From: Perna viridis
Lineage: Eukaryota
Assembly: GCA_037379345.1 (NCBI GenBank)
Contig: CM074518.1
Location: 8,060,001 to 8,124,000 of the forward strand
Direction: 5' to 3'
DNA length: 64,000 nucleotides
The notes below the pieces were generated by a model. That model saw only the letters and a program-made list of their open reading frames with translations, did not search any database and was not told the origin of the DNA. The position numbers and the translations under genes were made by a program. Positions 1-64,000 of the stretch are shown here, piece after piece; position 1 is the stretch's first letter, and each line of letters starts with the position of its first letter.

Positions 1-3000
1 CTCTAAACAAGAAACTTCATTGTTTTAACACAAGTCTGATAAACAGTAACATAGACAAGAACAGAGCATTTAGTCAGCCAACAAATGCTTAATCACTTGA
101 TAGTCCATGAGAACATTCTTCCCTGTTATCAAAGACAAATATCCATCATTAAAAAGTATTACAGTCACCAATGTAAACAAAATTCCCTGCATGGAGCCTC
201 TTACTTGTCATTAAAGGGACATTACCTTAACATCAAACAAAGTGACTCTCTGTGGTACTCTTAGGATGAGGAACAATTGGTTGGGGAAAGTTCAGACCTC
301 CATTCCTGCTACTGGCACAATAATGGGAGGGGTAGGGAAAAAGTAACTACATCAACAAACACATTAATAAAGAATAAAACATACTGCAAGAATCCACTAA
401 GACAAAAATATGCACCTCTTTGGAAAACATATGTTAATGTTTTACAAATTTTAGTAAACTGAATGTATCCACAGACTGTGTAATGTCATTGTTCTGTAGT
501 CTATAGGCAGTTACATAACAATAGCTGAGCTGAAACAATCAAATATAAAATATAAAACCCCTGCAGTTATTTCAGAAAACAAAATGCTCATTACAGAAGC
601 ACTGACATAATCATTGTTAAATTGGGGTTAATAGATTGAAACTTTCACTAGCCACATCTGTAACAGTTTAACTTGACAATGGCATGTAAGTTATGTCAGA
701 AAAGACAGAGTTATCTCCCCTGGTTATCTGTTTTATTGCTCAGTCAAGTAGCTGTTGATGGGAAGAAGAGATCTGCATTATAATATACCATACAATTAAA
801 CAGATGCATGGCAGAGGTAATTATTTAACCTATTTATAATGTCACTAGAGTTAATTTTCTGTGTTTATGCTTTATTGTTTTCACATGTCATGACCATCAC
901 CTCCTTCAATGGGGCTTGGCAAGAGGATAGTTCTTAAGGACACGAGGCAGATAGTCTGAATAAAAAAGAGAAATCTGAAATCAAGCAATGGGGTATTAAA
1001 AATCTAGAATTGAAATAACATAAGGATATGACTGAATTCAAACTTTCTGTCTTCTCTTTTTCTGTATCATACACTGGATTCTCCTTAGCTTCCTATGATA
1101 CTGTAGTTATGTATATTCACAATTCCCAAGCTGGCACCAGTGAAAAAACTTTGAATGACAGCAAGAACAACAGTATCCACTAATGAGGCAATTAACAGTT
1201 ACAGAAAAACGAGAAAAAACATAAACAAATTAAAAATCCCAATAAAACATATTGAAGAAAACAGACAATAAAATAAACAAAGAATACATGTGGACAATAT
1301 ACTTAATAGAAACTTTTCTTTTCATCAGAATCTTAGACTTAACAAACAGACAATTATGTTTAATCAAATTATATCCTTGCTACTAAAACTAACACAATTC
1401 TGTTATTAAAGCTATCCTGGCTGTGTATTCTACAAGGGCACCCTGCAGAGACCTAAAATTACTTATAAACAGCCTATAAACCTAAACAGGGCCCTAATAA
1501 CAATCCTCGGCTCCACAAAGGGATCATTAATTATACTGCCATTAGCACTAATTGTATTATCCCCAGACAAAAGGCATTCCTCTCCTGGCGACACACTGGG
1601 ATGTACTTACAACATAAACTTATGAACAGGTTGAATACAAATAAACTTCAGGCTTTAAGCTTACATTGCCCTCTTCTCCCAAAACTCTTGGCAGCTGTTT
1701 GGTTCCATAATTCCCACAGTCACCAAAGAGGTAACAATAAAGGGTAAATGTCATTTCAGGTCATTATAATACTCTGTAGCTTACTTCTCATTCCTATTTC
1801 TACCTAGTGACCCAAGTTTTCTATAGTTACATGATCGTTAACATTTTCAGCTTTTAATTACATTTCAATCCTGTGGGAGCAAAAGTTTTTTCTCCTCTTG
1901 TGATAAAAATACTTCAATTAGCAGCATTTAAAAACTACATATTCTTTCAGTATAAATGTAATAAAATAAATTCATTACTAATGTACAAAGAGAGATAACT
2001 CAATAAAATGGATAAAAATGATGACATAGAAAACTGGTTCACATACAATAAAACTATAGGGAAAAAAATCACCACAAAACAAATTGTAATAAATGCATGG
2101 TTAATGCATATTAAGTGCAAACACAAATTAATTCAATTCTCAAACTATGGTATAATTCAAATGGCCCCAATTTCTCTCCCAACAATACAAATATAACAAA
2201 GCATAGCATTATATTGCAAAATTCTCCCATATGTTTTTGGAAAAGTATTCTAAAGTTCTATTGTGACATCCTATATTCATATTAACAATAACATTTTGAT
2301 ATCTTTTGTTATTTTCTATAATGGTATTCTTATCATGACATTATGAAGCAGAAAGAGAGAGAGGGGGGTATTTTTAGCCATATTTAATGTGCAATAGTCA
2401 TATTTCAACAACAACACAATTACATTTATTTTGAAAAGGAACTATTTCTATAAATGTATAACCATCTATAAAAACAAAAACAAAAAAAAATGGTTTATTC
2501 CAATACATCCCATTCTTTTTTTGAATATTTCCAAATTTCATTTAAGTCACGTTTCTCAATAATCTCCAATGAACCAACACATTGAATATAGAAGACTTGA
2601 CACCTGCATTGCATTTTATTTTCATTACACATAAATGTTAGTAACTTGTACTTCGCCAGTGTGGTTATATGTACCAGTAGAGATATAGTTAAAAGATGTC
2701 CATCATCCAAGTGTTTCCATAGAGGTAGACATAAATATTGATAAATTGTAAAACTTTGTGATAATAGTTACTGTTTTTGTCCTTATTAGGCCTAAAATTT
2801 GTTGTGATGTACTTAAATGTAATGAAATACCTAATTTCTCCACTGGAAGAAAAATGGTTGGCTGCATTTACTTGCAGAGAAATAATGCAGTTTGAATTTC
2901 CATTTTAAAGTTGTTAGGTTTACTATAATGCATGGATCATGCATTATCCAATAATATCTCAAACCATTATCTTTTAATTTGGTTAAAACCTTCCTTCAGT

Positions 3001-5631
3001 AAACAAAATAATCAGCTCGTTTGAATTTTAAAGGGCAATAACTTTCCATAAACACAATTGTAGTTAAGTAATAATAGTGTAAAAACAGGAGAAAAAAAAA
3101 ACAAGTCTCAATTTTCCCTGATGCATCTCAGGAATTCTTAAGTAGCCAAATCCATTCGTAACGATCACAATCAAATAAGAATAATTATTTAAAAGCAAGT
3201 AATTAATACATAAAAAGCATAAAAGAAGGAGACTTTGAACAATTACGCCTGTTAGTTTCTCTGTAATAAGTTTCTATTAGGCTAAATTGCTACAAAGGAC
3301 CATACAGAATTGTTTAGAAAATGAGTGAATAGTAAAAGGCTTTGGCAATCAAAGCTTGCCATAAACCCATTCCTGAGTACTGCAATGTCTCTACAATGGA
3401 GTAAAATGCAATGAAATATCCCACTTTATTGCTCATTGTCTGTTAGCAAGCAGTCTCATTGTTGTCTCTTTATTGTTTCAACATGCCATTACCCGACCAT
3501 CACCCTTTTTCTGTAATACTGGAACATTTAAAGTAATGTCATCAATTTGTGTTTTGTGCAAATTATTTTGAAACTATAAACAAATTCAATTTTCAATTTG
3601 TTCTGCAATTCAAAAGTGGAAACTACAATTTAATTAAATATTATACATTGATTCTAAAGTACAAATAATTCACATTTAAGAACAGTTATCAGACTGGTTT
3701 TAGAAAGCTTCTAACATAAATAAAATTCAAACAGAATTCCCAGCACTACAAAGGCTTTGAACAATAAATATTTTAATTCAAACAAAGCAATAAAGCACAA
3801 TATTAGAAACACTTGACTTTTTAACTCTTGCTTTTCCTTTGATACATTTTCATTTTCCATTTTCTGTTATATTGTTACTTTTAAATGTCTACAATAAGAG
3901 GTAAATAACCCAATGGAAGCATTTCAAACAAGCTTATACAAGATATAATCAGATTTTATACTTCTACTCCATGGCCTTTAATCAAGTGTAAGTCAAAAAT
4001 TCAGCCTCATGCAGGGTTCAGATTCAGTCCGACTTAAAAACAATATCAGTTATCTCCCCTTGATAATGTATTGGATTTTTTTAAGTGTCTAATTGTAACA
4101 GCTCTTTAATCCATAACTAGCCACTGCATAAGGCAATATTGTGACTGATGAAAAATAATAATTGAATAAATAAAAATGACTTTCTTTGCTTTAATTTTTT
4201 TTTAAATAATGATAAACCTAGCAAATAATTTAATGAATTTTATCATCTTATCTTATAATACATCAGCACAAACAGTAGATGTATTACTTTTTAATTTAAA
4301 GGAAATCATAAAAATGTGTACACCACATAACAGTATGTTTAAAGTACACACTTTCTCATATTGACATTCAATACATTACAATTGTCAACTTAAGAAACTT
4401 GATAACTCTACTTGCATTTTCCTTTTTATCTTGTATTTCCTTATACATAATTGAACAGGATCTGCCATATTGAAATAGTACCATGTTTAAATAATGTCTA
4501 AAACTGTTCATTTTCTAAAATTTTTCCCTGATCATAAACTATTTCAATGCCTATAGTATTAAATTCTTTAATATACAAATCAAAATGTTTTAACCTCCCT
4601 CCTTTTTTCTCATAATAAAATACCCATATAAATTTAATTTTCACAACAAAATTTTACAAAAACAGCAAAGACTTTTCCATTTTCTATCTACATTTGTGTT
4701 ATCTATTATGGGATTTAAAAAGTTTAACAATCTAATTATTAAATGTTATATTAAGCTCATCACAAAAAAATCAATTTCTCATTGATTAATACAAGTACCA
4801 GTTACCAATGGAGTAACTCAAATAGCTATTTTTTCATTTTCAATCATTCCCCAGCAAAAGAAATTACATTAACTTAAACTGTCAAACTATGAAACTTTTT
4901 CTCTTGAAAAGTCTAGAAGTTCTAACCCAAAAGAAAAACAAAATCATCATTTCAGCTCATTCCAATGTTAACCCCACCTTAACTTTACTCTACTTACTCA
5001 ATATGTAATAGTCTGTCGCCTAATGCAATCTGACGCTTCAACTGTTGTGGGAATAATATTTATTGAAAACTAAAAAATAACAAATAACTAACAACAAAAG
5101 TTTTTTTGAATTATCATAAAAATTGAAAATACAATACGTATGACATCTATATCAAGTCAATGATGCGAGAATTCAAGTTGCGGTTGGTTGGATTGAGCTT
5201 TATTATTATGAATTAGAAAGCTTTCATTTCTAACTGTGGCTTTTGTACCATGTCGTTAGTTTTATGACTTAAATTATCTTTTATTTGCACGTACATGTTT
5301 GAAAGGGTACTTTTTTGTGTCACAGAGGATTATAAAGATTTCTCATTACCCAATTACACCTCCCAAATGATTAGAAGTGATCATAATTGGAGTATAATTT
5401 CAATAATAAGAGGTATCTATCCCATTGAAGCCTAATTATTGTTCTTCAGTCTCCTAAACTTTAACTATTACAATTTCCAATAGTCCTTGTATTCCAAGTT
5501 AAAGAATAGTGGTGAAATGTTTCAAACTAAACTTCACAGTGTCTTGTTACAGATCTTGGGAGAACATCTGTATTAGTTTAGATAGGAATCAAATAAATAC
5601 TGGTTTTAATAGTACACAAGGACAGGGCACC

Positions 5632-5790
5632 AGTCTACAGTTCGTTAAGATAGCACTAGTATTCCAATTTTAAGTTGGTTTGGGTTCTAGTCTCTAGTTT
5701 GTTAAGACAGCAATAGTATTCTAATCTTAAGTTGGTTTTGGTTCTAATCTCTAGTTTGTTTAGTTTGGGTTCCAGTCTCTAGTTTGTTTT
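5632..5790. repeat. Short tandem duplication (about 56-bp unit, two copies plus partials)
   Basis: agtttgttaagacagcaatagtattctaatcttaagttggttttggttctaatctct repeated with variants. Confidence 0.7.
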
Positions 5791-8700
5791 TACAGGGTTT
5801 CAACTCAGAGTTGGTTATGACAACTTAGATTGTATTTCTTCAACAGAATTTGTCCACTTTTTCTATTATTAAGGCCTCAATTTCAAAATATAAAAATGCT
5901 TATTTTTCAAAATGGTACATTTAGTATTTATCTAAGCCCTTAAGAGAAGATAACCCCAAAGTACACTACTAATTAGTAACTGCACTAAAAGGAACAGAAA
6001 TGGAAAGTTCTGCCTTTTTTTCACCTAACAATACAGTAAAATCCATTGTATCAATTTTCTTCTACCTAAATCCATCCTTAGACATAATGCTAATATTGTA
6101 TTTAAATATTCCCACAGAAAAGAAGAATAGTTTAAGCATTAAACACTAAATACCTAAACAAAACAGCCAAAGGTGGAAAATTAATTGTTTAAATAGGTCT
6201 TTTCTCAACTACAATCACATTAAAATGCTTTATTGAATAACAGTTACCGCCTGCTATCTGGAAACAATCAGTTTGACAATGGTCTCAATTTAACGCACCA
6301 CAAAAATTACTTATCCTAATATTGAAACACTTAAAAATAAACTTTCACTATAAGAACTATTGTAAGTTCAACAGATTTTTCTTGTAGCTTCAATTTGATC
6401 CCTTCAATATTGAAATATTTTTACTTCTATTTAAACCACTATTGTCACATTGAGTTATGTTATAGTACATTTAACTGCAAGCTATGATCAAATCTCATAG
6501 GTTCCTAGGCCCAGTTTGTAACTTTTATGGTAAAAAACCACGAATTTTACAGAAATTTTAAATATCTTTAATTACTGATAAATGCATTGTGACTGATGCA
6601 GTTAACTGCTACACCACTATCATTTAGTATGGAAATACATTTTGTCAAGATCCACTGTTAAATAACATCTTCATTTATCATTTTATTTCAAAACACATAA
6701 AACTTAGCTACAATTTAAAATTCTCCTTTTGTGTTGGGACATTAGGAAAGAATATATTTCAACAGCTCCAGAATATATTTCACAAAAGTGTATCAAACTC
6801 TAGTAAAAGTTGATTTAATGACAAAACAATTTGTTTTTAATGGGGTACTATGACAAATCAATATTCACAAACGTCTTTTGTAATCTTGTTGAAATTTTAT
6901 TTTTCCTTCTTTTCACAATTTAAAGAGACTTCTGCCAACAATATCTGTATACACATACTTTATACTTTTACATAATTGTCGCACTATTCTTAAGAATGGA
7001 ATTTTTATTTCTTGCATTTTTTTATTTCTGAAGCATTTGGATCTTCAAAGGTTTCTTGAACTACAAACAAAACTATTTTTACTATGGAGTCAACTAGCCA
7101 TGTATAGGCTGACTGATTAATATGTTTTCTTATAAAACTGGTGCAGGTTTCACATTAAAAATAGTATATTTCAAAAAGAAAACTGCCATTATAAATACAT
7201 TTTTCATCTTCCATGTTATGTGAGAAAATGTTTTTAAACAATATTTTCTTTACACCCACAAACATACATCAAATCAACCAGATGGGCTTCAAAGACTTTG
7301 AAAATAATAAAAGAACATATTGTTACCAAAAAATAATTCATGGACTACTAATGAAGTCTGTGGACCTATAGCAATAAAGATAGAAAAGGCATGAGTTGTT
7401 TTTCATGAAAACACAACCAAAATTTGGATTTTTAAACATTTATGAGACATAATTTAACGTTTTCCTAAACTACTCCTGATTACTTCAATTCAATACATTA
7501 TTGTAACAAATTCTTGAATATTATTTTCTTTATGAAAGTCAACGGTCTATTATTTTGAAACAAAGCATATATTGGAACATATCAATTGCATTCAGGGACA
7601 TGTGATACATGTACTGGTATGTATTAGCTTTATTTTACTGTATTAGGGTAGTCAAGGACATTTAATAAAGAACATATCTTTTCTGGTCAAATTTGTATTA
7701 TATTGCAATACTTTTATATTGTCTCTCTCTCAGTAAACAAACAATTCCCAAAATAAACTACCAGATTTTTGACAAAGACTTCAACATTTGAGAAATTCAA
7801 GAAATATGCCAATCTAAAGTGTCATCTTCAGATTCAAGGATCACATTTTTCACTTGATGAAAAGTGTCAGGAAATCTTGATAAAATTATATTAAGTCAAC
7901 AAAAAGTCAAAAAAGAACAACAAAATATACTAATGCTATAGATAAAAGAATCATTTTCATTTTAAATCATGATACTTAGATAGAGTTAGAAAGGAACCCC
8001 GGTGGGTTGTAAATGGCCCAGAAATTTACCACAGACAAAACTGGGGTGTGAGATATTGTTCTGATAACCAGATAAAGAGATAGTAAACAGGGACCCAGTT
8101 GGAGAGCAGCAGAATAACTTTAGAAGCATGCTGTCTGCAATGGGTGATTTGCTACTCTGAGTGGACAAGGCCAAAAGATAGGATCTTATTTAGTAACATA
8201 AAAGAAGTGAATTTTTATTTGTAGGAGATCTAACAGAACCAATACCCCTTTATGTGAGATTCAAATCTATATATTTATGTATTTCTTTGAAGAGTACAGA
8301 TGCAAAAATAATAAATTTTCTTTTATTGTTTTGTTCTAAGTTTTTACAATAACAGTTATAAATTCATTCTGAATTCACCCAAAAATCTCATGAAACGACA
8401 GTCTTGGGAATTTGAATAATTTATTTAAAAGAAACCAGTCTTGCATCTGTGAAATAAGAACATACCAAGTTAACCCAGAAAATCTACCTAATTCCTCTTA
8501 TAATTAATGTTACATGTACTGATGAAAACTTGAGGTTGAAGAGGATAGTAAGAGCAACCAAACACTTATATGACCAAGAATATTTGACATGTACCATAGT
8601 CTGCATGCAATACTTTTTTATTATACAGTATTAATAATTCATAATTTGTTCAATCCTATAACCAAAAAATATTCTTAAAATAGATAACAAAAATAATTTA

Positions 8701-9783
8701 AGCCAATTTTAATTGCAATTTGCATAAAAAAATTTTGGAGACAATAGAATTAAAGTGAAAAATCAATCTTGATTATAGAAAAAACCAATACTTATAGTAC
8801 ACAAAGTAAATTTAAAACATCAAAAATTGGAAAGTTGGTTTGTGAACAGCTATTATATAATGATATGGATTGAAAATAATACTTTATCTATTTAATATCT
8901 TTACACCCAACAAATATATTTTTCAAAACCAAAAATAAATCTCCCACAATACAAGTCATATTATGAAAAAAATTATAGTTTTTAAAATGAAGAAAATGAT
9001 TGCATGGAAATTTTAATGTAAATTTCTTTTATCAGCCCATATTTATCATTATTTATAAAACCTTTTAACTTAGTATCAGTTGTAGGCCCATTTAAATGTA
9101 ATTCAAAATTATTATAATATATGAAGTCAAATTGAAGTAAAAGTGCAATTCAAAACATATTAAAATTTCACTAACAATCAGACGGTACAAGTTTAACTAC
9201 ATGTATTTAAGTAGAAGGTGATTGTTTACGAGGAAATATAACAACAATTAGGTTAATGGCCAGAAATAAAAAGTAAGTATAAATTTGTAGAAGAAAATAA
9301 TCATTATACTAAAGTTCCTACCATAAATTCCATTGGAGAAGGTACCATGATCCTCAAACCCTTAGCTGCATGGCATCAAAATTGGTTTCAGCAAACAAAC
9401 ATCAAATATGCCATGAATTTTGATCAATTTTGAACTGCCTGCTCCGTTAAGAAGAACAGATCTTGATCATTTACCTAAAATTACCTTTATCACTTTATTC
9501 AATAAAATAAATTTGTAAGGAATGGTTTGATAACAATACAGCTATTCTCTCGGGATATATTGACAAAAGTTAAACATCTGAATGGGTTTTAGACGATACA
9601 CAAGGATTTAGTGATAACAACAAGAATTGAAATCGATAAATCTGAACTGACAATATAAGATAGGAAGTCATAATTTTAATCCAAAAATTACTGATTACAC
9701 AATTTGAGTTAGGACTTTCAATCCAACTCATACAATATGATTAAAAAAAATTGTGGTTGAAATGAAATAAAAATTTGTCTTAC

Positions 9784-9811
9784 CCATGATTGTGTTTAAA
9801 ATCCACTTCAT
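9784..9811 (-). other. Candidate short first coding exon of a minus-strand host gene (MKWILNTIM-G|gtaaga)
   Basis: ATG at 9811, nine codons plus one nt, then a consensus donor GTAAGA (9783-9778). It lies just downstream of a CpG-retaining block with a GC box (ccgccc near 9923). No homology evidence. Confidence 0.25.
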
Positions 9812-12800
9812 CTTTCTATCAACTAAACCTCGGTTCTTCAGCTGAACAGGGATGTTCACCAATAAATGCTCCCTAATTACAGACTATTGCTAAGTGTCAT
9901 TTACAAGTTTTCTTCACTTCTCCGCCCCAATATCCGATACCCGACACAGCAAATGTGGCTCGATATTGTATGGATATTTCACAGTCACCCTCAAGTCAAA
10001 AATAGAAAGGAGACCCTTTAAGTAAACTTCAAACAAAATGTTAGCCTATATGGTATATAATAGTGTCGTAATACCTATTGTTCTCCTAAACCAGTGGACT
10101 TAAGTTAGACACTTTACTTGCGTTACTTGATATGATTTTAATTGACCAAAATTTTTCAGTTAACCACTTAGAAAAACATGTAAATAAATTAGCTAAGTGA
10201 AAATGATTGGCTTTAAAAGGCAAAGGATTGATTCGGGACAGAATGAGTGGCCAATTTATTACATTTAAATTTGGGAGTATTAACGATAAGATTCTACCTT
10301 TTGTAAGAACAAGCGATACTTATTCCAAAGTTCATCGCTATAGATAACAATACACACAAAACAATTCCAATTTAAAAAAAAAAATCCAACAAATAATACA
10401 AAAAAGAATTAATTACACCTAGGTCAAGGGTTAAGGTGGTCGTTACCATTAATTTTCTAATTCAAAGAATAAGTTGTCAATTCATTAGAGTAAATTATAG
10501 TTTGTCGAAACTTTGGGACTTTCATAGCACAATACAGCTGTTATAATATTCATTTGTCAATTGGTACTGAATAAAACAGTCAACACAGAGATCCATTGTC
10601 GCATTTAGACCATCACAAATTATAATATTTAATGTGTCCTTGGTCGGCATAGGATCTATACACTGCACCCACGTCATTATTGTAGTCCAACATCAAAGTG
10701 TGCTGACAACACACCCATGTATGAAACAGCATAGCTATTATATATCACAAGGTATAACAATGTCAGAATTACGTCTTACTGAAATTGTCACAGAAGACAG
10801 TGTAATGTGAATGAAGACAAAATTTGATTGGGCCATGATTTACAGGATGGTCTAAATTATAACTACATGTAAAACATGTATAGATAAAAATATTGTAGGC
10901 CTAAAGAATAAACATCTTTCCAATCAAAAAACCGCCACAGAACCAGGATGTCAGAGGGAAACATGACATGCAATTACTGTTTTTTTATGTAAATATCTAT
11001 AAGTTTCCTAATTTTCCAGAATTATGTATTTACAAAAAACAAGGGTAAATACAAGAAAAAAGATAAATAACTGTAATTAACACATAAAACATTTCAATAA
11101 TTTTATTTTCCTTTGTAAAGAATTAGAATCAAATTGTGCTGTTTTAAAGACATCTACAAAAGATCAACGGTTCAATTAACATCCTCTGAGATATTTTACT
11201 GACCTACATACAGACAGACAGACAAAAAGATGAACCTTGCCAAAATTTAAATTGAAGGAGTACAATAATAGTTATTACCAATTTAAATTAAGAGAACAAA
11301 AATACCAAAATTAACAAGTTCCTCATTCAGCAATACAAAAAAGTTAGAATAAGATAGGCAAAAATGATCTTGACTTTTGACCTTTCTGTTTAATTTCTGT
11401 CATATTAACAAGAGACAGAGTCACAATACCAGCTAACATGATGATGCAATTCAGTCTAGCATGCACATAAAAGGGAGAGCAGTTAAATGGTAGCGTGTGA
11501 AAGACCAGCGACAAATCTTTTACAATAAATGTAAATGGAATTAGTCAATTGTATAAATACAATACAAACTGATTAATACTTCAAACCAACAAAAATCCCT
11601 CAAATTACTAGCACTGAAATTCCGATACAGAACTCATTCATGCGAGAGTTTTGCATCATTATCCATTGTTTAGTGCCTTGATATGTTTTGTGATTTATTC
11701 CCATTGTACTATATGCCAAATCTGGACACAATATCATCCGTTAGATTTTTACAGCGGAATGAATTTATTGTTAACTGAGTCAGGCTACATTATACAATGT
11801 TGAAATAAACTAAATTACGAGACATCTTTATGACGATTCTTCATTGCTGGTTTTTATACACTGATGTATGTCAGAGAAGAGATTACTATATTACTGATAA
11901 TAATACATCAAACTCTCTGGGTTTTTCTTGCCTTTCTCAATATAATGCTTACTTACTTAATCTATTACATAAGAATAGACAGATGTGAGGAAAATGGTTC
12001 ATTTTACATCGTTTTTCTGAAATTTATAAACAAGAATCAAAATAGTAAGGTGAAAAAAACAAACTGCTGTTTTTACTTTAGGAACATACAAAACAAAAAC
12101 ATTAATCACATGCACCATAAAAATGGTTGTTTTGGTTGGAGTAAAATTTCATGGTTTTGTTGATAAATTGTAGCCCAAAATTCTACATGGTTTTTACCTT
12201 CTTGAATGCATGCATGTATATGTACATATTTTTTACCCAATTATAAGCATAGTGCATAATTATGAAGAATTTTTTAGAATTCAATTTCATGGGCAGGAAC
12301 TAAGACAACACAAACCAGCAATGATAGCAGATACCACAAATAACATACAGTTACTGGAGAGGAAAATAAACACTGTAGAATCCACCAAAAACTCAGCATG
12401 AACTAGAAGCAGTAATAAGGAAGTAGTTTCACGGTTTATGGGGTAGTAAAGCTCCCAAGCTAAAGAAGATCTTTTGGAAACCTTAGCACTTTCTGGTCTC
12501 AACCTACAATGGTTTCTCTAGCCTCTACCTAAGCACTTTAATTACAGTAGTATTGGGCCAAGTGATTTATGCAGCTCTTAACCAGTCACAATGTCCCTGG
12601 TATAACCAAGCTTAGTAGTGGAGAGATACAGAAAATGTCAGTGAGTCGGTGAACATGACAGAAAATTAAACATTGCACTGTAAAGTCTAACAAACCAAAT
12701 CTGAGATAAACAAAAATAGGTCCGACTTTATCCATACCCTGTAATGTATAGTGCTGTATTTATTTTCTTACCAAATCAAGCATAATATTTGGGCAAATCA

Positions 12801-13173
12801 CTCAAAAATGATTTGTTTGCAATGTTTACCCGGTCATTTTTTGTTGATGACCAAAGGAACAGTGCCATACTCAAATTCAAGTTTTTTTCCTATGATTCTC
12901 ATTGGCTAATCAAAGTTCAGGTGTTCCCTGGCTTTATCTTGGAACAATGAAAAAGTTTAATGTAGCATGATCAGACCACAATCAACAATCCTGCAATTCA
13001 CTTCTCTTGAAGAAGGGTTATGCGGACATTTTAATGGTTCATATTGACAAAACATTTGTCTGCTGTTCATTTGAGGAACAGTTAAATCATTACCCCTTGA
13101 TACATACTATTATATTCGGCATTGCCTCTGTCAATAGTACATACCTGGGTTAATAAGTTTACTGATCCACTTA

Positions 13174-13362
13174 CTGTAAATGTACTAATTTTCACTAATT
13201 TTGCGATGGGCAGAAAACTGCCAAATATAATACCAGCAAAATTGATTTTAACACTATATAATGCTCAACTTTTTTTGAAACCTCGAAAATTGATACCCGC
13301 AAATATGTTCACTTGACAGAATCTGTGATAATTAGTAACCGCGGAAATTAATATATTTACAG
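13174..13362. mobile_element. Tc1/mariner-type MITE with TA target duplication
   Basis: TA|CTGTAAATGTACTAATTT ... AAATTAATATATTTACAG|TA, with TIRs matching 16/18. Confidence 0.75.
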
Positions 13363-14420
13363 TATAACCACCATAAATGTCCTCACAGTAAATGGTGAGC
13401 CCTTAGATCTTTCTAACCAGATACTGACTACAGGCTCTAACCCTACAGATCTATCTAAGGTTTGTGTAGAAGCATCTACTGCATTGTTCATATATGTTGA
13501 ACTTTAGTGCATGATATAAGACAACTAAAAAGATAGAGATCAGACCTGCGATCATCATAGATAACTGTAGACTTTTAAAAGCATTGATTCTTCCAATATC
13601 AGAGCAGGATATTTCCTGTGTTACTGCACGTTTTTCACTCACAATCTATGATCTAACTGCAAGAACATTTTACCAAAGTACAAAACTTTATTCCAATACA
13701 TAGTTAAGAACAAAACACCATTATCCGATAAGTATAACAAAAAACTGAATTTGCCTTTATCATTATATTAAAAGTCATTATTCACTGGAGGTTAGAGGGA
13801 GATGACAATCACGTCAACACCAAACCCCACATACTTTCCTTATCTTTAAAATAAAAACTTCCATAATGAATAGACTGATTACGCAATGCTTCTTCATCTT
13901 ATGTCATAAAGTCATTATAACTTTGTCAAGGGACACAATCCACCCACAATGGCACTTGGCTCCTGGCACCTGCAGAAATGTGCGAGCACAAGTTATTTTC
14001 AAGTATCTGAAAGAATCACTGTTTCAATTTCATGCACCTGTAAATTTCATTTGTCTCTAATTCTTTGGTAATTGATTGTTGACTTTTTTCTTATAGCATA
14101 ACAGATGTTCATTGTGTGAGAGAACTCTAAAAACTTTGACAGCAAGATAAAAGAACCGATATCAGAATTATTTCACATCCAGAAGGATTTAAATTACCAT
14201 TGGATTGATGGTTCCTTCTGCAAGTAATTTTAAGGAAGGAGGATCAAAAGATTTATTAGAGCAAGAATTATGAATTTTTTGTAGCAAATCATATCAAGAA
14301 AGTAAGAAGTCTTGCAGGTTGTTTTCACATATGGCCTTGGAACTATAATGTGAGAGAAATTCTTTAGTACATATATAACCTATAACAATAAGGTTGTCAT
14401 TACATCATGCAGTCAAAATC

Positions 14421-15370
14421 AAAACCAGTATCAATGTACACTCAAATCACATTCAAAACCAGTATCAATGTACACTCAAATCACATTCAAAACCAGTATC
14501 AATGAACACTCAAATCACATTCAAAACCAGTATCAATGTACACTCAAATCACTTTCAAAACCAGTATCAATGTACACTCAAATCACTTTCAAAACCAGTA
14601 TCAATGTACACTCAAATCACTTTCAAAACCAGTATCAATGTACACTCAAATCACATTCAAAACCAGTATCAATGTACACTCAAATCACATTCAAAACCAG
14701 TATCAATGTACACTCAAATCACATTCAAAACCAGTATCAATGAACACTCAAATCACTTTCAAAACCAGTATCAATGTACACTCAAATCACATTCAAAACC
14801 AGTATCAATGTACACTCAAATCACATTCAAAACCAGTATCAATGCACACTCAAATTACTTTACAGTATCAATGTACATGCAAATCACTTTCAAAATCAGT
14901 ATCAATGTACAGTCAAATCAAATTAAAAAACCAGTATCAATGTACACTCAAATCACTTTACAGTATCAATGTACACTCAAATCACTTTCAAAACCAGTAT
15001 CAATGTACAGTCAAATCAAATTAAAAAACCAGTATCAATGTACACTCAAATCACTTTCAAAACCAGTATCAATGTACACTCAAATAAAATTAAAAAAACA
15101 GTATCAATGTACATTCAAATCACATAAAAAACCAGTAACAATGAACACTCAAATCACAGTGAAAACTAGTATAAATGTACACTCCAATTACAGTCAAAGC
15201 TAGTATCAATGTACATTCAAATCACAGTCAATGCCAATATCAATGGTCACTGAAATTAGTCAAAGACCAGTATCAATGACCACTAAAATCACAGCCAAAA
15301 CCAGTGTTAATGGACACTCAAGTCTCATTCTGCAAAAAACTAGTATCATTTGAGACTCAAATCATAGTCT
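14421..15370. repeat. 34-bp minisatellite (about 28 copies, degenerating 3')
   Basis: Unit aaaaccagtatcaatgtacactcaaatcacattc. It accounts for the three overlapping ORFs at 14394-15203. Confidence 0.95.
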
Positions 15371-15534
15371 GTAAAGACCAATATCATTTTAGTCTGAAAT
15401 TACAGTCTGTCACACAGTCTGTCAAAACCATTATATTCAAATCACAATGTTATTCCACACAATTATCATCATATTCTTAAGATGCTTTTTTCAAGAGCTT
15501 GATCAGTTTATATATGTAGAACTTGGTAATCTCA

Positions 15535-16314
15535 GGTCAACTCCAGAGAAATCTGTGACCACTGCATGTTTATATTGATCTTAGGCCAACTCCAGAGAAA
15601 TCTGTGACCACTGCAAGTTTATATTGATCTTAGGTCAACTCAAGGGAAATCTGTGACCACTGCAAGTTTATATTGATCTTAGGTCAACTCAAGGGAAATC
15701 TGTGACCACTGCATGTTTATATTGATCTATGGTCAACTCAAGGGAAATCTGTGACCACTGCAAGTTTATATTGATCTTAGGTCAACTCAATAGAAATCTG
15801 TGACCACTGCATGTTTATATTGATCTATGGTCAACTCAAGGGAAATCTGTGACCACTGCAAGTTTATATTGATCTTAGGTCAACTCAAGGGAAATCTGTG
15901 ACCACTGCAAGTTTATATTGATCTTAGGTCAACTCAAGAGAAATCTGTGACCACTGCATGTTTATATTGATCTATGGTCAACTCAAGGGAAATCTGTGAC
16001 CACTGCAAGTTTATATTGATCTTAGGTCAACTCAAGGGAAATCTGTGACCACTGCATGTTTATATTGATCTTAGGTCAACTCAAGGGAAATCTGTGACCA
16101 CTGCATGTTTATATTGATCTATGGTCAACTCAAGGGAAATCTGTGACCACTGCAAGTTTATATTGATCTTAGGTCAACTCAAGGGAAATCTGTGACCACT
16201 GCATGTTTATATTGATCTTAGGCCAACTCCAGGGAAATCTGTGACCACTCATGTTTATATTGATCTTTGGTCAACTCCAGGGAAATCTGTGACCACTTCA
16301 TGTTTATATTGATC
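15535..16314. repeat. 49-bp minisatellite (about 16 highly similar copies)
   Basis: Unit ggtcaactcaagggaaatctgtgaccactgca(a/t)gtttatattgatctta. Confidence 0.96.
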
Positions 16315-19300
16315 AAAATGGAAATATCAACAAACTGACATGATACATGTAGACTTATTAGAAAATCATATCATGCCTGTACCATAAATACCAGCATTTC
16401 TAAACCAATTTTCATGTGAAAAATCCACTGATACAGCAGGAGCATCTATATGTCTTATAATTCTAGGTGGGGCATAAAAGAATTTATCAACAGTAAAATG
16501 AACAGTCATAAAAAGGGGTCACAACAGGTATACATAAGCTTTCTAGGACAGACAAAAAGCAAAACCTAAAGAAGAAAAAAGAATGTTTAAAGTAGATTGA
16601 CAGAATCCTTGATTTGAAGATCAAATCAATGGTATTAAACTGTCACTACTGTAAAAATTAAAGTCAGTTCTTGAAGAATTTGTGGTTAGTTTTTCATATT
16701 TAACATGTCAAAATTTTATGTCAGTAATAATAGAACTGTAATAAAAATCATTTCAAAAGTGTTAAAAAGTCAACACACATAACATTAACATGCTAATTTA
16801 TATTCTTAGCTGTTAAAATTATCACTGCAGAAAAACATTAATTTCACACCAAATTTTAAAATTTTACTAAAAAAGAAACTTACATCATAATAAAAATGTT
16901 GCATTTTATCACGACTACTTGCAATCCTTAATAAACATCTAAATAATGGTACACCATCAGAGGCCTTGAGTTAGCTAGTAGTATTATAAGAAAGACAAAA
17001 CTGCTCTGTTACAGTATACAATACACAAGTTATTGTCTACTGAAGAAACAAATGGATTTGTTCTTGTCGACAACACATCCAGATTTACAAAATAGTTTTC
17101 AAACAATTTCATCTTTTGTTGAGCTAAGAACCTCTTTTTCAATACAACCAGAGCTAAAGGGTTTATTGTTGGCAAAGCTGGCATTGTTAAATGGATTTAT
17201 GTTTAGCCTTTTATACTTTTCTACCTAAAACAGTCTCCTGTTGTGTAAAAATTAAAAAGAAATTACAATACATAATTTATGGTATTGTTTCAAGGGTTTA
17301 TGTACAATCAGGTAGAATGGGTTGTATATTACAATGTACATTGATCACTCGTACTGGTACATCAACATCATATGAAATTGTAATGTGTCTTGAAATAAAA
17401 AGGCCATGATTTAAACGGAGTAATTTTCAATTAGGAAGCAAATGCTAATGAAACAAAGAAGCAACACAGCCTCCACAGGTTTTTGGGGGTTAAATTTTGG
17501 CTAGTGTAGCATTGTTCATTTTCATTAAAGTATTTTGACACTGTAAAATTAAAGATTCCATGGCATGGCAGCTGTATATTTGTATTACTTGGCAACAAAT
17601 CAAATACACTTGGTGTGGTGGAAAGCCATGGAAAGTACTGCTTACCACAAAATAAAAAAAACCATTGTAAATCAAAACTAAAATCCCAGCATATAACTAA
17701 CTCCCCCATTCTGAAAACAAACCTCAAAAACATAATTATAAAAACTCACTAAATGAAAATATAACCATTCTTGAATTTTTTTTGGATTTATTATTATAAT
17801 CAAAACTGCATTGTGATGTCAAATTACATAAAAGTAACAGTACAAGTAATGATTATATATTACATCAAACCCACCAAAACAGTAAAAAAAGTAGCATCCT
17901 ATTTAAGAGTTACATGTATTATCATACCCACTCATTTAGACCCTTGTTGATGATAGTTTAAGTAGAGTTTACATAAGAACAGAATTAAATATGAATCAAA
18001 AGTTTATTGTCTTTCACTATAACTACTTCACACAATGAGGCTTTAAGTGATTTTCTCTATAGAACCTGTTCCTTAATTATATATATAAACCTACAGTAAG
18101 TTACATCATCACTCACACCTAAATTGTAAACTTTTGGTTTCATTCTCACATGTTGTGTGTTTGGCTGTATAATGTCATATGTGTCTAGAGGCCACAAAAC
18201 TTCAACATCAAAATTGAAAAAATTACATCTACTCAAACATTAACAATGAGAAAATGCAATTAGAGGTCCAGCCTTGTCTAAACATTTACCTGACCCCAAA
18301 ATTATAGAGGTCAACCTACAACCTTGTCCAAATATTAATATCCACTGGTGCCTTGATGGTGAAAATATCTGAATCTAGCTGTTACCAATCTATTGTGCTA
18401 TGAGCCAATGATAAATAAAGATTGTATAAAGGATACTACTTATTTTCCCTAACAATAAAAGGAAGACCATAAACAATATCATTGGTTTGTCAGTAGGTTA
18501 ATTGACATCCTATTGACTTTATCATCAGTTATAGAACCCCAAGTTTTTCAAAAATTTTCAGCATCCCTGTCGGTGTTTACAAGTTACAGCCTTATAATAT
18601 GTTTTTCCTATTAGACCTTTACAAATAAAAGGGGCCAGTAGATACAGATTCTTTTTTAGTAGAGACCCATTTTTACTTCAACAGTGCTTATTGAAAAATG
18701 ACAAAAATCTTAAGGGTACACTATTTGGGTTGTTAGGGTAAAAGGAAACACACATTTTCCTTAATTCGGCCTTACAGACAATAAAAAGAGCTATGTATAA
18801 TGTAGGTTTTGTGTTTGCCCATTGGAAGACAGAACAACAAAAATGACAGGTTCTAAATTTAGAAGACAGCTGGTATAAGGATGAGAAACTTTGTCCTCTG
18901 ATTATAAATTAAAAAAGTAAAGGAAAAAAAAATTGTTTATGTTGTTGACTTATTTGGATTGTTGATGTTCTCACAGCCTGATACCATTTATTGCTGTAGG
19001 CATTGTAAGTTGGCTTATTTTAAATGAACTGTGATTGCAGTTAAGTTTATAGCTACCCCTGTACTTTGTAGTGAAAATATTTCTCATAATTAAAGTAAAA
19101 CATCCTTGTGTAAAATTAGCAACAGACCATTTGTTGAGCTAGTGACAAGTCAAGCGAGGCTCTTGTTTTTTTTTCACTAAATTTTAGAAATAGTCAACAA
19201 ATTATCAATGATAGAAAATATGTAATTCAAATTAGTACTAGGGAGTTGTCTATCATACAGCAAGGCTATCTAAAGCATGACTAAACAATGTAAGTCCAAC

Positions 19301-21549
19301 TGATGTAACAAAAATACTTCAACCAAAATACAGAAAAAATGATTTTTTTTATATATATGAAGCACTAAATGACACTGTGACCATGTCTAAACCCAGCCTT
19401 AAGTATCCATAATGTCTCATTGTGTCTGTTAGATTCGATTAAAATGCCAATATTGATGGGTAACGCTGGCTGTACTAGACATACAATAACTTTGTATAGG
19501 GATTAGCATATCCCTCAATTGTTTCTCAGAGCAACAATACCCGTTTATAAATACTAATAATAGAATCAAATTACATTGGGTTTACATTAATTCACGCTAT
19601 CTGGTGCACAACAATGTTTGCCTATGTCTGAACAAACAAAGGCATCGAGGAACAATACTAAGATAAAACAGAAAACTTGTACTATTTAGAACCATCCTAA
19701 TCAACAAATTAATTTCTATTCCTTATTGGATCGATAAATATTTTAATTTATCTCTGCGAGGCTTACAGCCTGATTACAAAAAATATACATCCCTTGGCAC
19801 AAGAAAACAATGCAATCGTTGGCCATTAGATGAATCCGTTGAAACCAAATTGTTTAACGGTGTTTACTGGAATTTAATTAATATATGGACATTGAGCTTA
19901 TGTGTTGATCTAAATGATACCCATATTGTCTGGTAAAAGCTTTTTCTTTTATTGTCAAGTTAAGCTGAAGATGACGGGTGACAAAGAGCTGGGTGGAATA
20001 GGTTCGGTCTTTGTTTGGAGAATGTGCCAAACACTATATACCAGTATTGTTCATTAGCTCTAATAGAAAACTATAAATGCATAAAGAGAATAAATAAACC
20101 ACTTTACAAAAAAAATTCAATTAAGTCTGTTTTATTTCTCACCAAATATTGCGTACGAACATGGATATTTTTTGTGGAAAAGTAACTTCTCAGCAGGACT
20201 AACACAATAGCATATCAAATAAAAGGAGTATTAATCTAACAATGTTTAAGCTAAATTTAATTTGTCTGTATAAATGAGCATCGGTTTTTCTGTTAACAAA
20301 GTATGGCTTTTAGAAAAGCATGTTCCTGAAGAGCTCAAGCAAATTATAGTCAGGTTTATTGTAGTATACTGTAGAATAGTTGGACATCACACTTTGAATA
20401 TCAATATGGGCTTTAACACAGGAGATCCATTCAGCAGAAGAAATTGAAAAATAATCAAGTTTATAAAATACCCAAGTTTAATATGTGTAATAGACTCTGT
20501 ATGCATTATATTTACAAAAATAAACAAATAGTTCTCATGTCAACTTGCGAAAATTTGCACAACAAAAGGTAATTGTGCTGAGGATTAGGTGTACAAATGC
20601 ATCGGTAGGAACTCCGAATCTCATTATAAGCTTGTATACACACAGATATAGCATTCTTACACATGGAAAAACTAATTCAAATGTAAATGGCTGACAATGG
20701 GCTTCCCAAACCCCAATCTTTTCACATTTTGTTATGAATTTTTACATATCATTCAATATTTTTTTCACTTCAAAAGGACAAATGACTGATAATACATTTA
20801 GTTGGAGGTTTTGGGTTTTTTTAACTAACACCATGCTTTTGATACCATCTGTAGAGACTGAACAAAGCCTTGGCACTTCATCAAACATGTCATATTCTGA
20901 ACAATATCAGTTCTACCTGTACTTCATCCTGCCACCTGTAGTCGGGAGGAAACTGAATGCATCAAATCACAGGTGAAATAAAGGGAAACAATTTGTAAAA
21001 CACCTTGTCAAATAATCAGGGTAGTTAATTAAATCATTGTCAATATTATGTAAAGAATGGTAATTATTTCATTATGAGTGTTGGTGCATTATCATCAATA
21101 TTTTCTACTACATGTGGTCTGAGAAGTAATCAAAGATTGGTAGTCAAAAGACTCAAGAGCCATCATGAATTGATGACACTTATGATATAAACATAGTAGT
21201 GATTTTTTCAGCCACACTCTTTCAGATACATCAAATTAATACAACTCTTCACTAAATAAGCTAAAGCTAGTTCCACAATCATATTCAATAAATACTTCCA
21301 GGTTTTTTGGGTGGTCCACTTTACAGGTAAATAGCCTGATGTCAGTAACAATTGAATTATTATCAATAATGTGGAGTGTTACTTCCTTAAAGCTAGATAA
21401 AAAGGAGTGAATAAACCATTGGTAACTACTAAATGATGGGATAATAATGCAGGAATGGAGAGATAGAAATAGAATACTTCTTCCTTATATGTTACATGCA
21501 AGTTCCCCTATGCAACTCCAGTAGTTCATTTATAATGGTTCTTCATTTA

Positions 21550-22390
21550 TGGAGGACCAATTTTTCTAAAAAGCATGGTCAGATGGTCCTACATGGATAG
21601 TGGATCAGTTTTTCTACGAAGGATGGTCAGATGGTTCTACATGCATATTGAACCAGTTTTTCTAAAAAGCATGCTCAGATGGTCATACATGCATAGTGGA
21701 CCAGTTTTTCTAAAAAGCATGGTCAGATGGTTCTACATGTATAGTGGATAAGTTACTCTACCAAGCATGGTCAACTGGTCGAACATGTATAGAGATCCAG
21801 TTTATCAACCAAGCACCGTCAGATGATTCTACGTGTATGGTGGGCCAATTTTTCTACCACGCATGGTAAGATGATTCTACATGTATGGTGGGCCAGTTTT
21901 TCTACCATGCATGGTCAGATGGTCCTACATGGAATAGTTGACCAGTTTTTCTACAAAGCATGGTCATATGGTCAAACATGTATAGAGGACCAGTTTCTCT
22001 ACCAAGCACTTGTCTGAATATAGCTGAAATATTGCTGCTCGGACGTTAAACCCCAACAAACAAACAAACATCTACCAAGCACAGTCAGATGGTTCTACAT
22101 GAATAGTTGATCAATTTCCCTACCAAGCATGGTCAGATGGTCAGAAATGTATAGAGATCCAGTTTATCAACCAAGCACAGTCAGATGGTTCTACATTTAT
22201 AGTAGTATAGTTTAACAAGCAAGCATGGTCAGACGGTCCTACATGTATAAAGGACCAGTTTCTATACCAAGCATGGTCATATTGTGGATCATTTTCTATT
22301 CCAAGCATAGTCAGATTGTCCTACAAGTATAGTGGATCAGTTTATCTACCAAGCATGGTCTGATGGGGGATCAGTTTCTATACCAAGCTA
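21550..22390. repeat. 48-bp diverged minisatellite (about 16 copies)
   Basis: Unit approximately accagtttttctaccaagcatggtcagatggtcctacatgtatagtgg. Interrupted at 22010-22070. Confidence 0.9.
22010..22070 (+). mobile_element. 61-bp 5'-truncated SINE/LINE 3' tail with (AAAC)n end and 12-bp TSD
   Basis: atagctgaaatattgctgctcggacgttaaaccccaacaaacaaacaaaca flanked by tctaccaagcac at 21998-22009 and 22071-22082. Confidence 0.8.
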
Positions 22391-22874
22391 ACATTGACAA
22401 AAGATTACTGATTATGTAATAGCATACCATTAGTTTTATTGTATATCTGTTAACCAATACACACTGCATTAGACAGATCAAAATCTCAATTGTTTTCAGA
22501 TAAACATTTATTGTTATCTGGCCACTGTAGGAAACAAGCATGTTAAATTGTATCAGCTTTGAGTTTGTATAAACGACTTAATGATTACTGATACAAACTT
22601 CTCTTCCTTCCTTCTAAAAGATGAGCACTTATTCAACTTGTAAAACATTCTCAAGAAAAAAGCTCACAGTTGTACTCTATGGTATGTATTTGGTATGATT
22701 TATCATCTTTTCAGTTCTGTAGATGATGGAAGTTTACTACATGTATCTGGAAAGCCTCGCCATTTCAAACAACTAATGACAACAGTACCACATTTTTGCT
22801 GGAATATGTAATGATTAATGTAACTATTGACAAAACAAGTGATGGGTCTATTCAGCATTACTTACTTAATTTAC

Positions 22875-23043
22875 TGCTCCCAGTTTTTAGTGGAGTTGCT
22901 CATTTACTTTTGTTACTTTGTATATATTATTTTAGTGACTTTGTGTTGTTTGTTATGTTTATCTGTTTTCCATGTCTGGTCTTTGTCTTTTGATAACATT
23001 CCTTTGATTTTTGCTAGAATCTTGGTTCCCTTGATTACTCCTT
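22875..23043 (+). mobile_element. Dispersed ~210-bp repeat family A (retroelement-like, unassigned), 5'-truncated copy
   Basis: Homologous to 47935-48145 (+) and 62810-63020 (-): ctcccagtttttagtggagt...gttcccttgattactc. Confidence 0.8.
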
Positions 23044-23158
23044 AGCAGTACTATTAACCAACTTCTAATTCATGAGTGATTTATTTTCGCAAGCAAGGAA
23101 AAATCAAGAAAATAAATCGCTGCGATTATGTCCCTTCATATTGATATATAACTTTTAT

Positions 23159-23463
23159 TGATTGATTGATTGGTGTTCAACACCCAACAGCACTATTTCA
23201 GCTGGCTATTTTCAGGTGATGAACATGAATGGATGATAAAATAATCATGAAATGACAATGAAATGAAAAATGGGGTGGGACACTGGGATAAAAGGATGGA
23301 CAAATTTTGATTGCCACTGGAAATAGGAAGAGGGAGGTAGGGTCAGGCAATTTCGCCTCCTGCAGTGGAGCGCAAAGGTTCCTACTCTTATCGAAAATCA
23401 CAAGAGGGTTTTTTAATGTTCTAGAAATAAGGCACCTTCCCTAACAAGCTGCACCACTATGGT
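23159..23463 (-). mobile_element. tRNA-derived SINE with Deu/Nin-like central domain and (AATC)n tail, internally deleted
   Basis: On the minus strand: A-box-like gtggtgcagcttgttag, then acattaaaaaaccc...ttcgataagagtagg (Deu/Nin-like), then tail gctgaaatagtgctg...aacaccaatcaatcaat, which resembles the tail at 22010-22070. Confidence 0.55.
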
Positions 23464-23469
23464 TTGTGA

Positions 23470-23676
23470 TCAGGTTTTCAGTATTATGGCCTGATGACCC
23501 AAGCATGTAGCATGACAGGGGTACCCCATTCAACCACCTGAGACACACAACCCAGCTTCTCTGTAGGCAGAGAGCCCTAGCCCCTGGCCTGGGTTCTGAG
23601 CACTATTTAGTTACCTTTTACAACAAGCTAAACGCTGCTGTGGACCTATTCTTCTGACCCAAGGACCCATACAGGG
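23470..23676 (+). mobile_element. RTE-type LINE/SINE 3' end fragment
   Basis: tttagttaccttttacaacaagc...gtggacctattct...gacccatacaggg resembles the conserved RTE 3' terminus (recognised from memory). Confidence 0.45.
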
Positions 23677-24796
23677 CAATATATATATCTTAAGCAGAGT
23701 ATTAGCTGTGATCATAAATAGTTTAAAATTTGAATTGATATCCTGAAATGTGAAATTAGTTGATTGACAGTAATACAATTATGATCTGACATCCTATGGT
23801 ATCTATTTTAGATCTCCAACTTGAGATGATAAACTTGACCAAGTACAAGAGCACCAGACATAGTTTTCAGTAAACACCAAGGGTATATGTATAGTATGTG
23901 ATTATATACTGTGATAAATACTGTTAAAGTTTAAAACTTGCAAAAAAAAAGATGTTTACTAAGACTTTTATTTTTACATGCCCATCAAATGAGTATTTGA
24001 AAAACTTAACATTGTTGAGTGGTTGATATGGGAAACATTAGGAAGCCTCTTACTAACAAGTAAAAACACAATTATCCAAACAAGTATTCAAGACGACCTG
24101 TTGAAAGGTTTTATCTATAACATTGGTAAAAAACTCCTGATAAAGGCCATATAACTGATATCTATAATCTGTTTAAACAATAGTGGTACAGTTACACTTC
24201 AATTTTACTTTTCAGTAGGAAAGGTTACATATTAAACAGGTTTCTTACAATAGCAGACTGACAATACCCCAACTTTCTAATTATACATATACTGTTTGTG
24301 AATAAACAATTACAACAGTGAATTAGCACAATAACTGTTATAAAATAGTGTGTATAATCATTAACTAATCACTCAGAATCTTGCAGGAATTCAGAGTGGA
24401 CGTTGAGGATTTTGGCCTCCCCTTAAATAGGAAGAATTAATGTATATTTTTTTGGCAAGAAATCTTCAATTAACATAAACAAGATCCCCAGTATTGAAAA
24501 AAATTGTATATTTTTGCTTGAAATTATAAATTTCCCCAAAAATTTTAAGCCTCAACCATTACTAATGTTCAAGCCCACCCGCCTCCCAATCTGAAATCAT
24601 GGATCCACCCATGTTCCTATTATTAAATTCTAATTAAGGAAGTAAAATTTACTTTATCATCAATTTTGTTCTGATGATTTGACCAAAATGCAACTGATAA
24701 GAAAAATTCACTTCTAAAAAAAAATAAAATTTAGTTGATAGTGCAATAATGTACTGGTCAGAATTCAAAGAGTCAAAACACCAAATTGAAGCAGTT

Positions 24797-24936
24797 CTAC
24801 AGATACAGACCTGCCCACCAGCCAATACTGGTCGCTACAGATGCAGACCTGCCCACCAGCCAATACTGGTCACTACAGATACAGATCTGCCCACCAGCCA
24901 ATACTGGTCGCTACAGATACAGATCTGTCCACCAGC
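24797..24936. repeat. 38-bp minisatellite (about 3.7 copies)
   Basis: Unit ctacagatacagacctgcccaccagccaatactggtcg. Confidence 0.92.
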
Positions 24937-26989
24937 AATTCTAGTTAAAACAGTGATGGGCTTGCAGAAATTGTGATTCCAAGCCAGTGTATCCTATATA
25001 AAATTCTTTTCAGATTTAGGGTAAGGGCTTGTTATCTGAAATTTAGACGTCAAAGACTGCAGACACACAGACTGAGAATCTATATGGCCCAAAATTCTGT
25101 TGGTAGGGCTTAAATATTGGGTTCAAAATAAAAATAGCAAGTATTGTAAATAACTGTAAATATTTTAGACACAATATGCTTAATTCACCGGTAGGGTAAG
25201 CCTTGAGTTGTGCGTCTAAAGATTTAAGAGGGGGAAGGGGGTCTAAATCCTTCCTCAAGAAATTTCCCCAAAAAATAGAAGTTATTATTACTTTTGATAT
25301 GCTAGCTAACTAATCAGCATGATTATTTATTGAACTAAATTCCTTTCTGAGCATATTTTATATTTTAACATAAAATTATAAAAAAAATCATAAGGGGGGG
25401 ATGCCACCTGCACCCCACCCTCCTTTAAATCTGGATATGCATGCCACTGACTTTTTTTAGATCAGCATCAACCATAGGTTGACTCTGCAGATTGTACAGA
25501 GACCTATGGGATTCATTAAAGTTCACTCCAGTGATAATGGTTTAGTGAGTAGGATTCTTGTCTTCTATGACCATCTAACAACATCTGAAACAATAAAGTA
25601 ACTTCCTCCTATCTATAAAATTTTAAGTTACCTACTCTGGTCCTTCTGCCTCTGTCAAAAGCACAAGTGTCAATTCCTTACAAGATCCTGCATAAGCTAA
25701 ATTGGACTATAATATCCCAATAAGTTTCTAACTGTGTCAGAGACAAAAGTCATTTTCTAATTATACATCTCAGAACACCGTTATCTAACCCTTTGTTACG
25801 ACTGATAACGCTACCCAGCCTAATCCCTATTATTATCCTAGGTCCACAATACATCAACGATGGCTCGTTATCTTGGCCCATTCTTCTAGCAATCGTGTTT
25901 GTTAATGGTAAACACTTTCATTTGTTATCCATTGTCGAGATCTCACCCATGCTTGTACAATGGTCGGTAAGATTAGGGACTTAGAAACACTGCTATGTCT
26001 CGTTGTTTTGTGTGGGCATTATTTGCCGAACAAGAAAGACTAAGGGGTAAACAAGAACCTAGGGCTGTTTGGATTTCGTGCTATTCACCTTCAGCTAACA
26101 AAGGTTTATCATAATACTTATGTTTGCCGTTGGCAGATAACAATGGAGTTTAAAACATTTACTTAATCATAGAAGACCGATCAAAACGTGATCGCGACTT
26201 AACTCTTGACAGATTCAACAAAAAATGTTGTTATCTGTTCTCATTGATTATGTAGGTAAATCTTTGGGGATCACAAATATAATTGGCTACAATCTTTGAC
26301 AGTCAGAAGCAAAGTTTTGTCCCTTCTACAACTGATTTTCCTAAGGTGTAATTCACATGAACTTTGTTTGGTTACTACAGATACTTAACTTTTTCATACA
26401 TGGAATTTATCGTTTAATATCTTATTTTAAACTGTCCTATGTCTTGTCCACATCTTTCTATTACTTTTTCATCAAGATTTTTATTATTCAAGTTAGCAGC
26501 ATTGTTATTTGTAATTACCTTGTGGTTTCTATGTATTTTTCTATAACTCCCATATCAATACATTAATTGTTCAGATTGTCACATTGTAGTGTCACCGAAG
26601 TAAAAGACAAACATAAAAATCCCAAACGTTTTAACAGAAATCATTATTCCCTATTTTTAATGTCTTAGAACAACTAGCCAAAAGTTCATGGCATCTTCAC
26701 AGGCACTGAAATGAGTCAGAGACAAGACGAAAAAGCAAAATAGCGGAAAAAGCAAACTGTCTATCAAAGTGATTTTAAATGAAACATTTCAAAGAAGATC
26801 TGTCACAATACAATTGTATAAAATGAATTGTGTGTGATGATAATTTACATATAAATGAAATAATCGTTTTTTGTTTTTATTTTGGAGCACTTAAAATCAC
26901 AACAATAATGAATGCACAAATCCCAACATTTCTGTGAATATTAGCTGCTTAATTTTACAGATTACTTTGAATTCAAATTTGAAATACTA

Positions 26990-27446
26990 TGAGCAAGCTC
27001 ATAAAGACAATAACCATCGCATCTATTTTGAAGTTATATATATATCACCTGTGAGTTCAATTATATCCCTTTGGAATCCTCCAACAGGAGCTATTTTCCA
27101 CCATGTAAAACTATACATACCATCATTCCTATAAAATTAAATGAAATTCCCTGGAGCAGTTAAGGAGGAGTTGTGCTTACAATGTTTCAACATGCAATAC
27201 CCTTAAGTTGGATCATCTCCTTTAAAGTCCTCTGACAGTAACTATAATGCCTTTATGCATATCTACATAGAATGCCCAACCTTCCTATAAAATTTCATTA
27301 AAATCACTGCAGCAGTAAAGGATGAATTGTACTGAAAAGAAATGAAGACAAGCAGAAAAATGGATAAACAGGAAGACAGACAGACAGATGGGGTTATTCA
27401 TACAGTATATATGCACCCTCATACTTTATCTGCTGGGGGGGAGGGG
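26990..27446. mobile_element. Degenerate HINE-like (Helentron-associated) element
   Basis: Two related internal units (ttcctataaaatt..atgaaatt...gcagt..aggaggagttgt), a (GACA)n microsatellite and a terminal ccc..ttt..gggggg stem-loop remnant. Confidence 0.4.
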
Positions 27447-27607
27447 TCACGATAATGCAAGCTGTTCCACTGTAATAACAAAATGCCGACCTGACACAAC
27501 ATTGCTTCACAATAGGCTCCATCCCCATCAATATGACTTGCATATAAACACAAATACTAAAGCAGGCTACATATGATACTTTCAATAAAGGGTAATAACA
27601 ATACTAC

Positions 27608-27948
27608 CAAAAATATAGACAGAATCAAACCAATATTTATAGAAAAGTCCTTCAAATAAAAGGCAATAGCAAGGCAAAAATATAGACAAAATCAAACCAA
27701 TATTCATAGAAAAGTCCTTCAAAAAAAAGGCAAAAGCAAGGCAAAAATATAGACAGAATCAAACCAACAGTCATAGAAAAGTCCTTAAAATAAAAGGCAA
27801 TAGCAAGGCAAAAATATAGACAGAATCAAACCAACAGTCATAGAAAAGTCCTTAAAATAAAAGGCAATAGCAAGGCAAAAATATAGACAGAATCAAACCA
27901 ATAGTCATAGAAAAGTCCTTCAAATAAAAGGCAATAGCAAGGCAAAAA
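27608..27948. repeat. 67-bp minisatellite (5 copies)
   Basis: Unit aaaaatatagacagaatcaaaccaatattcatagaaaagtccttcaaataaaaggcaatagcaaggc. Confidence 0.95.
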
Positions 27949-30096
27949 CATGCAAGTTATAAACAATCACAATGCTAACATATTAATAGCCTGTACATAC
28001 AAACAATATAGAACAAACACAAAAAAATGAACATACAGACTGACAGACATTTAAATAACAAGTACTGCTAGATTAAACACATGGTTATTAAAAAGTTTGT
28101 TTTTCTTTTTAATTAAAATGAGAAGTGACAAGACAAAGGGAAAAAACATTTCAAAGGATTAATGACCTCCAAACTCTTCGAAGTCAATATATACATGCAC
28201 TTCCTCAATTTTTTGGTACATCTTGACACAGGTTTAAAATAATCAAATAAGGAAGAAATTTTGAACATGTAAAATTGAGATACTACATGCTCTTTAAAAA
28301 CTAGATACCATCCTGTCATTTTTCTTGGAATGTTCCTCAGTTTTTTTGGTACATTGTTTCTTTTTTTCCACAACATAAAAAAAAACAACAGATTAGTCAG
28401 AAAAAAATTAAAGATTTTTCACATTTATTGAATAAATTTCCTTTCATAATAAAAATTTTACCAACAAAAACAGAGGATCTCATTACTTTGATCATACCAA
28501 ATACTGTATGTGAATTTTACATCTAATAAATAATAAGTCAATGTGATGTGACATTTTTACTTAGAATGTAAAGAGAAATTCTAATAATAGTAACCAACCC
28601 TATTCCTCACCATGAAAATAAAAAAATCAGTACCGTTTCTTTCAGCAAGTGTGTAATTGACCAGTAAAACAGCCAGTGCAGAAATGGTTTTAAACCACTG
28701 TTGTTATTGGTGTTCAGCTGAATATGACAATTAACAGTAGCTAAACACAGTAATAAAACTTACCTTTAACTCATTAGCTGCTCCCTGTCTGTAAAAAAAA
28801 CCTTGCCTATCTTCACCCACAGCTAGTCTTCACAAATCTGCATCAGTATCTATTGACAAAAACATCATCAATTACATAATTAAATTTCTTCATCTTTCAC
28901 TTTAAAGCACTCATAAACTATGTACATATCTGCTTAACACTTGTCAATCAACAATCATCAATAACAATCAATAAAATGAAACTATGATATCAAACAATTA
29001 ACAAAAAGTCATCTTTTACCATTAAAAAAAACAACTTATCATTCATAATACAGTAGTTTCATATCTTACAATGGCTTAGTCACATCTCAATTAATATCAA
29101 GCATTACTAAACCACAAATGAACATTTCTTAAGCTTTCTCGTTAGTCATCAAATAAATTCAACAATGGCATTTGATGCAAAGGAATTTCATCAACTCATT
29201 GATCGATAATTTGGGGGGAGAACAGAAAAAAATGCATTGATTTTCAAAACTTTTCCTCGGCAACTGGTCTTTATGCCAACAAATAGTTTGATGCCATTAT
29301 ATTACAAAGATATTAATTTCGTGATTATAATAAGGAACTGACTTGACGAACAGTTCTGTGTTCATTGTTATCGTAATGAAACTGTGATGTTCTCCTTTAA
29401 GGCAATGATGAATCTGCAAACGCATTCAAGAATAGCAAATGAAGGCTAAATATCATTACCAATAACAAAAGGAAGGCCTATTGATCTCACAAATTCACAT
29501 AATACACAATACCGAGTCTTTTCGAAATTGTATACAATATCTCAGAATTGTCCTGCCTAGCGTAACAAAAGACAACATAGCAAACAAAATTTTACAACAA
29601 TAGCTAGCTGATTATTAAAGACTGAAATCCATTACATTTCTTTTTAAGAAAAATACTTTTCATTAGACTAAATCGCCTTGGCATTCCATTTATGCTGCAA
29701 TGAAATGAAACTGAGATCTAACAATAGATGATGAAATAACAAGATCATAATTTTATTTTCCTTCCAATTTCCTAATTTGTTTGCCACTAATTCTGTTGCT
29801 GATAGGCACTGCATCCAATCTTTTTAGTTTGCAAACTTATTACTGACATTTGCCATTACAACAAAAGACTTTAATTTCAATTTAAACTCCTACAACAGTT
29901 AGTAGAAAGACACAAATTTTGTAATGAAAATATTATTCCTACTAACTGGATGTAGTCTTCCATTTGTGTCAACTATACAATGACAAACCTAGTACAGAAG
30001 TGATTTAAATATAAGGATCTCATAATTCTGTGGATTTGTGATAATTTTCAGATCACCATATTGTACAGAGCAATACCAAGAATACTGGGTTACTGA

Positions 30097-30299
30097 GGCA
30101 GACCTTGATCCTCCACAAGGATCAATGGATTATTAAGGAAGACTCCTACCATCCACACAGACCATTATACTATAAAGGCAGGTCCTGACCTTCCACATAG
30201 ACCACTGGACTATTAAGACATACCCTAACCTTCCATGCAGACCACTTGACTAAACGACAGAACCTAGTCCTCCAAACAGATTACTGAGCTATAAAGACA
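30097..30299. repeat. Old diverged ~40-bp tandem repeat (about 5 copies)
   Basis: Recurrent ccttccacatagaccactggactattaagaca-like units. Confidence 0.65.
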
Positions 30300-30834
30300 T
30301 TTGAAATAGAGTGGACAATTAACAATAAAATGCTAAATGTTTTCACTTTCCACCTGAAATTCACCATTCTATGTCACATCCTTAAGTATACATTGTATAT
30401 TGGAATGGGTAACGAGTAAACATGACATAACTCAAATATTAAGTGATGAAATGGTTCCTATAGGTTTATTACACAACATATGCTGTTGTGTTTAACAAAA
30501 AACAGACCTTGTACATTTTAAACCCTGATATATCAAAAGGAAGTTGGTGTTACAATTTTTTTTTAAAAGAAATGGGTGCCAAGGACATGACCTTGGGGTT
30601 AAGGAAGTCCATATCAGTATAACTATGTCCACTCATACTAACCAATTAGGGAAACAATTAATCAAAAAATATCAATTCAATCGTCACTTGAAACAATCAG
30701 TAAGAAACTGTCTGTAGATTTTATCATTTGGTGGGCTTCTCGATTTGAGGATATAATCATTTATGACCATAAAGCTATATAGACCATTAGACAATTAATT
30801 AGTATCATAGTTTGTTTACTGTATACAACTTCAA

Positions 30835-31085
30835 TCATTCTCGTGGCAATAACTAATCCAACGATAGAGCTGATATCGTAGAAACAAGGGTTTCCCGCCC
30901 TTAACCACAAGTGCCTGAAGTGACAAAATGGCGAAAGGTAGCCGTCAAGTCATCTAAAAACAGAGGAAAATGTCTCGCCTTTTGTGACGTTATGGATCTA
31001 TTTGATTTTGACAGCCTTATTAAAAGAATTATGGGAATAAAATTCATAAGTTTATCGAGTAGCGTACGATAAGAGCTCCTTAACA
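30835..31085. promoter_or_regulatory. CpG-retaining candidate cis-regulatory block
   Basis: Many CpGs in an otherwise depleted window. GC box cccgccc at 30894-30900, YY1-like CAAAATGGCG at 30924-30933, and a CRE-like TGACGT near 30985. Confidence 0.35.
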
Positions 31086-34000
31086 AAGGCACTTACAATC
31101 TCCTTATATTGACCATATTATAATGTTCAATAATTTCCGTTATTGCTACAAACTAGGTTTTTCAATGTGTACAAATAACTTCACTCTACAAGTACCTATA
31201 ATTTATTAATTCAATTATTATACTATTTTGGTATCAAGGTATGGTTCTTTAGATAAAGTAATAGGCTATTGTTTCTAATTTTGTTGTATTCTCATGAAAA
31301 AACGGAAAACAATTAGGTTGATTTTCAAGATAATAATATTTAAAATAGACATTAAGTGTGTCACGTATGACAATACAGTATTTGACCCTTCTGTAGTTCC
31401 CAAGATTCTAATCTATAAAATGCTCCATTAAATTTTTTAATACCTCAATTATACTGCATATCACTTTTTAATTTTTTAGCTACCGTTATTATTTTTTTAT
31501 TTAGGAATGAGATTAAAGATTAAAAAGGAGATTATTTTTTTTTTTTGGGGGGGGGGGGGGGGGTGTTAATTACAATATCATAAATCTTGTTATATCACTT
31601 TAAAGGTATTTTGAAATATTACTTTCTGCAGTTTCCAAGAGATTTGCCATTTCCAAAATTAAGAAATTGACAATTTTCATGTAATTAGGAATTATTTTAT
31701 ATTTTTTTTCTTTAAACTACATGTATAAATTGCAAAATCATCAAAGCAGATCCAAAAGGAGAAGAAGCCTAAAATCAAAATATAAATTGTAAAATATTTG
31801 CTCATGTTAATATTGTACCAATTGAGAAGGTAATACATTACATAGATTTAACCATCATTTTGACAACCAGAACAAGGGCAATAACCCATTATCATGTGTT
31901 CTAGAACAAAACCATTTTACAGTCATAAATGTCAAAATGCAGCAAAAAGCTTTAATTACAGAACAAACTACTGGTACCTTTCATAAAGTTAATTTACAGA
32001 ACAACTAATGCTTCCTTTTCAATGGTTATAAAACAAACTGATCATAACAAGACAAGTCTTTAATCTTGGTAAAAAATGGCTTTCAAGATAAATTTCTAGT
32101 GCACCTTTTGAACTCAATGAAATCCTCTAGTATTTTCACATAATCTTAGACTATTTAATCAAATTTCAGAATAACTGCATCAGTTGTTCCTTAACTACAG
32201 ATTTCTAACTGGGAAGGTGACTGCATCTTAATTTTTTTTAATACAGGTTTTAATATTTTAATAATGATACACTAACACATGGATCTGATAAGCTCTTGAC
32301 ACTGACTCGTCTACAGATTCAGAAAAAATTAGAAAAAAATTATTTAAAGGTAGGAGACAAGTTGTCTGCCCCTTGCTTATTTTTTTAAGTATACAACTTT
32401 ACCTTAAAATCATGCAAAAATTGGATTTTTATAGTTAAAAAAACTTGTATTGATGGTAATCATGGGATACTCAGTTCCAACAGACCTGAAATTTTCCACT
32501 ATTTTCAAAATTATATTTTAGAGTGTTATGTTTATGGCATATGACCACCTCCATACCAATTATCAAGCATGAAGTCTACTGTGTAATGTTCAACTTTACT
32601 AAAGCTTGGATGCGGAATGAGGCACTGGGACTGGTAAAACTTATGTAATTTTTAAATTTTAGGGTTTTGATAATAGCTGACAGCCTGCTTGACTTCAAAT
32701 GCCTGAGTTTATAAACATGCTGCCCACTCTAATGTTAATTGTCTGTAGATGTTAAGTGACTGTAAATAAGTTTTAAAAGCTTTACAGCACTAAGTTGACA
32801 AGAAACAAGTCAAGAATCTTTCATGAGTTGATTCTCGTAAAATGGTTTGAGGTACAAATTACAAAACATAATAACTAACTGAACAAACAAATTCTGGAAG
32901 TAAGTCTACATCTACTTTTTTTCATTTAAATAAAATTGTTTAACTTTAAAAAAAATCATTGTACAAGTCTTCAGCATGGGGCTAGTGACTAAAATAAATT
33001 TTGTTAACAAATATTTCAGTTTTGAATTTTAGAATAATTGCATGTGATTTTACTTTCTACCTGTTGTTTATGTGAAACAGTACTGAAATAATGACAGAAT
33101 CAGTTAGTTTGGCATTTATTTAACTTGAATCCATTAAGCTTATCAATTAATGCTAGAGGATATTAAGAAAAGCATGAATTTTGTTTCATTGTTTTTTACT
33201 AATACAAGACAAGTGCACATCAACAAAGCTTAATTGTTCAGGCCTTTCATGAAACAAATCCTGTATTAATACCATACCGCATGGCCCCGGTTTTATTAAG
33301 TCAAAATACCATGGTTTTATTAAAATGTATATTGAATCTACAGCAGTTATATCTTGATTAAAAGTTTTATCATACGCATCGCTGGGACAAATCTAATTGT
33401 GATGTAATGGGGTTTTCGGCTGACACGACGGGTACACGGACAGATGCTGAGACCTGCTGGGGTGCTCCCTTTGTTGTTTCATAGATATATGGTTGTACAA
33501 CTTATATATTGAATCTTGTATGGTGGGAAAGTTTTGTGGCGTTGTTCACTCTAAATGTTCTAAATGAACACAAAACAGTCATTTAGTTAGCTTTTATTGC
33601 TTAATATTAACTTTTAGCCATTCTTGATATGTCAAGCTGTGAGGTTGTGTCTTTGCAGTCAATTTCTACCATTGAACAATATTTTTAATGCTAAAATCAA
33701 GATGAATGACCAATAAGAGTGAAATTAACTGTAAAAATGTTCAATTAAAACAGAACATACAATTGGCATTAAAGCAGTTCATATGGAAAGTTCTCCTGTA
33801 TAGAGGTGTAATTAACCTATAGTTGAACAATCTGTTTAAGACTTCTCATTAAATTGCACATATTTTTAACTGAAAAAATTCTATTACATGAATTTTCATC
33901 TTGCTATGTCAAAGAAAAGAGTTGGATTTACCTAAATATACCTTTTAAAGAAATAAAAACAAAGAGATTTAAAATTTTTCAGTCACAATTACAGATTACT

Positions 34001-37000
34001 AAAACAGAAACATTACAAAGAATGATTTATTATTTTTTCAAACTTTCTGCAAATTACTTGATATTATTCAATTTAACTGGTTTTTTTTCTGTATGTCACA
34101 GAGATGATGACAATAGGCAATCATTTTGCCCAGAGCCCAGTTTCATGAAGCAATTCCTTCTTACATTGTTTCAAATCCAAGAGCTTTTTCTTAATTCTTT
34201 AATTTCAAGTCAAATATTTAAGATGAGGATGAAAATGAGGATAAACTCAATTGGTAATATTTTATAAAAAATACTCTGAGTCCCCTTGGAGTCTTTTAAT
34301 TTTTGACAAATTAAAAATTTTATGACATACAATCAGTTATACTATTTTTCATGCAGTGCGTGGACAAACAGACAGACAGACTGAAAACAAATATAAACTT
34401 AATGTTCCTTTTTAACACAAAATAAACTTTCAATCCAGCTTGAACATTATCTAACAATAGATGTCTGAACAGCTGAATTTATCCAATTTTACAATATTAC
34501 ATCACTTAAGCAGCACAAAAGATGAACAAAATAAGAACCTTATCTTTCATTTAATTTTTTTGTACTTTTAAAATAGCCAAACTCATTCAGAAACAAGTTG
34601 TGATTAGATGTAAGATTTTAAATTAAATACAAGTGTATTAATATGTACTTACTAAGTGCTCTGTAATAGAGTCGTCAAGAAATATGAATATGAAGGTAAT
34701 GTATACAATATTGTTTGGTGATATGACAATAAAATCTTTTCATGTTCCGCAGTAACGAACCACAACAGTGGAAAGGTTTTTTTTTCTTTTCTATTGAAAT
34801 AGAAAGTGATGTGAAAACCCAGGTTCTATAGGGGTAGACAGTGATCCTCTCAACCATGGAAATAAGCTACCATGAAAATCTAAGTGGAAATATCCCGCAG
34901 CGATGCCTTTTAAGGTCCTAACAATAGTATTACATTTGTGATTTTCTTGATTAATATCCATCATAAATATGTTATCAATTATTTAAAAATGTTCATAGAG
35001 TCAATTAAAAGTTATTAGAAATGTATTTCCTATTGGTGATATTAAAATTGACTTTTATTAAAATTCATTGTAAAGTGACAGAAAACGTGACTTCATTTAA
35101 GGTAAATAGCCTACCAAACAATGCCATTAAGTTTTCAAAATCAAGAAAGAGTAGTGCAGGAAATTTTTAGTTTAAAAACTTTATCATTTATCATGATCCA
35201 CCAAACATTAAAAGATCCACCTAAGTACCTGACTGTTTGCAAAGTAAATATAAATTACCAAGGACAAGAATTAGAGAATGTTTTCCCTCCCTTTCTAAGT
35301 AGAACTGTACATTGTTTGCAAATTAAACAAGTGGCCAAAAATAATTGCTGCAAATGTTTGACAAAGGTATTGTCCATTTTTTCACAAAAACTGTTCAAAA
35401 ACATTTGGTGTACTTGTACCACTTGAGAGTTGGTATAAAAGAGGACCACACACCCGTAAAGGAAAAAGAATATTTGAAATACCCTTAAGCTGAAAATAAA
35501 ACGACGAAAACTTGCAAATTCTCTTCCATTTTATTTTATCTATCTTATCCCCTTGAGTTTATATTTGGACAAATTACAATTACTTGAATAAAACCAAACA
35601 ATACTGATAAATTTAAGCCATTTGATAAAATAAATACTTTTGATTATTGCAAATAAATCTTTGTGATTTGGTTGTTTTATAAAAGTAAACGAAGATTTGG
35701 CTGAAAAACTGGACCTAAAAATTTTGTCACAATATATAGCTTATCTGTTTTTGACAATTCTATAGGCTAATCTAATTGTGAATAAATTGCCTTATTTATC
35801 ATGTAGCCATTTATTCAAGAGGGCTTGTACATGAGGTATGACAAGTTCCTGGTTTGTCTAGGATTTAAAATGTTGCAATCATAACTAATTCAGTAAGTCT
35901 CAAAAAAACTTTTTTTTTTTAAAATAAAGGAAACTTTTCTGGTGTGTTTGATTGTCTTTAGAAGTAATACAACATTAGTGTGTGTAACTGACCTACAATA
36001 GTTCAAGGGAGATAACTTTTCAACACATAAATACAATGATGATGATAAAGACATTTAAACAATTTGTAAATTCAGAAAAAAATAATGGGAAAAAATAAAC
36101 ACCAGATAATTATTTTTTTCTCTCTTAAAGAGTTTCAATTGTAAGTACAGATGAACCTGATATTTGATAAGGGGTTAAAAAAGTACAACAATCAACATAT
36201 TGAATTCTATCAGTAAATCTGGCATTTTACCACACAGGTATCAAAAATGTCTAATGCCATTTTTTTCTCAAAGAAGAATACCTTTTTATCACAAAATGAT
36301 AAATTTTATTTTAATATTAATGGGAAAACAAATTAATAAAACATTAACATAAATATTTGTCTAGCAGCTCCTTTTTCATTCTAATTTACTGCTAAAACAA
36401 TTTTCATGAATTTAGATAAGAGATTGAGATAAGACAAAAAACTCCATTCCTTTGTAACGACAGCTCTCTTTGATAATAGAAAGATCTGTTAAAGTACTAA
36501 ATCTTAAAGCTCAAAAAATAAAAATTAATTGTTTGTATCAAAAACATGATGACTACCAAGAGGTTTGGAACAGTTGTTTTTCTCTACAGCTTCCCTGATC
36601 TAAGATGTGAGATTGTTATGATAATACTATCTGAAAATTGAGCACAAAAGACTGATAGAATTTTGATTGAGAAATACCCACTGTTCATTGAAATTAACAA
36701 CAACTTCAAAGATTGTGACAGGTGCACCCTTTGATGTAGATTTCATTGCATGTTCTCTTGTAGGCTCAAAAATAAAGGGGAACAATTTACACCAAAAATT
36801 CCCAGTGCAAAACAATAAAGATCTGATCACTTAGGATGAATTATAGAAAGGGATGCCCTGTCCTGATATTGCTTCCCCTGAGATTGAGTCAAAAACAAAT
36901 GGGAAAAAGAAGTAGACAACATCTTGGGACTGAATAATTAGCAACATTTTTTTATAAAAAATTATGTTAGAATAAAATACTGCCATCCTTAGAACATCTG

Positions 37001-37369
37001 TTTTTGATCAGATGAAAGAAAAGTAATTTTTGTTTGTTACTTAGTTAATTACTATTCACACATAAATCCAAAAAGAAATATTTTGTTCATAACTTTGTGG
37101 TTTTTTTGTGATTATCAAAATAAGTAGCATTTGATGTGACTTTTATCTGCCACTAATGAGTAAGAATAGAATCATCTGGAGGTGTCAAGCGGTACTTCAT
37201 CTTGAGGTGAAAGAAAATGTTTGTGTGGTTGTGTGTGTGTGTGTGTGTGGGGGGGGGTGATTCTAGACTATTTGATATGGATGTTGATACATTTATATTC
37301 ATCATTATTTCAATACAAGATACAAATGCTTTAAAGTTCACATAATTAACACATTGCAAAGATGCCTAA

Positions 37370-38937
37370 CTCCTGGTAATACAGGACCTCTGTAAATTAT
37401 TCCCCATAAAACAACCACTTCTGGTAACTATTCCCCCTGATACAAGGACTTCTGGTAACTATTCCCCATAAAACAAGGACTTCTGGTAACTATTCCCCCT
37501 GATACAAGGACTTCCGGTAAATATTCCCCATAAAACAAGGACTTCTGGTAACTATTCCCCCTAATACAAGGACTTCTGGAAACTATTCCCCATAAAACAA
37601 AGACTTCTGGTAACTATTCCCCCTGATACAAGGACTTCCGGTAACTATTCCCCATAATACAAGGACTTCTTGTAACTATTCCTAAAAAATACAAGGACGT
37701 CTGCTACTATTCCTAAAAATGCAAGGACCTCTGGTAACTCTTTTTGATAATACAAGGATTTCTAGTAACTAATCTCCCTGATATAAGGAGTTCTGGTAAC
37801 TATTCCTAAAAATACATGGACCTCAGGTAACTATTTTCCATAATACAAAGACTTCTAGTAACTATTTTCCATGATACAGGAACTTCTAGTAACTATCTCC
37901 CATGATACAGGGACTTCTGGTAACTATTCCCCACAACACAAGGACTTCTGGTAACTATCTCCCATGATACAGGGACTCTAGTAACTATTCCCCATAACAC
38001 AAGGACTTCTAGTAACTATTCCTAAAAATGCAAGGCCCTCTGATAACTATTTTCCATAATACAAGGACTTCTAGTAACTATTTTCCATGATATAGGGACT
38101 TCTTGTAACTATTCCCCAAAATAAAGGACTTCTAGTAACTATCTCCCATGATACAGGGACTTCTGGTAACTATTCCCCATAATACAAGGACTTCTGGTAA
38201 CTATTCCTAAAAAATATAAGGACTTTTGGTAACTATTCTTAAAAATGCAATTACCTTTGGTAACTATTCCCCATAATACAAGGACTTCTGGTAACTTTCC
38301 CTAAAAAATACAAGGACTTCTGGTAACTTTCCCTAAAAAATACAAGGACTTCTGGTAACTATTCCCCATAATACAAGAACTTCTGGTAACTATTCCTAAA
38401 AATACAAGGACATCTGGTAACTATTCCTTAAAAATACAAGAATGTCTGGTAACTATTTTACATAATACAAGGACTTCTGGTAACTGTTTTCCATGATACA
38501 GGGACTTCTAGTAACTATCTCCCATGATACAGGGACTTATAGTAACTATTCCCCATAACACTAGGACTTCTGGTAACTATCTCCCTGAAACAGGGACTTC
38601 TAGTAACTATTCCCCATAACACAAGGACTTCTAGTAACTATTTCTAAAAATACAAGGACTTCTTGTAACTATTCCTAAAAAATGCAAGGACCTCTGGTAA
38701 CTATTTTCCATAATACAAGGACTTCTAGTAACTATTTTCCATGATATAGGGACTTCTGATAACTATTCCCCAAAATAAAGGACTTTAGTAACTATCTCCC
38801 ATGATACAGGGACTTCTAGTAACTATCTCTGATGATACAGGGACTTCTGGTAACTATCTCCCATGATACAGGGACTTGTAGTAACTATCTCCCATGATAC
38901 AGGGACTTGTGGTAACTATTCCCCAAAATACTGGGAC
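37370..38937. repeat. ~31-bp minisatellite (about 50 copies)
   Basis: Unit acaaggacttctggtaactattccccataat and variants. Confidence 0.95.
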
Positions 38938-39509
38938 ACAAAATTTTAAAATCAATTAAAAATGTTAAAAATTTAGCCAATGATAAAAAGTCAATCGGCG
39001 GTCATGCCTTTGAGACAAAAACTGTAAGAGATAACTGAAATCTGATTGAAAAACTCAGGCAGGGATTTTCATAAGGTATTCAATGAATAACATTTTCAAA
39101 ATCGGACCAGAAATAAAAAGAAGTTGATTTTTTTTTGGCATGGCTCAATTTTGCACCCCTTTGACTCCAAAACATTTTTAAAAAGATAAACCTTCCTTAT
39201 AAAAACAGAATTTCAAAACATCTGAATCATAAAAATTGGATCAACCTCCCTTTAGCCCATTATTTTCAAAAGGAGTGGGGCTAAAATCTCAAAAACTATA
39301 GGGCCCTGTGCCATGTCTCTATGAACTATATGAGCAAATTTCAAAAAGATCAGGTAAGTTTTACTTGAGTTATTGTAAATAAACTAAAGTTAATGGATGC
39401 CAAGAATGACAGGGTGACACAATCATACAACTGAAAAACAAATGTTGCAGTCTAAGGGAAATTTTGGGATATCTATTCCCCATAATGTAAGGATAGTACA
39501 GTAAAACTG

Positions 39510-40830
39510 ATACCCATTCCTTGTAATACAGAAACTGTATTGTATTGGGAATGGGGTACCTATTCCATGTTGCAATGGGTCTGTATAGTATTGGGGATGG
39601 GGTATTCCCTGTAATACAGAAGCTATATAGTTATTGGGCATGGGGTACCTATTCCTTGTTATACTGGGTCTGCATTGTTATTGGGCATGGGGTACAACTT
39701 CCCTGTTATACTGGGTCTGTATTGTATTGGGGATGGGGTATTCCCTATAATACAGAAACTATATAGTTATTGGGCATGGGGTACCTATTCCTTGTTATAC
39801 TGCGTCTGTATTGTATTGGGGATGGGGTATTTCCTGTAATACAGAAGCTATATAGTTATTGGGCATGGGGTACCTATTTCTTGTTATACTGGGTCTGTAT
39901 TGTTATTGGGCATGGGGTACAAATTCCCTGTTATACTGGGTCTGTATTGTATTGGGGATGGGGTACATATTCCCTGTTATACTGGGTCTGTATTGATATT
40001 GGGCATGAGGTACCTATTCCCTGTTATACTGGGTCTGTATTGTATTGGGGATGGGGTACATATTCCCTGTTATACTGGGTCTGTATTGTATTGGGCATGG
40101 GGTACCTATTCCCTGTTATACTGGTTCTGTATTGTATTGGGCATGGGGTACCTATTCCCTGTTATACTGGGTCTGTATTGTATTGGGCATGGGGTACCTA
40201 CTACCGGTTACATTGGGTCTGTATTGTATTGGGCATGGGGTACCTGCTACTTATTATACCGGGTCTGTATTGTATTAGGCATGGGGTACCTATTCCCTGT
40301 TATACTGGGTTTGTATTGAATTGGGCATGGAGTACCTATTCCCTGTTATATTGGGTCTGTATTGTATTGAGCATGGGGTACCTATTCCCTGTAATACAGA
40401 AGCTATATAGTTATCGGGCATGGGGTACCTATTCTCTGTTATATTGGGTGTGTATTGTATTGGGCATGGGGTACCTGCTACCTGTTATTCTGGGTCTGTA
40501 TTGTATTAGGCATGGAGTACCTATTCCCTGTTATACTGGGTCTGTATTGAATTGGGCATGGAGTACCTATTCCCTGTTATATTGGGTCTGTATTGTATTG
40601 GGCATGGGAAACCTATTCCATGTTATACTGGGTCTGTATTGAATTGGGCATGAAGTACCTATTCCCTGTCATACTGGGTCTGTATTGTATTGGGCATGGG
40701 GTGTTCCTCGTAGTACAGAAGCAGTCTTGTTATTGGGCATGGAGTACCTATTTCAACTGTATCATTATTTGGCATTGAGTACCCATTTCTGGTATCATAG
40801 GTACTGTATCATTATTGGGCATAGAGTACT
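39510..40830. repeat. 46-bp minisatellite (about 29 copies)
   Basis: Unit ttgtattgggcatggggtacctattccctgttatactgggtctgta. It is the source of the ORFs at 39545-40778. Confidence 0.95.
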
Positions 40831-41474
40831 ATATTTGGAACATAGTCAAAATAATTACTTGTAGTATCTTTACATACTAATAAATTTGCCTAAATACAAG
40901 AAATTGATACACAAGTGTTGTCAAAAAATGTTTGATAAGAAATTTGGAACAATTACCTCTGTCTATGGCTTACCACATTGGCCACATGCATATAGAAGTA
41001 TTCTGTTTATGATTGGCAGGTCTCCCAGCATCAGTGGTCCCTGGATAATGTTTATGATAATCCATAGGAAGAAGGACTCCATTATATGGCCTGTAATTGG
41101 TCTGTTGTCATTATTTTCATTTCTCATTCTGTAAATTTCAATTAAAAATTTGAATAAGTTAAAATCATTATTAAACCCTTGACTTCAGAAGCAGTAGTCT
41201 GTTTCTAAACACAATACAAAGAAGTCACAAATAAAACTGTGGAATAGACCCTTTTACGCTAACAGTTGAGTTATTTATGAGAGTACTAATAATAAACATT
41301 TCCATTCAGAAATTTCTTATGTACTACCTCAGGCCCTGCCTTATGGAAGTATATGTCACACTTGTTCATCGACTAACCATCATCTATTACCATTGTAAAG
41401 TTAATCTGGATGGACATCAATAGATCTGGCTGAAAATGACCATTAACTGCAAAATAAAGCAAATACTATGGAGT

Positions 41475-41578
41475 AAGATCACAAGTCCAAGATCACAAGC
41501 TATAAGATCACAAGCTGCAAGATCACAAGCTATAAGATCACAAGCTGCAAGATCACAAGCTATAAGATCACAAGCTAT
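41475..41578. repeat. 15-bp minisatellite (about 7 copies, alternating variants)
   Basis: aagatcacaagctat alternating with aagatcacaagctgc. Confidence 0.9.
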
Positions 41579-44500
41579 GAAATAAAATAAGAAATACTTT
41601 TTCAGATTTTTCTAACAAGTATAAACAAACCCTGAAAATTTTCTGTGTATTGAAATAAGTGGGCAACAATGCTGTACTTAAACTGTGCAAGAGTTTCAAA
41701 TAATAAAGTTTCTAAGATCAAGGGTCCTATTCTATTAAGGACAGAAGTCATATCATTCCAAACAGTTCACGATCAAATATAACAATTTCAGATGAACAGA
41801 AGTTCAGACACATCTTATCTTTGAATGGAACAGTCCTTTTTCACTTCAGTGAGTAGAACAAATTTGTCTCTCCCAAAATAAAAAATGCATGAAATTGCAA
41901 CAGGGTTCAAGATATGTTACAATACTGAGGGACTAAAGAGAATTTCTTATAATAACTTGAACATGAATACTTTTTATGATTAACTTCAAGATTTTTACAC
42001 TTAAATTATGCAATATCACAAAAGTAGATAGACATAAATGTTTAATAAAGACAGTGGTATCATAGAGATAACATTGTAAAGAAATATCCCACAATGATAC
42101 AAGTAGCTTTTCTGTACCTTTACTAGTAGAAAATGGTGGGTGTTTCTTCCTAATAGGACAATACTGCAAACAAAACTTGTATCAGTCTCATGATTAATTT
42201 CTCTAGACAAGAAATTGTCCATTTACTACGAAAGACTCAAAAATGACGAACAAAAGTCTCTTTAAATATGATACTTTTGTCGATCTGGGGGCTTTACACA
42301 TATACCTTCAAGAACTTTTATGATTTAATGAATACCAGAAAACATTGTTACAGTGATATACATGTATCTCTCACCATGACAATACTGTTCAATCTCAAGA
42401 TCAATTAAATCGTAGGAGGTGCCATCTTCTGATTGTCCAAATAATAAAATTTATCTTAATTAAAGGAAAAAAATAAAAGACTAATCTAATATCGAATTAC
42501 AAGATATAAAACATATTGGAGGACATATCCATCTTAAGATTCCTTTGTGTAGATTATTTATCTAAGAGTGTTATAGGTATGATCGGTTACCCCATATTTA
42601 CTTGGCCTGTTTTCTCAATAGGAAGATCAACAATCCAATACAATATTCATTGTGTTATAAGATAACCTTTGATGTATGGATTACTTTAAGGTATAATTCT
42701 GAGCTCTTTTTTAACATGACATTTTTTTAACACCTACTAAATCCTATGCGTGGTCATGAAGCGACTCCAAGGCTGGAGTTGATACAACAACACATAGTGA
42801 TATCATCTGTGCCTCGGCATTTACAAAATAATGAGATTAGTCCTTTGTAGTGTCAGTTTTCGCCTTTTACGGAAATTTTGGTCCTGATTTTTACTTTGCG
42901 TTACTCGATTAAATTAAAGCTAATAGGACAATACTTACATTAATGTGTAATTGAACAAGCAAACAAGCAAGACTTGAATTAAACAAGGGGTAATTTTAAA
43001 ATTGACATTGAACCTTGATTTGAACAAGATCCTTTGAACAGATTGCAGGGAAACAAGGTGAAGTTGTTACTATTTGGATCATTATTTTATAGTCTTTGGA
43101 TCTTTGTTGAAGGCCTTTACTAGGCATAAGAGCCTTTTGTTGATTGATCAATTGTAGTTGCTTGACACACAATGTCATTATTTGCCACAAACAGACATTT
43201 TAAATCTGATAAGTTTGTTTAAAAAAATTGGCAATTTAATCATTTGCTGTAATTTTTTAAATTTTTAATTATATATATTCTTTTCTTCAATCATTGTCTA
43301 TTAACAAGATAAAGATCCAATTTTCTTATCTATATTTTATTTTCTTAAATTGTTTGTCCTTTACAATTATCATAATCACAATTGAAATTTTTGCATTAAT
43401 TATCATCAAACACGAAACTTTTACGTTGGTTATCAACTAATTCACACTTTGACAAAAATTTACAATTGACAACAATACTAAACAAAACTAATGTTGTGTA
43501 CAGAAAACAGATATTTTAAATAAGATAGTCTAATTTCACAAAAACTAATTTTTCCCTTTCGTCTCAAAATTTAAATTTTCAAATTGTGTAGATTTTTATT
43601 GCAGATTAAAAGACGTTTCTATTGTCAAAGAAACTATTACAAACAGTTAGAGACAGGATTCTGACATAAAACTTGCATGTCATTTTGTTCCCTATCATAA
43701 AAGTAATTCTTCTGAGATAAAAGAGATTTTAACAATATCCAAAACTAATTTATAATATTGTTGCTCTTAAAAATAGTAATAACTATTCATAACATGTTGA
43801 GTTTGAACTGTATAATTATGAACTGATGGAAAATTGAAAGAGTCCTGTTTGTATCCTTGAAGTACTCTTAGCCAAATAAAAGCCTTTGGGGAATTTTTAT
43901 CTACTTTGCCTTGTTAAGACATTACTTAGCAAAGTAAAACAGCTATTACAATGACAACCTCTGGCCCTTATATTAGAGTCCCATGCAGCTCTTCACATGT
44001 TTTGTAAGCACACAAATTGAAGAAGAGTTACACAAGTATGTTTAAATATTAAGGCATCTGTATCCCTTTCTGTACAGTCTGTCTTCATACAATTCATAAA
44101 CATACATCATAACATCTAGGTATTGTGTTGTATCTTTTCAATGGTATTAGATTTGGTATACTGGGAGCACCAACTTTATGACAGACAGACTGAATACTGG
44201 TACACAAATAATAAATCAATCATGGTACATTTGATAAGGAATTGAAAATAATTCTAACATTTTTGCAGATATAGTGGTTAACAAAATTCTTAGTGATCAA
44301 TCATTATTATTTGATATAAGCAAAATAAAGAAACATTGGATATGTAATTGTGTTTTAGGCAACCAAGACCCTGATCTATTCAAATGATGTATTGTATAAA
44401 GGGTAATTTTTTAGGAGTGCTGATTTTGGCCTATTACAGTGGTCTAAATTATTTCGGAAAAATATTTATTCTGGGCTTCAGTTCTAATAACCATCTACCA

Positions 44501-46229
44501 AAATTAAAAACACCAAAATTTTTTGTAAAATTTTGTCTAAAAATTTTTAATTTTACAACCACTAAAATAACCTCCCATTACCTGTTATTTCTCAGAAGTG
44601 GGACTCTCTCTGACTGTCACATTGGTTACAGTATAGAGTTCCAATGGTTTTATCATGTAATATTCCATAATATGAAATTACATTTTGTGGATTTTATATG
44701 GTATTTTCTATGAGACAGTTCCAGAGACCATTTGATATGATTTTGTTGCTTGTTTGAGACGTAGATCACAGAACTTACTGTAGAGGAGAATTGATCAGGT
44801 AACACAATACAGATCACAGCAGGCTATCATCTATAAAAGAATGAAAGAACAGTTGTGGGCATGCTCACAAATGCCTTAAGAGACCGTCAGCAGCAGAAAA
44901 AAAAATTTCTGTGAAAATCAACCTCATGTGGATACTAACAATAAAGCCTGAAAGACCTTCAACAACAAAATGAAGGCACTAACCAGACAAACAACATAAA
45001 TCCTCTTCCAAAAATAGTGAGTCCTTTAACAGGTTTTAAAAAAAATCTCATCATTTTTAAAAACCATCATATCATCCAAGTTTGAAGGAAATATGACCAA
45101 AAATGATAGCCACTGCATAAGTCTATTCTTTTACCAAAGTCTCCCTTCTGAAAAAGATATTCTTCAACAGATTTTTGTGAAATTCAGTCCCATCCAGGTT
45201 TTCATGAATACCATTTCAATCAAGTACAAAAGAAAACTGAACAAAAATGACGGCAGCTTGACAGACAAAGGGGCAAATAAGTGGATGGATGAACAGACAA
45301 AAAAAAATGATGACCTTCTGCAATTTCCTTGCAAAGGTACAGATAAAGGGATTTGCAAGCTGACAGATAGACAGACTGAAAGCTAAAAACCCTCTCCCCT
45401 ATCAAAACTATGATGGCAGGGCAAACAAAATATTACTAAAACATATTTTACACAAAATTTTCCGATCAGTGTCAGCAGCAAATATAAAAGTGCATATGCC
45501 AAATCAAAGAATTTGAAATGCTGACAATACATAAGCAGGAAGTGTGGCACAAAAAAGCAATCCATTCATTAATTTTCAAAACAAGCAAATTTATCATTCT
45601 CTTATCTTAATTATCTCCCTTGATTAGGTGCTCTACTGACAAGGGAAGATAATATTTTGACAGGACAAGAGATTTCAGGCCAAGAAAAGCTAATAATTTT
45701 GTAATATTGTAAATAAGAGATAATTCTAAAACAGTTTTGTTTTGATTGTGTCAAATGCCAATCTTTATTGTTGGAAAACAATGGAATGGAATAACAGGAA
45801 TTTAATGGTTTTTGTGAGATTTTGTAAGTTAAAATATAATTTGTGTTTAATAGCTAATCATTTGTTACATGTTTCTACCACACACACAGATATTTTGAGA
45901 TTTATACAATGAAGAAACAAAAAGCTGCATGTGACTACAAAATAAAAGGGACTCTAATGCTACATAGCAAAATATTTGTAAACAATTTGATCAATTGTAC
46001 ATTCAAACTTGATCTATATTTTATGATACTCTATAACTATAAAAAGCTTATAAAGATCCTTCATATCTTCTAAAGTTATCATCTGGAATCTGTCGGGATG
46101 GACAGTCAGATATGCAACTTTTCAGAGGGTACCAACTAATACCTTGCCATCTGTGTGATGGGGTTTTAAAAAAATACCCAGCTCAAACCCTTAACTTAGA
46201 ATAATCCAGCTCAACCTATAATTTAAAAC

Positions 46230-47012
46230 CTGAAAAACTGGAGCAATGCTCACTAACTTTATACACCCACTCCCTCATTTTGCACCTTTTGACCTCCATA
46301 TTGATTTGGATCAAAATCTAAAACAGGAGGTGCACAATGAGAAAATATTAAAACAATTCTGTAAAAGTTTCATTCAATTCCATTCAGTTGTATAGGAAGA
46401 GTAGTGAATAAGAGATGGCTTCCTCCATGTCCCGAAATTCACAAAGTCCATGTTTTGCTATGTGAAAATGCCAAATTGATTTTGATCAAAACCTAAAAAA
46501 GGAGGTGTACAATGGGAACATGTAATAAAGATTCTGTTAGGTTTCATTCAATTCCATTCAGTGGTGTAGGAGGAATAACAGATAAGATGTTCCCATATGC
46601 ACAAATGACAAAGTCAATATTTTGCTTTGTGAAACCCATAAATTGATACTAATCAAAATCTTAAATAGGAGGTGCGCAATAGGAACATGTAATAAAGATT
46701 CTGTGAAAGTTTCATTCAACCATTCAGTGGCATGGAAGGAGTCATGGATAAGAGATGGAACCTCATGTCCCCATATGCACAAATGAGAAAGTCAATGTTT
46801 TGCTTTGTGAAACCCTCAAATTGATACAGAACAAAATCTAAAATAAAAGATGAACAATAGGATTATGTAATAAAGATTCTGTGACAGTCTCATTGGATTT
46901 CATTCAGTGGTATAGCAACAGTCATGGATAAGACATCCATCCACCTGTGTAACAACAGGAAGTAGAGAGGGAAGGGTGGACACCCCATCACTTTGCAAGT
47001 AGGGGGTATAAT
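46230..47012. mobile_element. HINE-like element with four ~170-bp internal tandem repeats
   Basis: The aggaggtgcacaatg...gattctgtgaaagtttcattcaattccattcagtgg unit recurs at about 46325, 46500, 46667 and 46846. It ends in a cccc..ctttg..ggggg-tataa stem-loop. Confidence 0.6.
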
Positions 47013-47829
47013 AACAAAGCTCAAACCCTATACTTAAGATTTTCTACTCCTTGCTAACATCAGAAACTATTTATTTTCCTATATGATACCTAGCATGCAA
47101 TTGCAATTTCATAAAATACCTAATCTGGTTTAGAAGGAATTTCACTCAAAAGCTCTTAATAAAAAAATGCCCTTTTAATTGAATTATCCCTTTTTGCTAG
47201 CATCTGGTAGAAAATATTTTATTCCATGTAAATTTTCATGTGTTGTCCAGTCTTCATAAAATGATTCTTCAAAAACCATGGAGAGGTTACAGAGGAACTG
47301 CACTTACAAGGACAGACAGACACAAGGACAGGCAAATGAAAAAAAAACACAGTGAATTGTTAATGCTATCCCAAACTTTGTGACTGAGCTATCAAAGAAA
47401 CCACCAAGACTTGAGTGAAAATCAAAAGATGGTATAGATGAAGGCCTCATAATTTCAGTTTGGTAAAGTGGCTGAAAAGAACTTTATTTTTTGAATTAAG
47501 AACAATTTTGACATCCTCATGCCTCTACAGAAATATGCTAACAAATTAAATAATAATGGCATTATAGCAACAGCTTATAAAGAAATTCAACTACAGTGCA
47601 ATAAAATTGTGTATGCCTCTCTTTGGTACACTGTCTTTAAATAACCTTAAACTAACGTATGACCTTGCCACAGGGCTAAAGGGATAGAATGTTCTACCTG
47701 ATAGTAGTTTTCTACACTGAAACATGAATAAACAGAAAGGATTTGGTATGTTTTGGCAGTTGTTCAGTTTCCACAAGTACAAAATGTAACGAAATATTGA
47801 TTTAAAGGGACTTCAGAAGACATTTTGTT

Positions 47830-48335
47830 AGAACAGGTTTTTGGTTTGTTATGAAAGGTTAATTGTTTATTCATTGTTTCGTTTAGGCAGGAACCTGGTT
47901 TACTCAAGATTTGGTTTAAACAGGTCTCCAGAAAAGCAGAGGAGGCTTACCCTACCAGAGCACCTGGTCCATGCTCCCAGTTGTTAGTGGAGTCTGAGTT
48001 GCTCATATCCTTTTGTTACTTTGTATGTATTATTTTATTAACTTTATGTTCTTTGTTGTGTATGTCTGTTTTCCATGTCTGGTCTTTGTCCCTAGATTAC
48101 ATTCTTTTGATTATCGCTTGAATTTTGGTTCCCTTGATTACTCTTTATTTAAGGTAATGTTAAGACAGTTTAATTGTTTTTCAGGGTTTGATTTAGACAG
48201 GTATCTGGTTTATTCAGGGATAGGTTCAAACTAGTTCCTGGTATTTTGAGGTTTTAGTTCAGACAAATTTATAGATATTCTAGATTGGTTTAGACAGGGT
48301 TTATGGTTTAGTCAGGGTTTGGTTTTGACAGACTA
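47830..48335. repeat. Degenerate (ttcagggtttggtttagacagg)n array, probably MITE-internal, split by a family-A insertion
   Basis: Motif recurs on both sides of 47935-48145. Confidence 0.6.
47935..48145 (+). mobile_element. Dispersed ~210-bp repeat family A, full-length copy
   Basis: agcagaggaggcttaccctaccagagcacctggtcca...gttcccttgattactctt. Same ends as the 62810-63020 copy. Confidence 0.85.
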
Positions 48336-49914
48336 CTCTGTATAATAGAATAATTTTCTACTGTTACATCACAACAGTAACTGACTACTTGTTGCCTAAA
48401 GTCAGGTATGCACCAGTATCCACTCAAGTAAAGTGAAAATGAAAGGAGTTCAAAGACCTCAACACTATCAGATGAAATGTTGACTGGTTTAAAAGGATAC
48501 CAGTTTAAAGTCCTACTGATGAATGTGGCACTGTAAAGAACATTGAGTGCAGGAACGTTCTAACACACCTGAGAATATCAATTTATACAATAAATCATGA
48601 GACAAAACCAATGATGTAAGCAGACCTCAAAAATAAATTTTAATGCACATTAAACCAACCAAACATTTAAAACATCAAAAAAAACAGTATCTTAGTCCGC
48701 ACCTATTAACTTTCAAAACTCCCTTTCGTAAAATGAACAAAGTATTTTAACAAAACCCAACCCTGACAAAACGTTTTTGGATGGTTGGACAATGGATCAC
48801 AAAAGAATCAAAGAAATTGGATTATCATAACCAAAGTATAATTATTTAATGATTCTGCTAGTTCTCATTGTCATGTAGAAGGAGGGTTCAGAGATGGTTC
48901 TAAACACTTGTCACACACAATAGAAAAATGACAATGCATTTTTAATAATAGTAAAAGTATAACATAAACAAATTTCATTAAAGATTGTTTAAGATTAATA
49001 GATTCAAACTTCAAAGGTGTTGACAAAAATAAAATTTAATCAAAATAAAATTACTAAAAAACTATGTGATATCCATTTGTATTCTCCCCGTGTATTATAT
49101 TTGGCAGGCTTTTACATGTTACAGAAAACAACAGTGCTCATCTTAGTAGTCCACAAAAGATTCAAAATCAGTGGAAAAAGAAACTTAATAAATATAGTTA
49201 ATAAAATATGAATTTATTACACCACCCCATGGGCACTCATTCAATGTGATTTGGACCGTGAGTGAATACATAGCGGGATAACAGTAAAATTGAAAATCCA
49301 AAAGTCTTAAAAATCCTAATGGATGTATGAGAGATATGAATAGATGATATAAAACATCTTTATAAATTCTGGCTATTTATACAAGGTCTGATTCCTTCAT
49401 TATATTACTAAATGTCACTTATGAAGCACAACCATTTAAAGTGCAGTTAACTTCCAAAGCCCTTCTCTCACATTATTAACTGAACAATTGTCCACGGCAA
49501 AAAATTAGTGTAAATATAAGAAAAGTTCTCAATTCAGCATTGAAGTTATGAGACTGAGAGATACACATTAGATATGGCTGCAAGTTAGAATTGTATATCT
49601 TGTAAAGGTATATTTTGATCAGGTGTACCCAATTAAATATCACACAAGTTCATTCATGAGTCCAGTTCTAATTCAGTATTGGTTAATTGTTTTAGTTCCA
49701 GTGAACATTATAAGTATTACAGCACCATTTCCACCAGCAAACATATTTTTAAAAATTAATTAGTCACAAGTAAAACCTTATCAAATATTCATAACATTGT
49801 TTTTTTGTAGAGGTGATTTAGAAACTCTGCATATGAATGTATAGTGTGTATTTTGCAGCATCAGTTTCATCTGATTGTAGCAAACCATAACCTGAATACA
49901 CCAATTTCTGCAAC

Positions 49915-50285
49915 ACTACACAACACATAAAATCTAAAACATTCACAACAATCACAACATCCATAACATACATAAAATCTTTAATATTCACAGCATTCAC
50001 AACATCAACAACAAATTAGCAAAATCCACTGTATTAACAACATTCACAGTATTCACAACCTTCACAGCATTCACAACATCAACAACAAATTAGCAAAATC
50101 CACTGTATTAACAACATTCACAGTATTCACAACCTTCACAGCATTCACAACATCAACAACAAATTTACAACATCCAAAACATACACAATATCCATAACAT
50201 TCAAAACATTTACAACATCTACAGTATTCATAACATACATAGCATTCACAACATCCACTGTATCAAAAAATTCACATTTACAGCA
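49915..50285. repeat. AC-rich ~9-bp periodic repeat with a ~74-bp higher-order duplication
   Basis: acaacattc/acagtattc/acagcattc units. The block starting near 49989 recurs near 50063. Confidence 0.8.
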
Positions 50286-51511
50286 TTAAAAAATGTTAAT
50301 CAATCACAATACCTTATTGATTTCTTCATGTTTTAATGCTTTATTTACCCAAGAGGTCCCAGCCTGAACATTAGGGACAAGTATGGACACTATATTTGAT
50401 CTTGGTACACACCCAACAAGACATGTATGATACAAAACAAATGGAGTCATAGAACATAAAAAAAGAAAGTTTAAACCTATATGGTCCAAAATTAAAAAGA
50501 TAAATTCAGCATATCAAAGAACCACAAGCACTCAAATTATGTTGAAATCACACAACGTTAATTTTCAACCCATCGGACCTCAATATGGGCAAGTTTAAAA
50601 CAGGGTCCAACATCCAAAATCTTAATATAAACTAAAATCACTCAGAGCATAGAAACAAACAGATACCCCCAGCACCCCTATGATATATATACACACATAT
50701 ACTTTTTAGAAATTCCATATAATTTAATTCTTCCAGTAAAACTACACATTAAACTTACTCAAATCAGAAGTTTCGTATCAGATGCACAAAAGTGTCATAT
50801 AAGTGTTTGCCAGTAACAGAGTCATTACTGCAAAGTGAAATATTAATTACAAGAAAAGTCATTCAGACAGACAAAGTAGAAGATCTAATAATCATTTCTA
50901 AACATTTTCAAAACAATAGAAGTAGGGTCAAAATGGGAATACCTACCAACTATCTGATTGTAAAGTTCATGTTATGTCAATTGTTCCATGAAATTTATTC
51001 AGATAAAATAGCGAAGTATCAAGTATACAATAGCATTATATAATTATTATTCACTTAGGGATTCATAAAAATCCTTCTAAAAAGTGTAACGGAGGAAGCA
51101 ACAGACTGACGTCTTGATCACTATATACTGCCCCATTTTAAGCGAGGGGTATGTAAATCTAAACACCTACTCAGCTAACAGATCATTCTTTTAAAAAAGC
51201 AACACTTCCAATTTAACGTCATTGAAACTGGTAAGGAAACAAGGAATTCATTCAAAATTTTATAAAATGCCTACATTTATAACTGACCTAATTATGATCC
51301 CTTATTCTTAAATGGAATGGACCATAACTCAAATCAAATTCCATATCTTTCTTCTGCGGTGTGAAACCTTATGGCAAAATGCTATAATTTATGTTATGAA
51401 AACAAAATGCCAACACGCATCAATGATGACAGCACCATCAAGTTTTTTTTTCAAAACTCAAAAATAAATGTAGATAGGACAAATGCCATTGTCATGACAT
51501 GCATCATTAGC

Positions 51512-52083
51512 AAGTATCTGGCTAAGAGCAGTGCAGTTAGAATAAATGTCCTAGTCATGCCATGAGTTATCGCCAAGTACCTGACTAAAAGCAGAGCAGT
51601 TAGAATAAATGTCCTACTCATGCCATGATTTATTGCCAAGTATCTAACTGAAAGCAGAGCAGTTAGAATAAATGTCTGAGTAATGCCATGCGTTATCGCC
51701 AAGTATCTGACTAAAAGCAGAGCAGTTAGAATAAATGTCCTAGTCATGCCATGAGTTATCGCCAAGTACCTGACTAAAAGCAGAGCAGTTAGAATAAATG
51801 TCCTACTCATGCCATGATTTATTGCCAAGTATCTAACTGAAAGCAGAGCAGTTAGAATAAATGTCTGAGTAATGCCATGCGTTATCGCCAAGTATCTGAC
51901 TAAAAGCAGAGCAGTTAGAATAAACGTCCTAGTCATGCCATGCGTTATCGCCAAGTATCTGACTAAAAGCAGAGCAGTTAGAATAAATGTCCTAGTAATG
52001 CCATGAGTTATTGCCAAGTATCTGACTAAAAGCAGAGCAGTTAGAATAAATGTCCTAGTTATAGCATGCATGATCAGCAAGTA
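51512..52083. repeat. 63-bp minisatellite (about 9 copies) with a duplicated 189-bp trimer
   Basis: Unit aagtatctgactaaaagcagagcagttagaataaatgtcctagtcatgccatgagttatcgcc, giving the 21-aa period in ORF 51451-52080. Confidence 0.95.
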
Positions 52084-52604
52084 TATGTGAATTGACTTAA
52101 ATCAATGATTTTATCCTAAATTCTACATTCAGGCTACTGATATGTGACTTAAGCCTGTTATCATGTAATTTTTTGAGTGGAAGGTTAGTAATTTAAGGGC
52201 AACTTTTATCACAAAGCTATCATTTGTGTTTTTCCAGGGAATTTTTTTTATCACAAAACATTACAAAAAACCTATTTGGCATGAGGAAGAATAGACCTAT
52301 AAAGATTATATATTTATACATACATGCATATGAAACATTAATTTAACTTAAGGACAAGTTTTTTCTATTGTCACCAAGTTTAAAGAGCTAATAAGTACCT
52401 ATAGAATCTTGATATCTCCATAGAAGTCATGCTTTTAAAATTCTATGACAATAAAACACACCATAAATAAAGTTTTAATTTCTACTTTACAATTCATATT
52501 GTTCATTTCTTTCTACAAGAGAAAGGGTAATCTGATTAACAATTTTATAGCCTGTCATAAAATGCATCTCAATCAACTGGCTGATAGACATGGCAAACAA
52601 TGCA

Positions 52605-53473
52605 AAATATACCAAGGGTAAACACAGGACACAATGTACCTAGGATAGACACAGGCACACAATATACCCAGGGATGATCAGGGCAAAATTAAACCCTCGG
52701 GTAAATCCTGGGCACAATGTATATAGGGTAGACACAGGGCACACAATATACCCAGGGAGGATCAGGGCAAAGTTAAACCCTCGGTAAATCCAGGGCCCAA
52801 TGTATATAGGGTAGACACAGGGCACACAATATACACAGGGAGGATCAGGGCAAAGTTAAACCCTTGGGTAAATCCAGGGCACAATGTATATAGGGTAGAC
52901 ACAGGGCACACAATATACACAGGGAGGATCAGGGCAAAGTTAAACCCTCGGGTAAATCCAGGGCACAATGTACATAGCGTAGACACAGGGCACACAATAT
53001 AACCAGGGAGGATCAGGGCAAAGTTAAACCCTCGGGTAAATCCAGGGCACAATGTATATAGGGTAGACACAGGGCACACAATATACCCAGGGAGGATCAG
53101 GGCAAAGTTAAACCCTCGGGTAAATCCTGGGCACAATGTATATAGGGTAGACACAGGGCACACAATATACTCAGGGAGAATCAGGGTACAAGTTAAACCC
53201 TCGGTTAAATCCAGGGCACAATGTATATAGGGTAGACACACTATATAACACAACATACCAGGGGTAAACACAGGAGAACAATGTATATAGGAAAGACACA
53301 GCAGAAAATACCAAGGGTAAACACAAAACACAATGTACATAGGGTAGACACAGGACACAATATACCAAGGCTAGACACAGGGCACCATATACTGAGGATA
53401 CACACAGAGGCACAATATACCACAGGTAAACACAGAATAAAATGTAAAAAGGGTAGACACAGGACACAGTATA
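52605..53473. repeat. ~28-bp satellite family with 84-bp higher-order units (left of the transposon)
   Basis: gggtagacacagggcacacaatatacccagggaggatcagggcaaagttaaaccctcgggtaaatccagggcacaatgtatata repeated about 7 times, then diverged monomers. Confidence 0.93.
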
Positions 53474-53944
53474 GGCTAAAAACCACTAATTCAGTTTCCC
53501 ATTGCTCCCTATGTTAAATTGACCATTTTCAAAGGCTTCTCAAATATTTACCTTAACTTTAACCTGCTCATAACCATATATCACCTGAAACCTACATGTA
53601 TCAGGGTATCTCAGTCAAGAGGAAACAAGGGGTTAGCAGACTTGCAGTGAAGCACTGTCATTCGGAACTCACCCACCCCTAAAAATAGTAACTGGAATTC
53701 TCAATTTTCTTTATTTAGCCACTCTTTGTTTACATTTCAAAAAAATAACTTATATCTATCAAAAGTAGGCAAATTTGGGCTCAAAATGATCAAAATGAAT
53801 TTATCTTTCAGCAGAAGTTCCATTTATGTAAAAATGATTCCTAGATTTTGTATAATAGCATGACAAAGGGACTATTTTTTTGTTTGCGTAGGACTTTTTT
53901 TGCGTACGTTCCAAAGTTGATGATGCAATTGGTGGTCTGTAACC
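53474..53944 (+). repeat. Left long terminal direct repeat (LTDR1), 471 bp, with its own imperfect 18-bp TIRs
   Basis: Identical to 57168-57638 except A53830 vs G57524. Starts GGCTAAAAACCACTAATT and ends AATTGGTGGTCTGTAACC (reverse complement GGTTACAGACCACCAATT, 14/18 match). Followed by TAAA. Confidence 0.97.
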
Positions 53945-54639
53945 TAAAGAACACCTTTTCTGCTTTCAAACTTGTTTTTATTGCATCTACCACATAGTAC
54001 GGAACTTGCGATATGAAATTTCAAGTTTTAAAAATTTTCGTTAAGGATTTTTCGAAAAATGGCTCAAAATATGAAGGTACCTTATATTGGCCTGAACAGT
54101 AATTTTACAGTGAAAATAGTCATATGTGGTAGGGTTCATTACATCCCATTTTTGAACTGAAAATGGCTTTTTACTCATTTTTTTTGCAATTTAGACTGTT
54201 CAGTATATATTAAAGTTGTAATTAACATCTTGTTTTTGACCATAGCAAAATTTAAATTCTGTAAAATTTAATTAAAATTTGAAAATTAACTAATTTTTTT
54301 CCAAAATTTTATGTTTTTGGCATAAATTAAATGCTTTTTGGATAAAAAATATTGAAAATAAGGATAAAATATGAAATTTCATTATCTTTTAAATAATTTA
54401 AAACCCAGGTAGATAATATATTCCTTATAACATGCCCCCAAGAGATTTCTAATCAGATACCCATATAAATGGCATTTTATGGCTTTCACAGGGGGGGATG
54501 CCAGGTGTGGTCTGCAATTTGAAATAATTATAAATTTCCTGTTTAATTAGCAGTTATTTAATACACAGAGTAGTTGTTCTTGTATTTCATGCCAAAAAAT
54601 TTCATTTAAAAGCAGTTTTAGTAAGAGTGAAGGCAGGAA

Positions 54640-56583
54640 ATGAGCCGCAAGCGGAAACTTATTGGTAAAAAATTTGGATATCAGGAAGGAAATACTCCTA
54701 TTCATAAGGGTAAGAAACTTAAATATGAGCCCAAAAATGACCCTGAGCCTCTTATGAGATTACCTCATACTGTTTATGAATCTAGAGTAAGTCAAGGTAG
54801 TGACAATGTTCTGGAAATCCATGACACTGACCAGTCCCTTTGCACTCCCATGCTGCTGCGGCCACGGCCAAAAAGTCCTGAGTTACTTGATGAATATCTT
54901 GAGCCAAATGTCTCTGATCCAGACAACCACACATATAAACATTACATTCCCTCTCTTGTAAGCATACTGTGGAATACTACAATAAAAGAGCATATAGTTG
55001 AAAGTAATGGTTGTGACGGTGACTTAGATTTTGACTCTAATGCAGCCAAAAAGTGGGGTTATGCATGGAAAGAGAGATTAAAATGTAACAAATGTGGTTT
55101 TAGAGGCCAGTTCTACAAACTGTATTATGAAGTAAATACTACTAAGCCAGGTAGAAAGGCAGCAACTCTAAATATGGCTTTACAGGCAGGGTTACAAACA
55201 ACTCCCATATCAAGCAAGAGCTATAGGGATATAAGCATAACTTGTAACATTATCCCTCCTAATCTATCTGGCATGCAAAAACTTGCAAATAGGGTTGGAA
55301 CTGTAATTGTTAGGTACAATGAAGGTGATATGAAAGAAATAAGGGAAGATATTGTAGCTGAAAATGAGATGGTTGGTCACTCAAACCCTACTTATGTGAA
55401 TGTTGAATCAGATGGTCGCTTCAATAATCGCATTTATAATAGTGACGTGACTGCATTTCAAGGTGGTACGCAAGTTGTCCAAACTATAGTTGAAAATAAT
55501 TCCTCGCTTAAGAGAATTATTAGCGTGTTCACTGGTAATAAGCTATGCAGAGTTGCATCTCGGTTACGAAACAAGGGTATTGAAGTATCATGTCCTGACC
55601 ATGCTGGGTACTGTTCAGCTAACTTGGCTGAAGATGATGCAATAGGTAATGAGGCTGTATATGTTAGAAAATGCACTATTCAGTTGAATGATGCATTGCA
55701 AGTTAGGCATATTACTACTGATGGTGATAGCAAATCTGCTACTGGTGTAGAAAAAGCTCAAAGAACAAGTGTACATGTACTTAAAGATGTTAGACATCTA
55801 TCAATTGGTATCAAAAGAGCTGTGCAAAAGTATACATTCAGCCCATCCATGTTTACTGGTCCTAATAAGAGAAACCTTAAGCACCGTTTTAGTATGGATT
55901 TAAAAACTCGCTGCGTTGCAGAACTAAACAAAGCTTTTGAAACACACAAGGGTGAACTTTTTGAAATAAAACACCATATGCCAACCGCTATCAAAGCAAT
56001 TATAAAATGTTATAATGGAGAATGCGGTACGGCATGCCAAATTCATTCTTATGTGTGTGCTGGTCTATCCTCTAATAAGTGGAAAAAGGGTTTTCTGCCT
56101 GACAATGAGGTTATAAATATGAATGATGAGGATGAAGTCATGGTAGAGAATTGTATTAATGTACTTTTAGGGCCTAAAAGTCTTGACTTAGTACGTTTTC
56201 TTACCTCGACCCAAAAATGTGAAGCGTTTAATCGCAGTCTGCAGAGGTGTAATCCTAAAACAGTCACTCATAGTAGAAACTTCCCAGGTCGTGTACATAC
56301 TGCGGTACACTTAAGTAATCACAAGTTTGGTAATTCAACCTTACTTCGTACAAAGATACTTGGTGTTGAGCTTACACATGGGTCATCTGTTATCAAACAT
56401 CTGAAACAAAATCAGAAAGCTGAAGTATATGGTAGACAATATAAAAAGCTAAAGAGCACAAAATGTCTAAGGTCTAGAACACGTCAAAGGAAATATAACT
56501 TACATGCGACAAAAAACTACCAGGTTCATTATAGAAAGGGTATTTCTGACCCAAAAGTGCCAAAGGCAAAGCCCAGTACTTAG
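54640..56583 (+). CDS. DDD/E transposase, Kolobok type (Mutator-like transposase domain), 647 aa
   Basis: Single uninterrupted ATG ORF. Candidate catalytic triad D258 (NVESDGRF), D361 (ITTDGDS) and E528 (TQKCEAFNR), plus a DxxH motif (D383-H386). Likely Zn-binding clusters H118/C125/C149/C152, C303/C318/H321/C325 and C457-C473. Basic NLS-like N- and C-termini. Confidence 0.9.
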   Translation: MSRKRKLIGKKFGYQEGNTPIHKGKKLKYEPKNDPEPLMRLPHTVYESRVSQGSDNVLEIHDTDQSLCTPMLLRPRPKSPELLDEYLEPNVSDPDNHTYKHYIPSLVSILWNTTIKEHIVESNGCDGDLDFDSNAAKKWGYAWKERLKCNKCGFRGQFYKLYYEVNTTKPGRKAATLNMALQAGLQTTPISSKSYRDISITCNIIPPNLSGMQKLANRVGTVIVRYNEGDMKEIREDIVAENEMVGHSNPTYVNVESDGRFNNRIYNSDVTAFQGGTQVVQTIVENNSSLKRIISVFTGNKLCRVASRLRNKGIEVSCPDHAGYCSANLAEDDAIGNEAVYVRKCTIQLNDALQVRHITTDGDSKSATGVEKAQRTSVHVLKDVRHLSIGIKRAVQKYTFSPSMFTGPNKRNLKHRFSMDLKTRCVAELNKAFETHKGELFEIKHHMPTAIKAIIKCYNGECGTACQIHSYVCAGLSSNKWKKGFLPDNEVINMNDEDEVMVENCINVLLGPKSLDLVRFLTSTQKCEAFNRSLQRCNPKTVTHSRNFPGRVHTAVHLSNHKFGNSTLLRTKILGVELTHGSSVIKHLKQNQKAEVYGRQYKKLKSTKCLRSRTRQRKYNLHATKNYQVHYRKGISDPKVPKAKPST

Positions 56584-56706
56584 TGTACAATGCCTGTGTG
56601 GTTAACTGGTGTAGTTACCTCCCTTACTGTGATGTAAATAGTGTAAATAATTAGTACATGTTTAGACTTGTTGTACAGAAATAATGTGTGATATGTTACC
56701 TTTACC

Positions 56707-57087
56707 CTATAAAATGCAATCATAATATGGAGAATGTTTTGCACAGTGAGTGGGTACAAGGCCGCGACAGTGTTCACGGTCCTTGTTGACCTGCTCCGGC
56801 TCAAGGGACAAATTTTCCACATTAATGCACCTCCTATTATGACATCTATGTGATACTTGCATGCTTTTAGGTAGTTCAAAATTCTTGGTAAACAACATAA
56901 ATGCAAATCTATGAGTATATATTGTCTTTTTATCTCTTTTCCAGGGAAAAGTTACAGTTAGTGTGGAATATCTTCTGCCCCCTCCCCCTAATTTACACAA
57001 AATGCATCCTTTAGCCCCTTGAGCCTCAGAATTGGCCAAAAGTCTTTCTTTTTGAGCTTCAATCCACTTGTCTTGATCCATTTTCAT
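56707..57087 (-). CDS. His-Me finger / His-Cys box homing-endonuclease-like protein (I-PpoI family), about 126 aa
   Basis: SHRCHNRRCINVENLSLEPEQVNKDREHC aligns without gaps to I-PpoI [29 protein letters not shown]. Upstream GC and YTHR motifs and a C-terminal C..H..C cluster are present. The ORF-track start at 57099 is TTG; the first ATG is at 57087. Confidence 0.88.
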   Translation of the reverse strand: MKMDQDKWIEAQKERLLANSEAQGAKGCILCKLGGGGRRYSTLTVTFPWKRDKKTIYTHRFAFMLFTKNFELPKSMQVSHRCHNRRCINVENLSLEPEQVNKDREHCRGLVPTHCAKHSPYYDCIL

Positions 57088-57167
57088 AAGATATTTCAAG
57101 AAAAATCTAATTCAGAAGGTACAAGTTATTTTTAATGTCAAGGCTGCACGTGCAATTTCCCAGTTAA

Positions 57168-57638
57168 GGCTAAAAACCACTAATTCAGTTTCCCATTGCT
57201 CCCTATGTTAAATTGACCATTTTCAAAGGCTTCTCAAATATTTACCTTAACTTTAACCTGCTCATAACCATATATCACCTGAAACCTACATGTATCAGGG
57301 TATCTCAGTCAAGAGGAAACAAGGGGTTAGCAGACTTGCAGTGAAGCACTGTCATTCGGAACTCACCCACCCCTAAAAATAGTAACTGGAATTCTCAATT
57401 TTCTTTATTTAGCCACTCTTTGTTTACATTTCAAAAAAATAACTTATATCTATCAAAAGTAGGCAAATTTGGGCTCAAAATGATCAAAATGAATTTATCT
57501 TTCAGCAGAAGTTCCATTTATGTGAAAATGATTCCTAGATTTTGTATAATAGCATGACAAAGGGACTATTTTTTTGTTTGCGTAGGACTTTTTTTGCGTA
57601 CGTTCCAAAGTTGATGATGCAATTGGTGGTCTGTAACC
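57168..57638 (+). repeat. Right long terminal direct repeat (LTDR2), 471 bp, with its own imperfect 18-bp TIRs
   Basis: Direct copy of 53474-53944 at offset 3694. Preceded by TTAA (57164-57167) and followed by TAAA. Confidence 0.97.
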
Positions 57639-58935
57639 TAAACCAATGAAGGATCAGGGAACACATTAACTGGTTAACACAAGGCATAATGTACATTGGG
57701 TAAACACAGAACACACTATACCAAGGGTAAACAAAGGGCACAATATACCAAGGGAAAATAAAGTACACAATGTCCATATGGTAGACACAGGGCACAAGTA
57801 CATAGGGTAGACACTGAGCACACAATATACCACAGGTAAACACTGGACAAAATATACACAGGGTAAATACAATAAAATATACCAAGGGTAGACACAGGAC
57901 ACAATGTACATAGGTTAGACACAGAGCACAAAATTCACAGGATAGACACAGGGCACACAATATACCACAGGTTAAACACAGGACACAATGTACATAGGGA
58001 AGACACAGGACACAATGTTCATAGGGTAGACACTGGCACAATATATCAAGGGTAAACACAGAACACATAATATATCAATGGTTAACAGAGGGCACAATGT
58101 ACATAGGGAAGAAGCAGAGCACAATATACGAAGGGTAAACACAGGGCACAATGTACATAGGATAGAAACATAACACAATATACCAGGGGTAAATGTTGGG
58201 CACTACATGCATTGGGTAGACACAGAATACAATTTATGGAGGTACAGGTCACAGATTAAATCCTTGGGTCAACAAGGTCACAATGTATATAGGATATACA
58301 TAGAACACACTATACCAAGGGAAGAACAGGGCACACATTAAAAACCTAAGGGTAAACACAGAGCAATGTAAACAGGGTAGACACAGAACACAATATTTCC
58401 TAGAGTAAACACAGGGTACAATGTACATAGGGTAGAGATAATGATAGACAGGGTGCAATGTATACAGGGTAGAGATAATGATAAACAGAGCATATTTTAA
58501 ACACAATATAAATGATACGCAGGGTACAGTGTACACAGGGAGAAGATAATGAAAGATAGGACCCAGTGTTCACAATCTTGACAAGGTAGAGATAACGATG
58601 GGCATTGTACTGATAATGAAAGACAGGGCACAGTGTATACAGGGTAAAGATGATGATAGACAGTGTACAGTGTACACAGGGTAGAGATAATGATAGACAG
58701 GACAGTGTACACCAGTTAGAGATAATGATAGACAGGATACAGTGAACACAGGGTAGAGATAATGATAGACAGGATACAGTGAACACAGGGTAGAGATAAT
58801 TATAGACAGGGCACAGTGTACACAGGGTAGAGATAATGATATTCAGGTTACATTGTATACATGTTAGAGATAATGATAAATAGGGTACCATGTACACAGC
58901 AAAAATATGGTGATAGGCAGGGCACAGTGTAAAAA
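57639..58935. repeat. Continuation of the ~28-bp satellite, changing near 58420 into a 37-bp derivative
   Basis: gggtagacacaggacacaatgtacata units, then gggtagagataatgatagacagggcacagtgtacaca units. Confidence 0.9.
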
Positions 58936-59050
58936 GGGTATAATATATAATAATATAAATTCCTTATTTAAAAGAAGGTAACACAGTTAGCAATAAAATA
59001 TATCAATCTCCCTTGTGGCCTTCACAAATACGAACAAAATAATAATAGTA

Positions 59051-59628
59051 AACAAGATGCTCCCAGGAGTCTGAATCGCTCACCTGGTTAAAATTTGTCT
59101 TTCAGGGGCAATAAATTTAAAAAGGAGTCGTCCAACAATTTTGACTCAAGAAGACTTTGGCAGGACTGTCATAAGGATGATTTCAGCGACCAAAAGTTAC
59201 TTTCTATCTATTTCAGTTTTCTAGATTCTTGCTAAAAACTGTAAAAAAGTCATTTTTCATCTTTCAAGGGCAATAACTCTTACAAGGAGTGGCCTCACAA
59301 CTTTGATCCCTGAAGACTTTTGAAGGCCTTATAATAAGGGTCGTTTCAGCAATTGAAATAATTTTGCTATATTTTGGAGATATATGCGAAAAACTACTGT
59401 CTGACCCCTATGTTCTATTTTTAGTAATGGCTGCCACGTTTTTCAACAGATCAAAAATCCCCATATCCGTATTATGCAGGATACCCCAAGGAACATTCAT
59501 ACCAAGTTTGGTTCCAATTGGTTGACTAATGTCAGAGGTGAAGAGTTTTGAAAAATTGTTAACAACGACAACGACGATGACGATTGACACCAAGTAATGG
59601 GAATAGCTCACATGGCCTTCGCCTAAAA
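59051..59628. mobile_element. HINE-like (Helentron-associated) non-autonomous element
   Basis: Starts aacaagatgctcccaggagtctgaatcgctcacctgg. Has two ~162-bp internal repeats and a (GAC/AAC)n microsatellite. Ends atagctcacatggccttcgcctaaaa. Homologous to 61875-62488. Confidence 0.7.
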
Positions 59629-59753
59629 TTAATAATAAAAACAATACATAAGTATTTATGCATACATATGATTATTATTCTGAAGTATATATATAAATAA
59701 GATATTATACAATACAATTTGTAACTAAGTACCTTCATTTTCTTGCTGATTTA

Positions 59754-60388
59754 GTAGAGATCATGATCGACAGAGTACAGTGTACACAAGGTAGAGATCA
59801 TGATCGACAGGATACAGTGTACACAAGGTAGAGATCATGATCGACAGGATACAGTGTACACAAGGTAGAGATAATTATAGACAGAGTACAGTGTACACAA
59901 GGTAGAGATCATGATTGACAGGATACAGTGTACACAAGGTAGAGATCATGATCGACAGGATACAGTGTACACAAGGTAGAGATCATGATCGACAGGATAC
60001 AGTGTACACAAGATAGAGATCATGATCGACAGGATACAGTGTACACCAGGTAGAGATCATGATCGACATGATACAGTGTACACAAGATAGAGATCATGAT
60101 CGACAGGATACAGTGTACACAAGGTAGAGATCATGATCGACAGGATACAGTGTACACAAGATAGAGATAATTATAGACAGAGTACAGTGTACACAAGGTA
60201 GAGATCATGATTGACAGGATGCAGTGTACACAAGATAGAGATAATTATTGACATAGTACAGTGTACACAAGGTACATATCATGATCAACAGGATACAGTG
60301 TACACAAGGTAGAGATAATTATAGACAGAGTACAGTGTACACAAGGTAGAGATCATGATTGACAGGATACAGTGTACACAAGGTAGAG
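59754..60388. repeat. 37-bp minisatellite (about 17 homogeneous copies)
   Basis: Unit gtagagatcatgatcgacaggatacagtgtacacaag, related to 58420-58935. Confidence 0.96.
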
Positions 60389-61874
60389 TAGGGGTAAAAC
60401 AAATCAAAAATAGAAATATTGTGAGCACATCTGTGGACACCCCTGTTCCAATTAAACATGTTTAACTCTTATCATATTTGATAATCCATCTAAGTACAAC
60501 TATCTTCCTTTAAGCATATCTACATATAATGTACCTTCCTTACAAGATTTTAAATTCTAATGTAGAATGAGTTGTGCTTAGTAGTACAGATAGACAGACA
60601 GATAGGCAGGGTGAATCCTTTCCCCTCCCAAATGGAAAAAAGAGGGTATGATATATCATAATCTGATGATATCATAGAAAGACTTCTTTTTATTATACTC
60701 CAAATCTATGGAATCATGAAACTGTCAACAAAATCCTTGATTTAATAACCTAAAAACTTTTTTCTTCACAACAATAAAATCAATCACTATTTTACAAATC
60801 AATCCATCTAAATCTAGAATTTCTGCCAATTGTTAGAGAAGAAAAATTAGAATTTCTAAAATCACTTGTTAACAAAGCTCAGTGAAACAATCTGACGTTG
60901 ATAGCCGATTTAATTCTCCTCAAATCCACGCTTCACGACAAACAATACATAGGAGAATGTGCTTTTTAAGATAAATTACTATAGTTATTGCATGCACTTT
61001 CGTTAACAATAGTAATACAATTACTCAATCAACTGGCGCTGATCTGGATTTTAATTACGGGACGGAGTTCCGACGTGACATGCAAAGTCAATTAATTGTT
61101 GAAATCACGAGGAAATAGCACCTTCTAACAATCACAATTCATTTGAAATTTACAAAAAAACTTAAGCTTTGAATTCAATTAATCGAAAAAGACGAGCTAT
61201 TGACATTTTTGTTCATTACTCGTATCAACTGAAACAACACAGGAATAATTAAAACATACAAAACAGAAAAATATCAATAGTATATATGGAGAAAAACGTT
61301 TACCCAACATCACAACTCACTATCAATACAGCACATAATAGGCAAACTTCATTAAACAAAATTAAATTCTATCACAAACAAAGAGATGTAGCTATGAACT
61401 TTCAAGGATCAAGAAAGCAAATTCATGTGCAGAATAAAAAAATTTAAACTTTGTCCTAATTGTTGATGAGCACAATCTTTCAGTTACATTTGCATGCACT
61501 AGTTTTTTTGTTATATTTAATTTAAAGATAAACTAAATTTACATTTTCAAATGGCAAAGGACCAACAAGTACAATACATGGCATCATTCTGTACAGTTTA
61601 CTAAAAATGCAGAGCCAGCCTGTACAAAATAGCTTATATGTTAACAACTAATTAAAGTGCAGTGTTCTTACAGTTCCCTATAAATCACCAAGTTTAGAAG
61701 GGAAAGAAGAATAGATCCAATTACAATATATTACTTGATCACAAGGATGGAAAGCAGATATATAAAAATTAGGGCATTAATGGAACATAAAGTGACAGCC
61801 CAACACATAATGCTGAATAAAGAGCTGTGTCATGAGCACCTAATACGCCTGTTGGCTGAGCATGAAAACAGAAA

Positions 61875-62488
61875 ACTAGAGGCTCTAGAGCCTGAATTGC
61901 TCACCTGGCTCAATAATCAACTTTCTATTTTTGTAAAAGAGGCAATATTTATTTTCTTGGATAAAAATTGCTAATGCTCATACCTAAGGAACAATCATAT
62001 CAATGTTAATTAAATTCTGTCTTTGTCAAGTAGTTTCTGAAGAGAAATGGTTTTTTTTTAAGTAATAACATTAAAAATAGCAAAAGTGTTGAAAAAAGGC
62101 AATAACTCCAGCATAGCTTTATAGATTAACATGTAAATTAGGCAACAGGTAGATCTCATCATGCTGAACATTTTTCCTTTTATGTCAGAATTGGGCTATA
62201 CTTAACAGTTTTGAGATATATGCAAAAAAATTCTATCTGACCCTTATGTTCTATTTTTAATAAGGGCAGACATGTTTTTTGATGGATCAAAAATCCACAC
62301 ATCAGTTCTATGCAGAACACTTTATGGAACATTCATACCAAGTTTGATTTAAATTGGTCAAGTAGTGTCAGAGAAGAAGAGTTTGGATAAAAATTAACAA
62401 CAAAGGACGATGACGACTACAATGACAACAACGTACGCCCCAAGATGGCTAGAGATCACATGGCCCTTGAGCCAGGCAAGGTAAAAAA
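61875..62488. mobile_element. Nested HINE-like element
   Basis: 14-bp palindrome aggctctagagcct (61880-61893) followed by gctcacctgg. The 3' ~250 bp is homologous to 59400-59625. Terminal stem remnant gatcacatggcccttgagccagg. Confidence 0.65.
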
Positions 62489-62809
62489 CTTCTCCCTATT
62501 TTATGAAAAAGTGCCATAAAAAGAAAACATAAAATTGAAATTTTATAGGAAACAAAAGGGAGCTTATGACCATGAATACAAAAAATATCTTACAGTTTCA
62601 TGACATTTGCTGAAACCATTTTCCAGTTAGAGTATGTATGTATAAAAATGTGCCAAAAATTAAATAACGTGAAATTGAAATTTTATTAAAAAAAAAAAAA
62701 ATGGTGCCTCTGACCATGGATACAACGAATAGCTCAAAGTTTCATGGCCTTGGCTGAAATTGTTTTTTAGTAAAAGTGCAAAAACAGTAAAAAAACAACT
62801 TTTTTATGA

Positions 62810-63020
62810 AAGAGTAATCAAGGGAACCAAGATTCTTGCAGAAATCAAAAGAATGTAATCCAGGGACAAACACCAGCCATGGTAAACAGACATACACAAC
62901 AAAGGACATAAAGTAACTAAAATAATACATTCAAAGTAAAAAAAGTAAATGAGCAACTCAGACTCCACTAAAAACTGGGAGTGTGGACCAGGTGCACCAG
63001 TAGGGTAAGTGTCCTCTGCT
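62810..63020 (-). mobile_element. Dispersed ~210-bp repeat family A, full-length inverted copy
   Basis: Reverse-complement homologue of 47935-48145. Confidence 0.85.
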
Positions 63021-64000
63021 CAAAAAGTGCAAAAATTAATATGAAATTGAAACTTTATAGAAAACAAAAGGGAGCCTATGACAATAGATACAAAGAATAT
63101 CTCAAAGTTTCCTGGCATTTGCTGAAAACTCTTTTCAGTCAGAGTGGAAAAACAGAAAAACCATGCTTTTTCATAAAAAAAAAGGGGGCCAAAAATCGAA
63201 AACGTGTAATTTAAACTTTGTAGAAAACGAAAAGTAGCCTAACAATCGATATGAAAAATATCTAAAAGTTTCATAGCATTTGCTAAAAACAATTTTCAGT
63301 GAGAGCAGAAAAACAAAAAAACATCCCCCTTTTTTTAATGCAAAAAGTCCTATAATTCAAAAATGTTTATAATTTATATAAAATTCATATTAACCTGTAT
63401 TTTATGGTACTGATCAAGTGTGCAAAATTCTGAGACTAACAGACAGACATGCAACTTTTTGAAGGGAATCACACATCTTGACACTTCGTGTGGTGGGGTT
63501 TAAAAACGAATTTTACTAATCATATATCAAGGGCAATAACTCTCCAAAAATGATGGAAAAGCAATCAAAATTCACTGTTTCAGACCATAAAACATACCAC
63601 TTTTGATTAATAAACATCAGAAACTAAGGTAATTTAGCTATTTTTTTAAGGAAACAAAAACAAACCAAGAATTTCATGCTGTTCTTCATTTAAGACAACA
63701 TTCAACATTCAACCCAGAGAAAACTTGGGTAAAGGTCCTCTGCTTTTTGAGAAACACAATAAAATGTCATGTCATGAAGAAAGGTAAACTATGGCATGGT
63801 TAACAAATTGGTCACCATATCCTTTCTTTTTCCCATTATCATATCAAGTTGAACTTTATCTAAAATTGTGACAGCTAAGTCACAATCAATGGTGAAGAAG
63901 CTCATTTTCTTTAGTTTCCCATTAGTAGGTAGTAAATATCCATTTAATACCAAAATTAAGCTATTTTGCACAATATATAACTAATTTACAAAATTCTTAC

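Follow-up and report, generated by a model that had tools for sequence, protein, structure and literature searches.

An intact KolobokP transposon in Perna viridis and genomic footprints that fit staggered cutting at its direct-repeat ends

A 64,000-nucleotide stretch of the Perna viridis genome (CM074518.1, positions 8,060,001 to 8,124,000; hereafter the window) carries an intact element of LTDR-INT-LTDR layout, 4165 bp in span, which is a young autonomous KolobokP transposon (Table 1). Its outer flanks, TATA and TAAA, form an imperfect duplication in which the right one is identical to the inner tetramer TAAA, and this mismatch is one case of an inner tetramer found at an outer flank. It is proposed that LTDR ends, inner and outer, are probably cut with a stagger of four bases that would carry the flanking tetramer along with the released DNA. 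A non-autonomous sister family with the same TIRs gives good support for use of the inner ends.

Table 1. Features of the element, in window positions.
Feature	Position	Strand	Remarks
Left outer TATA, probably the genuine target site	53470..53473	+	flanking repeat: CACA[AG]TATACC nine times, CACA[AG]TAAACC never
LTDR1, 471 bp, GG...CC termini	53474..53944	+	18-bp imperfect TIRs, 53474-53491 and 53927-53944
Doubled subterminal TTTGCGTA (53883-53890, 53899-53906)	53883..53906	+	starts at 53883 and 53899
Inner tetramer TAAA, INT start	53945..53948	+	same start in sister family and in published KolobokP-1_BaPl-I
Internal region (INT), 3223 bp	53945..57167	+	
DDD/E transposase, 647 aa, intact frame	54640..56583	+	Pfam PF20700 Mutator-like, E 2.8e-48
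His-Me finger (I-PpoI-like) nuclease, 126 aa	56707..57087	-	Pfam PF05551, E 3.7e-11; I-PpoI chains, E 0.002-0.004
Inner tetramer TTAA, INT end	57164..57167	+	
LTDR2, 471 bp, single difference from LTDR1 at 57524	57168..57638	+	
Right outer tetramer TAAA, the same as the inner tetramer and not the TATA target; likely donor-end carry-over	57639..57642	+	

The two equally long LTDRs differ at 1/471 positions; the G at that position, 57524, is an A in contigs of all four sequencing runs compared, and the G may reflect a private mutation or an error in the assembly. Each LTDR starts with GGCTAAAAACCACTAATT and ends with AATTGGTGGTCTGTAACC, a 14/18 inverted match with GG..CC termini whose chance probability is about 1e-5 (200,000 draws of the LTDR's own letters), and each has near its right end two of the four occurrences of TTTGCGTA in the whole window. 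This doubled motif is a possible transposase-binding repeat; the sister family's commonest right end retains a doubled TGCGTA block despite diverged LTDR middles. The 471-bp repeats, their 14/18 inverted match, the doubled motif and the TATA, TAAA, TTAA and TAAA flanks had been described in a first-pass annotation and were recovered on recomputation. The annotation also took TWWA, which makes up 4.4% of all tetramers in the window, to mark element ends; this is true of the four window flanks but not as a rule, since four of six near-identical insertions have non-TWWA duplications, so that TWWA is better regarded as a preference. For the window copy itself, the likely target is TATA, because the surrounding repeat holds the TATA form and never the TAAA form (Table 1). 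An LTR retrotransposon was ruled out by GG..CC rather than TG..CA ends and by two long ORFs with no RT or integrase domain, and INT as a separate TIR element by an inverted match of only 4/18 just inside the tetramers. The window is rich in tandem repeats (14311-16367, 21469-22383, 37310-38937, 39511-40834, 49914-50276, 51398-53473 and 57653-60493) with periods of 9, 27, 31, 34, 37, 46, 48, 49, 63 and 84, the 27-bp repeat being the one broken by the element, and its remaining ORFs of at least 120 aa all lie inside such repeats. It also contains three copies, 86-88% alike, of an interspersed 150-210 bp repeat (22893-23043, 47935-48146 and 62809-63020, the third inverted).

KolobokP is a lineage of Kolobok DNA transposons named by Kojima and Bao in 2022 (PMC9587614). 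Its hallmarks are a pair of LTDRs, about 450 or 660 bp long (470-473 bp in some listed families), flanking INT, 11-18 bp TIRs with RR..YY termini on the LTDR, a TSD of 3-5 bp, a direct-strand DDD/E transposase with C/DxxH and two zinc fingers, and a His-Me nuclease on the opposite strand (PMC9587614). LTDRs with their own TIRs, solo LTDRs, multimers, LTDR excision and INT-INT junctions that retain one TATA have all been published (PMC9587614), and the idea of a mobile LTDR is therefore not new. The window element has the two 471-bp LTDRs around a 3223-bp INT, the GG..CC termini with a 14/18 match, a transposase recognized by its PF20700 match and by residues read by eye, and the opposite-strand PF05551 nuclease; its near-identical relatives include two solos and a 12-unit array. 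Its outer flanks are TATA/TAAA, while the TSDs of its siblings are perfect and 4-6 bp long in four of five cases and of the form TAAA+TSD in the fifth. The Kolobok identity assigned by the first-pass annotation is thus borne out by layout, transposase and nuclease. No match to the TIR strings of the window family was found in the PMC9587614 supplements searched, indicating that the family is probably unlisted, and we regard the element as a real, intact and probably unlisted member of the known KolobokP lineage. The two long ORFs hold transposase and nuclease domains only. Candidate transposase residues, read by eye, are D258, D360/D362, D383xxH386 and E528, with two Cys/His clusters (C303/C318/H321/C325 and C457-C473, also by eye), and a sequence search for a solved relative returned none. 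The nuclease retains the equivalents of S97, H98, E114 and N119 of I-PpoI and has N at the position of H110, a residue counted in the His-Me motif (PMC9587614).

The element's own family, defined as LTDRs of at least 99% identity among 40 scored candidates, comprises 21 LTDR copies: 13 in the 12-unit array, those of three monomers, and two solos. The outer flanks of its insertions are TAGA/TAGA, TGCTA/TGCTA, TAGT/TAGT, TCTATA/TCTATA, TATA/TAAA+TATA and, in the window, TATA/TAAA, so two of the three monomers have a right TAAA against a left TATA, in one of them as TAAA+TATA. The annotation viewed LTDRs as separable units, which agrees with the two solos, each with its own TSD, in this family and with LTDR-less INT-INT junctions in the sister family; such junctions were also sought in the autonomous family itself and none was found. 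INT starts adjoin an LTDR in 15/16 cases. The sixteenth INT (L031, G000:C6:42648376-42650488) is older and internally deleted, begins exactly at TAAA without a left LTDR, and has a truncated right LTDR downstream. The array (G000:C15:3911939-3957002) has a single TAGA TSD and accounts for 12 of the 15 INTs that are intact; about 266 bp are duplicated within one of its units. An empty allele was sought in run X4, where one contig aligned from 57642 on and then became repeat-like; since no X4 contig covered the left flank, the empty-allele signal is weak.

Much larger numbers are available from relatives. The left TIR pattern has 6701 matches genome-wide against none in a reversed control, and nearly all of those inspected are non-autonomous. 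The main such relative, the high-copy sister family, has an LTDR of 467 bp and an INT of 873 bp, and matches the window element in both TIRs, in the doubling of the subterminal block and in the inner tetramers TAAA..TTAA. An INT-INT junction pattern gave 291 matches, against six in the reversed control, of which 184 contain exactly one tetramer (TTAA or TAAA) and 107 are other than single-tetramer joins; the 184 junctions are not 184 events, as unequal crossover multiplies array junctions. At 30 loci checked over 150 bases, an INT end lies upstream in all 30 and an INT start downstream in 29. The first 100 joints listed comprise 41 TTAA, 36 TAAA, 11 TTCAAA, 8 TTAAA, one TTAATAAA and one TTAATTAAA, with two probably due to chance; exactly both tetramers are present in one only, and the joints fall into 24 clusters, five of which include both single-tetramer types. 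One-tetramer joints are the expected remnant of two mismatched 4-nt overhangs rejoined, and recombination is unable to make them. At one locus (G000:C2:47814455-47826640), 15 INT-INT junctions without an LTDR follow one another every 869 bp, with TTAA and TAAA mixed, forming an INT-only tandem repeat.

The outer flanks give a second footprint. Among sister-family-type insertions of the first two contigs with both ends inside the retrieved DNA, one flank tetramer was chosen and the other flank was read. With TATA on the left, the TSD is perfect in 69/80 insertions, the right flank is TAAA in 5 and another sequence in 6. A clean TSD is lacking in 39/50 insertions with TAAA on the right (sampled as TAAA then A or T, a filter that enriches the TAAA+TSD class) compared with 2/23 with TAAA on the left (Fisher p 2e-8), and conversely in 19/33 with TTAA on the left compared with 1/22 with TTAA on the right (p 4e-5), 10 of the 19 owing to a right flank of TAAA. 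TAAA and then the tetramer of the left flank stand on the right in 17/40 cases, compared with 3.3 by permutation, and none of 20,000 permutations reached 17. Mismatched copies and those with a perfect TSD are of similar identity, and the asymmetry persists at or above 96% identity. Neither point mutation nor age explains the mismatched TSDs, TAAA making up 5 of the 11 non-TSD right flanks opposite TATA (p 0.001 against a single-change rate of 1 in 12). A circle spacer is disfavoured as the main source of the extra tetramer, because a spacer would reach both ends, yet each tetramer keeps to its own side, TAAA to the right and TTAA to the left. Individual loci include one with the variant TACA at inner and outer right ends alike (L179), two with foreign tetramers, TAAC+TATA (L164) and TCGA (L105), one flanked by TTTA/TAAA+TTTA (L382) and a possible INT-end variant (L342); the last two leave the direction of the asymmetry as it is. 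No description of inner tetramers at outer flanks was found in the main text of PMC9587614, while lines for KolobokP-1_MeMe (inner tetramer TATA) in its Figure S3 look similar by eye.

These results bear on whether inner ends are still used, as the annotation supposed: the sister family upholds this with its 184/291 junctions and side-specific flanks, whereas no INT-INT junction was found in the own family. That absence is what would be expected if the inner ends were inert, with solos and arrays produced by LTDR recombination, inner tetramers surviving as fossil TSDs and mismatched flanks reflecting point mutations, and recombination does account for solos and arrays with perfect TSDs. It is unable, however, to delete an LTDR together with exactly one tetramer, and it leaves the side-specific TAAA/TTAA flanks of young copies unexplained, so that inert inner ends, contradicted for the sister family, seem very improbable to us. 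By the annotation's own criterion its reading would fail if the inner TWWA tetramers were not conserved among relatives, but by-eye counts on published consensus INTs of PMC9587614 show conservation: starts have T in 30/30 and TWWA in 24/30, and ends have A in 28/29 and TWWA in 19/29, counts that are not independent as the families are related. This conservation can also be explained by monomers cut out of arrays, since every array end is an inner end and 12/15 intact INTs sit in one array, such that array excision could impose the constraint.

In the staggered-cut model, any left TIR could pair with any right TIR, and a whole element, an array unit or a lone LTDR would be released. The two overhangs at the donor gap would rejoin, with a TTAA/TAAA mismatch resolved to one or the other; at the new site the 4-nt flap would mostly be trimmed to give a perfect TSD, and if untrimmed would replace one target copy (TATA/TAAA) or precede it (TAAA+TSD). 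The donor of the window copy would have had a right end adjoining an INT, most simply in the family's tandem array. Several points weigh against this explanation: most insertions have perfect TSDs (69/80 with left TATA), the counts that carry most weight belong to the non-autonomous sister family while INT-INT junctions are missing from the own family, recombination alone can produce solo LTDRs with a perfect TSD, and Muta1, a related MULE transposase, makes hairpins on flanking DNA and not on the element (PMC5499845). The same flanks could arise after insertion, if two like-oriented LTDR ends were cut with a stagger, INT and an LTDR dropped out, perhaps in circular form, and the overhangs were annealed or filled and joined. 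Both products, TAAA replacing the TSD and TAAA+TSD, would then be expected, fill-in easily explaining the second, and LTDR-INT circles have been proposed (PMC9587614). Such a deletion requires pairing of two ends in direct orientation, still requires inner-end cutting, and offers no source for the foreign tetramers of L164 and L105, which fit carry-over of an outer donor flank (though the cases are few and deletions are possible there); we consider it unlikely. Alternatively, the His-Me finger nuclease and not the transposase might make the staggered cut at the LTDR-tetramer boundary, with the transposase trimming and integrating, and untrimmed ends giving TAAA+TSD. The likeness to I-PpoI, whose 4-base 3' TTAA overhang is noted in PMC9587614, points this way, and a 3' TAAA extension would yield TAAA+TSD directly, but free variation of the outer flanks past the tetramer is more in keeping with cutting directed by the TIRs than with a 15-bp homing site, and the equivalent of H110 is N, leaving this role for the nuclease quite doubtful. 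A staggered transposase cut, a later deletion and a nuclease cut each entail cutting at inner ends.

Joins between LTDRs are less decisive. Twenty LTDR-tetramer-LTDR junctions at about nine loci (8 TAAA, 9 TTAA, 2 TTGA and 1 TGTA) fit either inside-out use or insertion beside an existing LTDR, and two loci with an intact outer TSD and an inner TAAA (L421 and L373) would fit precise loss of INT or insertion beside an LTDR. Public-run contigs contain end-to-end LTDR joints with TATA, TCTA, TTCA or TTTTA spacers, two of them at depths of about 5x and 10x the single-copy flank; the end-to-end TATA joints are absent from the assembly, and tandem copies in other animals could account for these joints, as could sister-family ends or circles. 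At another locus (L297/L298, G000:C1:57190849-57190894) two LTDR right ends are joined tail to tail across TTAA.

Extending the staggered-cut model, we put forward more tentatively, as possible rather than probable, that KolobokP moves as a linear piece with a 4-nt overhang at each end, that seamless excision of the piggyBac kind has arisen by convergence in a transposase of the MuDR/hAT/P group, that every LTDR end in an array is live, and that new sites acquire the inner tetramer of the donor in a sizeable minority of cases. If so, inner tetramers at insertion sites would be a genomic record of the end used. The element class and the mobile LTDR have already been published; what is added here is a quantitative genomic footprint of end cutting, none having been found in the literature searched, where no biochemical study of a Kolobok transposase was found either. 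A 2026 review describes the KolobokP nuclease model as still awaiting experiment. With intact, near-identical copies and two distinguishable inner tetramers, the family is a ready substrate for work on the cutting mechanism of KolobokP, on the mobility of single LTDRs and on the role of the nuclease.

Compared with known systems, the window element resembles other KolobokP members in layout, LTDR class (about 450 bp), RR..YY termini, 18-bp TIRs, gene strands, solos, multimers and one-tetramer INT-INT junctions, and differs in that its inner tetramers, TAAA and TTAA, are unlike each other, which makes the fate of each traceable. KolobokP-1_BaPl (4169 bp, LTDR 470, TSD 4, TIR 20) looks related: it is close in size, its INT starts with taaaga and, compared by eye, it has several LTDR blocks in common, although the TIRs are unlike (ggtgtgaaacctataatt against ggctaaaaaccactaatt). 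In function alone, piggyBac shows a similar 4-bp T..A target preference, one tetramer left at excision and asymmetric TSDs at mismatched sites; it produces a 4-nt overhang with seamless excision (PMC7351741) and an asymmetric TSD at a non-canonical site (PMC8717057), and the genomic footprints reported here would fit a 4-nt stagger. It belongs to another superfamily, however, whereas the window element has RR..YY ends, a Mutator-like transposase domain, long direct repeats and a relaxed target, the TAGA, TAGT, TGCTA, TCTATA and TATA sites departing from the strict TTAA of piggyBac. Bacterial composite transposons and the copy-out circles of IS3 and IS256, the latter being the kind of circle to which PMC9587614 leans, likewise involve two direct-repeat units with their own TIRs, mobile singly or jointly (PMC9587614), but the transposase of the window element lies in INT and not in the repeats.
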